A stretch of 64,000 nt of DNA. It comes from an uncultured Conexibacteraceae bacterium (GTDB lineage: Bacteria > Actinomycetota > Thermoleophilia > Solirubrobacterales > Solirubrobacteraceae). The stretch covers positions 717,703 to 781,702 of the forward strand of contig CAWJPB010000005.1 in assembly GCA_963844665.1 (NCBI GenBank), given 5' to 3'. The translations under genes were made by a program, and so were the position numbers. Below, piece after piece: positions 1-64,000 of this stretch (positions within the stretch are counted from its first letter, which is position 1; each line of letters starts with the position of its first letter). The notes beneath the pieces were generated by a model. That model was given only the letters and a program-made list of their open reading frames with translations. It did not search any database and was not told the origin of the DNA.

Positions 1-426
1 ACTCTCGTCAAGCTGCGGACCATGGCTGTCGCCGACACCAATGCCGCCCCGGTGAGCGCCGTCTGGGCGACCGACGAGGGTCACCGCATCACCGGGCTCG
101 GCCGCGTACTGCGTCGATTCCGGTTGGACGAGCTACCTCAGCTCTGGAACGTGATCAGGGGAGAGCTCGCGCTGATCGGCCCACGCCCTGAACAGGTGGC
201 GATTGTCGACCGGCTGGAACGCGAGATCCCGTTCTACGCAGCACGCCACACGGTCCGTCCCGGTCTCACCGGGTGGGCCCAGGTGAACCTGGGATACTCC
301 GGCTCGTTCGAGGGCACTCGCGCCAAACTGCAGCGCGACCTCTACTACGTCAAGCACCGCGGCCTGCGGCTCGACCTGTTGATCCTCTGGCTCACGCTCA
401 AAGCAATCGTCGCCGATCCACGCTAG
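1..426 (+). CDS. Bacterial sugar transferase (WcaJ/EpsL-type priming glycosyltransferase), C-terminal part, 5' truncated by window
   Basis: Frame open from base 1 (TLVKLRTM); motifs RFRLDELPQLWNV, GPRPE, RPGLTGWAQV, DLYY. Confidence 0.9.
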   Translation, partial: TLVKLRTMAVADTNAAPVSAVWATDEGHRITGLGRVLRRFRLDELPQLWNVIRGELALIGPRPEQVAIVDRLEREIPFYAARHTVRPGLTGWAQVNLGYSGSFEGTRAKLQRDLYYVKHRGLRLDLLILWLTLKAIVADPR

Positions 427-614
427 CCGCGCAGCCGCGTGCACTGCGGCTGCTGCCTGCGCTGCCAGTACTCCGGAATACCTGCCCGTGACCGGGTCCA
501 GGTCGTGAGCCGACAGCCGCGCAACTACTGCCTGCCGAGCATCAGCGCCCCGTGGGTTGGCGTCAAGTCGTGTGAGCAACTCGCAGCCAGGCGCAACTAA
601 GGGATAGTCTGGCG

Positions 615-1364
615 ATGTCCGGCCGGCCAACCGGCGCTGACCTCATGAAACCGATGCTTCTGCTATTCGACATCGATGGGACGCTCGTGAAGCGAGCATC
701 GCGAGAGCATGCGGCAGCGCTGCTCCAGGCCGTGCAGAACATCCATGGGGTGAACCTCGACGGTGTCGCGCTCAACACATCAGCGGCGGGTCGGACCGAC
801 GGTGAGATCGCGCGGCTGTACCTGCTGGAGGCGGGCGTCTCAGCCAACAGGATCGACGCACGCGCGGGCGACGTGCAGGAGGAGTGCTGCCGGCTGTACG
901 CGAGCCTCTGCCCCAGCGACCTTTCAGACCGAGTTGTGGACGGGATGCCGGAACTGCTCGACACGCTCAGTGCACGCGACGACATACGGCTCGCGCTGTT
1001 GACCGGGAACTTTGAGCCCGTGGCCCGGATCAAGTTGAAGGCTGCCGGAATCGGGCACTGGTTCGCGCGCAACGAGGGCGGCTTCGGGTCCGACTCAGAG
1101 GACCGCGCGATGCTGCCGCCGATCGCTCGACGCCGCGCGGGGGCAGCGGCCGGCCTCGCCTGTTCCTGGCCACGCCGGGAGACGGTTGTGATCGGAGACA
1201 CCCCCCGTGACATTGCCTGCGCGCACGCAGACGAGCTTCGCTGCATCGCCGTGACCACCGGGCCTCACGCCCGCGAGGACCTCGGGCAGGCGGACTTCAT
1301 TGCAGACGGCGTCGCCGAGCTCACCGAGATGCTCGAGGGGCTCGCCGTGGCCGCCGGCGCCTGA
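615..1364 (+). CDS. HAD-superfamily hydrolase (phosphoglycolate phosphatase-like)
   Basis: Motif I FDIDGT, motif II LLTGN, motif IV IGDTPRD. Confidence 0.85.
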   Translation: MSGRPTGADLMKPMLLLFDIDGTLVKRASREHAAALLQAVQNIHGVNLDGVALNTSAAGRTDGEIARLYLLEAGVSANRIDARAGDVQEECCRLYASLCPSDLSDRVVDGMPELLDTLSARDDIRLALLTGNFEPVARIKLKAAGIGHWFARNEGGFGSDSEDRAMLPPIARRRAGAAAGLACSWPRRETVVIGDTPRDIACAHADELRCIAVTTGPHAREDLGQADFIADGVAELTEMLEGLAVAAGA

Positions 1365-1387
1365 AGTCGACCGGCGGCGGGACCAGC

Positions 1388-3571
1388 CTAGGTGGCCGCC
1401 GTCTGAGCCGAGGCGCCGCCGTCTGTGGCGGCTTCCGAAACCGGCTCTGGCGTCTGCAGGGGGAAGTGGCAGGCGGCCTGGTGGCTGGGGCCGAACCGCC
1501 TCAGCGGCGGCTCGACCTCAGCGCAGATCTCCTGCGCCAGCGGGCAGCGGGTGCGGAAGCGACAGCCCGACGGCGGGTCGATCGGGCTCGGGAGCTCGCC
1601 GCGGATGCCGACGTCGGTCTTGGCCTTCTCCACCGCCGGATCGGGGACCGGGATCGTCTTGATCAGCGCCTGTGTGTATGGATGCGCGGCCCGTCGGTAG
1701 ATGTCGTCGCCTGTGCCGAGCTCGACGATCTTGCCCAGGTACATCACGCCGATACGGTCGGCCAGGTACTTGACGACGGCGAGGTCATGCGAGATAACCA
1801 CTGATGCCATCTGGTGTTCGGCCTGCAGTCGCTTCATCAGGTTCAACACCTGCGAGCGAATCGACACATCGAGTGCGCTGACCGGCTCGTCGGCGACCAT
1901 GACCTTGGGTTCGAGCATCAGTGCCCGCGCGAGCGCAATGCGCTGGCGCTGACCACCTGAGAACTCGTGCGGATAGCGCTCGAGCGCGTTCTCCGGAAGG
2001 CCAACCTCGCCGAGCAGCTCGCGGACTCGCTCGTTCTGCTCCTTGGCCGACCCGATGCTCTGGATCTTGAGCGGTTCGCGGAGGATCGCACTGACGCGCA
2101 TGCGCGGATCGAGCGAGCCGTACGGGTCCTGGAACATCATCTGCACATCGCGCCGGGCTACGCGCAACCCGTTGCCGCGCAGCTTGAAGATCTCCTTGCC
2201 GTTGACCATGATCCGGCCGGCGTCGGGCTTCTCGATGCCGACCATCAGCTTGCCGAGCGAGGTCTTGCCGCAGCCCGACTCGCCAACGAGGCCGACGGCC
2301 TCGCCCGCGCGGACGTGCAACGTCACGCCCGAGACCGCCTTGACCGAGTTCACCTTGCGCCGCAACACCGCACCCGCGGTCACCGGGTACTCGCGGACGG
2401 CATCGACCACCTCCAGCAGCGGTGCATTGGACGCGGACGGCGCGGATGAGTTCGCCGCTGTCGCCGCAGCTACCACTCCAACACCGTCAGGCACAGGCTC
2501 GGACACCACGGCGACCTGTGACGCTGCAGAGGGTTCGGTCCCACCCGCCCTGGCAGCCGCAGCGTGCACCGCCGGGACTATGTGCTCGGTGATCACCGCG
2601 GGGCCGTCCACCGGGTGCCAGCATGAGAACCTGTGATCGCTCGCACCGGTCAGCGGCGGTTCCTCGGCGCGGCACTGGTCGGTCGCGAAACGGCAGCGGG
2701 CGGCGAAGCGGCAGCCCTTCGGCGGGTTTGTGAGGTCCGGCGGCAGTCCCGGGATCGAGAGCAGTGGCTTGGTGGCGTCCTGCTCCAGCCGCGGAATCGA
2801 GCCGAGCAATGCCTGCGTGTAAGGATGTCGCATCGCCGTGAACAGCTCTTCGCTGCTCGCGGTCTCGACGATCCGCCCGGCGTACATCACGTTGATTCGC
2901 TTCGAGCGGCCGGCGACGACGCCCATGTCATGGGTGACCAGCAGTGTCGCCATGCCGAGGCGCTGCTCGAGGTCGTCGAGCAGCTTCAGAATCTGAGCCT
3001 GGATCGTCACGTCGAGCGCGGTCGTCGGCTCGTCCGCAAGCAGCACCCGCGGCTCGCAGGCGAGCGCGATCGCGATCATCACGCGCTGGCGCAAACCGCC
3101 CGAGAGCTGGTGAGGATAGTCGCCGAGCCGCTCCTTCGGACGCGGCAGCCCGACCAGCTCGAGCACCTCGAGCGCGCGGTCAGACGCCTCCTTGCGGTTG
3201 GCACCACGGTGCAGCCGCACCGGCTCGGCCACCTGCTCGCCGATCGGCTTGGTCGGATTCAGTGAGGAGAGCGAGTCCTGGAAGATCATCGCGACCTCAT
3301 TGCCACGGATCTTGCGCAGCTCCTTCTCGTTCAGGCCGACCAGCTCGCGACCGGCGAGCTTTATGGAACCGCCGGTGACGTGGCCGCCGTTGGGCAGCAG
3401 TCCGAGGATCGAGAGCCCGAGCATCGACTTGCCCGAGCCCGACTCGCCGACGAGTCCGAGCGTTTCGCCCTGATCGATCTGCAGATCGACGTTCCCGACC
3501 GGGTGCACCGTCGTGCGTGAGAGCCGGATCTCCGTTGTCAGGTTCTCGACGTTGAGCGCTGTGGTGGCCAT
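1388..3571 (-). CDS. Fused OppD-OppF dipeptide/oligopeptide ABC ATPase (two NBDs)
   Basis: Two Walker A ([16 protein letters not shown]), signatures HQLSGG and HEFSGG, two Cys-rich C-terminal oligo_HPY tails; start [11 protein letters not shown] chosen at 3571. Confidence 0.92.
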
Positions 3572-3582
3572 GCTTCTCTTTC

Positions 3583-4563
3583 TCAGCGCCGCCGCAGGCG
3601 CACGTCGACGGCATCGCGCAGCGCGTCGCCGATCAGGTTGAACGCCAAGACGGTGATGACCAGACACGCGCCGACGGGGTAGACCAACCACCAGTAGCCC
3701 TCGGATACGTAGGTCTGAGCGTTGCCGAGCATGTCGCCCCAGGAGGTCTTGGGGTATGCGAGGCCTTCACCGAGCGCGCCGAGGTAGGCCAGCGCCAGGA
3801 TCGAGTCGGCGATCAGGAAGGTGACATTGACGATCGTGACCGACATCGCGTTCGGAATCAGGTGCCGGTAGACCAGTCGCCAGCGACCCGAGCCCATGGT
3901 TTGCGCCGCCACGACGAAGTCACGCGTGCGCAGCGTCAGCACCTCGCCGCGAACCAAGCGCGCCGGGATCAGCCACGAGAACACGCCAAGTATCAAGCTG
4001 ATCTCGACGACGGTGCCGCTGTACTTGGTTGCCACCACCAGCACGATGAACAGGAACGGGATCGACAGCAGGACGTCGACGAAGCGCATCAGCACGCCGT
4101 CCACGACACCGCCGACCAGGCCTGAAATGGCGCCGTAGAGCGTGCCGATCATGATCGCCACGAATGCCGCGAACAGGCCCACTTCGAGGGCTGCCTGGCC
4201 GCCGATCATGATCCGGCCGAGCTCGTCGAAGCCGTTCTCGTCGGTGCCGAGCGGGTGACCGCTGCCGGGCGGTAGGTTGGAGTTCAGAATGTCCGTCGAC
4301 ACCTGATTCGTGTGGTAGACGAGTGGTCCGACGAAGCAGAAGAGCACCATGAACACGAGTACTGCCAGCGCCACCACCGCGAGGCGGTTGCTCATGAACT
4401 CGCGAACGGCTAGACGCCAGCCGCTGGAGACGACCTGAACGTCGCCGCCCTCCGGGCCCAGCTCACTGATCGGGCCGTCGGGTGCGGGGACCGAGAGCAC
4501 GCCAGCGCCGATCTCCTCCAGTCGCTCGGCGGGAGTGCGCTCGCGTCCGTAGGGATCAGTCAA
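3583..4563 (-). CDS. OppC/DppC-type ABC permease
   Basis: HPLGTDENGFD, EAA-like loop RTRDFVVAAQTMG, PxWG motif; TTG start overlapping the oppB stop. Confidence 0.9.
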   Translation of the reverse strand: MTDPYGRERTPAERLEEIGAGVLSVPAPDGPISELGPEGGDVQVVSSGWRLAVREFMSNRLAVVALAVLVFMVLFCFVGPLVYHTNQVSTDILNSNLPPGSGHPLGTDENGFDELGRIMIGGQAALEVGLFAAFVAIMIGTLYGAISGLVGGVVDGVLMRFVDVLLSIPFLFIVLVVATKYSGTVVEISLILGVFSWLIPARLVRGEVLTLRTRDFVVAAQTMGSGRWRLVYRHLIPNAMSVTIVNVTFLIADSILALAYLGALGEGLAYPKTSWGDMLGNAQTYVSEGYWWLVYPVGACLVITVLAFNLIGDALRDAVDVRLRRR

Positions 4564-5506
4564 GGCGCACCCGTGGGTCGGCGGCGGCGATCGAGATGTC
4601 GGCCAGCAGGTTTCCAAGCACGGTCAGGATCGCGCCCAGCAGCGTATATGCAAGCAGTACGTTGTAGTCCTGATTGCCGAGGGCGTTGTAGAACAGCAGG
4701 CCGGTGCCGGGGTAGTTGAACAGGTACTCGATCAGTAGGTTGCCGGCCAGCAGAGTCGGGATCGAGAGACCGACCAGCGTGATGATCGGCAGACAGGCAT
4801 TTCGGAACAGATGGCGGACCAGCACCGTCCGCTCCGAGAGACCCTTTGCGCGCGCCAGGCGGATGTAGTCCTGTGCCATCTCATCCAGCGCCGAGGAGCG
4901 CATGTAGCGGCTGAAGCCGGCCACGTTGAGCAGCGTCAGCGTCAGGATCGGCAGGAACAGCTGATCGGGATGGGTGACCGCCTGCCAGGTTGTCGTGATC
5001 TCGTCACTGACGCCGACCGGGAAGATGTTGAGGTCGAGCGCGAAGATCTGGATCAAAATGACGCCCAGGAAGAACGAGGGCATCGAGTAGAGCGTGAAGT
5101 TGATCGCGGTCGCCGCGTAGTCGCCGGGGCTGTTGCGCTTGACCGCCTGAGCGATGCCAAGCGGAACGGCGATCAGAAGCGATAGCACCAACGCGGCGCC
5201 GGATAGGTAGGCGCTGCGGCCCGCGGTCTCCTTGAACAGCGAGTTGACACTCTGACCGAGCTTGTAGCTGTAACCGAAGTTCAGGTGTGCGACGCTGCCC
5301 AGGTAGCTGAGGAATTGGGCGATCTCCGGGCGATCGTAACCGTGCTGTTTGTCCCACGCCAGCACAGCCTGACGGGATGCCCTGCTGCCGAGCACCGTGT
5401 ATGCGGGCGTCGGCGAGATGACGTGCAGGATCGCAAACGTCACCGCCGCGACGCCGATGACGACGATGATCGCGGTCCCTAGCCGGCGAATGATGTAGCC
5501 GAGCAT
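4556..5506 (-). CDS. OppB/DppB-type ABC permease
   Basis: YIIRRL start, QDYIRLARAKGL, EYLFNYPGTG, DPRVR end. Confidence 0.92.
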   Translation of the reverse strand: MLGYIIRRLGTAIIVVIGVAAVTFAILHVISPTPAYTVLGSRASRQAVLAWDKQHGYDRPEIAQFLSYLGSVAHLNFGYSYKLGQSVNSLFKETAGRSAYLSGAALVLSLLIAVPLGIAQAVKRNSPGDYAATAINFTLYSMPSFFLGVILIQIFALDLNIFPVGVSDEITTTWQAVTHPDQLFLPILTLTLLNVAGFSRYMRSSALDEMAQDYIRLARAKGLSERTVLVRHLFRNACLPIITLVGLSIPTLLAGNLLIEYLFNYPGTGLLFYNALGNQDYNVLLAYTLLGAILTVLGNLLADISIAAADPRVRLD

Positions 5507-5546
5507 TTGACTGTGATGTTACGGCGGTTACCGCGACCTGGGAAAG

Positions 5547-5579
5547 CGAGTGGGGCGGGCCCGGAGCCCGCCCCACTCG
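5547..5579 (-). terminator. Intercistronic stem-loop after the SBP gene (mRNA stabiliser or partial terminator)
   Basis: Perfect 14-bp inverted repeat CGAGTGGGGCGGGC/GCCCGCCCCACTCG with 5-nt loop, followed by CTTT on the minus strand. Confidence 0.7.
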
Positions 5580-5597
5580 TTCAGCTGGTGTCCCTAC

Positions 5598-7586
5598 CTA
5601 CTTCTTGTTGACGTAGAGCGCCTGCGGGCTGTACTGCTGCTGCGTCATCGTCAGGAACGTATTCGCGGGGCCACCGACCTTGTTGCTGACAGCCGTGATC
5701 CAATCCTGATCAGGCATGTAGAAGATCGGGTAGCTCTTGCTGAAGTACGCGACCTCCTTGGAGATCGCATCCTGGCTCGGGCTCGAGACCGACGCCGCCA
5801 TCAGGCGGTTGGCGACGGGGTCGTTGAACGAGCCCAGGTTGAGCGCGCCGCCCGGGCTCATCAGTCCGTCCTGGGTCGGGTAGTAGTTCGTGAAGATGCC
5901 GCCGTAATTGTTGACACCCCAGTCGTTCTCGTACTTCGAAGCCGCCGGGTTCTGGTTGTTGTAGTAGGCGGTCAGGAAGTTGAACGTCTTGGTCACGAAC
6001 GAGACATCGATGCCCGCGGCGCTCTTCGCCTCACTCGCGAAGACCTCGGACTCGAGGACCCCGGTTGAGGCGACTGACTCCGGCACGTTTGCCCACACGA
6101 ACTTGATCGGCGTGCCCGCCGGAATTCCGGCGCCGCACTCATTGCTCGCGGTGCCCGCCTTGGCGCAGGTGGTCTGTCCACCCGGCTTCACATCCCAGCC
6201 GTGGGCCTTTAGGGTCTTGACCGCCTGGCTCGGGTTGTAAGGCCAGACCGGCTTGGTCACATTCGAAGGAACGTACGGAGAGAACGGCGCCGATGGGACC
6301 GGGCCGTTGGCCGCCACCGCCCAGCCGTGGTAGACGTGCTGGACGATCGCGTTCTGGTCGACCAACTGCGCGAAGACGCCGCGGATGTAGGGCTGCGCGA
6401 CCACCTTGTCGAAGTCGTCGGTCGTGTCCTTGAAGTTGATGAAACCACCGAACCAGCCCCAGCCCGGCCCACCAAAGACGCTGTACCCATCCTTCTCAAG
6501 CCTCGGGATCGCCCCGAGCTGAGTGCCAGAGTCGAGGCTCGCGATATCGAGCGAACCGGACTCCAGCGCGTTGAGCATCGCGGTCGAGCTCGTGTAGCTC
6601 TCGAACGACACCTTGTCCATCTGCGGCTTCGGCGAGAGGCTGTAGGTCTTGTTCGGGACCATGTCGTAGGAGCTGTTGGTGACGTTGAAGTTCTCCGTCT
6701 TGAACGGCCCGTCGACGATCTGCCAGAGCGGGCTTGAGAACGACGCGAGCTGCGTGCCCTCCTTGTTCAGGTAGTCATAGATCTTCTTCGCGTCGGCCGG
6801 GTTGGTCGCCCAGTCGGTGATGTGCTGGCCACTTGCCGAGTCGACGTTCCAGTCCTGGCTCGGGAGCGGGTAGACGCCGCCGTTGGTCGTCTGCAGCTGG
6901 TTCAGCGTGAACCAGGTCGGGTTCACGGTCTTCTTCAGGTGCAGGACGATCGTGTTCTTGCCCTTGGTGTTCCAGCTCTCGACATTGTCAGGGAACTCGC
7001 CGGGTGAGTACTGACACCAGTTGGCCGGTGATTCCTTGATCGCGGCCTTGAGCAGCGCCATGTAGAAGCTCACGTCCTGGGCGTCCACGGGCTGGCCGTT
7101 TGACCAGTGCAGGTTGCTCTTGAGGTTGATCGTGACGGTCCGGTCGTTGTTGGAGTACTGAGGCAACGTGGCTGCGCTCAGACCCTCATCGATGGCCGGC
7201 TTGGAGCCAACCGGCCCGTAATACAGCGGGACGTACATGTTCGAGACGAAGTAGAAGGTCTGCGTTGAGCAGGTTGCGCCATTGATCAGTGGCCAAATCG
7301 AGGTCGGGGTCTGCCCGCTGAGCTCACCGATCGTGATCGCGCCACCCTTGGACGGGGTCCCCGTTGGGGGCAGCGATCCCTTGAGAATCGTGCCGTAGTT
7401 GCTGCTCGTCTTACCGCCGGTGCTCGTGTTCGTGTTGTTGTTCGAGCTGCCACAGGCGGCGATTGCGGCCGCGGCCACCAGAGCCACTGCCGCTCCTAGA
7501 ACCGCTCGCCGCCGGGAGCGGCCACGGACCTGAGCGGCATCCGCACGCCGGTCCGAGTGCTGCGATCGGTCAAACCTCATAGCCAA
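5598..7586 (-). CDS. ABC transporter substrate-binding lipoprotein, family 5 (peptide/nickel/sugar)
   Basis: Lipobox IAAC, WSNGQPVDAQDV, DGPFK; heads the opp operon. Confidence 0.9.
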   Translation of the reverse strand: MAMRFDRSQHSDRRADAAQVRGRSRRRAVLGAAVALVAAAAIAACGSSNNNTNTSTGGKTSSNYGTILKGSLPPTGTPSKGGAITIGELSGQTPTSIWPLINGATCSTQTFYFVSNMYVPLYYGPVGSKPAIDEGLSAATLPQYSNNDRTVTINLKSNLHWSNGQPVDAQDVSFYMALLKAAIKESPANWCQYSPGEFPDNVESWNTKGKNTIVLHLKKTVNPTWFTLNQLQTTNGGVYPLPSQDWNVDSASGQHITDWATNPADAKKIYDYLNKEGTQLASFSSPLWQIVDGPFKTENFNVTNSSYDMVPNKTYSLSPKPQMDKVSFESYTSSTAMLNALESGSLDIASLDSGTQLGAIPRLEKDGYSVFGGPGWGWFGGFINFKDTTDDFDKVVAQPYIRGVFAQLVDQNAIVQHVYHGWAVAANGPVPSAPFSPYVPSNVTKPVWPYNPSQAVKTLKAHGWDVKPGGQTTCAKAGTASNECGAGIPAGTPIKFVWANVPESVASTGVLESEVFASEAKSAAGIDVSFVTKTFNFLTAYYNNQNPAASKYENDWGVNNYGGIFTNYYPTQDGLMSPGGALNLGSFNDPVANRLMAASVSSPSQDAISKEVAYFSKSYPIFYMPDQDWITAVSNKVGGPANTFLTMTQQQYSPQALYVNKK

Positions 7587-7785
7587 CTATCCCTTCTGGT
7601 TTCCTTCGATAAGTGGTGTACTGCCCGCGATCCAAACACGCGTAAACCCATCTGTCAATCGCGCCTCAAGCGCGGTTAACACAAACGTTATGGGCCCTAA
7701 CTTCCCACCGATGCGGGACTTTTAGCAATTCGTTACTACGGCGCGGCTAAGTCAACTCCTGCACGTGCGCCGTTGCGCCCGGACG

Positions 7786-7820
7786 CCGCGGTTGACGAGA
7801 GCCTGTCCCGTCAACCGCGG
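7786..7820 (-). terminator. Hairpin downstream of ettA
   Basis: Perfect 12-bp inverted repeat CCGCGGTTGACG/CGTCAACCGCGG just after the ettA stop; no U-tract. Confidence 0.55.
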
Positions 7821-7832
7821 GTGACGCTCCCG

Positions 7833-9488
7833 TCAGCCGCGCACTAGCTTCTTGTAGGTGAGCCGATGCGGCCGGTCTGCCTCGGCCCCGAGCTGCTCGT
7901 GCCGGAAGCTCTCGTAGGCCTCGAAGTTGCCCTCGAACCAGCGGACCTGGGAGTCGCCCTCGAACGCGATCACGTGCGTAGCGATGCGATCGAGGAACCA
8001 GCGATCGTGGGAGACGACGATCGCGCAGCCGGCAAACGCGAGCAGCGCCTCCTCGAGCGCACGCAGCGTGTCGACATCCAGGTCGTTGGTCGGCTCGTCG
8101 AGGATCAGCAGATTGCCCCCGCTGGCAAGCAGCTTCGCCATGTGCAGGCGGTTGCGCTCACCGCCGGAGAGGCTCCCGACCTTCTTCTGCTGGTCCGAGC
8201 CCTTGAAGTTGAATCCGGCCACATACGCGCGGCTGTTGATGCTCGACTCGCCGAGCAACATCTGATCGAGCCCGCCCGAGATCTCCTCCCAGACGGTCTT
8301 GTCGCCGTCAAGTGCCTCGCGCGACTGATCCACATAGGCGAGTTGGACAGTCTCGCCGACCTTGAACGTGCCCTCATCGGGCTCCTCCTGGCTGGTGATC
8401 ATCCGCATCAGCGTCGTCTTGCCGGCACCGTTGGGGCCGATCACGCCGACGATCGCAGCCGGCGGCAGGTTGAAGCTGAGCTCGTCGATCAGCAGCTTGT
8501 CGCCGAACGACTTGCGCACGTCTCTTGCCTCGACCACCATCCCACCCAGACGAGGACCCGCAGGGATGTGGATCTGGACCTGGTCGAGCTTGACGTTGCG
8601 GTCCTCGGCCAGCAGGGCCTCGTAGGCATTGAGGCGTGCCTTGGGCTTGGCCCGGCGGGCGCTGGCGTTCATCCTCACCCACTCCAGCTCCTGCTTGATC
8701 GTCCGCTGGCGCACGTCGTCCTTCTTGGCCTCCTGCTCGAGGCGCTTCTCCTTCTGTTCGAGCCAGCCCGAGTAGTTGCCCTGGTACGGGATCCCGCGCC
8801 CACGATCGAGCTCGAGGATCCATCCGGCCACGTTGTCCAGGAAGTAGCGGTCGTGGGTGACGGCGACGATCGTGCCCTTGTAGTCCTGGAGATGGCGTTC
8901 GAGCCACCCGACCGACTCAGCGTCGAGGTGGTTGGTGGGCTCGTCCAGAAGCAACAGGTCGGGCTCTGACAGCAACAGCCGGCAGAGCGCCACGCGGCGG
9001 CGTTCGCCGCCGGAGAGCGTACCGACGTCGGCGTCGCCGGGCGGGCAGCGCAGCGCGTCCATCGCATAGTCGAGCTTGGTGTCGAGGTTCCAGGCATCAG
9101 CCGCGTCGATCTGCTCCTGCAGCCGCGCGAACTCATCGGCGGTCTCATCCGAGTAGTTCATCGCCAGCTCGTTGAAGCGGTCGAGCAGCCCCTTGACCTC
9201 GGCCACGCCGTCCTCGACGTTGCCGCGCACATCCTTCTCCGAGTCCAGCTGCGGCTCCTGTTCGAGCAGGCCCACGGTCGCGCCAGGAGCAAGCTGCGCC
9301 TGACCGTCGTAGTCATGGTCGACTCCCGCCATGATCCGCAGCAGCGTCGACTTGCCGGCGCCGTTGTAACCAAGCACCCCGATCTTCGCGCCCGGCATGA
9401 AGCTCAGGGAGATGTCGCTCAGGACCTGCCTGTCCGGCGGATGCCGGCGCGACAGCTTGTATGTCGTGTAGATGTACTCGCCAGCCAC
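7833..9488 (-). CDS. ettA: Energy-dependent translational throttle protein EttA (ABC-F)
   Basis: GYNGAGKS and GPNGAGKT, LSGGERRRVALC, linker WLEQKEKRL, 551 aa. Confidence 0.95.
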   Translation of the reverse strand: MAGEYIYTTYKLSRRHPPDRQVLSDISLSFMPGAKIGVLGYNGAGKSTLLRIMAGVDHDYDGQAQLAPGATVGLLEQEPQLDSEKDVRGNVEDGVAEVKGLLDRFNELAMNYSDETADEFARLQEQIDAADAWNLDTKLDYAMDALRCPPGDADVGTLSGGERRRVALCRLLLSEPDLLLLDEPTNHLDAESVGWLERHLQDYKGTIVAVTHDRYFLDNVAGWILELDRGRGIPYQGNYSGWLEQKEKRLEQEAKKDDVRQRTIKQELEWVRMNASARRAKPKARLNAYEALLAEDRNVKLDQVQIHIPAGPRLGGMVVEARDVRKSFGDKLLIDELSFNLPPAAIVGVIGPNGAGKTTLMRMITSQEEPDEGTFKVGETVQLAYVDQSREALDGDKTVWEEISGGLDQMLLGESSINSRAYVAGFNFKGSDQQKKVGSLSGGERNRLHMAKLLASGGNLLILDEPTNDLDVDTLRALEEALLAFAGCAIVVSHDRWFLDRIATHVIAFEGDSQVRWFEGNFEAYESFRHEQLGAEADRPHRLTYKKLVRG

Positions 9489-9643
9489 GAACCCGAGGGT
9501 ATCCGGTCGACGGCAACAGGCTCGATCTCACCCGCAAGGGCCCACGTCTGCGTGGGAAGGGACGGTTTTGGGGTTCAGGCGCGTAGAGGCCGCCCTGATC
9601 ACCGTGGGTCAGGAAAACGATCCGATTTGGTGACTTGGGGCGG

Positions 9644-10759
9644 TCACAACCCCGGCGGGTGGCGCACGACAAACCCCGCGCCCGAGCGCACCAACGGATG
9701 CCAGCCGATCCCCGCCGCGCCATCCCCTGGACCCGCGGCGGCGTGGGTGTCCCATCGCAGTCCCGCGACGTACATGTAAACGTGGTCCGCGCTGGCGTAG
9801 ATCGTGACCCAGCGCCCCGGTCCCGGCAGGCCCCAGGTTTCGAAGTCCGTCGAGGTGAGGTCGGCGCCGACCGATAGCAGGCCGCCGCCATAGAGCAGAT
9901 GGGCGACGCTGCTCGAACAGTCGTAGTACGGCGCGACGATGTTCAACGGCAGGCCATGCGCCCCGCCGTAAACGTACGGTCGGCCGACGATCTCGTTGCC
10001 GGCGGCGATGATCCCCCTGACGGCGACCGGAGCTGAGATCGGGGCGGCGGCGAGTCCGTCGACGAGCAGCGTCGCCCGTCGACCCGGCGCAGGCGCCACT
10101 GCGGACCCAGCCGCCGCCACCGGCTCACCCGCCGCCACCGGCTCACCCGCCGCCACCGGCTCACCCGCCGCCACCGGTTCACCCGCCAGTCCGGACCCAC
10201 CCACCGCTGCGCTCGACACGCCTGATCCGGCCGCGCCGCCGCCAGACACCTCCGCGCAATCGCTCGAGACCGACGCGATCTGCACCGTCCCGGACCAGCG
10301 GCCGTTCTCATATGGAATCCCTAGGCTGCGCGCGAGCTGCCACCAGAGGTCAATCGCGCGCACGTGCCCGTCGATCGGACCGCCGCCGAGCCCGATGTCC
10401 TCCTTGTACCCGATCACCGAGCGGCCGGCCGCTGCGATCTGCAGCGGCGTCCCGTACGGCAGCTCGCCGAGCGCGTTCGCCGTGGCGAAGCTGGTGCCGC
10501 CGAGCTCGGCATAGCTGGAAGGCTGGCCCAACAGGCTCACGCCGGAGGCACCGACGGTTCCGCTGGACGGATCGCCGGGGCCGCCGTACTCCGTCGCGCC
10601 GACCGTCTCGGAGGCACCGCAGACGCTGCCGGCCGCGCCACCGCCGACGATTGCGCCAAGCGTCGCGAGCAGCACCACGCCCAGGGCACACACCGCCGCC
10701 AACGTGCCCAGGCCGGCAGCCGTGAGCGCCCCCCCGCGCCGGTTCGTCCGTGAACCCAT
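9644..10759 (-). CDS. Membrane-anchored cell-wall hydrolase: RlpA/DPBB-like domain plus NlpC/P60-like domain
   Basis: N-terminal TM; KEDIG...RAIDLW (RlpA-like); GRPYVYGG...YDCSSSV...DHVYMYV (NlpC/P60 Cys-His). Confidence 0.7.
   Translation of the reverse strand: MGSRTNRRGGALTAAGLGTLAAVCALGVVLLATLGAIVGGGAAGSVCGASETVGATEYGGPGDPSSGTVGASGVSLLGQPSSYAELGGTSFATANALGELPYGTPLQIAAAGRSVIGYKEDIGLGGGPIDGHVRAIDLWWQLARSLGIPYENGRWSGTVQIASVSSDCAEVSGGGAAGSGVSSAAVGGSGLAGEPVAAGEPVAAGEPVAAGEPVAAAGSAVAPAPGRRATLLVDGLAAAPISAPVAVRGIIAAGNEIVGRPYVYGGAHGLPLNIVAPYYDCSSSVAHLLYGGGLLSVGADLTSTDFETWGLPGPGRWVTIYASADHVYMYVAGLRWDTHAAAGPGDGAAGIGWHPLVRSGAGFVVRHPPGL
10111..10182. repeat. 18-bp tandem repeat x4 encoding an AAGEPV linker
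   Basis: CCGCCGCCACCGGCTCAC x3 plus a copy with one mismatch. Confidence 0.95.
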
Positions 10760-10880
10760 GGGGGCAAGCTACGCCTCCGCAGCGCAGCCGTAAGAAGGTG
10801 TTACGAACTTGGCACAGAGCGCTCCAGAGCACCAGATCCCGCTGGATCTCGTGCCCTACCGGCCGCTAACGTTCTTGCCG

Positions 10881-12134
10881 ATGCCTCGCATCCTGGATCT
10901 CGAACAATCGCTGCTGCTGCTGGAGCTGGAGGCACCATTCGACAAGCGTCAGGTGCAGCTCGCTCGCCGCCGCCTGGCCAAGCAGTGGCACCCGGACATC
11001 GCGCCGCCGGGGCGCCAGTACGAACACCAGCGCCACCTACAGGCGATCAATGAGGCGGCTGACCAGCTCGAGCAGCTGGCCGAGGAATCGCGCAACGGCA
11101 CCGTCAGCCGGACAGCCGTCAAGGTCTCCGCAGCCGCGGCCCGGAAGGCGCGCGAGGAGGAGGGGCGCCGCGCGTACGAGGCCGAGCAGCGTGCCCACGC
11201 CGCAGCCGAGGATCGGGCCCGCAATGACCCGTTCGCGTCGAGGGTGCCTGATCACTCGGTCGTGCACCGCTACGCACGCTGCGTCGCCTACCCGGAGTGG
11301 GGTGTGGGCACGGTCAGCGGCATCTACTTCTCAGGCGAGGGCGACGACATCCAGCAGTGGGCACGGATGTCGTTCCAGGTGGGTGTCCGCACGGTCCCGG
11401 CCGGATCACTTCAGTTCGTCGATTTCTCCACGCCCGATCCTGGCGCCGAGCGCGTCGAGCGCTTCATGACCGCGGCCCAGCATGCGCTGGCCGAGGGCAA
11501 TCCCGGACTGGCCGCGCAGCGGCTGATCTACGCGCGCGACGCCGACCCGACCAACCCGGCAGTGCTACGTCTGCTGACGGTCGCCTTCTGGCAGGCCGGC
11601 AATCTGCCGGCGGCCGGGCGCGCTGTCCGCGACTGGGCGCGGGTGGAGACCGATCGCCCCACAGCCGAGCGCTACGCCTCCCGGATCTATGAGGACATGG
11701 GCGCGTTCGATCTAGCGGCTGATGCCGCGCAGCGGGTCGCCCATCGCGCTCCTGACGACGCCTCGGCCTGGGCTCGACTCGGGCGCCTGCGCCTGCGACT
11801 GCTGCGCCGTGATGCAGCGATCGAGGCGCTGGAGCGTGCCCGGCTGCTGGAGCCGTCGCTCGAGATCATGCTCGACCTGGCGCTGGCCCATCATCTCAGC
11901 GGCGATGTCGGTGCCGAGGTCTCTGCCGCGGAGGGAGCGACACTGATCGCACCCGAGGCGCCTGCCGCATGGTCAGCCTACGCCCACGCACTGGCGCGTA
12001 CCGACCGCCTGCGGGAGTGCATTTCAGCCTGTGAGCACGCGCTCAGACTCACGGACGATCCGGAGGTCCGGGAGCTGCTCGAGCGTACGCGCGCCGCGCT
12101 CCCACATGAGCTCTCCTCCCGCAACGCTGCCTGA
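10881..12134 (+). CDS. J-domain (DnaJ-like) protein with C-terminal TPR repeats
   Basis: LAKQWHPD...LQAINEA J-domain; repeated TPR-like helices (AWARLGRL, AWSAYAHAL); start 10881 chosen over 10809. Confidence 0.8.
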   Translation: MPRILDLEQSLLLLELEAPFDKRQVQLARRRLAKQWHPDIAPPGRQYEHQRHLQAINEAADQLEQLAEESRNGTVSRTAVKVSAAAARKAREEEGRRAYEAEQRAHAAAEDRARNDPFASRVPDHSVVHRYARCVAYPEWGVGTVSGIYFSGEGDDIQQWARMSFQVGVRTVPAGSLQFVDFSTPDPGAERVERFMTAAQHALAEGNPGLAAQRLIYARDADPTNPAVLRLLTVAFWQAGNLPAAGRAVRDWARVETDRPTAERYASRIYEDMGAFDLAADAAQRVAHRAPDDASAWARLGRLRLRLLRRDAAIEALERARLLEPSLEIMLDLALAHHLSGDVGAEVSAAEGATLIAPEAPAAWSAYAHALARTDRLRECISACEHALRLTDDPEVRELLERTRAALPHELSSRNAA

Positions 12135-12150
12135 ACAAGCCGGCGGTAAC

Positions 12151-12468
12151 TCAGACCGGAGCGTCAGGCAATTCGGCCAGTACGCCGAGTAGCTCACCAA
12201 CGCGACACACCAGCAGCCGCTCCTCGTCAATCTCGACCCAGGTTCCGGCTGAGGCCGGGAAGACAACGTGATCGCCGCGGGTAACCGGCATCTTCACCCC
12301 AACGTGATCCCACCAATCCAGCCCAGGCCCGACAGCCAGCACGATCCCATGCTGCGGAGGCGGCTCGTCGTTGCCCGGAGGAACCAGCAGACCCGAGCGG
12401 CGGATCCGATCCGGATCGAGCTCCTTGATGACCACCCGGTCGAATAGTGGACGCAGTTCGTGGCGCAT
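12151..12468 (-). CDS. groES: Co-chaperonin GroES (Cpn10) family protein, orphan
   Basis: LRPLFDRVVIK, SGLLVP, GIVLAVGPG, GDHVVF..AGT..EIDEERLL; no groEL nearby. Confidence 0.85.
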   Translation of the reverse strand: MRHELRPLFDRVVIKELDPDRIRRSGLLVPPGNDEPPPQHGIVLAVGPGLDWWDHVGVKMPVTRGDHVVFPASAGTWVEIDEERLLVCRVGELLGVLAELPDAPV

Positions 12469-12528
12469 GCGGCGATGCTAACGAGGCCCGGGGCCGATGG
12501 GCGCCGCGGTCCCTAAGATGCTGCATCC

Positions 12529-13110
12529 GTGTCCACGATCGACGAATCCGGTGACCTGAAGGCGTTCGTCGCCAAGCTCGGGGACGCTGGGGCGCTCACG
12601 GTCGCGGTCATGGTCAGCTCCGTCGACGGTCGCGCCACCGTCGACGGTCGCGTCGGCGACCTGACCGGCAGCGCTGACCAACAGGTGCTGCTTGGCGCGC
12701 GCGAGCTGGCCTCAGCGCTCCTCGTCGGCGGCAACACCGTTCGCTCCGAGGGTTACGACCGCCTGCTTGACGACGACGCCCGAGCTCGCCGTAGTTCCCG
12801 CGGCTTGCCGCCCGAGCCCGAGCTCGTCGTGTTCACCAGAGACAGCGGCGACCTGGCCGACGTCTGGGGCGATCTGCGGGCCCGCTACCCGAGCGGGCTG
12901 ATCGTCTGCGAGGGCGGCCCGACGCTGCTCGGCCTTGTGGTCGAGCGGGGTCTGCTCGACCAGATGGTGCTTTGCCTGTCGCCTCGGCTGGTCGGCGGCG
13001 ACACGGAGAAACGGGTGATCGAGCATGCCGGACCGCTGAGCCGCGATCTCGAGCTGCTCGCCGTGGCCTCGGCCGACGGGTTCCTGTTCCTCCGTTACAG
13101 GATCAGGTAG
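12529..13110 (+). CDS. RibD C-terminal domain / DHFR-fold reductase
   Basis: VSSVDGRAT, LVGGNTVRSEGY, CEGGPTL...GLLDQMVL. Confidence 0.85.
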   Translation: MSTIDESGDLKAFVAKLGDAGALTVAVMVSSVDGRATVDGRVGDLTGSADQQVLLGARELASALLVGGNTVRSEGYDRLLDDDARARRSSRGLPPEPELVVFTRDSGDLADVWGDLRARYPSGLIVCEGGPTLLGLVVERGLLDQMVLCLSPRLVGGDTEKRVIEHAGPLSRDLELLAVASADGFLFLRYRIR

Positions 13111-14000
13111 TGCGCCTGCGGCTCCGCGACACGACGCTCGACCTGCGGGTCGGGGAGCCGTTGGTGATGGGGATCCTCAACATCGGCGCCGACTCGGTCG
13201 CCGATTCGAACGTCTTCGCGGGCGTCGAGCAACAGGTCGAACGCGGCCTGCAGCTGGCGCGCGACGGTGCAGACATCGTCGACCTGGGCGTCATCTCCGG
13301 CCGCACCGACACTGAGCCGATCCCTGTGAACGAAGAGGCTCAGCGCCTCCGGCCGGTCATCGAGGCGCTCGTCGAACAGGGTGTAACAGTCTCAGTCGAC
13401 AGCTGGCGGCCCGATGCGATCGAGGCCGCGCTCGCAGCGGGTGCGCAGCTGATCAACGACACCAGCGGGCTCAAATATCCGGTCGTCGCGGAGATGGCGG
13501 CCGCAAGCGGCGCCGGCCTGGTCGTGATGCACACCCGTGCCGAGCCCAAGCACGCCCATTTCCCAGACTACGAGGACCCCGTCGCGGATGTGCTCGAGTT
13601 TCTCAGTGAGCGGATCGCGGTCGCGGTTGCCCGCGGTGTCGAGGCAGATCAGCTGCTCCTCGATCCCGGGCTCGACTACGCCAAGCAACCCCAGGAGAGC
13701 ATCGAGGTTCTGCGCCGCCTGGGCGAGTTGGCCGCGCTCGAGCGACCGGTCCTGCTGGCGGTGTCGCGCAAGTACTTCATCGGAATGCTGGCGGACGCCC
13801 TGCCTGAGGAACGGTTGGCCGGAACGATCGCCGCACTCGAGTTCGGCGTCAGCGCCGGCGCCCGGATCGTGCGTGTCCACGACGTTGCCCAGGTCACGCA
13901 GTACCTGCGGCTACGGTCGGCGCTGCACGGCGACGGCGGCACCGAGATGCTGGGCCGTCGCGATGACGACCGGCTGAAGTGGATCGCGCCGAAGCGCTGA
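13110..14000 (+). CDS. folP: Dihydropteroate synthase
   Basis: VMGILNIGADS, SVDSW, INDTSG, LDPGLDYAK, VSRK, VRVHDV; GTG start overlaps the upstream TAG. Confidence 0.92.
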   Translation: MRLRLRDTTLDLRVGEPLVMGILNIGADSVADSNVFAGVEQQVERGLQLARDGADIVDLGVISGRTDTEPIPVNEEAQRLRPVIEALVEQGVTVSVDSWRPDAIEAALAAGAQLINDTSGLKYPVVAEMAAASGAGLVVMHTRAEPKHAHFPDYEDPVADVLEFLSERIAVAVARGVEADQLLLDPGLDYAKQPQESIEVLRRLGELAALERPVLLAVSRKYFIGMLADALPEERLAGTIAALEFGVSAGARIVRVHDVAQVTQYLRLRSALHGDGGTEMLGRRDDDRLKWIAPKR

Positions 14001-14045
14001 CCACAGCCAGTCAGGCCCGTGAAGCACCGGCGAACGGGCCGTAGA

Positions 14046-14831
14046 TCACCTGTCCCAGCGGAACAGCCGGATCGCCAGCCGGCACAACACCACGATGTAG
14101 GCCGCCAGCACAAGCAGGTGTGTGGTGCTCGGCCACACGCCGGCGGTGGCGCTCTCGATCGCGGGGACGGCCGCGCCCAGTGGCGTGTACTGGCTGATCA
14201 TCCGCAGCGTGTGACCCATCTCCTGCTGCGGAACCCAGAGGCCCGCAAAGAACATCAGCGGGAAGAACAGCAGGCCACCGGAGGCCGCGGCGACACGCTG
14301 GCTGGGCGCGACCGCGGCCACCAGGATGCCGAGCGATGCCATCGCCCCGATCGTCAGCAAGATCGCGATCACGAACCCGATGAACTGACTCGGCAGCGGC
14401 ACGTTGAAGGCCAGATGCGACACCAGCACGATCAAAGCGACCAGGCAGATCGAGAGGCCGAAGACGAGCACGATCTGGGCGGCCAGCAGCCGCGGCGCCC
14501 CCACCGGAGTCGTGGCCAGGCGCTTGAGATAGCCCTTGTCGCGGTACGAGGCGAGCGTCGCGGGCATCGCGCTGAGAGCCAGCATCGTCAGCGTGAACGT
14601 CATCAGCACAGGTGTGTAGACGACGATGAAAGGCAGGCCCCCGAGCGCCTTCTCCCCGTGACTCGGGGTGGTGAGACCGAGCACGACAAGCAGGGCAATC
14701 GGGAAGATCAGTGCCCAGAACATCAGCATCGGCTCGCGCATCAGCAGCTTAAACTCGGTCCGCACGAGACTCGGGAAGCCGCCGCGCCGCTGCTGCGGCG
14801 GCTTGTCAGCGGCCGCTCGCACCGCGGTCAT
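14046..14831 (-). CDS. ABC-2 type exporter permease
   Basis: Six TM segments, RDKGYLKRLATTP, FFPLMFFAG. Confidence 0.88.
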   Translation of the reverse strand: MTAVRAAADKPPQQRRGGFPSLVRTEFKLLMREPMLMFWALIFPIALLVVLGLTTPSHGEKALGGLPFIVVYTPVLMTFTLTMLALSAMPATLASYRDKGYLKRLATTPVGAPRLLAAQIVLVFGLSICLVALIVLVSHLAFNVPLPSQFIGFVIAILLTIGAMASLGILVAAVAPSQRVAAASGGLLFFPLMFFAGLWVPQQEMGHTLRMISQYTPLGAAVPAIESATAGVWPSTTHLLVLAAYIVVLCRLAIRLFRWDR

Positions 14832-15787
14832 CTCATGACCTCCGACGAAGGAGCCAGCTCGGCATCGGCCTCGGCCGTGAGCGCGACAAACGCGTCGTCG
14901 AGCGTGGATTGCTCGACCCGAGTCTGCTCGGGGACCATGCGCTCCGCGACGAGCAGCGCCATCACCGCCGCGACGACGTCGCCGTCCCCCTCGATCACCA
15001 CGCGACCACTCTGCTCACGCACGTCGCGGATCTCCTGCAGCTCACGCAGGCGATCGAGATCGAGCCCCGGCGGTGTTTTGAAGCTGATCCGCTGACCGAG
15101 GTTCGCGCCGAGGTTCGCGGGAGTGTCGATCGTGCGGACGCGACCGTGGTGTAGAAGCGCCACGCGATCACAAAGGTATTCGGCCTCCTCCATGAAGTGG
15201 GTGACGAGGATCACGGTCACGCCCTGGTCGCGGATGCCCTCGATCAGCCTCCATGTCTCCCTGCGGGATTGCGGGTCCAGCCCTGTCGTGAGCTCGTCGA
15301 GGATCGCCAGCTCGGGCCGGCCGATGAGTGCCAGCGCGATTGACAATCGCTGGCGTTGACCGCCGGACAGGTTGACGTAGCGAGTGTCGCGCTTCTCCTC
15401 GAGCCCCAGCACATGCAGCAGAGCATCAGGCTCCATCGCGTCGGGGTAGAAGGACGCGAACAGCTCGAGCGCCTCGTGCACGTAGATCTTGTCCGGCAGC
15501 TCTGAGGTCTGCAGCTGGATGCCGACGCGCCCGCGTAGCGCATCGGCATTCGCCCGCACATCGAGCCCGAGCACGCTGATCGATCCGGAGTCCGGCTTGC
15601 GCAGGCCGCCGATGCACTCGACGGTCGTGGTCTTGCCGGCGCCGTTCGGTCCCAGGATCCCGAAGATCTCGCCATGGTTGATCGACAGCGAGACGTCGTC
15701 GACAGCGAGCGTCTCGCCGTAACGCACGCGCAGGTGCTCAACCGCCACGACTTCCTCTGGGACAGCGGCTCTGATCGGCTCGGTCAC
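14828..15787 (-). CDS. ABC exporter ATP-binding protein (DrrA-like)
   Basis: GPNGAGKTT, LSGGQRQR, LDELTTGLDP. Confidence 0.92.
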   Translation of the reverse strand: MTEPIRAAVPEEVVAVEHLRVRYGETLAVDDVSLSINHGEIFGILGPNGAGKTTTVECIGGLRKPDSGSISVLGLDVRANADALRGRVGIQLQTSELPDKIYVHEALELFASFYPDAMEPDALLHVLGLEEKRDTRYVNLSGGQRQRLSIALALIGRPELAILDELTTGLDPQSRRETWRLIEGIRDQGVTVILVTHFMEEAEYLCDRVALLHHGRVRTIDTPANLGANLGQRISFKTPPGLDLDRLRELQEIRDVREQSGRVVIEGDGDVVAAVMALLVAERMVPEQTRVEQSTLDDAFVALTAEADAELAPSSEVMR

Positions 15788-15895
15788 GTCCTGAGCTTTG
15801 CAAACTCCTCGTCACGACGCGAGCCGGTGCCAGCACGAGCCGATTGCGTAGCCTTGTGACTCGCCCGCAAACAAGACTGCGAAAGCGAGGACCGG

Positions 15896-16471
15896 ATGAC
15901 AACCCTGGCGGGCCGGAGCAACACGGCGCTGCTTGTCATCGACGTGCAGAACGGCGTCGTCGACGGAGCTGTGAATCGCGATGAAGTGATCTCCAACATC
16001 AACGCATTGGTGGACCGCGCGCGGGCCACGGAGGTGCCGGTGATCTGGGTCCAGCACACCGACGAGGAGTTGCCCGTCGGGTCGGACGCGTGGCAGTACG
16101 TGCCCGAGCTCGCGCCCGGTGAGGACGAGCCGCTCCTTCAGAAGCAGTACGGCGACGCCTTCGAGGGAACCAACCTGGAGCAGCTGCTTGCCGGGCTGCA
16201 GGTCGGGCATCTGGTCGTCAGCGGTGCGCAGAGCGACCAGTGCATCCGCTCGACGCTACATGGGGCGATCACCCGGGGATACGACGCAACGCTCGTGGAG
16301 GACGCGCATACGACCGTCGACCTGAGCGCCCACGGCGCTCCGGCACCGGAGCAGGTGATCGCGCACACGAATCTTTACTGGAAGTATCAGGAAGCACCCG
16401 GCCGCAGCGGAGCGGTCGTCAAGACAGAAGATCTCGATTTCAGATATTGGGCCGGCGAGGGGAATAGATAG
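15896..16471 (+). CDS. Isochorismatase / cysteine hydrolase family protein
   Basis: LLVIDVQNG, KQYGDAF, GAQSDQCIRST, EDAHTT. Confidence 0.88.
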   Translation: MTTLAGRSNTALLVIDVQNGVVDGAVNRDEVISNINALVDRARATEVPVIWVQHTDEELPVGSDAWQYVPELAPGEDEPLLQKQYGDAFEGTNLEQLLAGLQVGHLVVSGAQSDQCIRSTLHGAITRGYDATLVEDAHTTVDLSAHGAPAPEQVIAHTNLYWKYQEAPGRSGAVVKTEDLDFRYWAGEGNR

Positions 16472-18664
16472 ATGCGCGCGTTCAGCACCTGGTGCATGCA
16501 CCACCGACGCACGATCGTAATCACCTGGGTTCTGGTGGCGATCATCGCGACCGTGCTCGCATCGGTGGTTGGTCGCGAGTACGCAACCGACTTCACGCTG
16601 CCTGGGACCGAGTCCCAGCACGTCACCGACCTGCTCTCCAGCCAATTCAAGGCTCAGAGCGGCGACGTCGACCAGATCGTCTTCCACTACGCCAACGGGA
16701 GCTACGACTCGCCGCACGTCAAGTCGGCGATCGAGTCGCTGCTGGGCCAGGTCAAGAACGACCCGCACGTGGTCAGCGTGATCAGCCCGTACACCCAAGC
16801 GGGTGCGCTTCAGGTTTCCAAGGACGGGCATACGGCGTTCGCGGTCGTCAACTACGACAAACGCGCCAACCTGCTGGCGGACGCGACGGGCAAGCCGGTG
16901 CTCGACCAGATTGACGCGATCCACGTCCCCGGGCTGAAGGTCGCGGCCGGGGGCCAGGTGATCGAGCAGGCCGAGGGCTTCAACATCGGTCCGGCCACGG
17001 CGGTGGGCGTGGTCGCGGCGCTTGTGATTCTGCTGCTCACGTTTGGGTCTCTGGCCGCCGCCGGCCTGCCGCTGATCACTGCCGGCTTGGGACTGATCAC
17101 CGGCCTGGCGCTGATTGGGATCGCAACGCACGTCACAAGCATGTCCAACGTAGCGCCTGACCTGGCGCTGATGATCGGCCTGGGCGTCGGCATCGACTAC
17201 GCGCTGTTCATCGTCACCCGGTTCCGCGAGAGCTACATGCGGTTGGGTGAGGTGGACGCAGCGATCACAGAGGCCATGGACACCTCCGGACGGGCGATCC
17301 TGCTCGCCGGCACCACCGTCATCATCGCGCTGCTCGGCATGTTCGCGACCGGCGTCACCTTCATGTACGGACTCGCGATCGCATCCGTGCTGGCCGTGCT
17401 GCTGGTGCTCGCAGCCTCGCTGACACTGGTGCCGGCGCTGCTGTCGCGGTTCGGAACTCGCGTCGTCCGCCCGTCGCGCTCGGCACGCCGGCGCGAGCAA
17501 CGCGGCGAGGCCCCGAGACAGTCCTCGTGGCGTCGCTGGAGTCTGACGGTGCAAAGCCACCCCAAGTCCTTGGCGCTTGCGTCGCTGGCGGTGATGATCC
17601 TCTGCGCCGTCCCGTTCTTCGCGTTGCGCCTGGATAGCTCCGACGCCGGCAACGACCCGACCAACACCAGCACATACCAGGCATACCGCATGCTGTCTGA
17701 CGGCTTTGGACCGGGCTTCAACGGGCCGCTGCTGATCGCCGTGGAGATGCCGAGTGCCGCCAAGCAGTCCTCGCTTCCGCAGGTGCGGGCGGCGGTCGCC
17801 AAGGACTCGGACGTCTCAGCGGTCACAGCGCCGCTGATCTCACCCTCGGGCAAGGTCGCTGTGATCACTGCCTATCCGAAGTCCGCACCACAGGATCCGG
17901 CCACCACCGACCTGGTCAACAGACTCCGGCAGACGACGTTCCCACAGATGCAGAAGCAGCTCGGGGTCGCGATCTCAGTCGGCGGATTCACAGCGGGCTC
18001 AATCGACTTCTCACACGTGCTGTCGGTCAAACTGCCGCTCTTCATCGGGATCGTGGTCGTGCTCTCGGCGCTGCTGCTGTTCGTGATCTTCAGGTCGCTG
18101 GTGATTCCGATCCAGGCCGCGGCGATGAACCTGCTCACCATCGCCGGCGCCCTGGGGGCCACGGTCGCCGTGTTCCAGTACGGCTGGGGCGCAAGCCTGC
18201 TCGGGATCACCCCCGGCCCGATCGAGCCGTGGATACCGGTGCTGATGTTCGCGGTCGTCTTCGGGCTTTCGATGGACTACGAGGTCTTCCTGATCTCGCG
18301 CGTGCGTGAGGAGTGGGTGCACAAGGGCGACGCGTCGCAGGCGGTCGCTGACGGCATCGCCTCGACCGGCAAGGTGATCACGGCCGCCGCGGCGATCATG
18401 GTCTGCGTGTTCCTGTCCTTCATGCTCGGCGACGAGCGCTCGCTCAAGGAGTTCGGCTTCGGCCTCGCAGTCGCCGTCTTCCTCGATGCGCTTGTCGTGC
18501 GCTGCGTGATGCTGCCGGCGGTTCTTGAGCTCGTCGGTGAGAACACCTGGAAGCTGCCCGGCTGGATCGACAAGCGGCTTCCGGAGATCAACATCGAGGG
18601 CTCGTCTCCCGCCCACGATGAGGTGCCTGCGGCGCCGACTCCGACGCCTGCCGGCGTCGACTGA
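16472..18664 (+). CDS. MMPL family RND transporter
   Basis: GLGVGIDYALFIVTRFRE and FGLSMDYEVFLISRVREE; 730 aa. Confidence 0.92.
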   Translation: MRAFSTWCMHHRRTIVITWVLVAIIATVLASVVGREYATDFTLPGTESQHVTDLLSSQFKAQSGDVDQIVFHYANGSYDSPHVKSAIESLLGQVKNDPHVVSVISPYTQAGALQVSKDGHTAFAVVNYDKRANLLADATGKPVLDQIDAIHVPGLKVAAGGQVIEQAEGFNIGPATAVGVVAALVILLLTFGSLAAAGLPLITAGLGLITGLALIGIATHVTSMSNVAPDLALMIGLGVGIDYALFIVTRFRESYMRLGEVDAAITEAMDTSGRAILLAGTTVIIALLGMFATGVTFMYGLAIASVLAVLLVLAASLTLVPALLSRFGTRVVRPSRSARRREQRGEAPRQSSWRRWSLTVQSHPKSLALASLAVMILCAVPFFALRLDSSDAGNDPTNTSTYQAYRMLSDGFGPGFNGPLLIAVEMPSAAKQSSLPQVRAAVAKDSDVSAVTAPLISPSGKVAVITAYPKSAPQDPATTDLVNRLRQTTFPQMQKQLGVAISVGGFTAGSIDFSHVLSVKLPLFIGIVVVLSALLLFVIFRSLVIPIQAAAMNLLTIAGALGATVAVFQYGWGASLLGITPGPIEPWIPVLMFAVVFGLSMDYEVFLISRVREEWVHKGDASQAVADGIASTGKVITAAAAIMVCVFLSFMLGDERSLKEFGFGLAVAVFLDALVVRCVMLPAVLELVGENTWKLPGWIDKRLPEINIEGSSPAHDEVPAAPTPTPAGVD

Positions 18665-18716
18665 CGCTCCGCAGGCCGGCCCTCAACTACACGAGAGAGA
18701 GAGGCTAGAGGGTGAA

Positions 18717-19379
18717 CTATTCACCCTTTAGCCGCTCTCGCTCCAGCCTTGCGGTCCTCCGGGCCGACGCCGCTGCGGTCAGGTTCGCGAGCGCGTCTTC
18801 ACCGTCATCCCGGAGACCCGCGATTGTGCCCTCGACTTCGGCCGCCGGCTTGTTCACGCCGAGCTTGGCCTTCGCCTCGATCCGGCTGATCACAAGCTCG
18901 ACGCCGACGATCGCTCGCAGCTCAGCCTCGATGTAGTCGCGCGGGGCGTCATCGACCCCCCAGGGCGCCGGTCTCCCCGACTCGTGGCGCTCGGTCAGCC
19001 GCCTGACGAAAGCCTCCAGCCACGCCCTGTTGTCGTGGATCCGAAGCTCCCCGTAGATATGTGCGGTCAGGTAGTTCCAGGTCGGGACCACGCGTCCGTG
19101 CCGGCGCTTGCTGGGGTACCAGTTCGGGCTGATGTAGCTCTCGGGCCCGTGCACGATCACCATCGCCTCACCGAGCGTCGGCAAGCGCCAGTGATCGTTC
19201 TTGCGGGCCACGTGGCCCAGCAGCACGCCGTGAGGTTCTACGGCCTCGTCGTACATCAGCGGCAGGAAGGTGACGAATAGCCCCTCCGGCGTGGCGGTCA
19301 CGAGATCTGCAGCTCGGAGGTTCGTCAGCAGCTCCTGCAGCGACTCGACATCGGCGATGTTGTGCTTTGGTAGATACAT
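18717..19379 (-). CDS. FMN-binding negative transcriptional regulator (PaiB family)
   Basis: GHVARKNDHW, GPESYISPNWY, VPTWNY. Confidence 0.9.
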   Translation of the reverse strand: MYLPKHNIADVESLQELLTNLRAADLVTATPEGLFVTFLPLMYDEAVEPHGVLLGHVARKNDHWRLPTLGEAMVIVHGPESYISPNWYPSKRRHGRVVPTWNYLTAHIYGELRIHDNRAWLEAFVRRLTERHESGRPAPWGVDDAPRDYIEAELRAIVGVELVISRIEAKAKLGVNKPAAEVEGTIAGLRDDGEDALANLTAAASARRTARLERERLKGE

Positions 19380-19392
19380 GCCGTCCAGTCGC

Positions 19393-20694
19393 TCAGCCCG
19401 GGACCGGGACGTCGGCCGTGATCACGTCGTAGCCGTCCTCAGTGATCAGCACGTTGTCCTCGATCCGGACCCCGCCGAACCCGATCAGCTTGTCGACCCT
19501 GTTCCAATTGACCTCGTCACGATGTCGGCGCCGGTTCTCAGGCTCGTTGAGGATCGCGGGGACAAAGTAGACGCCAGGCTCGACCGTCACAACCATGCCG
19601 GCCTCCAGCGGCAGGTTGATCCTGAGGTTCGGGTAGGGCTTGGGTTCGTCGCTGCGCTCTCGCAGCGGGGTACCTCCCGCGTCCCGCACGCCCAGACCGA
19701 CCAGATGCCCGATCCCATGCGGGAAGAACAACCACGCCGCACCGGAGTCCACCAGATCCTCCGGATCACCGCGCAGGATTCCGAGCTGCGTGAGGCCGTC
19801 AGCAATCACCAGCGCCGCCACGCGATGGACCTCGCGCCATTCGGTCCCTCGACGGCAGTGCTCGATCGCCGCCTGCTCGGCCGCGTGAACGAGGCCGTGG
19901 ATCTCGCGCTGCTCCGATGTGAACTCACCACCGACGGGGTATGTGCGCGTGATGTCGCTGGAATAGCCGCGGTGCTGCGCGCCGGCGTCGATCAGGACGA
20001 GCTCATGGGCCCCGAGGCGGCGGTCGGTCGGTGCAAAGTGAAGTACCGCCGAGTTCGGGCCGCTGCCGATGATCGTGTCGTAGGCCATCGACTCGGCACC
20101 GTGGCGTAACGCCTCCGCCTCCAACTCGATCTGCACGTCGCGCTCGGAGACCCCTTCCCGCAGCAGCGGGACGGCGACGGCATAGGCGGCCCTGGTCGCC
20201 TGCTCCGCGGCGCGCATCCGCTCAAGCTCGACGGCGTCCTTGACCCGGCGCACGTCGCCCAGCCCGAATCGCAGCTCCCGTGCGAGGTCGGCGTCTGAGG
20301 TCGCCCTGGTCGGCGGACTTCCGAGCCACGCGAGCCTTCTGGAGGAACGAGTTTCGAGCCATTGCCCGAGTTGATCGCTTGTCGGCCCCTCGAGATCTTC
20401 TTCCGGCGCGCCTGACCAGAGCCGATCCTCGACGGTGATCGGCGTCTGGAAGTCCGTCCAGCCGTCGGCCGGATCGAACGCGAGCACGCCGCCCGGCACG
20501 TTGCGGTCGGTCAGGTAGAAGTACTCGGAATGCGACTCGAACGGGTACGCGCTGTCGTCGCGGCCGGGGCGGAAGATCAGATCGCCGGCACCGATCAACA
20601 CGACCGCATCCTGGTCCTGCCACCTGGCGGCAACTTCGGCGCGGCGACGCTCCAACTGCCGTTCAATATTCCGTTCGTCCGCGATCTGGCCCAT
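19393..20694 (-). CDS. pepP: Xaa-Pro aminopeptidase (M24B)
   Basis: LIDAG...SDITRT, HGIGHLVGLGVRD, TVEPG, GGVRIEDNV. Confidence 0.88.
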   Translation of the reverse strand: MGQIADERNIERQLERRRAEVAARWQDQDAVVLIGAGDLIFRPGRDDSAYPFESHSEYFYLTDRNVPGGVLAFDPADGWTDFQTPITVEDRLWSGAPEEDLEGPTSDQLGQWLETRSSRRLAWLGSPPTRATSDADLARELRFGLGDVRRVKDAVELERMRAAEQATRAAYAVAVPLLREGVSERDVQIELEAEALRHGAESMAYDTIIGSGPNSAVLHFAPTDRRLGAHELVLIDAGAQHRGYSSDITRTYPVGGEFTSEQREIHGLVHAAEQAAIEHCRRGTEWREVHRVAALVIADGLTQLGILRGDPEDLVDSGAAWLFFPHGIGHLVGLGVRDAGGTPLRERSDEPKPYPNLRINLPLEAGMVVTVEPGVYFVPAILNEPENRRRHRDEVNWNRVDKLIGFGGVRIEDNVLITEDGYDVITADVPVPG

Positions 20695-20786
20695 GCGGCG
20701 ATCCTACCGACGCCGCTGGTGTTCACGTTGGCCCGCGCCACGCCTGCCGGCGGGTCAACTGGACTTCGCTACGGTGGCTCTCACCC

Positions 20787-20957
20787 ATGACCAACGGCGG
20801 CTCTTCGATCCCGGAGGTGCAGTGATTGCTGGCCGCGATTGTCGCCTCCAAGGCCTCCGGCCGGATCGCGGAGATTGGGACCGAGTTCGGCGAGGGTGCG
20901 ATGGCGATCCTCGCTGCCATGGCCCCTGCGGGCAGCTTCGTAACTCGACGCCACTGA
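20787..20957 (+). pseudogene. Relic of a class I SAM-dependent (O-)methyltransferase N-terminus
   Basis: MTNGGSSIPEVQ*LLAAIVASKASGRIAEIGTEFGEG; in-frame TGA at 20823-20825; truncated after about 56 codons. Confidence 0.6.
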
Positions 20958-20967
20958 TCTCCACGGC

Positions 20968-21513
20968 ATGTCCTGTCACGTTGCCTTCATCCGCGCCGTC
21001 ATGCTCGGCCGTGGAGGTGTCGACCGTGAGGCGCTGATCGACGCCTTCATGCGCGCCGGAGCGATCTCAGCTCGCTCCCACATTGCGACAGGGAACGTGA
21101 CCTTCGACGCGTCGAGCGAGTCGGCTGAGGCGATCACCGCGGCCGTTGAGGCGGATCTGGTCTCGATGGCCGGTACGCCCAAGAAGCTCTTTGTGCGCTC
21201 CGCACCGGAGCTGCGCGCGCTCGCGCGCGCAGCTCCGTTCGCAACCTGGGCACACGCATCCGCTGCCCACGAGCTGGCAGTGATCTTCCTAGCCGACCCG
21301 ACAGAACTCCCCTTCGCCCTCCCATCGCTATCTGAGCGAGGGGATACGACCTACCTCTCGCGCACTGAGCGCGAGATCTTCATCGGGACTCACCTCGTCG
21401 GGGGGCGCGCCGGCAATCCGGGAGCCTGGCTCGAGCGCAGACTGAGGGCGCCGGTCACCGTCCGCAATTGGAACACGGTCATGCGCATCCTCAGGTACTG
21501 GGAGACGTGCTGA
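20968..21513 (+). CDS. DUF1697 family protein
   Basis: VAFIRAVMLG, HIATGNV, C-terminal TVRNWNTV. Confidence 0.82.
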   Translation: MSCHVAFIRAVMLGRGGVDREALIDAFMRAGAISARSHIATGNVTFDASSESAEAITAAVEADLVSMAGTPKKLFVRSAPELRALARAAPFATWAHASAAHELAVIFLADPTELPFALPSLSERGDTTYLSRTEREIFIGTHLVGGRAGNPGAWLERRLRAPVTVRNWNTVMRILRYWETC

Positions 21514-21562
21514 GGTCTCGTCCCCGACGGGTCGTTTCCCCACCGCCTGCGATCCCCGCTCG

Positions 21563-21608
21563 TTCTTGGGACGCAAATGTCGTAATAGCGACATTTGCGT
21601 CCCAAGAA
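21563..21608. repeat. Perfect 20-bp palindrome (REP-like)
   Basis: TTCTTGGGACGCAAATGTCG-TAATAG-CGACATTTGCGTCCCAAGAA. Confidence 0.9.
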
Positions 21609-21659
21609 TCGGGTTTGGCGCACACATCGTCCAAGTGCGCACGTAGCCTTGACTGCCCC

Positions 21660-22352
21660 ATGCGCCTGATCGTCGCCCGCTGCTCCGCCGTCTACTCCGG
21701 CCGATTGGACACCGTTCTCCCCGACGCGCTGCGGCTGATCATGATCAAGGCCGACGGCAGTGTGCTGCTGCACGCCGATGCAGGGGGTTACAAGCCCCTG
21801 AACTGGATGACGCCACCCACCGTGATCGAGGAGCACGGTGATCCGGCCTCGCGGATCGTCGTCCGCAAGCACGCAGGCAGGACAGAGGACCGGCTCGAGA
21901 TCACGCTGCATGAGCTGCTCTCTGACGTCGAGCACGACATGGGCGCGCCGGACGAGGCCGCAGGTCTGGCGAAGGACGGTGTCGAGGCGCACCTGCAGGA
22001 GCTGCTCGCCGAACAGCCACAGTGGTGCGGCGAGGGGTTGCGACTGGTGAGACGGGAGTGGCCGACGGACATCGGGCCAGTCGACCTCATGTGCCGCGAT
22101 CTCGACGACGAATGGGTGGCGGTTGAGATCAAGCGCGTCGCCACGATCGAGTCGGTAGAGCAGATCACCCGCTACCTCGAGCGCCTACACACCGACCCGC
22201 AGTTCGAGGGCTGCCGTGGCGTTCTGGCGGCGCAGACGATCAAACCTCAGGCACGTGTGCTGGCGCAGTCGCGCGGGATCGCCTGCGTCGAGGTCGACCT
22301 CGCGCTTCTGCGTGGCGAACGCCAGCCGGAACTGCGATTGTTCCTCACATGA
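21660..22352 (+). CDS. nucS: Mismatch-specific endonuclease NucS/EndoMS
   Basis: MRLIVARCSAVYSGRL, KPLNWM, REWPTDIGPVD, VEIKR, EQITRY. Confidence 0.93.
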   Translation: MRLIVARCSAVYSGRLDTVLPDALRLIMIKADGSVLLHADAGGYKPLNWMTPPTVIEEHGDPASRIVVRKHAGRTEDRLEITLHELLSDVEHDMGAPDEAAGLAKDGVEAHLQELLAEQPQWCGEGLRLVRREWPTDIGPVDLMCRDLDDEWVAVEIKRVATIESVEQITRYLERLHTDPQFEGCRGVLAAQTIKPQARVLAQSRGIACVEVDLALLRGERQPELRLFLT

Positions 22353-23140
22353 ACGACTTGACACCGGAGCACGCCGATCAGCCGGCAGTCATGACCGAGC
22401 GCCGCGAGCAGGTGCTGGTCGTGACCATCAACCGTCCAAGCCAGCGCAACGCCGTCAATGGCGGGGTCGCGACCGGGATCGCGCGGGCGCTCGATCAGCT
22501 TGACGCCGATCCGACGCTCGCGGTAGGGATCGTCACCGGCGCGGGCGGCTACTTCTGCGCGGGGATGGATCTCAAGGCTTTTGCAGCGGGCGAGCTGCCG
22601 TGGGTCGAGGGACGCGGTTTCGCCGGGATCGTTGAACGCGGCTCGGTCAAGCCACTGATCGCAGCAATCGAGGGGTTCGCCGTGGCCGGCGGGCTCGAGA
22701 TTGCGCTCGCGTGCGACCTGATCGTGGCGGCGGACGGCGCCAAGCTCGGGATCCCTGAGGTCAAGCGCTCGCTGGTGGCCGCGGGCGGGGGCCTGCTACG
22801 ACTGCCAGGGATGATCCCGCGCAATGTCGCCAACGAGTTGGCGTTCACGGGCGACCCGATAACGGCCCAGCGCGGCCACGAACTCGGACTCGTAAACCGC
22901 ATAAGTCCGCCCGGCGCGGCGCTCGAGACCGCGCTGGAGCTGGCCGCGGCGATCGCTGCCAACGGCCCGCTCGCTTTAGCCGGGAGCAAGCGCATCCTTC
23001 AGGAGTCCGGCGACTGGCCCGAGTCTGAAGCGTTCGAGCGCCAGCGCGCGATCTGGGAGCCGATCTTCGCCTCAGAGGACGCACGCGAGGGGGCTGCCGC
23101 CTTCGCTGAGAAGCGCCCACCGATCTGGCAGGGTCGGTAG
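22349..23140 (+). CDS. Enoyl-CoA hydratase / crotonase
   Basis: FCAGMDLK, AGGLEIALACD, GIPEVKR. Confidence 0.92.
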   Translation: MNDLTPEHADQPAVMTERREQVLVVTINRPSQRNAVNGGVATGIARALDQLDADPTLAVGIVTGAGGYFCAGMDLKAFAAGELPWVEGRGFAGIVERGSVKPLIAAIEGFAVAGGLEIALACDLIVAADGAKLGIPEVKRSLVAAGGGLLRLPGMIPRNVANELAFTGDPITAQRGHELGLVNRISPPGAALETALELAAAIAANGPLALAGSKRILQESGDWPESEAFERQRAIWEPIFASEDAREGAAAFAEKRPPIWQGR

Positions 23141-23150
23141 ACGATTTCTG

Positions 23151-23181
23151 CCGGCCGCGGTCCAGCGGGACCGGCGGCCGG
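23151..23181. terminator. Hairpin between convergent genes
   Basis: CCGGCCGC-GGTCC/GGACC-G-GCGGCCGG stem with 4-nt loop. Confidence 0.5.
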
Positions 23182-23195
23182 GCTGTGGCGCTCTC

Positions 23196-23621
23196 TTAGG
23201 CTTCGCCCCAGGCGGTCGCGACGACTGACCGCGGGCCACCGTGATCGCGGTGCTCGCACAGGTAGATCCCCTGCCATGTCCCGAGCGCCGGTCGCCCGCC
23301 GGACAACGGGAGCGTCAGCGTCGGGCCCAGCAACGACGCTTTGATGTGAGCCGGCATGTCATCGGCGCCCTCCAGTGTGTGCGTCCAGAGTGACGCCCGC
23401 TCGGGTACAGCCTCGTTGAACCACGACTCGAAGTCCCGACGAACGTCGGGAGAGGCGTTCTCGTTCAAGGTCAACGATGCCGAGGTGTGCTGGATCAGCA
23501 GGTGCAGGATCCCGACGCGGATCTGATCGATCCCCGTGATCCCATCCAGAAGCTCGCGCGTCACGAGGTGGAAACCTCGCGGCCAGGGCGCGAGCGTGAT
23601 CCGACCCTGTACCCAGACCAT
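23196..23621 (-). CDS. yjbQ: YjbQ/UPF0047 family (secondary thiamine-phosphate synthase)
   Basis: HTSASLTLNEN, EGADDMPAHIK, LGTWQGIYLCEHR. Confidence 0.9.
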   Translation of the reverse strand: MVWVQGRITLAPWPRGFHLVTRELLDGITGIDQIRVGILHLLIQHTSASLTLNENASPDVRRDFESWFNEAVPERASLWTHTLEGADDMPAHIKASLLGPTLTLPLSGGRPALGTWQGIYLCEHRDHGGPRSVVATAWGEA

Positions 23622-23721
23622 GCCCGGAGCATATGGGCCGCGCCAGCAGCCGCGCCCCAGCCGGGCATTGCTAATCTCGCACGGTCGGATCCCGCCCTCA
23701 GCCGGGAAGCGGCGACCGGCC

Positions 23722-24795
23722 ATGACTGTTCCGGAACGACGATCCCGACGGCGGCAGCTTGCCGCCGCCCCAGTAGCCGCAATCTGCGCGATCCTGGTAC
23801 TCGCGGGTAGCGCCGTGGGCAGCGGAATCTCGCAGCTCCAGAACAGACTGGGTGCCACGCAGTCGCAGCTCAGCAACAACAGGCAGCTCGAGCAGACGCT
23901 CGCCAAGAAGCTCGCAACTCTGAACCGGCGTGCGACGAACCTGTCGAGTCAGATCGCACTGGTCGAGTCCCGCGAGGCTGCTGAGCAGGCACAGCTCGCC
24001 ACAGACCGCCAGAAAGCTGCCGCTGCCAAGGCCGCGATCGTGCGCGAGCGCCGCCATCTGGCCCGCTTGCGCGTGGTCCTGGGGCATTCGCAATCTGCAC
24101 TGGCGGCTGTGCTGGTGAGCGAGTATGAGCAGCCACAGCAATCGGTGATCTCGCTGATCGTCGACTCCCGGAGCTTCCAGCAGTTGCTCGACAGTGTCGA
24201 GTACGTCTCGAGTGTCAAGCGCCACGAGGAGTCGGTCATCTACGCGACCCAGACGGCCAAGGCCGGAGCCGAGGCGACAGCCAGGCGATTGACCGTCCTT
24301 CACCGCAGTGACGCTGCAGACGTCCAGGCCGCATCACGGCAGACCAACGCCCTGACCGGAATGAATGCCCTGCTGAACTCGCGCAGGTCGGCACTCGCCG
24401 ACGAGCGGTCGGCCCAGAGCGCCGCGCTGGCCGCGAGCAAGACAAAGGGCTCGAGGCTATTGGTGGCGATCTCCACGATCCAGAAGGAGGAGGCCGCGGC
24501 CCAGGAGGCCGCCCGCCAGATCAGCTACGGGGCCGGCCTGCCGCTGTCCGCAGGCTGGGCGATTCCCTTCCAGATCGTGCTCTGCGAGTCGGGGGGCCAG
24601 GATCTGCCTCCCAACTCAGCGGGTGCTTCTGGTTACTACCAGATCATCCCCAGCACCTGGCGCGGGTTTGGCGGCAGGGGTCCGGCCGCCTATCTGGCGC
24701 CCAAGGCTGAGCAGGACGCAGTCGCGACCAGGATCTGGAATCACGGCGCCGGCGCGCACAACTGGGTCTGCGCCGGGATTGTCGGCATCACCTGA
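23722..24795 (+). CDS. Secreted coiled-coil protein with C-terminal Rpf-like transglycosylase domain
   Basis: Signal/TM, long heptad region, IVLCESGG...SGYYQIIPSTW...EQDAVA...W.C. Confidence 0.8.
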   Translation: MTVPERRSRRRQLAAAPVAAICAILVLAGSAVGSGISQLQNRLGATQSQLSNNRQLEQTLAKKLATLNRRATNLSSQIALVESREAAEQAQLATDRQKAAAAKAAIVRERRHLARLRVVLGHSQSALAAVLVSEYEQPQQSVISLIVDSRSFQQLLDSVEYVSSVKRHEESVIYATQTAKAGAEATARRLTVLHRSDAADVQAASRQTNALTGMNALLNSRRSALADERSAQSAALAASKTKGSRLLVAISTIQKEEAAAQEAARQISYGAGLPLSAGWAIPFQIVLCESGGQDLPPNSAGASGYYQIIPSTWRGFGGRGPAAYLAPKAEQDAVATRIWNHGAGAHNWVCAGIVGIT

Positions 24796-24824
24796 TCCCA
24801 ACAGATTCTTTCTAATCTAAGTGC

Positions 24825-25898
24825 ATGGCACTCAGATTCGGAGACGTTCTGTTGATCAAGCGCCGGGCGACCGCCTGCGCGGCCCTGATCGCATTCGCGG
24901 TCGTCTCCGCTCACGCGCTTGCGGCCTCGACGAGCGCCTCGGCCGCAGCGAGCAGCTCCGGTCCATTGGCGCTGAGGACCGGGATTCCGCTGACCAATCT
25001 GGCCTGCCCATCCGCGACCCAGTGCACCGCGACGACCGGTGCGCAGGAGATCACGTTCACGCTCTCGGCCAATGGCAGGGCGGTGACCCACAGGTGGGCA
25101 CGCGCACCGTTCGTCGGACGCGGCGTGCAGATCAACAGCATCTGGTGCCCGCTGACCACGCTGTGCACCACGATTCAGAGCCAGTCGGCGACCAACTTCA
25201 GTCCGCGTCGGTTCCGGCTGGGCACCAGCAGGGTGATTGGGCCGGATTACGGCGAGGGACTCGTGAGTGTCCGTTGTCCGTCACGCAGTGAGTGCGTCGC
25301 GATCGACAGCTTCGGCCACGGCGTCACCTACAACCCAGAGAGTGGCAGGACACTGCGCAAGAGCATCCGGATCAACGGCAACGAGCGGCTGACAGCTCTG
25401 GCTTGCCCGTCGATCTCGCAATGCACGGCGCTTGATGATGACGGCGCGCAGATCAGCTTCAACCCGGCGACCGGCCGGATCAGTTCCACCGCGAAGATCG
25501 ATCCGGTGGTGGGGCTCGACGATCTCGAACAGGGCGACGGTTACGACTTGGACGCCGTCTCCTGCCCGACCACTCGCAGCTGTGTCGCGGTCGACACGCT
25601 CGGCGGTGTCATCACATTCAACCCGCTGAGTTCGGCCCGCAGTGCCACCAGGATCAGCTTCGCAGGGCCATGGAACTCGATCAGCTGCAGGCGCACCGGG
25701 CAGTGCGTGGCGGTCGGCAACAACGGCGCCGTCCTGATCGGCTCAGCCGGGGTGATGACGGCGTCGTCCGGCCCGTGGGGGACAACGACACTGGCGGGCG
25801 CGGCCAACCTCAACGCCGTCGCGTGCCCGACCGCGACCGAGTGCGTCGCGGTCGACTCGGCCGGTCACGCGTTCACCCTGAATCCGGCCACGTTCTGA
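24825..25898 (+). CDS. Secreted protein with seven C-P-x4-C repeats (probable beta-propeller)
   Basis: Signal peptide; LACPSATQC, IWCPLTTLC, VRCPSRSEC, LACPSISQC, VSCPTTRSC, ISCRRTGQC, VACPTATEC. Confidence 0.75.
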   Translation: MALRFGDVLLIKRRATACAALIAFAVVSAHALAASTSASAAASSSGPLALRTGIPLTNLACPSATQCTATTGAQEITFTLSANGRAVTHRWARAPFVGRGVQINSIWCPLTTLCTTIQSQSATNFSPRRFRLGTSRVIGPDYGEGLVSVRCPSRSECVAIDSFGHGVTYNPESGRTLRKSIRINGNERLTALACPSISQCTALDDDGAQISFNPATGRISSTAKIDPVVGLDDLEQGDGYDLDAVSCPTTRSCVAVDTLGGVITFNPLSSARSATRISFAGPWNSISCRRTGQCVAVGNNGAVLIGSAGVMTASSGPWGTTTLAGAANLNAVACPTATECVAVDSAGHAFTLNPATF

Positions 25899-25943
25899 CG
25901 CTCGCGACCTGCTCGAGACCCCTCCCTTGCCCGACAGTCTGCT

Positions 25944-26052
25944 CCGGGCGTGGCCGACGGATGCGGGGCGGGTCAGCGGTCGCTTCAGCGGTCGCCGGGC
26001 GTGGCCGACGGACGCGGGGCCGGGTCAGCGGTCGCCGGGCGTAGCCGACGGA
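25944..26052. repeat. About 40-bp tandem duplication of the kgd 3' end
   Basis: CCGGGCGTRGCCGACGGA at 25944, 25995 and 26035; TCAGCGGTCGC at 25973, 25985 and 26025. Confidence 0.85.
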
Positions 26053-29000
26053 TACTGAGAGATCGACTGCGCGAGGTCGAGCGCCGTCGTGACGATCCGG
26101 TTCTGTTCGCGCGAATGCGCCGCCGGATAACCCTCGCCCGAGGCCGCGCGCTCCGGCCTTCCGACGTAGCCGAACTCCAGATGCTCCGGGAGAATCTGCT
26201 GGAGCCGCGGTGACATGTGCGCGCGGGCGCCCATGTTGCGCGGTTCCTCCTGCACCCAGATGACCTCACGCAGGTTCGGATAGCTGCGAACCAGGGCGAG
26301 GATCTCCTCCTCCGGGAATGGATACAGCAGCTCGACCCGGCCGATTGCGACGCCGGAGGTCTCGGCCCGCCGCGCGTTGCCGATGATGTCGTAGTAGACC
26401 TTGCCGCTGCACAGCAGTAGGCGGGTCACCTGATCCGGGTCAACGCCGCCCTCGGCAAGCACGGGCTGGAAGCGGCCACTGGAAAGATCCTCGACGTGAG
26501 AGGCGGCCGCCGGCAGGCGCAGCAGGCTCTTGGGGGTCATCACCACGAGCGGGCGCTGCTGAGCGATCCGCGCCTGGCGACGGAGCAGATGGAAGTACTG
26601 GGCAGGCGTGGTCAGATTGGCGACACGGATGTTGCCCTCCGCGGCCAACTGCAGGAAGCGTTCCAGTCGCGCCGAGGAGTGCTCCGGGCCGGCACCCTCA
26701 TACCCGTGGGGCAGCAGCAGCGTCAGCCGGGAGGTGACCCCCCACTTCGCCAGGCCTGGAGTGATGAACTGGTCGATCATCACCTGAGCGCCATTGGCGA
26801 AGTCGCCGAACTGAGCCTCCCACATCACGAGCGTTTCCGGCGCTTCCTGCGAGTAGCCGTACTCGAAGCCGACGCAGGCGATCTCTGAAAGCGGACTGTT
26901 GTGCAGCTCCATCGTCGCCAGCGCGCCGGGCAGGTGCTGGATCGCGCTGTGCTCGCGACCGGTCTTGGAGTCGTGCAGCACCAGGTGACGCTGGCTGAAG
27001 GTGCCGCGTTCTGTGTCCTGGCCTGTCAGCCTCAGGGGAATTCCCTCCCCGAGCAGCGTCGCGAAGGCAAGCGCCTCCGCGTGTGCCCAGTTGATGCCGG
27101 CGTGCTCCGGCCCGAACGCCTTACGGCGCTCCGCGAGCTGGCGCGCGAGCTTCGTGTTCACCTGGAAGTCCTCAGGCACCGCGAGCAGTTCCTCGTTGAG
27201 GATCTCGAGCTTGTCGGCATCAACGGCGGTGGAGACCTCCTGTGCGATCAGATCTCCGAGCTTGTACTCGCCCGTAGCGCCGTCGACCGGGTGCTCCTTG
27301 ACGTCGGCCAAGCGCTCCTTGAGACGCTCGTGATGCTCGGTCAGGACCGCCCACGCAGCATCAGTCATCGCCTTGGAGTCGGCCTCGGTGATCACGCCGG
27401 CCGAGATCATCTCTCCCGCGAACAGCTCTCGCACCGGCTCGTGCTGCTTGACGACCTCATACATCTCCGGCTGGGTGTAGGCCGGCTCGTCACCTTCGTT
27501 ATGGCCGTGGCGCCGATAGCCGATCAGGTCGATCATCACGTCGTGGCCGAACTCGCGGCGGAACGCGAACGCCAGCCGCACGGCCGTCATACAGGCGGGG
27601 ACGTCGTCGGCGTTGACATGAATGATCGGAACGTCAAAGCCCTTCGCCATGTCCGAGGCATAGGTCGTCGAGCGCGAGTCCTCCGGATCGGTGGTGAAGC
27701 CGACCTGGTTGTTCTGGATGATGTGGATCGTTCCGCCAACCGTGTAGCCGTCGAGCGCCTGCAGGTTCAAAGTCTCCGCAACGACACCCTGCCCCGGGAA
27801 CGAGGCGTCGCCGTGCAGAACCACCGGCACGGCAGCGTTGGTGTCCTGGCTGGCGTGCGCACCCTGACGGTTCGTCTGGGCGGCCCGAGTCGCGCCCGAA
27901 ACGACCGGCGCAACGAATTCGAGGTGGCTGGGGTTGGACTCGAGGCGCACGATCAATGACTCACCGTCGGGCAGCTGATAGGTGCCAGATGCGCCGTGGT
28001 GGTACTTGACATCGCCAGTGCCGCCATCGGGGATCGTCGTGATCGCGTCGAGCGTCTTGGCACCCTCGAACTCGGCGAACAGTGACTCGTAGGAGCGGCC
28101 AAGATTGTGAGCCAGCACGTTGACACGGCCACGATGGGCCATGCCGACGACAACCTCGCGGGCGCCATGCTGCCCCGACAGCTTGACGATCTCATCGATC
28201 ATCGGAACGGTCATGTCCAGGCCCTCGACCGAGAACCGCTTGGCGCCGAGGTATGCCCGCGCCATGAAGCGCTCGAACGCATCCACGTCGGTCAGCCGGC
28301 CCAGCAGCGCCTTCTGCTCGTCGGCCGTGAGCGGCTGTCGATAGGTCCCGGATTCGATCGCTTCCCGCAACCACAGCCGTTGGCGATGGGACGCGATGTG
28401 TTCGATCTCATAGGCAATCGGCCCGCAGTAGATCTCACGCAGATGCGGCAGCGCCTGCTCGAGCGTGTCGCCTGGCACGTACATCCGCAGAATCCGAGCC
28501 GGGATCTGCGCCATCAACTGCGGGGTCAGGCCAACGGTGGCGGGATCCAGCGCAGGGTCACCCTCTGGAACACGCCCGAGCGGCTCGAGCCGTGCGGCCA
28601 GGTGCCCGTGCATTCGATACGCCTTGAGCACCGAGGTCGCGGCCTGTACCGCTTGCAGCAACTCCTCGCTCGGCGCGGTTGTCGGCGTCGTCCGAGCGGG
28701 CGCCACCGATCCTGCGTCGGCCTGCGAGACGGTCGCGGCAGCAGCGCCGGGCGCCGGCTTGGCGGGCAGCGCCGGCAGGCTCGCCCCAAGCGCACTGAAC
28801 ACGGCCTCATAGAAACCACGCTCGCCCTGCAGGTACTCCTCGATCGCCTTCAGGAAACGACCGGATTCGGCGCCCTGGATGATGCGGTGGTCGTACGTCG
28901 AGGTCATCGACATGACCTTCTCGACCCCGAGCTGCGCACCGACCGCCTCCAGCCCAACGGGATAGGCGATCGAGCCAGTCGCGACGATCGTGCCTTGGCC

Positions 29001-30338
29001 GACCATCAACCGCGGCACTGAGGCGACGGTCCCAATTCCACCGGGGTTGGTGAGCGAGATGTTGCCGCCCGTCAGATCGTCGGCCGTGAGCGTGTTGGTT
29101 CGTGCCTTCTCGACAAGCGCGTTGTACGCGTCGAGGAATTGCTTGAAATTGAGGCGACCAGCGTCGCGGATCACCGGCACCATCAGCGTGTGACTGCCGT
29201 CCTTCTTCTCAACATCGACCGCGAGTCCGAGGTTGACGGCGCGGTCGTCGACCCGATACGGCACGGCCTGAGACTCGAGGTAGTGCTGGGCCATCACCGG
29301 CATCTCGTCGGTGGCGGCCTTGGCGATCGCGTATGCGATCAGATGCGTGAACGAAACCTTCTGACCGGCGTCCTTGAGCTGCTTGCGGCGCGCGTCCAGG
29401 GTCGTGACCGTCAGCGTCCGGAATGAGGTTGCGGTCGGGATTGAGCGACTCTCATCCATATAACGCGCGAGCGCGGCGGCGCCGCCCTTGATCCTCTCGG
29501 CGTTTTCGGGAACCTCGACCACGGTCGCGGCCGCAGCCAACACATCGTCCTTAGTAACGCGGCCGCCGCGGGCGCTCCCAGTGACGTTGGCGATATTGAC
29601 GTTGAGGCTGGTGGCCAGACGCTGGGCGATTGGGGTCGCGGTTTGCATTGAGGCGACGCCTTGAACCGGAGTTGCCTGCTGGGGCGGCTGTGGCGACGGA
29701 GATTGGCTGCCGCCGCCAGGCACGGCTGGAGGAGTCGCCGCGGCTCCAGCGCCGGCGGCCATCCGCGCGATCACCTGACCGACGCCGACGGTCGCGCCCT
29801 CCTCGAACAGAATCTCGGTGATGGTTCCGTCAGCGGGCGCCGGCAGCTCCATGTCCACCTTGTCTGTCGAAATCTCGACGACCGTGTCGCCGTCCTTGAC
29901 CGCATCGCCGACCTTGACGGCCCACTCCAGGATCGTGCCCTCTGTAACGCTCTCACTGCCGCCGGGAGTGACGATGTCGACGACCGCTGCGGCAGCCGCC
30001 TCCGCAAGCTCGGGTTGAGGCACGGCCTCCGCGAGCTCGGGTTGAGGCACGGTGCCAGCTGACCCGCCGCCGTTCGAACCGTTCTCCGATAGGGCGATCT
30101 CTGCCAGCGGCGCACCGACGGCAACCGTGTCACCTTCGGCCGCATAGAGCTTGACGATCTTCCCGGAAACCGGCGCCGGCACCTCGGCGTCGACCTTGTC
30201 GGTCGAGATCTCGACCAGCGTCTCGTCGGCGCGGATCTCCTCGCCCTCCTGCCGGTGCCATTCGAGGATGGTGCCTTCGACGACGGAGTCACCCATCGCC
30301 GGCATCACAACCTGAAAAGTGCCTGTCTCAACGGCCAT
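26025..30338 (-). CDS. kgd: Multifunctional 2-oxoglutarate dehydrogenase: 2 lipoyl domains + PSBD + succinyltransferase (E2) + E1
   Basis: Two STDKVD lipoyl motifs, TPIAQRLA...GGRVTKDDV PSBD, YDHRIIQG, GMAHRGR, HGDASF...NNQVGFTT, HGYEGAGPEHSSAR. Confidence 0.93.
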   Translation of the reverse strand: MAVETGTFQVVMPAMGDSVVEGTILEWHRQEGEEIRADETLVEISTDKVDAEVPAPVSGKIVKLYAAEGDTVAVGAPLAEIALSENGSNGGGSAGTVPQPELAEAVPQPELAEAAAAAVVDIVTPGGSESVTEGTILEWAVKVGDAVKDGDTVVEISTDKVDMELPAPADGTITEILFEEGATVGVGQVIARMAAGAGAAATPPAVPGGGSQSPSPQPPQQATPVQGVASMQTATPIAQRLATSLNVNIANVTGSARGGRVTKDDVLAAAATVVEVPENAERIKGGAAALARYMDESRSIPTATSFRTLTVTTLDARRKQLKDAGQKVSFTHLIAYAIAKAATDEMPVMAQHYLESQAVPYRVDDRAVNLGLAVDVEKKDGSHTLMVPVIRDAGRLNFKQFLDAYNALVEKARTNTLTADDLTGGNISLTNPGGIGTVASVPRLMVGQGTIVATGSIAYPVGLEAVGAQLGVEKVMSMTSTYDHRIIQGAESGRFLKAIEEYLQGERGFYEAVFSALGASLPALPAKPAPGAAAATVSQADAGSVAPARTTPTTAPSEELLQAVQAATSVLKAYRMHGHLAARLEPLGRVPEGDPALDPATVGLTPQLMAQIPARILRMYVPGDTLEQALPHLREIYCGPIAYEIEHIASHRQRLWLREAIESGTYRQPLTADEQKALLGRLTDVDAFERFMARAYLGAKRFSVEGLDMTVPMIDEIVKLSGQHGAREVVVGMAHRGRVNVLAHNLGRSYESLFAEFEGAKTLDAITTIPDGGTGDVKYHHGASGTYQLPDGESLIVRLESNPSHLEFVAPVVSGATRAAQTNRQGAHASQDTNAAVPVVLHGDASFPGQGVVAETLNLQALDGYTVGGTIHIIQNNQVGFTTDPEDSRSTTYASDMAKGFDVPIIHVNADDVPACMTAVRLAFAFRREFGHDVMIDLIGYRRHGHNEGDEPAYTQPEMYEVVKQHEPVRELFAGEMISAGVITEADSKAMTDAAWAVLTEHHERLKERLADVKEHPVDGATGEYKLGDLIAQEVSTAVDADKLEILNEELLAVPEDFQVNTKLARQLAERRKAFGPEHAGINWAHAEALAFATLLGEGIPLRLTGQDTERGTFSQRHLVLHDSKTGREHSAIQHLPGALATMELHNSPLSEIACVGFEYGYSQEAPETLVMWEAQFGDFANGAQVMIDQFITPGLAKWGVTSRLTLLLPHGYEGAGPEHSSARLERFLQLAAEGNIRVANLTTPAQYFHLLRRQARIAQQRPLVVMTPKSLLRLPAAASHVEDLSSGRFQPVLAEGGVDPDQVTRLLLCSGKVYYDIIGNARRAETSGVAIGRVELLYPFPEEEILALVRSYPNLREVIWVQEEPRNMGARAHMSPRLQQILPEHLEFGYVGRPERAASGEGYPAAHSREQNRIVTTALDLAQSISQYPSATPGDR
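30000..30053. repeat. 27-bp duplication in the inter-lipoyl linker (VPQPELAEA x2)
   Basis: CTCCGCRAGCTCGGGTTGAGGCACGGY x2. Confidence 0.9.
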
Positions 30339-30359
30339 CGAAGCTTCTGTCCTCGTAGG

Positions 30360-30677
30360 TTAGCGATTGGTGGCCGGCGAGAGCCGGGCGCGACGGTGCG
30401 ACTCGTAGATGAATCCGGCCGTGCCCATGAACGGACCCAGGCCGCCCAGCACCGCAACGGTAACTGCCAGCCAGAAAGGGATAACACGCCAGCGCGTCGC
30501 GGCAATGCAAACAAGCGACATTGCAATCCACACCAGTCCGTGCGTGAGGCCCAGGATGAAGGTCAGCGGCTCGGGGTTGTGAAACCCGAAAGCGCAGATC
30601 AGCAGGGCCAGATACACACATGAGTGCACGCACGAAATGACCTCCAGGCGCCTGAAGGTGACGACCCGCGTGAACAA
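30360..30677 (-). CDS. Small membrane protein (DUF3817-like)
   Basis: Three hydrophobic helices, G.THG..W pattern; TTG start inferred. Confidence 0.55.
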   Translation of the reverse strand: MFTRVVTFRRLEVISCVHSCVYLALLICAFGFHNPEPLTFILGLTHGLVWIAMSLVCIAATRWRVIPFWLAVTVAVLGGLGPFMGTAGFIYESHRRARLSPATNR

Positions 30678-30733
30678 TGGTTGCTGGTCGCGACCGACGG
30701 ATGGGTGCTGGTGGCGACTCACGGCTCGGCGGC

Positions 30734-31387
30734 TCAGGCGTCCTCGAGCAGCGCACCGAGACTGCGCAGTGGTGCATCGGCCTCGCTCGGCCACTGCTCG
30801 ACCCGGGCCGGCCACCACGCGAAGCTGTCGTGCTCGTGATCCGGCCTGACGAGCGCGCCCCGCGCCAGCAGGGCCTGCCCGACGAACATCACCATCCCGT
30901 TTGCCAGCCGGATCAGCGCCTCGACCCGCAGCTGCTCGGGGGTGACGCCCCATTCCTCGTCGAGTTCGCGCGTCAGCGTCTGCGCGGGGTTCTCGCCGAC
31001 CTCGACCGAACCCCCGGCGCCGAGCGCCCAGCGGCCGGCCCAGGATGCGACCCAGGCAGCGCGACGCCCGGCAAGCCAGGCGCCGTTCGCGTCACGCACG
31101 ACGCAAAGCGCTGAGATGCTGTTTCCGGCATCCTCGCCGAGCAGTCGCAAGGCCCAGCGGATCGGCTGCAGCTCGAGTCGAAGGCCGGTCGGGGTTTGCT
31201 CGAATCCGACCATCCGCGCCGCGAATCCGTCGTGGCTGGGAGAGCCGCGCCGACGCAGCTCGTCCAGCATCAGATCGGCCGCGGCAGTGGCGTCGGCCGT
31301 GGGCTTGAACGGATCCGATCGCCAAGCGACCTCGACCTCCTCCGGGTCCCACGGTCCCCGGGCCAGCAGCTCAGCTTGAACGGGCAC
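30734..31387 (-). CDS. NUDIX hydrolase
   Basis: GGSVEVGENPAQTLTRELDEEWG Nudix box. Confidence 0.85.
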   Translation of the reverse strand: MPVQAELLARGPWDPEEVEVAWRSDPFKPTADATAAADLMLDELRRRGSPSHDGFAARMVGFEQTPTGLRLELQPIRWALRLLGEDAGNSISALCVVRDANGAWLAGRRAAWVASWAGRWALGAGGSVEVGENPAQTLTRELDEEWGVTPEQLRVEALIRLANGMVMFVGQALLARGALVRPDHEHDSFAWWPARVEQWPSEADAPLRSLGALLEDA

Positions 31388-31401
31388 TCCAGACCGACAC
31401 G

Positions 31402-31761
31402 TCAGAATGGCGGCCGCAACGGCGGCGGGTACTCCTCGCCACCGCCACCCGGGCGGACGACCTCGAGCTCACGCGCCTCCTGAGCGACAGCGTCAACCAC
31501 GTCTTCCTCGGCCTCCTCCTGCTCACGGTTGTGGTCACCGTCGCAGAGAACACGGAACGCGCCGGTCACACCCCCGTCGGCCTGCAGGACGATGCCGGGC
31601 AAGATCTGCTCGCCCTCCTCGAGACCCAGCCGCTCGATGTCGAAGTTCGACATTCCGATGCCCCAGCTGTGATGGCCAGGGTTCTCGCGATCGTGCGCGG
31701 CAACGCCCTGCGCGAGCCGCTCGAGCAGGTAGGCGATCTTGCTGCGTCCGTCTCCGGGCAT
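31402..31761 (-). CDS. Hypothetical protein
   Basis: 119-aa ORF with GC3-biased codons in the same-strand gene run; acidic C-terminus. Confidence 0.6.
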   Translation of the reverse strand: MPGDGRSKIAYLLERLAQGVAAHDRENPGHHSWGIGMSNFDIERLGLEEGEQILPGIVLQADGGVTGAFRVLCDGDHNREQEEAEEDVVDAVAQEARELEVVRPGGGGEEYPPPLRPPF

Positions 31762-31795
31762 CTCCGTCGAAGGCTAGCTCAGTTGGCTCGGTTGG

Positions 31796-32752
31796 CTACC
31801 TCAGCTCGGCTGCCGCCGGCTCGGGCGGGCGCCACATGATGCTGCGGTCGCGGCCGTCGCGCTTGGCCCGGTACAGCGACTGGTCGGCGTGCTCGTAAAG
31901 CAGAGCCGCATCGTGGAGCGCGCCGCGCATCGCCACGCCGATCGAGATCGTCAAGCTTCCGATGCCATCAAATGGCATCTCACATATTGCTCGCCGAGCG
32001 CGCTCGACCGCAGCCCATGCGCCATGAGAGTGGACCTCCGGCAGGATCCAGGCGAACTCCTCGCCTCCGATGCGGGCCAGCAGATCGCCTTTGCGGAGCA
32101 CCTGCGCAAGCCGTGCCGCGGCCTCGCGCAGGGCGCGGTCGCCGACCGGGTGACCGTGCTCGTCATTGACCGATTTGAAGTGGTCGAGATCGAGGATTGC
32201 GACCGCGAGCGAGCGATCGTGCCTGATCGCGTCGGAAATCTCCTGCTCGAGCCGCTCGTCGAACAGACGCCTGTTTGCCAGCCCCGTCAGCGGATCGTGT
32301 GTGGCAAGCCGCTCGAGTTCGATCTGGTAGTCGTGGCGGGTCGAAACGTCCCGAATCGTGCTGACCCAGGCAAGCACGTTGCCGTGCGAATCGCGCGCCG
32401 GCGAAACCGTCACCTCGCCGATGAAACGGCTGCCGTCCTTATGCATCAGGGGAAGCTCGAGCGGCTGGCTGCGGCCTGAAGGACTCGCGAGTGCCTGCTT
32501 CACGATCCGCTCGCCGAGCGCCAGGCTCACGTCCGACCCCTCCGGAGGCGTGAATGGCCAGGGCATCTCAAGGTTCAGCAGCTCCTCGCGCTGGAACCCG
32601 AGCACATCACACAGCGTCTGGTTGATCTCGACGATCCGTCGCCCGTCCGTGACCATGTAGCCGACGGAGACCGCGTCAAGGATCGCGCGAGCCTGATTGC
32701 GCACGCCGTTCAGGCTCTCGCCGCCCCGCGAGAGGTGAGCTTCCCCATACAT
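31796..32752 (-). CDS. PAS-GGDEF diguanylate cyclase
   Basis: PAS (HKDGSRF...RDVS), THDPLTGLANRR, DLDHFKSVND, ARIGGEEF. Confidence 0.9.
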   Translation of the reverse strand: MYGEAHLSRGGESLNGVRNQARAILDAVSVGYMVTDGRRIVEINQTLCDVLGFQREELLNLEMPWPFTPPEGSDVSLALGERIVKQALASPSGRSQPLELPLMHKDGSRFIGEVTVSPARDSHGNVLAWVSTIRDVSTRHDYQIELERLATHDPLTGLANRRLFDERLEQEISDAIRHDRSLAVAILDLDHFKSVNDEHGHPVGDRALREAAARLAQVLRKGDLLARIGGEEFAWILPEVHSHGAWAAVERARRAICEMPFDGIGSLTISIGVAMRGALHDAALLYEHADQSLYRAKRDGRDRSIMWRPPEPAAAELR

Positions 32753-32825
32753 CCCAGTTATTTGATAGCGCCCCGCCGGTCGAATCGCAAGGGGCCTGGG
32801 TTGCCAAGCGGTTACGCTCCATGCA

Positions 32826-33596
32826 GTGATCGTCGAGCGCTCCATGAGCATGCCGTGGCTGTCCAACACCTATCTGGTGCTTGACGAGGACACACGGAAG
32901 GCCGTGATGATCGACGCCGGCGGCCCCGTCGAGCCACTGCTGGAGCTGCTCGACCGCGACGGTTATGTGCTCTCCCACGTGCTCCTGACCCACCACCATC
33001 ACGATCACATCGCCGAACTCGACGCCGTGATCGCGCGGCATCCACAGGCGTCGGTCCTGATCCACCCGCTTGAGCGCTCAGCGGTGCCGGCGGCCACGGG
33101 CGATCTGCTGCCGGGCGAGACGCTGATCGTCGGCGGGCTGACAATCGAGCCGCTTCACACGCCGGGCCACACCGCAGGCATGATCTCGCTGCTGATCAAC
33201 TCAAGCGACGTTTTCACCGGCGACACCCTGTTCAGGGGATCGGTCGGCGGCGTCAGGGCACCGGGCCACACCACCTACGCCGATCTCAAGAGCTCCGTGA
33301 TGGACACGCTGCTGTCGCTGCCACCGCAGACGCGGATACATCCCGGCCACACCGAGCCCACGACGGTCGCCGACGAGCTCGAGAACAACCGCTTCGTGCG
33401 GATCTGGAGCGGTCGCGATCAGGAGGAGGATCGCGCCTGCACCGCGATGGGAGAGCCGGCCACGTTGATCCTGCTCGGCGACGACTACGACGGGGGTCAC
33501 AAGGCGTGGGTCCGCTGGAGCGATGGCAGCGACGACATAGTCGCCGGGTCTCGGGTGGTCGTGGACGAGGCCGGCAGACTCGGCGACCCGCGTTAG
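32826..33596 (+). CDS. MBL-fold metallo-hydrolase (glyoxalase II-like)
   Basis: THHHHDH, HTPGHT, TGDTLF, HPGH. Confidence 0.9.
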   Translation: MIVERSMSMPWLSNTYLVLDEDTRKAVMIDAGGPVEPLLELLDRDGYVLSHVLLTHHHHDHIAELDAVIARHPQASVLIHPLERSAVPAATGDLLPGETLIVGGLTIEPLHTPGHTAGMISLLINSSDVFTGDTLFRGSVGGVRAPGHTTYADLKSSVMDTLLSLPPQTRIHPGHTEPTTVADELENNRFVRIWSGRDQEEDRACTAMGEPATLILLGDDYDGGHKAWVRWSDGSDDIVAGSRVVVDEAGRLGDPR

Positions 33597-33623
33597 CCGC
33601 ACCCGGCGCGCACGCTTCTCGCG

Positions 33624-35015
33624 ATGGCTGACGGCAGCAAGATTCCCAAGTCAAGGGTCCGGCGCACGGCCAAGATCGGCAGCCTCGCGGCCGGTCAGGC
33701 GCTCCGTCAGGCAGGCACGATCGCCGGCAATGTGGCACGGTCGAAGGAGGGGGCCGACGCAGCCCTCGAGCGTCGCAATCTCGAAGCGGCTGAGCAGATC
33801 GTGACCGCGCTGGGGACGATGAAGGGCGCGGCCATGAAGATCGGGCAGGTGCTGTCGTTCCTGGACACGGGCCTGATCCCGCCCGAGCATCGCGACGAGT
33901 TCCAGCGAAAGCTTGCGAAGCTGCGCGACTCAGCGCCGACCGTCGCGTTCAAGGACATGCGAAAGGTGATCGAGCAGGAGCTCGAGCAACCTTTGGACGA
34001 GGTCTTCGCGCAGTTCGAAGAGCTGCCGGTGGCGGCCGCATCGATTGGTCAGGTCTACCGGGCGACGCTCCACGACGGCCGTGACGTTGCGGTCAAGGTC
34101 CAGTACCCTGGCGTCGCCGCAGCCGTCCGGGCAGATCTTCAGAACCTCGGCATGATTCTGCGGCTCGCCAAGCGGATCGCACCAGGACTCGACCCCAAGA
34201 CCGTCGGCGAGGAGATCCGTCACCGGATCGAGGAGGAGCTCGATTACGAACTCGAGGCGCAGAACCAGCGCACGCTCGCACGACTGCACCGTGGACATCC
34301 GTTCATCGTCGTTCCAGACGTGGTCACCTCGCTCTCACGCGAGCGCGTGCTGGTGACCGAGTTCGTCGTTGGCACCGGGTTCGAGGAGATCAAGACCTAC
34401 ACGCAGGCCGAGCGCGATCGTGTCGGTGAGATCCTGTTCCGCTTCTACTTCGGCTGCATGTATCGCCACCACCAGTTCTCAGGCGACCCACATCCGGGTA
34501 ACTCGATGCTGTTGCCTGATGGCCGCGTCGCGTTCTTCGACTTCGGCCTGTTCAAGCGGATGCCGGCCGGATCGGTCGAGCTGGAGATGGACATCGCGCG
34601 CGCCGTGATCGAGGGCGACACCGACACGATCATGCGACTCGGAACAGAGGTCGGCTTCTTCCCGGATCCCGAGAAGTTCGATCCGGATCGGGTGCTGCAG
34701 CACTTCCGCGCAGCCACCTCGTGGTACACGGTTGACCAGGAGATCGAGGTCACGCCCGAGTTCGCAACCCAGGTGCTGATCGACATGAGCGATCCACGCT
34801 CGGAGTACTTCGGTCAGATGCGCCACGAGTCCGCGCCGCCTGACCACCTCTTCGGCCGCCGCATGGAAGTGCTGACGCTGGCGGTGATTGCTCAACTGCA
34901 CTCGCGCGGCAACTTTCACCGGATCGCTCGCGAGTGGTACTACGATGATCCGCCCGCCACAGCGCTCGGCGAGCTCGAGGCAGCGTTCTACTCGGCCCGC
35001 CAAACGACCGCCTGA
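33624..35015 (+). CDS. ABC1/UbiB (AarF) atypical protein kinase
   Basis: AAASIGQVYRA, VAVKVQYPG, ELDY..EA, GDPHPGN, FDFG. Confidence 0.92.
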   Translation: MADGSKIPKSRVRRTAKIGSLAAGQALRQAGTIAGNVARSKEGADAALERRNLEAAEQIVTALGTMKGAAMKIGQVLSFLDTGLIPPEHRDEFQRKLAKLRDSAPTVAFKDMRKVIEQELEQPLDEVFAQFEELPVAAASIGQVYRATLHDGRDVAVKVQYPGVAAAVRADLQNLGMILRLAKRIAPGLDPKTVGEEIRHRIEEELDYELEAQNQRTLARLHRGHPFIVVPDVVTSLSRERVLVTEFVVGTGFEEIKTYTQAERDRVGEILFRFYFGCMYRHHQFSGDPHPGNSMLLPDGRVAFFDFGLFKRMPAGSVELEMDIARAVIEGDTDTIMRLGTEVGFFPDPEKFDPDRVLQHFRAATSWYTVDQEIEVTPEFATQVLIDMSDPRSEYFGQMRHESAPPDHLFGRRMEVLTLAVIAQLHSRGNFHRIAREWYYDDPPATALGELEAAFYSARQTTA

Positions 35016-35021
35016 GCGGTC

Positions 35022-35369
35022 TCAGTCGCCGGTGAGCGTCAGTGTCGTGATCGAGTCCATCAGCGTGTAGAGGCTGCCAAAGGCAGCCGTGCTGACGCTG
35101 CCCGCCGCCGCCAGCTCGTCGACCAACCTCGACGCGGTTGCCAGGTTCGGCGGAATACTCGCCTCGAAGCCATCGACGGTCAGCTTCGACGCGCCGCTGA
35201 TATCGACCAGCGCTGCGGCCGCCTGCTCAGCGGGTGACTCATGGTGGTTGCCAAGGCTCAGGGCACCGGCAGCACCGGCAGAGCCCCCGACCTGCGGTCC
35301 CTGCTCCGTCTGCCCCTGCACCGTAGAAGCGGTTGGGCGCAACCCGCTGGACACCCCGACGGTCGGCAT
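35022..35369 (-). CDS. Hypothetical protein
   Basis: 115-aa ORF filling the gap after pyk; GC3-rich codons in its second half; no motif. Confidence 0.45.
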   Translation of the reverse strand: MPTVGVSSGLRPTASTVQGQTEQGPQVGGSAGAAGALSLGNHHESPAEQAAAALVDISGASKLTVDGFEASIPPNLATASRLVDELAAAGSVSTAAFGSLYTLMDSITTLTLTGD

Positions 35370-35456
35370 AACGCGCCCAAGTCTAAATCCGGAGATAAGC
35401 CTCTCAAAGCGCCCGGGCCGCTCAGCGGACGAATGTCCGATGCGATAACCGGCTTT

Positions 35457-36863
35457 TCAGACCCTTTGAATTTGCAGGAGACTCGTGGTACCGGGACGGC
35501 CGCTCGGCAGTCCTGCGGTGATCGCCACGCGCTGTCCCGGTTTGACCCAGCCAAGCTCGACCACACGCCGAGCAGAGTCCGCGATCAGCGCCTCGGTGAC
35601 CTCGTGCCTGCGTATCGAGGCGGCGCGTACGCCCCAGATCAGTCCGCAGCGACGAACCGTCTCGCGCCCCGGTGAGAGCGCATAGATCGGCACATTCGGG
35701 CGGTGGGACGCAACCAACCGGGCCGAGCGCCCCGAGAGCGTCGGGGTGATGATCGCTGCCAGGTGCAGTTCGCGAGCGGCCGCGCAGGCGCTGTACGCGA
35801 CCGTGTAGGCGGGGTCACGAGCGTCACGGCGCACGCGACCGTCGTTCCATTCCCGGTATGGAAGACCCTGCTCGGTGTGCTCGGCGATCGACGCCATCAT
35901 CGCAACCGTCTCGACCGGATACTGCCCAACTGCCGTCTCCTGAGACAGCATCACCGCGTCGGTCCCGTCGAAGATCGCGTTGGCGACGTCGGTCGCCTCC
36001 GCTCGAGTCGGGCGTGGCGAGGAGACCATCGAGTCGAGCATCTGCGTGGCGGTGATCGACGGCCGTGCCAGTTGGCCCGCGAGTTTCAGCAGGCGCTTCT
36101 GAGCCAGCGGCACGTCCTCGATCGGCAGCTCGATTCCCAGATCCCCGCGCGCGACCATCACGCAGTCAGCCGCGCGGATGATGTCGTCGGCGGCCTCCAT
36201 CGCCTGTGGCTTCTCAATCTTTGCGATCAGCGGAAGCCGCGTGTGCTTGCGCACGCTGGTGATGTCCTCGGCGGAGCGCACGAACGAGAGCGCAACCAGA
36301 TCAACCCCGATCTCCTCCCCGAAGCGCAGCATCTCGAGATCTTCGGCGGGCACCGCCTCGAGTCCGCGAGTCGAACCAGGAATGTTGAGTCCCTGCCGCG
36401 AGGCCACGGCACCGCCGACCTCGACAGTCGTCTCGACCTCGCCGTCCCCAGGGCGCACTGCACCCACACGGAGCCGGATCTTGCCGTCGGCGAGGTAGAT
36501 CACATCGTTGGGATCGACCGCGTCCGCAAGCCCTGCCCAGCTGACCGACAGCCGACGCTCGTTACCGACCGCGGTCGAACCGCACATCAGCACGAGGGCG
36601 TCACCAGGCTTGAGATCGGCGTACTCATTCTCAATCACGCCGACCCGGAGCTTCGGCCCTGGCAGGTCCTGCAGGATTGCCACCTGACGTCCGGCTGCAC
36701 TCGCGGCAGCGCGCACCCGTTCGGCGTTTTCAGCGTGGAGCTCGAGGTTTCCGTGCGAGAAGTTCAGCCGCGCGACGTCCATGCCGGCCTCGACCAGGCG
36801 GACCAGCACCTCCGGCTCCTGCGATGCGGGGCCGATGGTTGCGACGATCTTGGTGCGGCGCAT
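35457..36863 (-). CDS. pyk: Pyruvate kinase
   Basis: MRRTKIVATIGPAS, RLNFSHG, AKIEK, VARGDLG, ATQMLDSM. Confidence 0.96.
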   Translation of the reverse strand: MRRTKIVATIGPASQEPEVLVRLVEAGMDVARLNFSHGNLELHAENAERVRAAASAAGRQVAILQDLPGPKLRVGVIENEYADLKPGDALVLMCGSTAVGNERRLSVSWAGLADAVDPNDVIYLADGKIRLRVGAVRPGDGEVETTVEVGGAVASRQGLNIPGSTRGLEAVPAEDLEMLRFGEEIGVDLVALSFVRSAEDITSVRKHTRLPLIAKIEKPQAMEAADDIIRAADCVMVARGDLGIELPIEDVPLAQKRLLKLAGQLARPSITATQMLDSMVSSPRPTRAEATDVANAIFDGTDAVMLSQETAVGQYPVETVAMMASIAEHTEQGLPYREWNDGRVRRDARDPAYTVAYSACAAARELHLAAIITPTLSGRSARLVASHRPNVPIYALSPGRETVRRCGLIWGVRAASIRRHEVTEALIADSARRVVELGWVKPGQRVAITAGLPSGRPGTTSLLQIQRV

Positions 36864-36904
36864 CTGGGCGCTAGGGGGTTTTGATCGTCGACACGCAAAA
36901 CACC

Positions 36905-37984
36905 CTACTGAATTAGTGTCCCATTCCGTATCAGGACCTCGCCGTCCACGCTCAACTGGCCGCCCTTGCGCAGATCACAGATCAGATCCCAGTGCAGCGC
37001 GGAAACATTGACCCCACCGGTCTCCGGATATGAGTTGCCCAGCGCGAGGTGCACGGTGCCTGCGATCTTCTCGTCGAGCAGCGTCGAGCCGGTCGCTCGG
37101 TCGATCCCGGTGTTGGTGCCGATCCCCAACTCCCCGAGGAAACGCGCGCCGCGATCGGTCCCGAGCGCGGCCTGCAGATGCTCGTCGCCGACGGCCGCCC
37201 GCGCAGCGACGAGCTCGCCGTCCTCGAAGCGAATCTCGACGTCACTGACGTCGGCCCCCCGGCCGCTCGACGGCACGTCGAAGCGGATCGTTCCGTTCGC
37301 GGAGCGCTCGTGCGGGCCTGTGAAGACCTCGCCGCTGGGCATGTTGCGCCGCCCATCCGAGTTGACCCAGGTGCGCCCTCCGACATCCAGGCGCAGGTCG
37401 CTTCCGGCGCTCTCGATCCTGATCTCACAGGCGGAGGCGAGCCGCTCGATCAGCTGCGCTTGGTCGTCGCGCAGCCGCGCCCAGGCGCCCACCGGATCGG
37501 GCTGGTCGAGGAACAGGGCACGCTGCAGGAAATCTGCATAGGCGGACTCGCTCATCCCCGCCTGCTCGGCCAGGGCGGGTGTCGGCCAGATCGTCACAGA
37601 CCAGCGCCTGCGTGCCCGTGCGGCCCGCAGCGACGCCAGTGCCCGCGCATGGCGGGCCACCGTCTGTGGGTCCACATCCGCAAGCGCGTTGAGGTTGACC
37701 GGCGCGCTGATCCGCACGCTCGCGTCTGCCGTTTCGTATTCCGACAGTTGGACAGCGGCAACGTGGTCGAGTTGCAGGTCGCGCGCATGCCGGAAGAAGT
37801 CGGCCTGGACCCCGCCCGGAGCGAGCCGCAGCAGCGGCCATGCCTCACGCTCCAGCACCGCGCGGTGCACCGCCACCGCCAGCTCCTCCCCAAGCGTGCT
37901 GGTCTCGATCAGGATTTGCTGTCCGGGCTCCACCTCGAGACACCAGTCGGCGATCAGCACGGCGAACGCGTCAGCGTCGATCAC
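36905..37984 (-). CDS. Aminopeptidase, M29 (AmpS/PepS-like)
   Basis: NMPSGEVFTGP, GELGIG, LLDEKIAGTVHLALG, SALHWDLI. Confidence 0.9.
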   Translation of the reverse strand: MIDADAFAVLIADWCLEVEPGQQILIETSTLGEELAVAVHRAVLEREAWPLLRLAPGGVQADFFRHARDLQLDHVAAVQLSEYETADASVRISAPVNLNALADVDPQTVARHARALASLRAARARRRWSVTIWPTPALAEQAGMSESAYADFLQRALFLDQPDPVGAWARLRDDQAQLIERLASACEIRIESAGSDLRLDVGGRTWVNSDGRRNMPSGEVFTGPHERSANGTIRFDVPSSGRGADVSDVEIRFEDGELVAARAAVGDEHLQAALGTDRGARFLGELGIGTNTGIDRATGSTLLDEKIAGTVHLALGNSYPETGGVNVSALHWDLICDLRKGGQLSVDGEVLIRNGTLIQ

Positions 37985-38361
37985 GGAGTCTCCAATTCCG
38001 GGAAGTTCGCTGCCAGATGCGCGCGCAGACTGTCGCGCACGAACTGCCGTTCCTCGCCACTCGCCATCCGATAGCGCCCAAGCAGCTCGCGCTGCCGATC
38101 GGTGCGCACGCCCGCGATTGTCCACGCCACCGCGAGCCGCTCGAACAGCAGCTCAGTCGCCCGCTGCCAAGCGTCCTCCCGGTTCAGGCCGCCGGCGAGC
38201 GTCGCCGTGTATTCGGCGCGGGCTCTTACCGTCAGCGACCCGCGCAGCTCGAGCTGGCCCGTGTCCGGGTCTCCGTAAATCGTCGTCGGGGCCTTCAGCT
38301 CGGGGCCGGTGACTTGGTGTTCACCGGCCCCGCCGGAGCGCTTGCGTCCACGCTTTCCCAT
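37981..38361 (-). CDS. Hypothetical protein
   Basis: 126-aa ORF with basic N-terminus; 4-nt overlap with the aminopeptidase start. Confidence 0.7.
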   Translation of the reverse strand: MGKRGRKRSGGAGEHQVTGPELKAPTTIYGDPDTGQLELRGSLTVRARAEYTATLAGGLNREDAWQRATELLFERLAVAWTIAGVRTDRQRELLGRYRMASGEERQFVRDSLRAHLAANFPELETP

Positions 38362-38512
38362 GCAGCCAGACTAGCTCCGCAACTCCCAAATCGACGGACC
38401 AAGCCTGGCCTCGGGCGAGCCGGTGCTCTCATCAAGCCCAAACCCCCAAAGGTCCGCGTTGACACGGGTGGTGGGAGTTCGAAGGCGCTGAACCGTGGCC
38501 CGTCGAGCGCTA

Positions 38513-39655
38513 TCAGACCGCCGCGGAGGCGGCACGCTGCAGTTGCAGCTCGACGTCGTCACCCGACACCGACCTCGAGTGCGCCGGCCAGACGACCGTC
38601 GGCGCGAGCTGCGCGAGTCGCCTGATCGATTCGCGCGCCTGGTTGGTGTCGAGGTTGAAGGCGGGATTGGGCACGTGCGCGTCGGCGCGGAGTCCGGTTT
38701 CAGGATTCAGCGTGAACAGCAGATCGGACACGAGCGCGAGCCCATCCTCGGCCCGGTGAAGCGCGATCAGGCCCGGTGCGTGCCCCGGCAGGTGCAGCAC
38801 GCGGAAGCCCGCGACCTCGTCTCCCTCCTCGACCGTCCCAGCGAGCTCGAGCGCACCGCCGTCCCAGGCCGGCAATAGCCGTGGATAGAGCGAACGAGCC
38901 CAGCCCTTCAGCAGGCTCAGATCCCAGTAGTCGCGGTAGGGTGTTGCGGCTTCCGCCGCCAGCCGCTCGAGCGGATGGCAGTAGACCGGCGCCTCCAGGC
39001 CGGCAGCGCCCCCACGGGCACCGCAATCAGCGTGCCCGAGGATCACACGCCGAATCCCGCCAAAACGCGCGCCCGCGGCGCCGATCGCGCCGGTCATCTG
39101 CGCCGAGCCGGAATCGAACACGGTCAGGCCACCGTCGTCCTCGATCAGGTAGACGTTCATCCGCCGCGAGAGGCCACCGCGCAACACCCAGACGCCGGCC
39201 GCGATCGCCTCCGGCTGCACTCCGTAGAGCGCGTTTCGCAGCCAGGTCCGAGTGTTCGCCACAGCGGTCACGGAGCCCGGCGACGGGATCAGACCGAGTT
39301 GCTGGATCGCGGCGGCACCATCCAGGTAGAACTCACCACCGACGATCTGGTCATCGCGGACCTCGAGCACATCACAGCCGTCGATTGTCAGGCGGCCACC
39401 GTTTGGCTCGAAGCCCTGCAGGCGACCAGGGCCCAGAAAGGTGCCTGTGGCCCGCCAGCGAACCACGCATCGCCCCCTCTGGGTGATCGTGTCGAGCAGC
39501 TCGATCTGGAGGTCAGGGAAGGCTTCGAAGAGCTCGCCGAAGCGGACGTTGATCGCGTCGGAGGAGTCGGACGCCCATTCGGCTGCGGCCGCGTCGAGAT
39601 CACGGCGCGCCAACGCCTCGAAGTACCGCCTGGCGATCACCGAGCTCGACGCCAT
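38513..39655 (-). CDS. SnoaL/NTF2-like domain fused to an MBL-fold domain
   Basis: N-term EAFPDLQIE...VRWRATGTF.G (ester cyclase-like); C-term MBL NVYLIE, HLPGHAPG, PAHS. Confidence 0.78.
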   Translation of the reverse strand: MASSSVIARRYFEALARRDLDAAAAEWASDSSDAINVRFGELFEAFPDLQIELLDTITQRGRCVVRWRATGTFLGPGRLQGFEPNGGRLTIDGCDVLEVRDDQIVGGEFYLDGAAAIQQLGLIPSPGSVTAVANTRTWLRNALYGVQPEAIAAGVWVLRGGLSRRMNVYLIEDDGGLTVFDSGSAQMTGAIGAAGARFGGIRRVILGHADCGARGGAAGLEAPVYCHPLERLAAEAATPYRDYWDLSLLKGWARSLYPRLLPAWDGGALELAGTVEEGDEVAGFRVLHLPGHAPGLIALHRAEDGLALVSDLLFTLNPETGLRADAHVPNPAFNLDTNQARESIRRLAQLAPTVVWPAHSRSVSGDDVELQLQRAASAAV

Positions 39656-39767
39656 CGCGGCCCGGAGTCTAAGCGGTCGATAACCAAGCCGGAGCCCGGC
39701 CAATAAGCAAGCCGGGTGCCGGTCGGTGACCAAGCCGGGAGCGCTGGCCCGGCAGAGATCAGGGAGC

Positions 39768-40193
39768 CTACGTGAGGATCGTCACGGTGAGGTGCTCAAG
39801 CCCGGCGTCGCTGCGGAGCCAGGCAGACGCCAGTTCGGCGGCGCGCTGCTCGTAATCGCGCCCGCGCACCTGTGGCGCTGCCCACACTCGCAGCCTGGCG
39901 CTGCCGTGCTCCCAATCGATCTGGTCGATCTCCACTCGACCGCGACAGTCGTTGGCACCGGGCTCGACCATCGTCAGCTTGACCGAGTTGCCGGATCTGC
40001 GTTCGCGCTCGGCGTTCTCGACCTCGCTGCCCAGCTCGGCTCCGCTCGGCGGCTTGGCGAGCCCCATCCGCGTGTGCAGATCGCCGTCATCCTGATGCGC
40101 GATCAGCACCTCCGGAATGTCCCAGTCAGTGATCTCACGCAGCTCCACGAGCTCGTCGCCGAAGCGGTCTGGTGGTTGGGGGATCGCGGGCAT
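39768..40193 (-). CDS. GNAT acetyltransferase, RimJ/RimL-like
   Basis: VELREITDWDIP, CRGRVEI, WAAPQVRGRDY; degenerate acetyl-CoA motif. Confidence 0.6.
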   Translation of the reverse strand: MPAIPQPPDRFGDELVELREITDWDIPEVLIAHQDDGDLHTRMGLAKPPSGAELGSEVENAERERRSGNSVKLTMVEPGANDCRGRVEIDQIDWEHGSARLRVWAAPQVRGRDYEQRAAELASAWLRSDAGLEHLTVTILT

Positions 40194-40221
40194 GTCGCGA
40201 CTGGACCGTACCCTTCCGGCG

Positions 40222-40926
40222 GTGCCCCCGCATCCCCAGTTGTTCCCCACACCAGCTGCCTCAGATCCGGAGGCGCGGCTCGCCTATCGGATTCGCCGTT
40301 CGGACCGGGCGCGCCGTGTTCGCGTCACCGTCGATCGCGCCGGCGTGGTCGAGGTGGTTCTGCCGCGCCGGCTTCCGGCGCAAGCGGCCCAGGATGCCGT
40401 CCGGGAACTGCGCCCGTGGATCCAGCGCCGCCTGGCCGAGGTCAGTCGCCAGCAGGCGACCGTGCTCGCACGCGGTGACACGGTCCCCTACCTGGGCCAG
40501 AGCCTGACACTGCGCGCCGAGTCCGGCCGCACACGGGTGACCCGGCGCGGCGACGTGCTGCTGACACCTGTCGGCATCGACCGCGGTCAGGCGCTCGAGC
40601 GCTGGTACCGGCGGATGGCGCGAGCAGAGATTGAGCGGCGGCTCGCCGATGCCTGTGCAGCCGCCGGCGTGACCTACGCCCGGCTCACGATTCGCGACCA
40701 GCGGACGCGTTGGGGGAGCTGCTCGCGCAACGGCGCGCTGAGCTTCAACTGGCGGCTGCTGCTCGCTCCCGAGGCCGTTCTCGACTACGTGATCTGGCAC
40801 GAGGTCTGTCACCTGCGGGTGATGGACCATTCGCCGCGGTTCTGGGCACTGGTCGCGAGCCGCTGCCCGGGATACCGCGACCACGCCGCCTGGCTGCGGC
40901 GCAACGCCGGCACGCTGGTCCTGTGA
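40222..40926 (+). CDS. YgjP/SprT-like zinc metallopeptidase (DUF45/M48)
   Basis: RDQRTRWGSCS, LDYVIWHEVCHL, DHSPRFW; start uncertain. Confidence 0.85.
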   Translation: MPPHPQLFPTPAASDPEARLAYRIRRSDRARRVRVTVDRAGVVEVVLPRRLPAQAAQDAVRELRPWIQRRLAEVSRQQATVLARGDTVPYLGQSLTLRAESGRTRVTRRGDVLLTPVGIDRGQALERWYRRMARAEIERRLADACAAAGVTYARLTIRDQRTRWGSCSRNGALSFNWRLLLAPEAVLDYVIWHEVCHLRVMDHSPRFWALVASRCPGYRDHAAWLRRNAGTLVL

Positions 40927-41402
40927 AGCAGGCTGGGGACGAGATCGTCGCGGCGCTCGGCAACTGGCGCGCGGCCGGCGCCACGGCGCTGGTGGTCGCG
41001 ATCGACGGATACGGCGCGTCGGGCAAGACCACGCTGGCGAAGGAGGTGGGCGCGACTCTGGACGCAGTGGTGCTTCACACCGACGACCACCTCCACGCAG
41101 CGCAACTCGGCGACGACCCACGGCCGATGGCCCAGTATTACGACTGGGAAAGATTGCGCGGGTGCGTAACCGCCACTGTCGCGCCGGTCATCCTGGTCGA
41201 GGGCGTGTCCTCGGCGTCGCCGGCACTGGCCGACCTGGTCACACATGCCGTGTTCGTCGCCACGCCAGAGCCCGTGCGGCTCCAGCGCCTGCACGCGCGA
41301 GTCAGCGACCAGGAGTGGGACGAGGCCTGGCTCGTCGCCGAGCGCGTCTACTTTGCGACCCGTCCGCCGGAATCATTCGACCTGGTTGTGTCCGGGGCCT
41401 AG
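40923..41402 (+). CDS. Uridine-kinase-like P-loop kinase
   Basis: AIDGYGASGKTT, HTDD, ILVEG; GTGA overlap with the upstream gene. Confidence 0.7.
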   Translation: MKQAGDEIVAALGNWRAAGATALVVAIDGYGASGKTTLAKEVGATLDAVVLHTDDHLHAAQLGDDPRPMAQYYDWERLRGCVTATVAPVILVEGVSSASPALADLVTHAVFVATPEPVRLQRLHARVSDQEWDEAWLVAERVYFATRPPESFDLVVSGA

Positions 41403-41561
41403 GGTCCATAGGGAAATCAGTTGCGGGAATTGACGAGGGGCTGGGCGTGTCTGGGAAGTCCGTCTCGCAAGGCAGGTACTGGTGGCACCTGCCGCGAGAC
41501 AGGCGCACCCAGGCGCGTCCGGACGCCGTCAGAACCGCAGGTAATTTTCATGCGAACCATC

Positions 41562-41567
41562 TAGAAT
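41562..41567 (+). promoter_or_regulatory. Putative -10 element for the riboswitch leader
   Basis: TAGAAT about 13 nt upstream of the aptamer; no clear -35. Confidence 0.4.
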
Positions 41568-41580
41568 CAAAGGTCGATAA

Positions 41581-41660
41581 CGCGGGAGTCCATTGGGCTG
41601 AGAGGGCGCTGTAAGGCGCCGACCGTAGAACCTGATCCGGGTCATGCCGGCGGAGGGAGA
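41581..41660 (+). promoter_or_regulatory. TPP (THI-box) riboswitch
   Basis: GCGGGAG...CTGAGAG...GACCG..GAACCTGATCCGGGTCATGCCGGCGGAGGGA; P2 GCGG/CCGU, P3 GUCC/GGGC, extra stem GGCGC/GCGCC, P4 CCU/AGG, P5 CGG/CCG; P1 not obvious by eye. Confidence 0.9.
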
Positions 41661-41665
41661 GAGCA

Positions 41666-43563
41666 GTGATTCGCAGGTGGCGTTTTGGGTTGGCGGCCGT
41701 TGCCGCAGCTCTCGTGGTTGCCGCGTGCGGCTCCTCGTCGCCTGGCAACTCAACCTCGACCGGCGCAGGGACCCGTCAGGTGACAGCAAGCACGGGCACA
41801 CCGATCACCGGCGGCACCGCCTACTGGGCCGAGCAGCCGCTGCAGCCGCCGAACTACATCTTTCCGCTGATCTCCGGCGAGTACTACTCGAACGCGAATG
41901 TCTATGAGTTCCAGACGCTCATGTACCGGCAGCTGTACTTGTACGGAGACAGGGGCAAGCCGAGCGTCGACTACCCGCTGTCACTGGGCGATGCGCCCGT
42001 CTACAGCGACGGTGACCGTGTCGTCACGATCCGCCTGAAGCCGGCCAAGTGGTCAAACGGCGATCCGGTCAGTGCGCGCGATGTGATCTTCTGGATCAAC
42101 CTGCTGAAGGCCAACAGGGCCGATTGGGCCTCTTACGTCCCGGGCGGATTCCCGGACAACGTGGTCTCGGCGACGGCGACCGGCGCCCGCAGCGTGCGGC
42201 TGCGGCTGAACCGCAGCTACAACCCGGTGTGGTTCACCAACAACGAGCTGTCGCAGATCACGCCCCTGCCGATGGCATGGGACAGAACCCGCCTGGACCC
42301 GTTCCACGCAACGCCGAAGCCGACCGATCCGCACCTCCCCGATACCACCGCCGCGGGCGCGAGGCAGGTCTATATGTTCCTGAACGAACAGGCCAAGGAT
42401 CCGTCGAGCTATGCGTCCAGCCCGATCTGGTCGGTCGTAGACGGGCCGTGGAAGCTCTCACAGCTCACCGCCAACGGTGAGGCGACGTTCGTCCCGAACC
42501 CGCACTACGACGGGCCCAACAGGCCGAAGCTGGCGAGGTTCGTCGAGCTGCCGTTCACCAGTGAGGAGGCCGAGTTCTCGGTGCTGAAGGCCGGCTCGTC
42601 GAAGGGCGACATCGGCGGCTCGGCACCGCAGATCTCCGTCGGCTACATCCCCGACACCGACGTCCCTCAGGGCTCGTCGCTGAAGTCCCAGGGTTACCGG
42701 CTGAGTGCGTTCTACCCATACGGCTTCGACTACTTCGAGCCGAACTTCTCAAACCGGCCGTCGGCCCGATCCTGCGGCAGCTGTACTTCCGTCAGGCGTT
42801 CGAGCATCTCGTCGACCAGGAGGGCTGGATTCACGCCTACTACCAGGGGCTCGGCGTTCCGACCTACAGCCCCGTCCCGGCCCAACCCTCGAATCCATAC
42901 TCCAACGGCGAGTCGAAATCGAATCCGTATCCGTTCAGCGTCGCGAGGGCCGCGAGCATCCTCAAGTCTCACGGATGGAAGGTCAGTTCCAACGGCCTCA
43001 CCACCTGTGCCCACCCGGGCACCGGCAGCGGCGAATGCGGCGTCGGCATTCCGGCTGGCAAGCCGTTGCGGTTCAGCCTGATGTACCCGAACGGCATGTC
43101 CTCCACCGATGGCGCGATGGTCGATCTGCAGTCGGACGCGCGACGAGTCGGGATCGAAATCGCGCTCAAGGAGGTCACGACCACGACGATCGATGCGGAG
43201 ATCGAGCCGTGCAAGGCAGGGACCTCGGCCTGCGGCTGGCAGCTCGGCCAGTACGGCAGCGCCTGGGTGTTCGCACCCGACCACTATCCGACCGGTGAGG
43301 AGATCTTCCAGACCGGTGCGCTCGGCAACGTCGGCAGCTACTCGAATCCGACGATAGACAGGCTGATCAAGGCCACGACCACGACTCCGGCGGCAAGCGC
43401 GCAGAGAGCACTCGACGCCTATGCCAACGCCGTGCGCATCCAGTTGCCCGACTTCTGGCAACCGTCGCCGGGCACGCTGCTCAGCTTCCAGTCCAACCTC
43501 GCTGGCGCGACCCCCAACGCCTACGGGTATCTGAGCCCGGAGGAGTGGTACTTCACGAGGTGA
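41666..43563 (+). CDS. Family 5 ABC substrate-binding lipoprotein with one frameshift at about 42754
   Basis: Lipobox VAAC; WSNGDPVSARDV, WSVVDGPWK; a missing C (AAC-CG for AAC-CCG) joins ORF 41666 to the frame of ORF 43066-43563. Confidence 0.85.
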
Positions 43564-44507
43564 CGACCTTCGTACTCCGTCGCCTTGCCCAGGCCGTGGG
43601 CGTGTTGATCGGCGTAACGCTCGTCGTCTTCATCCTCGAGCAGTTGACGCCCGGGAGTCTCCCGCACGCGATCCTCGGGCCGCGCGCGAGCCCAGGGGCG
43701 GTCTCAGCGTTCAAAGCCGCAAACGGGCTCGATCATTCGGTGGTCGTCCAGTACCTCGACTTCCTCGGGCACCTCCTGCGAGGCAATCTCGGCTACTCAT
43801 ATCGGCTCAACCAGAGCGTTGGCTCGCTGGTCGCCCACCAGGCGCCGAACGATCTGATTCTGGTCGGACTCGGGCTCGTCTTTGCGCTCCTGGTGGCGAT
43901 ACCGCTCGGCCTGGCCCAGGCGGCGCGGCGTGACAGCGCGCTTGACCATGCCTTCACCGGATCGTCGCTGGCGCTCTACTCGATGCCGTCCTACTGGCTC
44001 GCGCTGGTGTTGATCGCAGTGTTCAGCATCGGCACGCACCTGCTGCCGCCGGAGGCCGACCAGTCAGGGGCGACCGCCGGCATCCTGGCCGAACCGCTCG
44101 GGCTGGTGCTGCCGGTCCTGACACTGACGCTTGTCAACGTTGCTTGGTTCAGCCGCTACATGCGGTCGTCGGCGATCGACACGCTTGCTCAGGACTACGT
44201 GCAGCTCGCTCGCGCCAAGGGCCTGCCGGAACGACTTGTGATGTCGAGCCATGTGCTGCGCAACTCGCTGCTGACGGTCGTGACGCTGGTCGGCATGTCA
44301 GTTCCGATGCTGCTGACCGCAGGGCTCGTCGTCGAGTACGTGTTCAACATCCCCGGCGTCGGTCTGAGCTACTGGACGGCCGCCTCCAACTCCGACTACC
44401 CGGTCGAGCTCGGGGTGACCGTCGTTGTCGGAGCCGCGACTGTCCTAGGCAGCCTGCTGGCCGATCTCGCCTACGCCGTCCTGGATCCCAGGGTCAGACT
44501 CCGATGA
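43560..44507 (+). CDS. OppB/DppB-type ABC permease
   Basis: QDYVQLARAKGL, EYVFNIPGVG, DPRVR; GTGA overlap. Confidence 0.9.
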   Translation: MTTFVLRRLAQAVGVLIGVTLVVFILEQLTPGSLPHAILGPRASPGAVSAFKAANGLDHSVVVQYLDFLGHLLRGNLGYSYRLNQSVGSLVAHQAPNDLILVGLGLVFALLVAIPLGLAQAARRDSALDHAFTGSSLALYSMPSYWLALVLIAVFSIGTHLLPPEADQSGATAGILAEPLGLVLPVLTLTLVNVAWFSRYMRSSAIDTLAQDYVQLARAKGLPERLVMSSHVLRNSLLTVVTLVGMSVPMLLTAGLVVEYVFNIPGVGLSYWTAASNSDYPVELGVTVVVGAATVLGSLLADLAYAVLDPRVRLR

Positions 44508-45355
44508 CGCGCGAATTCGTGCGGAACCGTCGCGGCATGACCGGGCTCGCGTTGATCGCGGTGCTCGTCCTGTTCTGTTTCATCGGGCCGCTCGTACACC
44601 CGACCGACCAGATCCATGCAAACGTCGCGATCACGAACATGGCGCCCGGTGACGGCCATCCGCTCGGCACCGACGCCAACGGCTACGACGTGCTCGGACG
44701 ACTGATGGCCGGCGGCCGCGCCACGCTGGAGATCGCGTTTGCCGTCGCGTTGCTCGCAACATTGCTGGGTGCGTTCTGGGGTGCATTGGCAGGCATCAGC
44801 GGGGGCGCCCTGGATGCGCTGATGATGCGCATCGTCGACACGCTGCTGGCGCTGCCGGCGATCTTTGTGCTGATCTACCTGGCGACCGTGGTCCAGCCGA
44901 CGGTGGTGCTGCTGATCGTCGTGATCTCGCTGCTGTCGTGGCTTGGTCCCGCACGTCTGATCCGTGGCGAGACGCTCAGCCTTGGCACGCGCGAGTTCGT
45001 CCAGGCAGCGCGGGCGATGGGCGGCGGAAGGACGCGGACGATCGTTCGCCACGTGCTGCCCAACACGTTCGGCACGATCGGCGTGAACGCAAGCTTCCAG
45101 GTCGCTGACGCGATCATCCTGCTGGCGACGCTGAGCTTCCTCGGCTTCGGTCTGGCGGCTCCGGCTGCAACCTGGGGCGGAATGCTCTCCCAGGGCACGT
45201 CGTATCTACTCGACGGCTATTGGTGGGAGGTGTATCCGGCCGGAGTCCTGATCATGGTGACCGTGATCGCCTTCAACCTGGTGGGCGCTGGGCTGGACGA
45301 CGTTGTCAATCCGCGTCGGCGATCGCGGCTCGAGCGAGCAGCAAGCGCTCCTTGA
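44504..45355 (+). CDS. OppC/DppC-type ABC permease
   Basis: HPLGTDANGYD, REFVQAARAMG, ATWGGML. Confidence 0.9.
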   Translation: MTREFVRNRRGMTGLALIAVLVLFCFIGPLVHPTDQIHANVAITNMAPGDGHPLGTDANGYDVLGRLMAGGRATLEIAFAVALLATLLGAFWGALAGISGGALDALMMRIVDTLLALPAIFVLIYLATVVQPTVVLLIVVISLLSWLGPARLIRGETLSLGTREFVQAARAMGGGRTRTIVRHVLPNTFGTIGVNASFQVADAIILLATLSFLGFGLAAPAATWGGMLSQGTSYLLDGYWWEVYPAGVLIMVTVIAFNLVGAGLDDVVNPRRRSRLERAASAP

Positions 45356-45770
45356 TCCCGGCGTAGAGCTCTTCGCCGAGGACCTCCCGCGCCTCCTGCT
45401 CCATTGCCTGCTCGATCGCCATCTCCTCGGCCAGGGCACGCTCGCCCGCTGGAGTGATATGGAGCCCGACCCCGCGGCCGTGGCCAACTCGCCGCTCGAC
45501 ATAGCCGAGCCGCTCCAGCCGGCCCGTGACTTGGCTGATGGCCTGCTGCGTCTTGAAAGCGCCCCGGGCAAGCGCGCTGGCGGTCACTCCGGGACTCGCC
45601 GCGATTCTGGCCAGCGCGCCCGCTGACGCAAACGTGAGCTGGGTCGGGGCCAGGCGAGGTTCGGAGAGCGCCATCCAGCGCGCCGACGTCTCCCACAGCA
45701 GGTGTCCGAAGTTGTCGCTGCCGGGGGCGTCCGCGAACCGCTCGTCGATGTGTGGTTCATCGTTACCCAT
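45306..45770 (-). CDS. MarR family transcriptional regulator
   Basis: wHTH: TQQAISQVTGRLERLGYVER...ITPAG; divergent from the MFS gene. Confidence 0.85.
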   Translation of the reverse strand: MGNDEPHIDERFADAPGSDNFGHLLWETSARWMALSEPRLAPTQLTFASAGALARIAASPGVTASALARGAFKTQQAISQVTGRLERLGYVERRVGHGRGVGLHITPAGERALAEEMAIEQAMEQEAREVLGEELYAGIKERLLLARAAIADAD

Positions 45771-45818
45771 GATCGTCTGACGGGCAGCCTATCGGTGAGC
45801 CAGCCATCGGACGCCTTC

Positions 45819-45850
45819 ACAAGGTACTTGTAATCACAAGTCCTTGTGAT
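45819..45850. promoter_or_regulatory. Two palindromes, candidate MarR operators
   Basis: ACAAG-GTA-CTTGT (45819-45831) and ATCACAAG-TC-CTTGTGAT (45833-45850) between marR and the MFS gene. Confidence 0.65.
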
Positions 45851-45864
45851 ACGCTCTCCAGTGC

Positions 45865-47313
45865 ATGACGAAAGATCACGAACTTCACAAGAACTGGACC
45901 CTGTTCGCCGCCTGCCTCGGCACCTTCATGCTGCTGGTCGACGTGACGATCATCATCGTCGCGCTGCCGAGCATCCGCGCGTCCCTGCACACGAGCTTCT
46001 CCGATGTGCAGTGGACCATCGACGCGTATTCGCTTACGCTCGCCTCCCTGCTGTTGGTATTCGGCTCGCTTGGCGACATCCTCGGCCGCCGCCGCGTGTT
46101 CGCCGGCGGGCTGACCGTCTTCACACTCGGCTCGCTGCTGTGCGGTGTCTCAAGCTCCGGCCTGATGCTCGTGTTGTGCCGCGCCTTCCAGGGCATCGGC
46201 GGCGCCACGATCCTGCCGACCGCGCTGGCGCTCGTCGCGCAGACCTTCACCGGCAAGGAGCGCGGGTTCGCGTTCGGCGTCTGGGGAGCCGTTGCCGGTG
46301 CGGCGACAGGGATCGGACCACTGCTGGGAGGATTGCTGACAACCGAGCTCAGCTGGCGCTGGATCTTCTTCGTGAACCTGCCGATCGGTGCCGTCGCGAT
46401 CCTGATCACGCTGACACGCGTACGTGAGTTCCGGCCGCCGAAGGCGCGCCGGATCGACGTGCCCGGGTTCATCGTCTTCACAGCCGGGCTCTTTTCGCTG
46501 ATCTACGGGCTGATCGAGGCGGGCCGGGACGGCTGGGGCAGCACGCACGTGATCGTCGCGCTGGCTCTGGCGGTGGTGCTGCTGGCCGCCTTCCCGCTGG
46601 TCGAGCGCGCACGAAAAGAGCCGATGTTCGACCTTCGCCTGTTCCACAAACCGACGTTTGTCGGCGGCTCGATCGCCGGCTTCGGGATGAACGGCTCGCT
46701 GTTCGCGATGCTGCTCTACATCACGCTGTACCTGCAGACGGCGCAGGGGTTCTCGCCGCTCCAGGCCGGCCTGCGCCAGGCGATCATCACCTTCTCGATG
46801 ATGGCGACCGCGATTCCGGCCGGGCGGGCATCCCAGCGCGTGCCGGCGCGATGGCTGATCGGGATCGGACTGCTGATCGTCGGCGCCGGCCTGCTGCTGA
46901 TGCGCGGCCTGACCGCGGATTCGGATTGGACCGCGCTGCTGGCAGGCTTCATCGTCGCCGGCGCAGGAGCCGGGCTCGTAAACCCGCCGTTGGCTTCAAC
47001 CGCGATCGGCGTCGTCGCCCCGCAGGACGCAGGCATGGCCTCCGGGATCAACAACACCTTCCGCCAGGTCGGGCTCGCCACGGCCGTGGCCACGTTCGGC
47101 ACGATCTTCGCCCACGACCTTGCCGGCGTGACGTCGACGACCGTGCGCGGCGTCTATGCCTCGACGCTCAACGAGCTGCTGCTGATCGCGGCCTGCGTCG
47201 CGTTCGTCGCAGGCGCCTTCTCGCTGGTGCTGATCCGGCAGCGCGACTTCGTCGCGCACGGGGCGCCAACGGGCGTGCAGCCCTCACCGTCGCAGCCGCA
47301 GCCGGTCGGGTGA
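45865..47313 (+). CDS. MFS transporter, DHA2 (EmrB/QacA) family
   Basis: GSLGDILGRRR motif A, WRWIFFVNLPIG, 14 TM. Confidence 0.92.
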   Translation: MTKDHELHKNWTLFAACLGTFMLLVDVTIIIVALPSIRASLHTSFSDVQWTIDAYSLTLASLLLVFGSLGDILGRRRVFAGGLTVFTLGSLLCGVSSSGLMLVLCRAFQGIGGATILPTALALVAQTFTGKERGFAFGVWGAVAGAATGIGPLLGGLLTTELSWRWIFFVNLPIGAVAILITLTRVREFRPPKARRIDVPGFIVFTAGLFSLIYGLIEAGRDGWGSTHVIVALALAVVLLAAFPLVERARKEPMFDLRLFHKPTFVGGSIAGFGMNGSLFAMLLYITLYLQTAQGFSPLQAGLRQAIITFSMMATAIPAGRASQRVPARWLIGIGLLIVGAGLLLMRGLTADSDWTALLAGFIVAGAGAGLVNPPLASTAIGVVAPQDAGMASGINNTFRQVGLATAVATFGTIFAHDLAGVTSTTVRGVYASTLNELLLIAACVAFVAGAFSLVLIRQRDFVAHGAPTGVQPSPSQPQPVG

Positions 47314-47369
47314 CCGCGGCGTCGCAGCCGGGTAGTCGGCCAAGCGGGGCCGGCTGCCCGGGAGACAGC

Positions 47370-47804
47370 TCAGGCGAGCTCTGATAACGGCAGGTCGTCG
47401 GGCAGCGGCACCGTCTGCGGGGTGCCCGGCTCAAATTCTTCCCAGGCGTTGAACGCCTCCGCGTCACGTGGAGCGTGCTCGTGCGCGGCCTCGCCGCCGA
47501 GCGCGAGCAGGCGGAGGACGGCCGGGCCACGGTTGACGAGCTGCCGGCGCACCTCAGGCGCGACCCGCACCAAGTCGCCGACCGTGTACTGCTGGGGCTC
47601 GCCTTCAACCATCAGCGTCAGCGTGCCGTCGAGGACGACGTAAACCTCCTCCTGCAGCCGATGGCGGTGGATGCGGTTGCGCTCGCCAGCCTCGAGCACG
47701 ATCACGTTGATTCCGAACGAGCTCACGCCCAGCTGTGCGCGCAGCCGCGCGAACCGCTGCTCGGGCTCCTGGTCGAGCCGCGCGGTGCTGACGCCGTCCG
47801 GCAT
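47370..47804 (-). CDS. Cupin domain protein
   Basis: HRHRLQEEVYVVLDG, VAPEVRRQL. Confidence 0.8.
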   Translation of the reverse strand: MPDGVSTARLDQEPEQRFARLRAQLGVSSFGINVIVLEAGERNRIHRHRLQEEVYVVLDGTLTLMVEGEPQQYTVGDLVRVAPEVRRQLVNRGPAVLRLLALGGEAAHEHAPRDAEAFNAWEEFEPGTPQTVPLPDDLPLSELA

Positions 47805-49133
<1,329 letters not shown>

Positions 49134-49223
49134 GGCAATCCTCTCAAGCTCTTCGTCTGATCTCAGCTGCCCAGCACACCCTTCGGCTGCAGAGTAGTAC
49201 CAGGAGAGCTTCGGCGGTCGCGT

Positions 49224-49820
49224 TCACCTGCCGTCGGCGGCCCCGGGACCGCCCTCATAGCGACTCTCAGTCGCAGCGCGCTGGCCCTGGTAGTGGCTGC
49301 CGAGGCCGGGGCTGCCATAGGGCCGCTGTGCCGGTCTGTCGAGCGTCATGAACGACAGCTGGGCAATCGGCAGATCAGGATAGAGCCGGATCGGCACACG
49401 CGTCAGGTTGTTGAGCTCGAGCGTCAACGTGCCCTCGAACCCGGGGTCGCAGAAGCCGGCTGTCGCATGCACGATCAAGCCCAGCCGCCCGAGGCTCGAC
49501 TTGCCCTCGATCCGAGCCACGATGTCATCCGGGATGCTGACCCACTCGAGTGTTCGCCCCAGGCAGAACTCGCCGGGATGGATCACGAACGGCTCACCGG
49601 GCGGGACCACGACCTCCTCGGTCAGATTGGCCGGCGGGTCCCGCAGATCGATTGCCGTCGCCCGGTGGTTGTGGAAGACCCGGAACGAGTCTCCGAGCCG
49701 CAGGTCGACGCTGGCCGGCTGCACCATCTGAGGATCCCAGGGATCGATCCTGATACGGCCCTCATCAACGAGCTCAAGGATCGTCCCGTCGGAGAGAACG
49801 GATGCAGGCGCGTGACTCAT
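49224..49820 (-). CDS. dcd: dCTP deaminase
   Basis: QPASVDLRL, EGKSSLGRLG, DPGFEGTLTLE, YQGQ. Confidence 0.93.
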   Translation of the reverse strand: MSHAPASVLSDGTILELVDEGRIRIDPWDPQMVQPASVDLRLGDSFRVFHNHRATAIDLRDPPANLTEEVVVPPGEPFVIHPGEFCLGRTLEWVSIPDDIVARIEGKSSLGRLGLIVHATAGFCDPGFEGTLTLELNNLTRVPIRLYPDLPIAQLSFMTLDRPAQRPYGSPGLGSHYQGQRAATESRYEGGPGAADGR

Positions 49821-52255
49821 CGGCGCCGCAGTTTGTCACCCTCAGGGTCGTAAAGCGGCTCAGCCGCAACCTCACCCTGCACCCACTGTCCAAAAATGTC
49901 GATCTCGACGGTCGCGCCGATCGAGACCTCGGATGGCAGGTAGGCGTAGGCGATCGAGCGCTGCACGGCGTAGCCGTACCCGCCGCTGGTGACGCGGCCG
50001 ACGATCTCGTCGCCGACGCGTACCGGCTCGTTCCCGAGCGCGACCGAGCGCGGATCTGACAGGATGACGCACCGCAGGCGCCGCTCAACCGGCCGCTCGC
50101 GCAGCGCGTCCGAGCCGTTGAAGTCCTTATCGGCGGCGACGCAGAAATCGAGTCCGGCCTCGTACGGGCTGTCGTCAGCGGTGATGTCTGCGGCCCAGGC
50201 CCGATAGCCCTTCTCGAGACGCAGCGACTCGATCGCGCGATAGCCGCCGGCGACGATTCCGACCTCCCGCCCCGAATCCCACAGCTCCCGCCACAACCCC
50301 AGTCCGTACTCACTGGGGCAGTAGAGCTCCCAGCCGAACTCACCGACATAGGTCACGCGCAGCGCTCGCACCGGCACGTCGCCGACGGTCAGCTCGCACA
50401 TCCGCATGAAGCCGAAATCCAGCGGGTCAGGGGTGAGCGGCGCCAGCACCGCATGCGCCTGCGGCCCCCACAGCGCGAAGCAGGCCCAGCGTGAGGTCAC
50501 GTCGCTGAGCGCGACGGAGCCGTCATCCGGCAGCTGCCTGCGGATCCAGGCGGCGTCGTGCTGACCGAATGCGGTGCCGGTGACGATCTGGAACAGCTCC
50601 TCGCCGACACGCGTGACTGTTATGTCGGATTCGATGCCGCCGTGGCGGTTGAGCATCTGCGTGTAGCTGATCTGACCGACCTCGCGCGCGACGCGGTTGT
50701 CACAGAGTCGCTCGAGCAGCCCGGCTGCACCCGGGCCCGAGAGCTCGAGCTTGCTGAAGGACGATTCGTCGAACAGGCCCGCGCGCTCGCGTGTGCCCAA
50801 CGCCTCAGCGCCGATCGCCTTGGACCAGTGCATGCCCGCCCACCCACGGGGGCGCAGCTCGGCGTTGCCAGCCGGCGCGTTGGGCTCGTACCAGTTGACC
50901 CGTTCCCAGCCGGACTTCTCTCCAAAGACCGCACCGTGCTCGACGTGCCAGCTGTAAGCCGGCGGAATCCGCAGCGGCCTTCCCGCCAGCCGCTCGTGGC
51001 CGGGGTAGCGGATGTCGTAGTAGGTCTCGTAGACCTCAGTAGTGCGCTTTAGCGTGTAGCTCGGCGAGCGGTACTGCATGCCGAACCGACGGATGTCCAT
51101 CTCCCAGACGTCCAGGTCGGGCTCGCCCGCAACGATCCACTCGGCCATCAACTTGCCCATGCCGCCGGCGCCCGCCAGTCCGTGCGCGCAGAATCCGGCC
51201 GCCACGAAGAAACCGCGCACGTCGCTCTCGCCGAGGCAGAACTCGTTGTCAGGCGTGAACGCTTCCGGGCCGTTGATCAGGCGAGTGACCTGGACATCCT
51301 CCATCAGCGGTACGCGTCTGCGGGAGTTCTCGGCGATCTCTTCAAACCGTGGCCAGTCCTCCTCGAGCAGGCGGCCGTTGAAGTCGGCCGGAATGTGGTC
51401 GACCAGTTGGCCGTTGAGCGCCCACGGAGCGCTGTGGCGCTCATAACCGCCCATCACAAGTCCGGCTCCCTCCTCGCGGAAATAGATCAGCAGGTCGGGA
51501 TCACGCAACGTCGGCAGGTGCACGATCTCACCGTCCGCGTCGCGGTCTCGCTCACGGAACGGCTGCGTCACCAGGTACTCGTGCGCGAACGGCACGATCG
51601 GCACGCGCACACCCGCGAGCCGGCCGATCTCGGCCGCATACATGCCGCCGGCGTTCACCACCACCTCAGCCTCGATCCGCCCCCATTCGGTATCCACCGC
51701 ACGGACGCGACCATCAACCACCTCGATCCCCGTAACGCGAGTGTGCGTGAAGATCTGAACGTCGCCCGCGCGGGCACCGTCGGCCAGCGCGTACGTCAGC
51801 TGCGACGGGTCGAGGTAACCGTCAGTCGGCAGATAGGAGCCGCAACGGACAGCGTCCGTGATCATCAGCGGGAACAGCTCGCGCGCCTCCTCGGCCCCAA
51901 TCAGCTCGAGCGGCAGGCCGAACGTGCGCGCCCACGCAACCTGCCGTAGCACCTCCTGCTCACGCTCCGGAGTGCACGCCAGGCGGATCCCGCCGCACTC
52001 GACCCAGCCGCAGTCCAGCGTGCGGTAGAGCGCCACCGAGTCCATCATCATCCGCGTCAGCGAGACACTGCCGCGCAACTGTCCGACCAGGCCTGCGGAA
52101 TGGAAGGTCGAGCCGCTCGTCAGCTCGTTGCGGTCAAGCAGAATCACCTCCCGCTCGCCGAGCTGGGCGAGGTGGTAGGCGATCGAGGTACCGCCAACGC
52201 CTCCGCCGATGATCACGATCTTGGCCCGCTCGGGCAATTCACGCGGTCGCGGCAT
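49817..52255 (-). CDS. GcvT-family FAD-dependent oxidoreductase (dimethylglycine/sarcosine dehydrogenase-like)
   Basis: IIGGGVGG, GSTFHSAG, GPEAFTPD, C-terminal GcvT folate-binding domain (LRLEKGY). Confidence 0.9.
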   Translation of the reverse strand: MPRPRELPERAKIVIIGGGVGGTSIAYHLAQLGEREVILLDRNELTSGSTFHSAGLVGQLRGSVSLTRMMMDSVALYRTLDCGWVECGGIRLACTPEREQEVLRQVAWARTFGLPLELIGAEEARELFPLMITDAVRCGSYLPTDGYLDPSQLTYALADGARAGDVQIFTHTRVTGIEVVDGRVRAVDTEWGRIEAEVVVNAGGMYAAEIGRLAGVRVPIVPFAHEYLVTQPFRERDRDADGEIVHLPTLRDPDLLIYFREEGAGLVMGGYERHSAPWALNGQLVDHIPADFNGRLLEEDWPRFEEIAENSRRRVPLMEDVQVTRLINGPEAFTPDNEFCLGESDVRGFFVAAGFCAHGLAGAGGMGKLMAEWIVAGEPDLDVWEMDIRRFGMQYRSPSYTLKRTTEVYETYYDIRYPGHERLAGRPLRIPPAYSWHVEHGAVFGEKSGWERVNWYEPNAPAGNAELRPRGWAGMHWSKAIGAEALGTRERAGLFDESSFSKLELSGPGAAGLLERLCDNRVAREVGQISYTQMLNRHGGIESDITVTRVGEELFQIVTGTAFGQHDAAWIRRQLPDDGSVALSDVTSRWACFALWGPQAHAVLAPLTPDPLDFGFMRMCELTVGDVPVRALRVTYVGEFGWELYCPSEYGLGLWRELWDSGREVGIVAGGYRAIESLRLEKGYRAWAADITADDSPYEAGLDFCVAADKDFNGSDALRERPVERRLRCVILSDPRSVALGNEPVRVGDEIVGRVTSGGYGYAVQRSIAYAYLPSEVSIGATVEIDIFGQWVQGEVAAEPLYDPEGDKLRRR

Positions 52256-53312
52256 CAGTGATCGCCGCCGTCGACCGGGCCGCACCGAGAGTCGTCATCT
52301 GGGGGTGTCTGACGAGGATGCAGGAGGCGTCGCGCAGCAGCGCTGCGCGAGCCTCCGAAGACGCTGTCAGACGCCGCCGGGGGCGGCTCGAATGCGGGAG
52401 GGTCGGCGGTGGCGGTCACTAGGTATTCCTCCAGTCGCGGGTCGGCGGCGGCCCGTTCGAGCCGCTCAAAGTGTTCGTCGGCGTAGGCTGTGAAGTCGAA
52501 GTCCAGCTCGGAGATCAGTCCCAGAGACCACACCCCAGGCCGCCTCGCGAGCGTCTGAGACGAGCCGATAGAGCCGCAGCGCCGCAAGCCGCGAATCGCG
52601 CGTGGGCCCGCCGTCCAGGGTCTCGCCGAAGTAGGCCTCCAGCAGGCGCAGCTCCGCAGCCTCGTCAAACTCGTTGTTGACCGCAAGGTTGCCCAGGTCG
52701 AAGTAGCGGTGACCAATCCCGGCGTACTCCCAGTCGACCAGCAGGATCTCGTGCTCGGTCTGGATCAGGTTGCCGGCCAGCAGATCGTCGTGGCACGGCA
52801 CCGGATCGTCGAGCGGCAGCACTGCGGTGATCCGCTCGACCAGCGCCCGGGCGCGCCTCGTACCCGGCGGGCAGCCGCGCCGGCGCGCTCGCGCACGGTC
52901 TGCGCGTAGTCGCTCAGCAGGTCAGGAATCCAGAACCGCACCGGCAACTCGAGTCCGCTGTCGTGGAACGCCCGCAGGGCTCGCGCAACCGGGCCTGGGT
53001 CGGCGCGCAGATCGCCGGGCTCGACTCGGTCGCCGGGAACGAACGCGGTCACCGCGCAGTCGCGCGTCTGCATACAGCAGCTCGGGACCGATCCCGAGGC
53101 TCGCCGCCCGTTCGGTCGCGAGCCGCTCCGCAGCGCGGTCGATGCCGAGCAGCTCGTGTCGCGGCCGGGGAGCCGCAGGACGCAGTCGCGCCCGCCCAGA
53201 CGCAGGCGGTAATTGCGGTTCGTGATGCCACCACTGATCGGCGCCGGCGGCCGTCGACGCCGGGCCCAGCTCGCGCTCGAGCCGTCGCAATCAGCTCGCT
53301 CAGCTCGGACAA
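52255..53312 (-). pseudogene. Choline/ethanolamine kinase-family phosphotransferase, multiply frameshifted (or sequence errors)
   Basis: Fragments SGGITNRNY, VLRLPG, CHDDLLAGN, LVDWEYAG..RYFDLGN spread over several frames; TGATG overlap with the gcvT-like gene. Confidence 0.8.
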
Positions 53313-53415
53313 GCAGTCGAATCGGACCTTGCCCTATAAGGCTCGGCTCATATACCTTCATGGCTGTGCAATCACACAGCCGTGTGGAGCCGATCGTCAA
53401 GGGGAAGGTGGGTCC

Positions 53416-54748
53416 GTGGAGCTCGAAGCACTGAGGGCAGGGAGTCGACGCCGGCGAGATCGAGACCGTCGTGTTCGCACTGACCGACATGCAGGGACGC
53501 CTCCAGGGCAAGCGCCTGACCGCGCGCTACTTCCTCGACGAGGTGCTTGGCCACGGCGCCGAAGGCTGCAACTACCTCCTCGCCGTCGACGTCGAGATGA
53601 ACACCGTCGACGGCTATGCGATGTCGTCGTGGGAGCGCGGATACGGCGACTTCGTGATGCGCCCTGACCTGGCGACCCTGCGGATGGTGCCGTGGGAGGT
53701 GGCAACGGCGATGTGCCTGGCCGATCTCGCCTGGGCGGACGGCGGTCCGACGTCGTCGCCTCGCCGCGCCAGATCCTGCGAGCACAGCTCGCGCGACTGG
53801 CCGAGCGCGGCTGGACCGCCAACGCCTCGACCGAGCTCGAGTTCCTCGTGTTCCGCGACAGCTACGAGCAGGCCTGGAGCAAGGGCTACCGCGAACTCGA
53901 GCCCGGCAACGCCTACAACGTCGACTACTCGCTGCTGGGGACCTCCCGCGTCGAGCCGCTGATCCGCCGGATCCGCAACTCGATGACGGCCGCCGGGCTC
54001 GACGTCGAGAACTCCAAGGGCGAGTGCAACTTCGGGCAGCACGAGATCAACTTCCGCTATGCCGACGCACTGCGCTGCGCCGACAACCACACGGTCTACA
54101 AGAACGGCGCCAAGGAGATCGCCGCCCAGGAGGGCATGGCGATCAGCTTCATGGCGAAGTTCAACGAGCGCGAGGGCAACTCGTGCCACATCCACTTCTC
54201 GATCGCGGACGCGGAGGGCGCGCTGTTCCACCGCGACCGGAAGATGTTCGACGCGTTCCTGGCCGGCCAGCTCGCCCACGCGCAGGAGCTGACGCTGATG
54301 CTTGCGCCGAACATCAACTCCTACAAGCGCTACGCGTCGGCTCGTTCGCGCCGACCACGTCGCCTGGGGCCACGACAACCGCACCTGCGCCCTGCGGGTC
54401 GTCGGCCACGGCGGCGTCGCTGCGGTTCGAGAACCGTTCCGGCGGCGCCGATCTCAACCCGTACCTGGCGCTTGCGGCGTTGATCGCTGCCGGCCTGGAC
54501 GGGCGTCGAGCGCGGGCTCGAGCTCGAGCCCGCCTTCGAGGGCAACGCCTACGAGGCGACCGACAAGCCACGCGTGCCCTCGACACTGCGTGACGCGCGC
54601 GACCTGTTCGCCGCAAGCGAGCTGGCGCGCGGACGCGTTCGGGGAGGAGGTCGTGGCGCACTACCTGAATGCCGCTGACGTCGAGCTCGTGGCATTCGAG
54701 GCGGCCGTGACCGACTGGGAGCGGTTCCGCGGCTTCGAGCGGTTGTGA
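53416..54748 (+). pseudogene. Glutamine synthetase-like gamma-glutamyl ligase (GlnA4/PuuA type), at least five frameshifts
   Basis: DMQGRLQGKR, ELEFLVF, KGECNFGQHEIN, GNSCHIHFS, WGHDNRT, RFENR.GGADLNPY in alternating frames. Confidence 0.85.
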
Positions 54749-55496
54749 ACCGGTCCAACGACGCCGGCAGCACACTCGACGCGGCGGCGTCGCTTGACAC
54801 GGTCTTCGCTCCGGTGCGGTCGCAGACCGCGTTCGAGGAGGCCGTCGACCGGATCGGCACCGCGATCCGGCTCGGCCTGCTGCCGCCCGGCACCCGCCTG
54901 CCGGCCGAGCGCGAGCTATGCGCGAAGCTCGGGATCGCGCGCTCGACGCTGCGCCAGGCGCTGGTCGCGCTCGGCCAGAGCGGCCATCTGCGCGCGATCC
55001 GCGGGCGCGGCGGCGGAACGTTCGTCGTCGACGAGCTGCCGCCGGCACCGCCGCCGCCGGCCGATGCTGATCGACGCGCTGGCGGGCGATGTGGGATCAC
55101 CGCATCGCGCTGCGAGGTAGGCGTCGCCGTGCTCGCCTGCGCGCGAGCCCGGCCCGCGGCGCTGGACGCGCTGGGCGAGCTGGTGACCGCGATGGAGCAG
55201 TCCGCTGGAGGACTTCGCCACCTACCGCCAGCTCGACGTGCGCTTCCACCTCGGGACTGGCCGAGGCGACCGGCAACGCACGGATCATCACGGTCGCCAC
55301 CGAGGTGCAGGGCAACGCGACCCGGCTGATCGCGCTGATCGCGCACCCGGCCGAGGTGCTGAGCTCCTCCAACGTGCAGCACCGGCGGATCCTGGCCGCG
55401 GTCGCGAGCGGCGACGAGGGCGCGACCGCCCGCGAGATGGCCGAGCACCTGCGCGGTACCGAGCACATCCTCGCCGGGCTGCTGCCCGGCGGTTGA
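54745..55496 (+). pseudogene. FadR/GntR family regulator, frameshifted
   Basis: RLPAERELCAKLGIARSTLRQAL, RGRGGGTF, FCD-type C-terminus (MAEHL). Confidence 0.8.
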
Positions 55497-55707
55497 GCGC
55501 AGCCGCAGGGCCCGAGCGGGTCGCTGCAGCGGCGGTGCCTGGCCAGCGGGCCAGCACCGCCGGGCGGAGCTGTGCCGGATGTATGAAGTTGCGCCGCGGC
55601 ACTTGACTTGAGCGACCCCCGTACGTAAGGATCGCGGCCCTAAGGGCCGATTACCGATCCTTTATGTGGGACCGAGCCCGCCATGCGTCGAACACGAGGG
55701 GAGCAGC

Positions 55708-57320
55708 ATGACGACGCGAGACGCTGTCGCCGGACGAACAGCGGCTAGCAGAGCTGGGCTACAAGCAGGAGTTGAAGCGCGGTTGGAGTGGGTTCTCCAA
55801 CTTCGCGATCTCGTTCTCGATCATCTCAGTGCTCGCCGGCTGCTTCACGAGCTACGGCCAGGCGTTCCTCAACGGCGGACCGGTCGCGATCTCGATCGGC
55901 TGGCCGGTCATCAGCTGCCTGATCCTATGCGTCGCGTTCTCGATGGCCGAGCTTGCCTCCGCGATGCCGACCGCGGGCGGGATCTACTACTGGGCCTCGA
56001 AGCTCGGCGGTCCTGGCTGGGGCTGGTTCACCGGCTGGTTCAACCTGATCGGCCTGGTGGCGGTGCGTCGCCTCGGTCGACTACGCGGCAGCGAGCTTCC
56101 TGCATGCTCTGCTCAGCATGCTCGGCGTCAATTTCATCTTCAATTTCGGCGTCATCGCAACCTGCATTACGGCGCACATGTGGTGTTCGCTCTGTTCCTG
56201 ATCATCCTGATCGCCCACGGGCTGATCAACGTCTTCTCGAGCCATCTGGTGTCGCTTTTCAATGGCATTTCAGTCTGGTGGCATGTGATCGGCGTGGCCG
56301 TGATCGTGGTCGTCCTGGTAGTGGCCCCGAGCCATCACGCCAGCCTCTCCTACGTGTTCACGCACCCGCTCGTACGGCGGCTTCAGTTCACCACATGTAC
56401 TGGTTCTACGTGCTGCCACTCGGGTTCCTGCTGACGATGTACACGATCACCGGCTACGACGCCTCGGCTCACGTCTCGGAGGAGACCAACGACGCAGCCG
56501 AGTCGGCGCCGAAGGGCGTCTGGCGGTCGGTCTTCTACTCTGCGGTGATCGGCTGGATCCTGCTGCTGGCGCTGACGTTCGCGGTGCAGAAGTCACAGCT
56601 CAGCGACGATCAGCTCGGCGGGCTTCCCCGCCATCGCGATCCTGCACGACGGCGCTCAGCGCCGACCGCCGCCAAGTTGGTCCTCACGATCTCCGTCGTC
56701 GGCCAGCTGTTCTGCGGCATGGCCTGCGTGACCAGCGCGTCGCGGATGACGTTCGCGTTCTCCCGCGACGGCGCGATTCCCGGCCACAACCTGTGGCGGC
56801 GACTGGGCGCCAACGGAAGACCCCCACGTGGGCGGTTCTGTTCGTGTGCGTGATGGCGGCGCATCGTCACGATCCCCGCGTTCTTCCCCAACAGCGCCGG
56901 TTATCCCGGTCGCGTTCTTCGCGGTCACCTCGATCTCCGTGATCGGCCTCTACATCGCCTACACGATCCCGGTCTTCCTGCGCTGGCGGATGGGTTCCAG
57001 CTTCCAGCCAGGGCCGTGGACGCTCGGCAGGCAAGTACAAGTGGCTGAACGTGATCGCGGTCGTCTGGGTCGCCCTGTGCGTGATCATCTTCTGCCTGCC
57101 GACGTCTCACCGGCTGGCGTCTACTTCTACGAGCGGCTTCAGCTGGGGTTCGGTCAACTATGCTCCGCTGGTGACGCTCGGCGTTATGGCCGTGGTCACG
57201 ATCTGGTACCTCGTGTCGGCCCGGAAGACTTTCACCGGGCCGGTCCGCACGGTGGACGACAACGTCTTCCACGAGGTCGAGGGGCTCGGAACGATCGCGC
57301 CGGGACCCGCCTCGCCGTGA
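55708..57320 (+). pseudogene. APC amino acid/amine permease, multiply frameshifted
   Basis: LGYKQELKR, NFAISFSIIS, AMPTAGGIYYW, TGYDASAHVSEET, SRMTFAFSRDG, NYAP. Confidence 0.82.
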
Positions 57321-57352
57321 TCGCTTCGATTTCGTAGCAACCGAAAGGTCGT

Positions 57353-58728
57353 ATGACGGAAGTGCTGACGGTCCTCGAGCCCGCCACCGAGGCGGTGCTC
57401 GAGCAGGTCCCGAGTGCCGGGGTCGAAGCAGGTTGACGAGGCTGTTGCACGAGCCCGCGCCGCGCTGCCTGCTTGGCGCGGGCTGGCGCCCGGCTGCCAG
57501 AGCGGCCCAGCTGCGCGCGCTCGGCGGACAAGGTCGAGGAGCACCTCGACGAGCTGGCGTTGCTCGAGGCCCGAAACGCCGGCAAGCCGCTCGCTTCGGC
57601 CCGAGGGGAGATCGGGGCAGGTGGCCGAGATCTTCCGCTACTACTCCGGCGCGGCCGAGCGGCTCATGGGCGACACGATCCCGGTCGCGGGCGGCCTGGC
57701 GTTCACCGTCCGTGAGCCGCTCGGCGTCGTCGGGCCTGATCGTGCCGTGGAACTTTCCGCTGACTGATCGCCGCCTGGAAGCTCGGGCCGGCACTGGCGG
57801 CCGGCAACACGGTGGTCCTGAAGCCCGCCGAACTTACGCCGCTGACGGCGCTGCGCTTCGAACAGCTGGTGCTCGAGGCAGGCGATCGCCCCTGGCGTCG
57901 TCAACGTCGTCGCGGGCCATGGCCCGATTGCCGGAGCGCGGCTGGTCGAGCACCCGGATGTCGCCAAGATCGCGTTCACCGGCTCGACCGCGGTCGGCCG
58001 CTCGATCGCGGCCGGCGCCGCGCAGACGATCAAGCGGGTGACACTCGAACTCGGTGGCAAATCGGCCAACATCGTCTTTGCCGACGCTGACCTTGAGAAG
58101 GCCGCGGCGGCGGCACCCTGGGCGGTGTTCGACAATGCCGGCCAGGACTGCTGCGCGCGTTCGCGGCTGCTGGTCGAGGCCTCAGTTGCCGATCGCTTCC
58201 TGGAGCTGATGCAGCCGTACGTGGAGGGCTTCAAGAGTCGGCGATCCGCTCGATCCGACCTCTGACATGGGGCCGCTGATCTCCGCCAAGCAACGCGATC
58301 GGGTGGCATCGTTCGCCGCTGCAGACGGCGCATCCGTCGCGTATCGCGGAACCGCCCCGGACGGCCCCGGCTTCTGGTTCCCGCCGACGGTGCTGGCGCC
58401 GGCCGATCCACAGTCTCCGGCGGTGCGCGAGGAGATCTTCGGCCCGGTCGTGGCGGTGATCCCTTTCCGCGACGAGGAGGAGGCCGTGCGGATCGCCAAC
58501 GATACGATCTACGGCCTCTCAGGTTCGATCTGGACGCGCGACGGCGGCCGCGCCCTGCGGGTCGCGCGCGCGCTCGAGAGCGGAGTGCTATCGATCAACT
58601 CCAATTCGTCGGTGCGCGTATCAACCCCCTTCGGAGGCTTCAAGCAATCCGGCTACGGCCGCGAGCTTGGGCCCCACGCGACCGACGCCTACACCGAAAC
58701 CAAAACCATCTATTACGCAACCACATGA
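57353..58728 (+). pseudogene. Aldehyde dehydrogenase, multiply frameshifted
   Basis: [38 protein letters not shown]. Confidence 0.85.
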
Positions 58729-59468
58729 CACGCCTACAAGACAAAGTCGCAGTTATCACCGGCGCCGCCGGCGGCATCGGCCTGGCCACCGCCGAGGTGT
58801 TCGCCGCTGAAGGTGCACACGTAGTCGGCGTCGACCTGGTCGAGCATCAGGTCGGCGAACTCTCGCTCCAAGCAGACCTCACCGAAGAGAACGCCGTGAT
58901 CGAGATGTACAGAGCCACACGCGAGAAGTTCGGCAAGATCGACGTGCTGTTCAACAATGCCGGGATCTCGCCGACCGACGATGACTCGGTGCTCGTCACC
59001 GGGCTCGACGCCTGGCAGCGGGTGCAGGATGCCAACCTCAAGAGCGTGTTCCTGTGCTGCAAGTACGGGATCCCGCACCTGCTCGAGACCGGCGGCGGCT
59101 CGGTCATCAACACCGCCTCATTCGTGGCCGTGATGGGCGCCGCCACATCGCAGATCTCCTACACCGCGTCAAAGGGCGGGGTGCTGGCGATGTCACGTGA
59201 ACTCGGCGTCGAGTTCGCCAAGAGCGGGGTGCGAGTGAACGCGATCTGCCCCGGGCCGGTCAGCACGCCGCTGCTGATCGAGTTGTTCGCCAAGGACCCC
59301 GAGCGTGCGGCCCGCCGGCTGGTGCACGTGCCGATGGGCCGCTTCGGCCAGGCCGATGAGATTGCCAAGGCGGTGCTGTTCCTCGCCAGTGACGATTCAT
59401 CGTTCATGACCGCGTCCTCACTGCTGGTGGACGGCGGCATCAACGGCGCCTATACGACTCCGCTCTGA
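58725..59468 (+). CDS. Short-chain dehydrogenase/reductase
   Basis: [17 protein letters not shown]; intact. Confidence 0.92.
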
Positions 59469-59490
59469 CACTCCCGGGCAGCCTCATGCT

Positions 59491-59536
59491 GACGGTCCGG
59501 CGCAGCCTCGCGAAGCGCAGGTTGAGCCGGACCGTC
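59491..59536 (+). terminator. Hairpin after the SDR gene
   Basis: GACGGTCCGGC/GCCGGACCGTC outer stem plus inner CAGCCT/AGGTTG stem. Confidence 0.55.
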
Positions 59537-59553
59537 TAAAACATGGGCCAGAA

Positions 59554-61209
59554 ATGACTGCAGTCACCTCACCCCGTGCACCGTTGAGCGGCCTCTCGCT
59601 GTTTCGCGGCGGCCGCTTCTATATCTGGCTGACGCTGCTGGCGTTGGCGCTCGCGGGGCTCTCGCTGCTTTATCCCTCGACGCCCAGTTATGACCCCTGG
59701 TCGTGGCTGATCTGGGGCCGCGAGATCTTCCACGGCTCGCTGCACATCGCCGGCGGCTCGAGCTGGAAGCCCTTGCCGGTGATCTTCACGACGGTGCTGG
59801 CAGCCTTCGGATCGGCGCAGCCGAACCTATGGCTGCTGATCGCTCGCGCCGGGGCCGTGATCAGCGTGCTGATGACGGCCAAGCTGGCGATGCGGATCAC
59901 CTGGGCACTGACCGTGCGCAGGCGCGGGGACGGCTGGTTCGCGAGTCTGGGCATCGGTGGGCGATCCGCCGCGGTTGCGCCCTCGTTGCTGGCAGGTGCG
60001 ATCGCACTCGTCTGCACCACCTTCACGGCCTCGTTCCCCGGCAACATGCTGCTGGGCTACTCGGAAGGCGTGATGGTCGCCGCCACCCTGATCGCCGCAG
60101 AGCGTGCCTGGGACGGTCACCACCGGCAGGCGTTCGCGCTCGGCATCATCCCGTCGCTGGACCGGCCCGAGTTCTGGATCATCTGGGGACCCTACGGCCT
60201 GTGGCTGATGTGGAGGGACCGTCGCGCGATCCCGCTTGTGCTCGGGCTGGGCGTGCTGATGTTGCTGCTCTGGGTGGTGCCGCAGAAGTTGGGGGGCGGC
60301 ACCGTGCATAGTCTCATCACCCATCCTCGGAAGAACCACTCGCACACGAGCGCGATCTTCAGCTCGTTTCCCCTGTGGACCGAGATGTCGACCAAGGTCT
60401 GGCCGCTGGTGCTCGAGCGCGTCGAGTTCGCCGCCCTGATCCAGATGGCGGTGACCGTCTACCTGGTCGCCAGAGCGCGACAAAGGCTGGGCGGCTGGTG
60501 GAACTCGGTCCGCGACCACGGCGCCGCCGTCGCCGCAGCGCTCGCCTCGACCGCCGGGTTCCTGTGGTGGGTGCTGATCTCGATCGAGACCCAGGCCGGG
60601 TTTGCCGGCAACCCTCGCTACGCGATCCTCGGCGTGATGCTGGTCTACGTCGGCGGCGCGTCAGCCTACGGATGGGCCTGCCTCGGCTTGGCGCGAGTTC
60701 TGGGCGTCGCCGGACAGCGTCTGTCACCTCGGTTGGGAGCCGGCTGGGGCCAGCGGGCCGCCGCCGGCACGGTGGCGATGCTCGCCGTTTTCATCTTTGT
60801 CCCTACCTGGTTCACGCACCGCATGCTCACGATCAAATCGATCCGCTATGACGTGCGCTACCAGGCGCAGCTGCGTGATGCGATCTCCTCGCTGATCGCC
60901 CGCGCGGGCGGCGCCAAGCGAGTGATGGCGTGCGGCAGCGTCATGACCGAGAACTACCAGGTGACGATGGCCGCCTGGTACCTGGGCGTGCGGATCTCCT
61001 ACGTTCAGTCAGCTGGTGACAAGTCCAGGAGGGCCAAGAAAGAGTTGGGTCCGAATGTTGTGTTCCAGAGCCCGATCACGAGTGGCTCGCCCCTGTACCC
61101 GACGCCCGCGGAGATCAAGGCCTGGGAGCAGGGCGGGTCGCACTACAGCGTGTCCAGGCACTATCCGGTGACGCTTTACATGGACTGCTCGCCGTACAGC
61201 AAGACGTGA
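59554..61209 (+). CDS. Polytopic membrane protein, GT-C glycosyltransferase-like
   Basis: YDPWSWLIWG first loop, YSEG, RPE, many TM segments, soluble C-terminal domain. Confidence 0.55.
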   Translation: MTAVTSPRAPLSGLSLFRGGRFYIWLTLLALALAGLSLLYPSTPSYDPWSWLIWGREIFHGSLHIAGGSSWKPLPVIFTTVLAAFGSAQPNLWLLIARAGAVISVLMTAKLAMRITWALTVRRRGDGWFASLGIGGRSAAVAPSLLAGAIALVCTTFTASFPGNMLLGYSEGVMVAATLIAAERAWDGHHRQAFALGIIPSLDRPEFWIIWGPYGLWLMWRDRRAIPLVLGLGVLMLLLWVVPQKLGGGTVHSLITHPRKNHSHTSAIFSSFPLWTEMSTKVWPLVLERVEFAALIQMAVTVYLVARARQRLGGWWNSVRDHGAAVAAALASTAGFLWWVLISIETQAGFAGNPRYAILGVMLVYVGGASAYGWACLGLARVLGVAGQRLSPRLGAGWGQRAAAGTVAMLAVFIFVPTWFTHRMLTIKSIRYDVRYQAQLRDAISSLIARAGGAKRVMACGSVMTENYQVTMAAWYLGVRISYVQSAGDKSRRAKKELGPNVVFQSPITSGSPLYPTPAEIKAWEQGGSHYSVSRHYPVTLYMDCSPYSKT

Positions 61210-61302
61210 TTGAAAACGGCTTTATCTCACATTGAATCGCTGGTTATCCGGGGCCCGAGCCAACGCACGTCAACGTAGGTTCATCGACTACCCTGCTTCG
61301 AG

Positions 61303-61725
61303 ATGTCCCTCCCGAAGGTCACGATAATCTGCGGGCTGATGGCGTTGCTGCTGAGTGCGTGTGGCATCCAGCAGAAGCCAGTGGCAGGCGCCACTCAGCA
61401 GCAGATCAAGAACTCATCCGGCAACGAGTCGTATGTCGACGACCCCCGGATTCCACAGGTCAAGTGCCTCAGGAGCGACAAGCTCCCCTTCCGCAAGTAC
61501 TACGCCGACGGCGCCCAGCACCTGCCTGCGATCCAGGTCGGCTCGGTCCCCGCTGGCCCGACCATCATCTTCTATCCGACAGCGGGCGTCGCCCAGGGCG
61601 AGCAGATCCAGGGCAAGGAGGGTGGCGCCGCGGTGATCGGCAGTCTGTTGGTCTACCCGAATCGCGCCGGTAGCAAGGTGCTGGCCAAGGTCCGGGCCTG
61701 CGCGGCGATCGGCGTCGTGGGCTGA
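61303..61725 (+). CDS. Putative lipoprotein
   Basis: Lipobox LSAC; two further Cys. Confidence 0.7.
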   Translation: MSLPKVTIICGLMALLLSACGIQQKPVAGATQQQIKNSSGNESYVDDPRIPQVKCLRSDKLPFRKYYADGAQHLPAIQVGSVPAGPTIIFYPTAGVAQGEQIQGKEGGAAVIGSLLVYPNRAGSKVLAKVRACAAIGVVG

Positions 61726-61736
61726 GGTCTCGAAAT

Positions 61737-63356
61737 ATGGCGACGACAACCACCACCGACACGATCCGCGCCCCTGAGCAAGAGGATTCGGGCTTCATCC
61801 GCGAGTTCGCTTTTCCGCTGCCCGGTTTCATCAAGGAGCTGCCCGAGTGGGCGCGCGTCACGCTGATCCTGCTGATTCTCGCCGCGGTCTCGCTCTACGT
61901 CCGCACGCGGGTGGTCGGACAGCAGTACTGGATGGACGAGGGGATCACCGTCGGGATCTCCTCGCACCACCTCTCGGCGATCCCGGGCATCCTGCGCCAG
62001 GACGGCTCGCCGCCGCTCTACTACCTGCTGCTGCACTTCTGGATGCTGATGGTGGGCAGCGGCGAGGCCGCGACACATTGGCTGTCGGAGATCTTCGCCG
62101 TGTTGACGATCCCCATCGGCTACTGGGGTGGATTGCGGATCGCCGGCAAGCGCGCGGCCCTGATGACCGCGACGCTGATGGCGGCGAGTGCGTTCCTCGA
62201 CTACTACAGCCAAGAGACGCGCATGTACGCGTTGATGACGCTGCTCGGCCTGCTCGGCACGATCGGCTTCATCCGTGGCTTCGTATTCCGCGAGCGGCGC
62301 TATGTGATCCTCTTCTCGCTGTCACAGGCGGCGATGCTCTACACCCACAACTGGGCCCTCTTCTTCGGCGCAGGCTCGGCGCTGTCGCTGGTCGTCCTCT
62401 ACTTCATCAGCGGCGAAGAGATCCGCGAGAACCTGATTCGCGATGCGGTCTACGCCTACGTCGGGGCGGGGATCCTGTTCTTGCCGTGGGTTCCCAACTT
62501 CATCTTCCAGTCGGTGCACACCGCAGCTCCCTGGAACACGGCGCCGCGCTTCGGCGCTCCGGTTCAGATCGCCCAGAGTGTGTACGGGGGCTCCACAGTC
62601 GCCGCGATCCTGCTGATTGGCACGGCCGTCGGCTATGCGGGCCTGTTTGCGCCCTCGGAGCGCGCCAGCACCAAAGCCAAGGTCGCGTTGATGCTGTTCG
62701 CGCTCGTGTTCTTCACGCTCATGTTCGGCTGGATCGCATCGCAGATCACGCCGGCCTGGAACCCCCGTTACTTCGCGCCGATCATCCCGGCGATCATGAT
62801 GTTCACCGCGATCGGGATGTCACGAGCCGGCATCGTCGGCGCGCTCACGCTGGCCGTCGCGCTGATCTTCCTTGCACGGCCGGGTACCTATGCGCCCGCC
62901 CATAAGAGCGACATGCAGGACATCGGCGGGGAGATCGGCCCGCTGATGCACAAGAACGACCTCGTGATCGTCGGCCAGCCGGAGCAGACTCCGCTTGCCT
63001 ACTACTACTTACCCACCGGCCTTCGATATTCCAACACCATCGGTCCGGTGAAGAACCCGTCGTGGATGAACTGGATCAACGCGATGCCTCGCTACCGCGC
63101 CGCGGACCCGTGGAAGGTCCTGCCCGCCGAATTGAAAGCGCTGAGGCCCGGCCAGCAGGTGCTGTACATCCGGCCACTGACCGAAGGTGCGACCGGTTGG
63201 AAGGCGCCGTGGACATCCGAGATCCTCTGGCGCTCAGCGCAATGGGGCTCGATCCTCAGCGACGACAAGCAGTTCAAGATGGAGGCGGTCGCGCCCCACA
63301 ACTACCGCGGCGCCTGCTGCGTCGCGGACTCCGCCATTCTCTACGTCAAGAAGTAG
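61737..63356 (+). CDS. GT39/PMT/ArnT-like (GT-C) glycosyltransferase
   Basis: WMDEGIT, QDGSPPLYY, SQETRMYAL, LYTHNW, PRYF. Confidence 0.85.
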   Translation: MATTTTTDTIRAPEQEDSGFIREFAFPLPGFIKELPEWARVTLILLILAAVSLYVRTRVVGQQYWMDEGITVGISSHHLSAIPGILRQDGSPPLYYLLLHFWMLMVGSGEAATHWLSEIFAVLTIPIGYWGGLRIAGKRAALMTATLMAASAFLDYYSQETRMYALMTLLGLLGTIGFIRGFVFRERRYVILFSLSQAAMLYTHNWALFFGAGSALSLVVLYFISGEEIRENLIRDAVYAYVGAGILFLPWVPNFIFQSVHTAAPWNTAPRFGAPVQIAQSVYGGSTVAAILLIGTAVGYAGLFAPSERASTKAKVALMLFALVFFTLMFGWIASQITPAWNPRYFAPIIPAIMMFTAIGMSRAGIVGALTLAVALIFLARPGTYAPAHKSDMQDIGGEIGPLMHKNDLVIVGQPEQTPLAYYYLPTGLRYSNTIGPVKNPSWMNWINAMPRYRAADPWKVLPAELKALRPGQQVLYIRPLTEGATGWKAPWTSEILWRSAQWGSILSDDKQFKMEAVAPHNYRGACCVADSAILYVKK

Positions 63357-63364
63357 GTCAATAC

Positions 63365-64000
63365 GTGTCTGACTCACTGGCTACGGCGCCGGCTCCCGGC
63401 GCAGACATCACCGCTGACCGTCCGGTCGTCGTGCTCGGTGGCGGGCCCGCGGGCCTGACAGCCGGCTACCAGCTCGCGAAGCAGGGTAAGGCGGTCGTGA
63501 TCCTGGAGGCGACCGACATGCTCGGCGGCATCGCCCGCACGGAGGTCCGGGACGGCTATCGCTTCGACCTCGGTGGCCACCGCTTCTTCACGAAGGTCAA
63601 GGAAGTCGATGACCTCTGGCATGAGATCATGAAGGAGGAGTTCCTCAAGCGCCCGCGCCAGAGCCGGATCTACTGGAACGACAAGTTTCTCGAGTACCCG
63701 CTGGAGGGCATGGATGTGATCCGTCAGCTCGGCGTCATCGAGCTCTCGCGTTGCATGGCCTCCTACCTGTGGGCGCAGGCCAAGCCCAAGGGCCGCGAGG
63801 ACACGTTTGAGGAGTGGGTCTCAAACCGCTTCGGCAAGCGCCTGTACACGCACTTCTTCAAGACCTACACGGAGAAGCTGTGGGGCGTCCCGACCGATGA
63901 GATTCGCGCCGAATGGGCGGCTCAGCGGATCAAGGGCCTTTCGTTCTTCAGCGCCGCCAAGGCCGCCTTCCTGGGCAACAGGGGCAACAAGATCAAGTCA
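63365..64000 (+). CDS. NAD(P)/FAD-dependent oxidoreductase (protoporphyrinogen oxidase/mutase-like), 3' truncated
   Basis: VLGGGPAGL, LGGIART, FDLGGHRFF; runs off the window. Confidence 0.85.
   Translation, partial: MSDSLATAPAPGADITADRPVVVLGGGPAGLTAGYQLAKQGKAVVILEATDMLGGIARTEVRDGYRFDLGGHRFFTKVKEVDDLWHEIMKEEFLKRPRQSRIYWNDKFLEYPLEGMDVIRQLGVIELSRCMASYLWAQAKPKGREDTFEEWVSNRFGKRLYTHFFKTYTEKLWGVPTDEIRAEWAAQRIKGLSFFSAAKAAFLGNRGNKIKS

Follow-up and report, generated by a model that had tools for sequence, protein, structure and literature searches.

A TPP riboswitch-controlled PepT-family operon of Actinomycetota as a candidate importer of thiamine or thiamine phosphates

Comparison with described transport systems

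The closest described importer is ThiBPQ (TbpA/ThiB-ThiP-ThiQ; TC 3.A.1.19) from E. coli and Salmonella. Its substrates are thiamine and the thiamine phosphate esters, and the last step to TPP in its hosts runs via ThiL, as is proposed here. A likewise SBP-dependent ABC system under a TPP riboswitch was found in the window, by which we mean the whole stretch of 64,000 nucleotides analysed. However, ThiBPQ belongs to another ABC family: ThiB is a small family-1 SBP of the iron/thiamine type, and the system works with a single fused permease and an ATPase of its own, whereas the operon of the window encodes two Opp-type permeases and contains no ATPase gene.

In composition, the locus resembles the Opp/Dpp/Nik systems (PepT, TC 3.A.1.5), such as OppABCDF and NikABCDE from E. 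coli and AppA from B. subtilis. The SBP_bac_5 fold, the OppB/OppC-type permeases with an OppC_N domain and the translationally coupled genes are common to both. In contrast to these systems, the operon is without OppD/F and under a TPP riboswitch, and its SBP of about 630 amino acids falls below every equivalog cut-off. To our knowledge, no family-5 SBP for thiamine is known. The same logic of riboswitch-tagged uptake in species with an incomplete thiamine pathway applies to ThiXYZ, YkoEDC, CytX, ThiT and PnuT, but the SBP of ThiXYZ is NMT1/THI5-like (PF09084), whereas that of the window belongs to PF00496. A preceding sequence-only reading of this DNA had stated that the transporters known in thiamine regulons are not peptide-family systems, in agreement with the catalogue of Rodionov and co-workers, where none of the 19 transporter genes was of the Opp/Dpp type (PMC3766115, Additional file 5). 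Moreover, no earlier description of an Opp/Dpp-family thiamine importer, or of a TPP riboswitch with such a transporter, was found in the searchable literature. Judged from sequence, the system seems to be a hitherto undescribed importer family for thiamine or thiamine phosphates.

Identity and fold of the riboswitch

The whole window was scanned with Rfam, and one match above the gathering threshold was obtained, namely RF00059 at 41572-41675 on the forward strand, as are all features below. The match covered the full model (1-105) with 57.3 bits against a gathering threshold of 54.3 bits and an E-value of 1.3e-8, and this significant result of the RF00059 check that the sequence-only reading had proposed for the leader region bore out its THI-box with conserved elements. 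The element was the sole TPP riboswitch of the 3.27-Mb genome containing the window (G000). The aptamer, with its core at 41581-41659, scored 86.8 bits with covariance model R1, which was built in this analysis. CUGAGA was found at 41599-41604 together with ACCUGAUCCGGGUCAUGCCGGCG, and the pyrophosphate-sensor arm elements ACCUGAUC..GG..CCGGCG were located at 41630-41653. The columns of CUGAGA and of ACCUGAUC..GG..CCGGCG were invariant across alignment A2.

The covariation test was performed on 48 SBP-linked copies, and 98.7% of the base-pair cells in the aptamer helices were paired, with compensatory (double) changes in 7 of 22 pairs. The covariation score was 0.191, compared with 0.106 for shuffled alignments and at most 0.047 for slid controls, and none of 500 shuffles reached the observed value. 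The MFE folding of the leader gave a z-score of 0.41. Aptamers that rely on tertiary contacts usually give such an uninformative MFE, and covariance models and covariation were therefore used instead. By model matches and covariation, the leader is a genuine TPP riboswitch, and TPP binding is predicted.

Expression signals of the leader

The Shine-Dalgarno sequence GGAGGGAG (41652-41659) was located within the aptamer's 3' strand, in P4 and the closing region, 6 nt 5' of the GTG start codon at 41666. The stretch GGAGGGAGAG occupied 41652-41661, leaving a gap of 4 nt to this GTG instead of the 5 nt given earlier. Across all 52 instances, the start codon lay 0-12 nt past the aptamer end, and the distance was exactly 6 nt in 35 of them. 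The design with the Shine-Dalgarno sequence inside the aptamer is conserved across the linked loci, in keeping with the translational control that had been suggested for this leader. Upstream, a hexamer TAGAAT of the TANNNT type at 41562-41567 was assigned as a putative -10-like element from its conserved position; a TANNNT hexamer was present 13-19 nt 5' of the aptamer core in nearly all of the 36 loci inspected. The transcript probably starts a few nucleotides 5' of the aptamer. The promoter scan, which uses an E. coli-type consensus, gave nothing at the leader, and the terminator scan, likewise of E. coli type, gave no terminator-like hairpin.

Properties of the SBP and the permeases

The family-5 SBP lipoprotein gene was found in two parts. 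The 5' part (41666-42754) matched SBP_bac_5 with 66.8 bits at profile positions 12-171, and the 3' part (42754-43563), in a shifted frame and ending at TGA 43561-43563, matched with 54.9 bits at positions 212-346, so both halves match PF00496, in keeping with a cluster-C SBP. The ORF from 41666 starts with MIRRWRFGLAAVAAALVVAAC, a lipoprotein signal whose lipobox Cys21 was invariant. The OppB-like permease gene (43545-44507), with its start at GTG 43560 or GTG 43545, showed BPD_transp_1 (132 bits) and BPD_transp_1_N (34.8 bits), and the OppC-like gene (44504-45355) showed OppC_N (36 bits) and BPD_transp_1 (91.2 bits). The genes overlap by GTGA at 43560-43563 (SBP/OppB-like, with the start at GTG 43560) and ATGA at 44504-44507 (OppB-like/OppC-like). 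The GTG-started SBP lipoprotein and the two permeases with 4-nt overlaps were thus as the sequence-only reading had described them.

The SBP was far from every characterised family-5 protein in the NCBIfam and PDB searches. Its best NCBIfam equivalogs were Opp4A (40.7 bits, cut-off 650) and NikA (30.4 bits, cut-off 393), and no match to a characterised specificity group (peptide, nickel, opine and others) reached its equivalog cut-off. The OppB-like protein was also under every NCBIfam equivalog cut-off, with Opp2B as the best (240.7 versus 350), and the best match of the OppC-like protein was Opp4C (269 versus 350). The best PDB sequence match of the SBP was 38.6 bits, and the identity to structural neighbours was 13-18%. 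The AF2 model of an orthologue (P0001) had a pLDDT of 77 and gave Foldseek TM values to target of 0.7-0.83 in comparison with AppA, NikZ and OppA, and of about 0.8 for 1xoc, 8efz, 4oeu and 7kz8. Family-5 SBP structure entries include non-peptide ligands: Ni-His, sialic acid, chitin oligomers, EDTA and opines. The fold of the P0001 model does not reveal the ligand.

No ABC ATPase gene followed the OppC-like gene in the window; the genes on its 3' side were a convergent MarR gene and then an MFS transporter gene. In about 65 of 80 orthologous loci, the operon was also without an ABC ATPase gene. Because the operon has no ATPase genes, we infer that the permeases have to draw on OppD/F-type ATPases from other loci; G000 has four OppD/F pairs elsewhere, each adjoining its own permeases. 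The missing ATPase is a point against the importer function proposed below. Neither it nor the frame break of the SBP gene had been mentioned in the sequence-only reading.

Conservation of the link between riboswitch and SBP

The covariance-model survey covered 80 loci and gave 51 with an aptamer; 5 of the remainder were 5'-truncated, hence 75 loci were scorable. In 51 of these 75, from Solirubrobacterales, Acidimicrobiales and other Actinomycetota, the TPP aptamer stood directly 5' of the orthologous SBP, which makes the link conserved across three actinobacterial lineages. The guess of the sequence-only reading that relatives would be found in Thermoleophilia and Acidimicrobiia was right. 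A strict THI-box regular expression overlooks Acidimicrobiales-type and MFD-type aptamers and gave 30 of 80 loci, compared with 51 of 80 for the covariance model. Among 21 whole-scanned genomes, 12 (counting G000) had an RF00059 match directly 5' of the SBP orthologue; 11 of the 12 had no other TPP riboswitch. Eight of these 12 copies, the window's included, reached the RF00059 gathering threshold and four scored 52-53 bits. The riboswitch was found in all three main clades of the SBP clade, which had 99% support, and its presence on the SBP tree required 12 state changes, compared with 23 expected by shuffling. Dozens of species-level genomes from Solirubrobacterales, Acidimicrobiales and related soil/peat Actinomycetota contained the family, and the isolate Conexibacter sp. 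S30A1 has an intact copy.

No riboswitch was present at 24 of the 75 SBP orthologues (about a third). Some of these SBPs were in equally auxotrophic genomes (e.g. G007, G018 and G032-G038), and the regulation is therefore not universal, which counts against the proposed function. Where the SBP was without a riboswitch, a TPP riboswitch was found on thiC, thiO or cytX instead. In G034, and in G039 by matching ORF sizes, the SBP-OppBC unit was directly followed by thiZ-thiX-thiY (NMT1), with a thiO/thiG/thiD/thiE cluster a few kb beyond. This type of linkage belongs to a riboswitch-negative subclade. Since ThiXYZ adjoins the SBP-OppBC system in some genomes, a distinct substrate for the latter is implied.

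Thiamine metabolism of the hosts

[quoted passage not shown] Most riboswitch-positive hosts were also without ThiD, ThiG and ThiM, and many without ThiE. No ThiT, Pnu-family or ThiB importer was found in the 40 genomes; no ThiB/TbpA-type SBP (TIGR01276) matched above the cut-off in them, and tblastn of E. coli ThiB against G000 gave no match. In G000, ThiC, ThiD, ThiG, ThiM, ThiO and CytX were not found by HMM or tblastn. ThiL was kept in the hosts (260 bits in G000). From this gene content, the riboswitch-carrying hosts are predicted thiamine auxotrophs.

TPK was not found in G000-G005, and no thiamine kinase or pyrophosphokinase was recognisable in G000, which is a point against the proposed function as regards the step from free thiamine to TMP. 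A ThiK-like APH/choline-kinase gene at about 52.3-53.4 kb was considered as the missing thiamine kinase and rejected as a component of the system. Its ThiK score was 71 bits (cut-off 299), its neighbours are a GntR gene and a glutamine-synthetase-like gene, and orthologues were confined to G000, G001, G002 and G029, with none in G003-G005. In addition, G000 encodes a ThiE-like domain protein and a riboswitch-less NMT1/ThiY-like ABC system (C1:404187-406680); both were counted against the proposed function.

Proposed function and alternative explanations

The TPP-riboswitch operon is proposed to encode the extracellular and membrane components of a PepT-family ABC system that imports thiamine or TMP/TPP, rather than precursors, in auxotrophic Actinomycetota, with a probability of about 0.7. 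The sequence-only reading had proposed that this 'peptide' transporter imports thiamine, TPP or an HMP/thiazole precursor. The conserved link, the covariation and the auxotrophic hosts argue for thiamine-related uptake, and this part stands; the HMP/thiazole part is unlikely, as G000 is without ThiD, ThiM and ThiG. Transcription would start just 5' of the aptamer from the TANNNT -10 element. At high cytoplasmic concentrations, TPP would bind the aptamer and lock in GGAGGGAG, so that translation of the SBP, and probably that of the translationally coupled permeases, would be blocked. When TPP is low, the ribosome-binding site would be free, and the lipoprotein SBP would capture the vitamin and hand it over to the OppB/OppC-like permease pair, powered by the shared ATPases. 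The imported vitamin would then be converted to TPP through ThiL.

A narrower version, in which the family is dedicated to phosphorylated thiamine (TMP and/or TPP) and does not import free thiamine, is tentative and rather less probable than its failure. The hosts, among them one with a complete isolate genome, have retained ThiL and are without a pyrophosphokinase, a conserved ThiK-like kinase and the HMP/thiazole enzymes, and TMP would therefore have to enter ready-made. The roomy cluster-C binding cavity may have been co-opted to hold the charged vitamer, and the operon, itself ATPase-less, may borrow OppD/F from a peptide transporter.

Two other substrates have to be weighed against the intact vitamin. 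TPP riboswitches commonly control the precursor importers ThiXYZ, CytX and YkoEDC (PMC3766115), and the riboswitch-less genomes G006, G009, G012, G031, G034 and G039 have ThiG, ThiD and ThiE without ThiC and thus need a pyrimidine source, as would suit an importer of a precursor or breakdown product (HMP, FAMP or AmMP, or a thiazole such as cHET). Nevertheless, this function is improbable, since such precursors would be unusable for G000 and most riboswitch-positive hosts with their missing ThiD, ThiG, ThiM and often ThiE. A second HMP importer would also be redundant beside the dedicated ThiZXY (NMT1) of ThiC-less, ThiG-positive genomes, which adjoins the operon in the riboswitch-less subclade. 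The family membership in Opp/Dpp/Nik, and the peptide binders AppA, OppA and DppA among the top structural neighbours, would rather suit a true peptide-type importer that responds to low TPP by bringing in peptides or another nutrient and so bypasses TPP-dependent biosynthesis. Such cofactor sparing is known for B12 riboswitches. Here it is very improbable, because auxotrophic hosts without ThiT, Pnu and ThiB need some route of uptake for the vitamin, because the SBP stands very far from the characterised peptide binders, and because the operon is chromosomally linked to thiZXY and thiO/G/D/E in riboswitch-less relatives.

The system might also be dead in G000, whatever the family does elsewhere. 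Alignment with orthologues placed an unpaired 1-nt deletion at 42752-42756, where the window was 1 nt shorter than 10 of 10 aligned orthologues directly after an AAC codon (42752-42754). Relative to the syntenic G002, this was the sole unpaired indel of the SBP gene; the raw numbers of indels whose length is not a multiple of three were dominated by paired alignment artefacts and were used only to show that the lesion is unpaired. An uninterrupted frame of at least 450 amino acids from the match start was found in 79 of 80 orthologue loci. Programmed frameshifting at the site was rejected, as all orthologues aligned there read straight through. The broken frame is a point against the proposed importer function, and the missing base lies outside any long homopolymer, as would fit a real deletion and a recent pseudogene. 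On the other hand, the lesion is single, the 5' and 3' parts share 78% and 87% identity with the G002 orthologue, and riboswitch and permeases are all intact. A thiamine auxotroph without another recognised importer would be unlikely to outlive the loss. Furthermore, the assembly is rich in frame breaks, with 3 of 118 conserved genes affected genome-wide and at least 6 of 68 genes in the window relative to G002, among them a nearby kinase gene with several breaks; the contexts of these other breaks were without a clear homopolymer signature. The deletion is therefore probably a consensus or assembly error, and a real pseudogene is less likely.

Implications

Vitamin importers tagged by a riboswitch are already known, and the new element would be a thiamine importer of the Opp/Dpp (PepT) family. 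If the proposed importer function is true, family-5 SBPs would gain a new ligand class, and genes annotated as 'peptide/nickel transport' could be re-annotated. The predicted dependence on thiamine or TMP in hard-to-culture groups would be useful for media design. Uptake restricted to TMP or TPP, if true, would amount to a lifestyle of salvage through ThiL only among abundant soil/peat Actinomycetota. As the host genomes are without ThiC and every classical thiamine transporter, this system may be their route to vitamin B1.

TPP Riboswitch and Operon Structure

The Rfam scan of the 64-kb window gave a single match above gathering, a TPP riboswitch (RF00059) at 41572-41675 (+), which covered the full model with 57.3 bits against a gathering score of 54.3 (E 1.3e-8). 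Both conserved elements, CUGAGA and ACCUGAUCCGGGUCAUGCCGGCG, were found in the aptamer, and the source genome (G000, 3.27 Mb, 92% complete) held no further RF00059 match. The aptamer 3' end, GGAGGGAG (41652-41659, +), was located 6 nt ahead of GTG 41666 (+), the start of an ORF whose product carries an SBP_bac_5 domain behind a lipoprotein signal peptide (…VVAAC). An OppB-like gene (up to 44507, +) overlapped the SBP gene in GTGA, and an OppC-like gene (44504-45355, +) overlapped the OppB-like gene in ATGA. The THI-box, the family-5 SBP lipoprotein and the two permeases proposed by the sequence-only reading were all present, and the aptamer match was significant. No ATPase gene came after the OppC-like gene, a lack that the sequence-only reading had passed over; a convergent MarR-family gene (45306-45770, -), which shares about 50 nt with the 3' end of the OppC-like gene, was followed by a divergent MFS_1 transporter gene (45865-47313).

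An in-frame SBP start codon was found 0-12 nt past the aptamer 3' end (G/U/A)AGGGAG in 52/52 instances, and exactly 6 nt past it in 35; in one case of spacing 0 (locus L039 of genome G010), the downstream sequence held an in-frame ATG after another 6 nt. Accordingly, the aptamer's own 3' strand serves as the Shine–Dalgarno sequence, in agreement with the overlap claimed earlier, and no separate expression platform or terminator was found. The ligand-stabilised fold would directly occlude the ribosome-binding site, if the aptamer responds to TPP as expected. A -10-like TANNNT hexamer was conserved 13-19 nt 5' of the aptamer core (TAGAAT in the window, 41562-41567, +; presumably a promoter element), and from its position the leader would consist of little more than the aptamer.

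Conservation of the Riboswitch–SBP Link

An alignment-based search with one genome per species gave 80 orthologous loci (43-82% identity) from Solirubrobacterales/Conexibacteraceae, Acidimicrobiales, MAGs labelled Streptosporangiaceae and one Dormibacteria MAG. RF00059 matched directly 5' of the SBP in 11 of the 20 underlying genomes scanned (12/21 with G000), and in 11 of these 12 it was the sole TPP riboswitch of the genome. With a covariance model built from SBP-linked aptamers, a coding-strand aptamer was detected just 5' of the SBP in 51/80 loci, Solirubrobacterales and Acidimicrobiales loci among them. Five more loci were cut off at the 5' end; 24 of the 75 scorable orthologues were riboswitch-less, some from genomes equally auxotrophic. 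In the alignment of 48 aptamers, 98.7% of the base-pair cells were paired, with compensatory changes at 7 pairs; the covariation score was 0.191 compared with 0.106 for shuffles (0/500 reached the observed value), and slid controls did not exceed 0.047.

On the SBP tree, the riboswitch occurred in each of the three main clades within a group of 99% support, namely Solirubrobacterales (27/29), the 'Streptosporangiaceae'/MFD clade (15/21) and Acidimicrobiales (9/19), and the deep outgroups were without it. Twelve state changes were needed, compared with 23 for shuffled labels. This distribution fits an old riboswitch–SBP association with repeated loss.

Transporter Family and ATPases

The AF2 model of an intact orthologue (P0001, pLDDT 77) had AppA (1xoc) as its best Foldseek match, with a TM to target of 0.83, and the predicted SBP fold is that of cluster C. 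The SBP shared just 13-18% identity with solved members (best PDB sequence match, 38.6 bits) and far under every NCBIfam equivalog cut-off.

The three-gene, ATPase-less layout was kept in about 65/80 loci. Four OppD/F pairs were found elsewhere in G000, each beside its own permeases; since the operon has no ATPase of its own, the ATPases would have to be shared. Homologues of oppB, oppC, oppD and oppF at 1502-5506 (-), 36 kb upstream, formed a complete permease and ATPase set, and this OppD/F pair, one of the four, could energise the thiamine-linked permeases. At five loci (L036, L042, L044, L057 and L075; four riboswitch-positive), E. coli probes detected no OppB/OppC homologue 3' of the SBP, and an ABC ATPase was found 3-5 kb upstream. 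The SBP may stand alone there or be part of another gene arrangement.

Broken Reading Frame of the SBP Gene

The frame of the SBP gene was broken, a feature absent from the sequence-only reading. The frame from GTG 41666 gave good SBP sequence until …FEPNFSN at 42754 and R/S/P-rich nonsense thereafter, while the remaining protein (PAVGPILRQLYFRQAF…, stop at 43563) was encoded in another frame. Both halves matched PF00496 on complementary parts of the profile, and intact homologues, about 630 aa long, numbered over 100. At the junction, the window was exactly 1 nt shorter than 10/10 aligned orthologues, and, this gap apart, the gene had no unpaired indel against the closest relative.

With the proteins encoded by the complete genome of Conexibacter sp. 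S30A1 as reference, 3/118 conserved genes were frame-broken in the assembly. Compared with the collinear stretch of G002 (the closest relative, at about 85% nt identity), at least 6/68 genes of the window had internal frame changes; the initial count of 11 flagged query ORFs fell once probable artefacts of ORF extension at the N terminus and one antisense duplicate had been set aside. The SBP gene carried one lesion only, its halves shared 78-87% identity with the orthologue, and neither the riboswitch nor the permeases were damaged. Taken together, this indirect evidence makes a consensus or assembly error the probable cause of the frameshift, rather than a true deletion. Most of the affected genes lay at 41000-59000, where the unusual density of breaks suggests locally poor consensus quality. 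In another close relative, G001, a ThiE-like gene (C5:154359-154867) was split over three frames and the ThiK-like gene had an internal stop, which suggests that related long-read MAGs also contain indel errors.

The neighbouring kinase-like gene (choline-kinase/APH/ThiK-like, 52255-53511, -) was also among the frame-changed genes; its motifs GGITNRNYRL, HDDLLAGNLI and LVDWEYAG alternated in frame, implying at least three breaks in about 1 kb. Its intact form in G002 (317 aa) scored 71 bits for TIGR02721 thiK (cut-off 299) and 173 for GntI (cut-off 357), and the gene adjoined glutamine-synthetase-like and GntR genes. Located 7 kb downstream, it was rejected as the thiamine kinase of the system, since it did not co-occur with the SBP system.

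Thiamine Pathway of the Hosts and Probable Substrate

The pathway survey covered 40 host genomes. ThiC was missing in 38/40; the two ThiC-bearing genomes held the most divergent orthologues, and their riboswitch was on thiC. True ThiG was found in only 8/40, all with a riboswitch-less SBP, and both enzymes were missing in 22/22 riboswitch-positive genomes. In genomes with a riboswitch-negative SBP, the TPP riboswitch was on thiC, thiO or cytX instead. ThiT, Pnu-family and ThiB transporters were missing in 40/40.

ThiC, ThiD, ThiG, ThiM, ThiO, ThiB and CytX were not detected in G000 by HMM or tblastn (E. coli and actinobacterial probes), and TPK was missing in G000-G005; ThiL was present (260 bits, cut-off 184). 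Because of these missing enzymes, precursors would be useless to the organism, which by its gene content appears to need the intact vitamin or a phosphate ester. Of the earlier proposal of thiamine, TPP or HMP/thiazole precursor import, the vitamin or ester part was therefore favoured by the auxotrophy pattern, and the precursor part was not, as ThiD, ThiM and ThiG are absent from G000. No kinase for converting thiamine to TMP was evident, and import of TMP or TPP is thus a live possibility.

In a riboswitch-less subclade (G009, G034 and G039), a thiZ-thiX-thiY (NMT1) set was found immediately 3' of the SBP-OppBC unit, with a thiO/thiG/thiD/thiE cluster a few kb beyond (confirmed by Pfam in G034, and deduced from coordinates and ORF sizes in G009 and G039). 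This context lends independent support to a putative thiamine role, and the adjoining dedicated HMP importer speaks for a different substrate of the family-5 system. In G034, an ORF with ricin-type lectin and Toxin_10 (P42-like) domains was located just 5' of the SBP operon (L134:474-1598, -).

Two further thiamine-related loci were observed in G000. Despite the missing ThiD, ThiM and ThiG, a TMP-TENI (ThiE-like, 165 bits) domain fused to about four C-terminal TM helices was encoded at C5:1045415-1046566 (-), adjoining genes for a lipoamide dehydrogenase and an E2 acyltransferase; G002-G005, G011 and G029 had open frames of comparable length. A ThiZXY-like system (C1:404187-406680, +), downstream of MoxR-like and VWA genes and without a TPP riboswitch, comprised an ABC ATPase, a permease and an NMT1/THI5-like lipoprotein SBP (PF09084, 67.7 bits; Thr/Ser-rich insert).

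Comparison with Known TPP-Regulated Transporters

The TPP-regulated transporters catalogued in 249 genomes are thiXYZ, ykoFEDC, cytX, thiU, thiW, ecfA/T, thiT, pnuT, thiBPQ and omp_thi (PMC3766115). The Opp/Dpp type is missing from this catalogue, as the earlier reading had stated, and the full-text literature search found no published description of such a system under a TPP riboswitch. Compared with known riboswitch-controlled vitamin ABC importers, the predicted control logic is the same, but here it is built on a different transporter family. A riboswitch-controlled vitamin ABC importer of the Opp-type family is a candidate well supported by comparative genomics.

Follow-up and report, generated by a model that had tools for sequence, protein, structure and literature searches.

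A probable GlnA4-type ethanolamine operon divergently joined to a kinase and DMGDH-like gene pair in Solirubrobacterales: a candidate route for N-methylated ethanolamines

The window, a stretch of 64,000 nucleotides from a metagenome-assembled genome (MAG) of an uncultured Conexibacteraceae bacterium from soil, carries what is best read as a GlnA4-type ethanolamine operon joined divergently to a coupled gene pair, encoding a choline/ethanolamine-type kinase and a DMGDH-like flavoprotein. In this reading, to which we assign a probability of about 0.6, the numerous indels in the locus are assembly errors and the cluster works as follows. Ethanolamine and its N-methylated forms would enter through the APC permease. 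Together, kinase and folate-dependent flavoprotein would take off the N-methyl groups as 5,10-methylene-THF, most likely from the phosphorylated amino alcohol, and the ligase would γ-glutamylate the ethanolamine so formed. The SDR and then the ALDH would oxidize the product to γ-glutamylglycine, which a Peptidase_C26 hydrolase encoded elsewhere would split into glutamate and glycine. Both arms would be controlled by the GntR/FCD regulator, acting on an AAGG-N13-CCTT element in the 104-nt divergent region.

All seven genes were found where the original prediction had placed them, and open reading frames, Pfam and tblastn bear out its gene inventory and divergent layout (Table 1). These comparisons directly yield the identity of each gene, the orthology and synteny, the indel statistics and the degree to which the element is conserved. 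The kinase, ligase, regulator, permease and ALDH genes are each split over several frames in the window, and clean Pfam architectures were obtained from their unbroken orthologues in relatives. A genome-wide search found no intact second copy of the cluster. The flavoprotein gene, with no private indels, could also start at an upstream GTG (52285), giving 822 aa. Its product has the Pfam architecture DAO, FAO_M, GCV_T and GCV_T_C, with the covalent-FAD histidine motif GSTFHSAGL in the translation. The ligase starts with GTG after an SD-like GGGGAAGGTGGG; its orthologue in the related locus L001 is 442 aa long, and the regulator orthologue there is unbroken. The final 164 codons of the ALDH are unbroken, and the SDR passes the NCBIfam model NF004713 (408.9 bits, cut-off 404).

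Table 1. Features of the locus, in window coordinates
Feature	Position	Strand	Remarks
DMGDH/DMGO-like flavoprotein	49817..52255	-	intact; about 812 aa from ATG 52255
Choline/ethanolamine-kinase-family phosphotransferase	52255..53312	-	tblastn, three frames; 7 insertions and 2 deletions
Divergent promoter region	53313..53416	.	104 nt between kinase and ligase
Conserved element	53327-53359		invariant AAGG-N13-CCTT at 53338-58; reverse complement AAGGTATATGAGCCGAGCCTT
GlnA4-type γ-glutamyl-amine ligase	53417..54748	+	Pfam Gln-synt_C on fragments; 5 insertions and 2 deletions
GntR/FCD (FadR-subfamily) regulator, EpuRI-like	54745..55496	+	Pfam GntR and FCD on fragments; 5 single-base insertions
APC-superfamily permease (TIGR00907, amino acid/choline transporter type)	~55708..57320	+	12 insertions
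ALDH, candidate γ-glutamyl-aldehyde dehydrogenase	~57280..58728	+	8 single-base insertions
SDR, candidate γ-glutamylethanolamide dehydrogenase	58725..59468	+	intact; Pfam adh_short_C2

The kinase and flavoprotein pair and its proposed chemistry

The stop codon of the kinase gene and the start codon of the DMGDH-like gene overlap in the sequence TGATG (52253-52257), by which the two are predicted to be translationally coupled. The L001 orthologue of the kinase matches PF01633 at 62.8 bits (gathering score 29) and PF01636 (APH) at 68.5 bits, and intact orthologues carry the Brenner motif CHDDLLAGN and the choline-kinase motif VDWEY. Scores against solved structures of the family (LicA 4R77, 3DXQ and others) are 51-117 bits. 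No curated equivalog was matched, the best NCBIfam model being the guanitoxin kinase GntI (173 bits, cut-off 357), and the relatives retrieved in a homologue search were all from Solirubrobacterales and bore generic names. The thiamine kinase ThiK, raised as a caveat in the original prediction, finds no support, with scores far below the cut-offs of TIGR02721 (71 against 299 bits) and NF007620 (24 against 206).

The characterized enzymes closest to the flavoprotein are DMGDH, DMGO and SARDH; the structures of rat and human DMGDH and Arthrobacter DMGO all score about the same against it (478-503 bits). The genome encodes another DMGDH paralogue, 33% identical and ETF-linked, in a typical sarcosine/DMG context, which argues for a different substrate of the flavoprotein in the cluster. 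The kinase-DMGDH pair is also found in four further families of Actinomycetota. One such genome has the order APC-kinase-DMGDH. Another (L121) has GntR-kinase-EutH-DMGDH-histidine phosphatase, which adjoins a GlnA4 cluster if the single-contig record is circular; it is the only locus with a phosphatase adjacent to the pair, and there is none at the present locus. This conservation across Actinomycetota points to a role of the pair in N-methylethanolamine demethylation, possibly via phosphorylated intermediates, and the pair probably extends the ethanolamine route to N-methylated ethanolamines. Which substrates are used, in what order kinase and demethylase act and what part the unlinked hydrolase plays are matters of inference. 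The predicted amine pathway with a phosphorylation branch and a folate-linked demethylation branch thus survives as the best reading of the comparative data, as an interpretation rather than an observation.

How the two enzymes might cooperate can be suggested only tentatively. N-Methyl- and N,N-dimethylethanolamine may be phosphorylated first and demethylated as phospho-esters, the phosphate taking the place that the carboxylate has in dimethylglycine. Tetrahydrofolate would receive the methyl carbon, and the resulting phosphoethanolamine would be dephosphorylated and enter the GlnA4 pathway. Against this, only carboxylates are known as substrates of DMGDH-family enzymes. Such a route, if true, would add a new substrate class to the family and would run, in the catabolic direction, the reverse of the phosphoethanolamine N-methyltransferase route.

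It is also conceivable, if rather doubtful, that the demethylase acts downstream. N-Methylethanolamine would then be glutamylated and oxidized to γ-glutamylsarcosine, and the hydrolase would set free sarcosine, from which the DMGDH-like enzyme would produce glycine and methylene-THF. The kinase would serve a separate purpose, such as recycling ethanolamine or choline into the head groups of phospholipids. This agrees with the nature of the nearest characterized enzymes and with seven loci in which DMGDH adjoins the GS arm (the ligase operon) without a kinase. Pairs lacking the GS arm adjoin a threonine/serine-dehydratase-like gene, as would fit a flow from glycine via serine to pyruvate. However, a downstream demethylase leaves unexplained both the phylum-wide and often translationally coupled pairing of kinase and DMGDH and the co-operonic ethanolamine-type transporters and phosphatase, and the genome already has its ETF-linked paralogue in a sarcosine/DMG context.

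Membrane phospholipids in soil release ethanolamine and its methylated forms in bulk. The γ-glutamyl route is already known, but the literature searched held no bacterial route for N-methylethanolamine and no cluster of a choline kinase with a DMG oxidase. In several actinomycetotal families, a kinase and folate-linked demethylase module is attached to the known route, which provides a specific hypothesis for work on the purified enzymes.

The frameshift patch and the linkage of the two arms

Compared with five relatives, the window has 41 private indels between 52523 and 58236, consisting of 37 insertions and 4 deletions and confined to the kinase, ligase, regulator, permease and ALDH genes. 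The original prediction had touched on frameshifts only in passing. There are 34 single-base insertions, only five of which extend a homopolymer. No indels occur in 6.8 kb of flanking genes, and the five relatives have none at the 41 sites. Mismatches are at the same level in the patch (11.8%) as in the flanks (12.2%), and private substitutions in the patch are not in excess and retain their third-codon-position bias. Nowhere else in the genome are frame switches as dense as in this patch, and two further patches show the same indel signature in ORFs that are unbroken in relatives. Another high-switch region, C5:9-14 kb, had no homologue in the five relatives searched, while C1:538-548 kb, a run of short same-strand ORFs, was taken for an ordinary operon of small genes.

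The lack of extra substitutions, the retained third-position bias, the indel-free flanks and the two additional patches all suggest a local consensus-error patch of a long-read MAG, and the organism most likely has these genes unbroken. This conclusion draws on comparative statistics. That the five genes are instead real pseudogenes, the pathway having been lost in this lineage with only the flavoprotein and SDR kept, is improbable. The breaks are indeed limited to one functional cluster, the two intact genes that flank them might serve other uses, and L001 and L004 each lack one cluster gene, a sign that the locus is evolutionarily labile. However, bacterial pseudogenes have a deletional bias, the opposite of the 37 insertions against 4 deletions seen here. 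Substitutions are not in excess and keep their third-position bias, both patch edges fall inside genes, and at least two other patches of the same signature affect unrelated genes. On this reading, the MAG contains patches, kilobases in size, in which single-base insertion errors give the look of pseudogene arrays, and apparent gene decay in it needs read-level checks before it is interpreted.

Of 63 informative related loci, 30 show the complete seven-gene order and 39 combine the kinase with the GS arm. In a further 14, the kinase-DMGDH pair lacks the GS arm and adjoins a threonine-dehydratase-like gene instead. In an order-level sample of Solirubrobacterales, ligase and DMGDH orthologues lie at most about 12 kb apart wherever both occur, in varied gene orders, and this proximity has been retained in at least three families despite rearrangements. 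The arms are thus co-conserved, as the original prediction required, and the seven-gene arrangement is, on this comparative evidence, not due to chance. At the same time, the two modules are separable, as seen from the 14 pair-only loci and from the roughly 27 of 47 sampled ligase-bearing genomes in which no DMGDH orthologue was found.

This separability, with each module alone in many genomes, might suggest that the arms are merely neighbors: a plain ethanolamine operon next to a pair acting on some other, choline-derived or guanidino substrate. The NCBIfam model that the kinase matches best is GntI, though well below its cut-off, and some genomes encode a GntC/VioD-like enzyme close to the pair, both of which point the same way. 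Such an accident of location is quite improbable, considering the nearness kept through rearrangement in those three or more families, the EutH and same-family APC permeases that accompany the pair elsewhere, and the promoter region of about 60-100 nt, with its conserved element, that the arms have in common.

The ligase arm, its candidate operator and the unlinked hydrolase

By sequence similarity and gene order, the plus arm is the orthologue of the GlnA4 ethanolamine cluster. Against PDB 5dm3, which we take to be the Chromohalobacter salexigens enzyme, and 11zs, its ligase reaches 401-405 bits at about 50% identity; with the other GS structures, its score does not exceed 174 bits. The ligase is 61-72% identical to ligases within GlnA4-arranged clusters of other Actinomycetota, and in six such loci the ALDH (60-67%) and SDR (64-71%) follow in the same order. 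The predicted GlnA4-like γ-glutamylation cluster is upheld by these scores and by four-gene synteny, at 60-71% identity for ligase, ALDH and SDR, with loci resembling SCO1611-1615 and Rv2857c-2860c. (The tallies of GlnA4-like and kinase-DMGDH loci include the unpublished genomes G218, G249 and G300; no specific claim rests on them.) From HMM and PDB scores, direct comparison with PuuA and synteny, the ligase is placed in the GlnA4/5DM3 clade and not with GSI, GMAS or PuuA, being far below the cut-offs of TIGR00653, TIGR03105 and NF045547. A PuuA-type polyamine ligase in a cluster degrading putrescine-like amines, as the Puu-like overall set of ligase, ALDH, permease and regulator might suggest, is hardly credible given 29% identity to E. 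coli PuuA, 201.7 bits against the NF045547 cut-off of 650, the absence of PuuB-type oxidase and PuuE homologues from the locus, and the synteny with GlnA4 clusters at 60-71% identity.

Of 45 related loci with an FCD regulator, 44 carry the AAGG-N13-CCTT element, and the genome has a single copy of it. In L004, where the regulator is missing, the element is degenerate; in L108, a locus without the kinase-DMGDH pair, it is kept upstream of the ligase. Having no Rfam match and no covariation in RNAalifold (-1.1 kcal/mol), it was rejected as an RNA structure and is likely to be a protein operator. A scan for the simple GntR consensus T.GT-N-AC.A found none. The GntR/FCD protein, 36% identical to the divergent regulator of an SCO1614-like locus (L114), would presumably bind this element.

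No γ-glutamyl hydrolase of the Peptidase_C26 or FGase type is present in the window, as the original prediction had noted for PuuD-type amidotransferases. In other Solirubrobacterales families, a PuuD-type Peptidase_C26 gene lies directly 3' of the ligase, a slot occupied here by the GntR/FCD gene. The sole strong Peptidase_C26 of the genome is found about 417 kb from the cluster (C5:353498-354304) and is 47-55% identical to in-cluster hydrolases of other families. Of 29 genomes of the family, 28 have this unlinked type, ligase-free ones among them, and it has no specific tie to the pathway. PF05013, the family named for the hydrolase of the S. coelicolor cluster (PMC6529630), has no match in the genome. 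The suggestion that the flavoprotein might replace the hydrolase is not supported, since relatives with an in-cluster Peptidase_C26 also have the DMGDH-like gene and this genome has its unlinked one.

Comparison with known systems

Among the closest described systems is SCO1610-SCO1615 of S. coelicolor, with the γ-glutamylethanolamide synthetase GlnA4 and the repressor EpuRI (PMC6529630). Both have a GS-like ligase, an ALDH, a dehydrogenase and a GntR-type regulator, and a permease is found in other Streptomyces. L114, which is arranged like the published SCO1611-1615, matches the window at 67% (ligase), 60% (ALDH), 66% (SDR) and 36% (regulator) identity. In contrast to the S. coelicolor cluster, the window locus lacks a hydrolase, has the divergent kinase/DMGDH-like pair, and carries its regulator co-directionally in the slot held by the hydrolase in other lineages.

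In M. tuberculosis, Rv2857c-Rv2860c presumably encode, in this order, SDR, AldC, an amidotransferase and GlnA4. The corresponding order ligase-hydrolase-ALDH-SDR is found in L115-L119 and in the “type B” loci of Solirubrobacterales, whereas the window lineage has the GntR/FCD gene in place of an in-cluster hydrolase, plus a permease. The M. tuberculosis GlnA4 has weak activity in vitro (PMC13740247). The γ-glutamyl ethanolamine pathway of C. salexigens, Agrobacterium tumefaciens and Phaeobacter MED193 has the same four steps, performed by a glutamylase, an alcohol dehydrogenase, an aldehyde dehydrogenase and an amidohydrolase, but there the transporter is of the TRAP type and the regulator an RpiR protein, and neither a kinase nor a demethylase is present (PMC10132767).

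The flavoprotein has the four-domain architecture, covalent-FAD histidine motif and GcvT-type folate domain of Arthrobacter DMGO (1PJ5), rat and human DMGDH and MABO of pAO1, but differs in being coupled to a kinase and in having no adjacent ETF. Its partner shares the APH/choline-kinase fold of choline/ethanolamine kinases (LicA 4R77 and the 3DXQ family), with HxDxxxxN and DWEY in intact orthologues, but differs in its low scores to solved members and in having no curated equivalog. The FAD oxidoreductases PbfC and PbfD, which act on N-methyl-2-aminoethylphosphonate, are only distantly related to the flavoprotein, lack a GcvT domain and cleave the other C-N bond; they nevertheless provide a precedent for PF01266 enzymes that oxidize N-methyl amines with a phosphorus oxyanion instead of a carboxylate (PMC10590968).

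Gene content of the cluster and origin of its broken genes

The window (contig C5, positions 717703-781702) comes from G000, a 3.27 Mb MAG of six contigs and 66% G+C. ORF listing and Pfam/NCBIfam scans recovered every gene named in the original prediction: on the plus strand an arm made of a GlnA4-type GS-like ligase, a GntR/FCD regulator, an APC permease, an ALDH and an SDR, and on the minus strand a pair made of a choline/ethanolamine-kinase-family gene and a flavoprotein resembling dimethylglycine dehydrogenase (DMGDH). The closest named relatives of the latter all belong to Solirubrobacterales/Solirubrobacteraceae MAGs, many of them long-read soil assemblies.

Features of the divergent cluster (window coordinates)
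Feature	Position	Strand	Basis
Flavoprotein, DAO+FAO_M+GCV_T+GCV_T_C, 822 aa, intact	49817-52285	-	ORF listing, Pfam/NCBIfam scans
Kinase-family gene, in fragments	between flavoprotein and SDR	-	ORF listing, Pfam/NCBIfam scans
Conserved element, ~33 nt, in divergent promoter	53327-53359 (core 53338-53358)		comparison of 45 loci
GS-like ligase, in fragments	between flavoprotein and SDR	+	ORF listing, Pfam/NCBIfam scans
GntR/FCD regulator, in fragments	between flavoprotein and SDR	+	ORF listing, Pfam/NCBIfam scans
APC permease, in fragments	between flavoprotein and SDR	+	ORF listing, Pfam/NCBIfam scans
ALDH, in fragments	between flavoprotein and SDR	+	ORF listing, Pfam/NCBIfam scans
SDR, intact	58725-59468	+	ORF listing, Pfam/NCBIfam scans

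By tblastn, each broken gene is distributed across two or three frames; clean domain architectures were taken from unbroken orthologues in two relatives (L001 and L004). In L002 and L005, the reading frames of the complete seven-gene set are open. The kinase stop overlaps the flavoprotein start in a TGATG at 52253-52257, so that the pair is translationally coupled, as had been proposed, and the flavoprotein probably begins with the ATG at 52255. The ligase starts with a GTG at 53417, preceded by a purine-rich SD-like sequence, which makes the divergent region 104 nt long. A gene directly downstream of the SDR (59554-61209) encodes a multi-pass membrane protein of 551 aa that matches no Pfam or NCBIfam family and is kept only in the closest relatives (L001-L006, 58-86% identity).

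The breaks could reflect either decay of the cluster or errors in the assembly. In a nucleotide alignment with L001, mismatch is 11.8% inside the broken stretch and 12.2% outside it, and 29 gap openings fall within 52428-55496 versus none in the flavoprotein gene. When changes were polarised against five or six relatives, 37 insertions and 4 deletions between 52523 and 58236 were found to be private to the window copy (insertions and deletions, respectively: kinase, 7 and 2; ligase, 5 and 2; regulator, 5 and 0; permease, 12 and 0; ALDH, 8 and 0). There are no private indels in the flavoprotein, dCTP deaminase, citrate synthase, SDR or 551-aa membrane protein genes, and the aligned relatives have essentially no indels at the window's broken sites. 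Of the 34 single-base insertions, whose base composition (G12 C10 T6 A6) is in line with the genome, only 5 adjoin an identical base. Private substitutions in the broken genes show no excess over the L001 lineage and a strong third-position bias (codon positions 1/2/3: ALDH, 9/9/44; ligase, 10/9/29; permease, 10/5/36). Bacterial pseudogenes are expected to show a deletion bias, and real decay with about 40 indels should also have left hundreds of unconstrained substitutions; neither is found, which argues against decay.

Frame switches, scored genome-wide with a codon-position G+C HMM, reach their maximum in this region, at 25 per 6 kb (median 6; 99.9th percentile 21.5). Two other high-switch regions, C1:50700-53900 (L084 1700-4650) and C3:579000-581000 (L082 3100-4900), likewise have an excess of private single-base insertions in genes that are intact or have long open frames in same-genus genomes, suggesting that the assembly contains kilobase-scale low-quality stretches. 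On these statistical grounds, drawn from the consensus rather than from reads, the breaks in the five genes are attributed to a local patch of consensus errors with a probability of roughly 85-90%. Elsewhere in the window, two ORFs on one strand overlap (43545-44507 and 44144-45355), with a frame switch near 44500.

Association of the two arms and their divergent promoter

Sixty-three related loci extend 8 kb or more upstream of the flavoprotein gene; 39 of them have both the kinase and the GS arm, and 30 of these match the window in carrying all seven genes in the same order. The GS arm occurs without the kinase in 7 loci, a paralogous ligase cluster is found in 3, and the kinase-flavoprotein pair lacks the GS arm in 14. 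In an even sample of 121 genomes across the order, the ligase orthologue is present in about 47 and that of the flavoprotein in about 20; where both occur, they are almost always within 12 kb of each other, in several gene orders. The modules are thus separable yet repeatedly kept together, in agreement with the expected co-conservation.

Where the pair stands without the GS arm (L109 and 14 related loci, including L022, L028, L029 and L037), the gene divergent from it is in every case threonine/serine-dehydratase-like. Genes for a GntC/VioD-like PLP enzyme, an SDR fusion and a 566-aa protein that belongs to no known family are often in the vicinity. In one genus (L102 10174-13908; L103 5229-10220), the place of the choline-kinase-like gene, between the GS arm and the DMGDH-like gene, is taken by genes for an FGGY-family kinase and a Na+/H+-exchanger/TrkA_C protein.

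The region between ligase and kinase is about 16-90 nt long in 45 related loci, 44 of which share GAAGGTATAgGAAnnnnGCCTTA, with AAGG-N13-CCTT invariant. The element occurs once in G000 and is absent where the pair stands without the GS arm. A genome without the pair (L108) keeps it upstream of the ligase, and at L004, where the regulator gene has been lost, it is degenerate; across relatives its presence goes with that of the FCD regulator. Rfam gave no match for it, and no RNA structure was supported by covariation. The element is read as a candidate operator of the GntR/FCD regulator, which, given the element's position, would control both promoters when bound there.

The hydrolase step

No Peptidase_C26 (PuuD-type) or FGase gene was found within the 64-kb window, as the original prediction held, nor any FGase gene in the whole genome. 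In other Solirubrobacterales families and one genus of the window's own family, a Peptidase_C26 gene (234-301 aa) directly follows the ligase; the 234-aa copy, at L104, matches only profile positions 53-219, and its ORF is possibly cut short. In the window's lineage, the GntR/FCD gene occupies this slot. The suggestion that the flavoprotein stands in for the hydrolase finds no support, since at L102-L107 a DMGDH-like gene lies near an in-cluster hydrolase and the two coexist.

The sole strong Peptidase_C26 gene of the genome, at C5:353498-354304, is 47-55% identical to the in-cluster hydrolases (51-73% among themselves) and 31% to PuuD. Of 29 genomes sampled in the family, 28 have this stand-alone type, among them the ones that lack the ligase. 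The unlinked gene is a plausible, though not specific, candidate for the last step of the pathway. The same region (C5:340000-358000, L100) encodes a DMGDH paralogue, 33% identical to the window flavoprotein, in a typical sarcosine/DMG setting with ETF, an Fe-S/CCG oxidoreductase, serine dehydratase alpha, an APC permease and a glycerophosphodiester phosphodiesterase; the Peptidase_C26 gene and a threonine ammonia-lyase gene are found 7 kb downstream.

Comparison with GlnA4-type clusters and the role of the pair

The ligase orthologue scores 401-405 bits (~50% identity) with PDB 5dm3 and 11zs; no other GS-family structure gives more than 174 bits. It does not reach the cut-offs of the NCBIfam models for GSI, type III/GMAS and PuuA, and is only 29% identical to E. 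coli PuuA. Orthologues with 61-72% identity occur in several other families (in one, in 8 of 8 genomes of 7-10 Mb), and matches at E <= 1e-110, more distant homologues included, in 84 of 301 sampled Actinomycetota genomes. A second GS-like ligase of G000 (C2:24000-40000, L101), 34% identical to PuuA, lies with a cytochrome P450, a ferredoxin-reductase-type flavoprotein, an acetoacetate-decarboxylase-family protein, an ALDH and an APC permease, a set reminiscent of gamma-glutamyl-amine hydroxylation pathways of the isopropylamine (Ipu) type.

Six ligase loci from other Actinomycetota were compared. Five have ligase, hydrolase, ALDH and SDR consecutively, the order of Rv2860c-Rv2857c in M. tuberculosis. 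The ALDH and SDR of the six are 60-67% and 64-71% identical to those of the window, and no DMGDH-like or kinase gene lies within 9 kb in any of them. The sixth, with SDR-ALDH-ligase divergent from a GntR regulator and hydrolase, matches the published arrangement of S. coelicolor SCO1611-SCO1615 (PMC6529630). By homology and synteny, the plus arm belongs to the GlnA4-type ethanolamine clusters, as first proposed, save for the hydrolase, which is unlinked here. The route leads from ethanolamine via gamma-glutamylethanolamide, an aldehyde and gamma-glutamylglycine to glutamate and glycine (PMC6529630, PMC10132767). It is backed by experiment in S. coelicolor (PMC6529630) and stated as demonstrated in C. 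salexigens and A. tumefaciens too, and its operon was shown to be induced in Phaeobacter (PMC10132767).

Kinase homologues (32-47% identity) adjoin flavoprotein homologues (42-64%) in four further families. L123 has an APC permease, kinase and flavoprotein in one direction, and L120 two mirrored pairs. L121 (4121-10465) has an operon of GntR/UTRA, kinase, EutH, DMGDH-like flavoprotein and histidine phosphatase; it ends 128 nt from the end of a single-contig 3.19-Mb record (G201), at the start of which a GlnA4 cluster, SDR-ALDH-hydrolase-ligase, lies on the same strand (L125 951-5141). Should this record be circular, the two modules would be neighbours in this genome as well.

The co-operonic ethanolamine-type transporters, the phosphatase in one operon and the stop/start overlap point to N-methylated ethanolamine-type amines as substrates, on which kinase and flavoprotein would act via a phosphorylated intermediate. 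PF01266 enzymes can oxidise N-methyl amines bearing a phosphonate instead of a carboxylate (PMC10590968). In the main alternative, the flavoprotein would come after the hydrolase in the pathway, with sarcosine as substrate.

The known part of the system is the GlnA4-type ethanolamine cluster; in the literature searched, no description was found of an attached kinase/DMGDH-like module. What is added to it here is an architecture specific to this lineage, in which the regulator occupies the position of the hydrolase, a candidate operator in the divergent promoter, and the recognition that the apparent decay of the window copy is very probably an assembly artefact.
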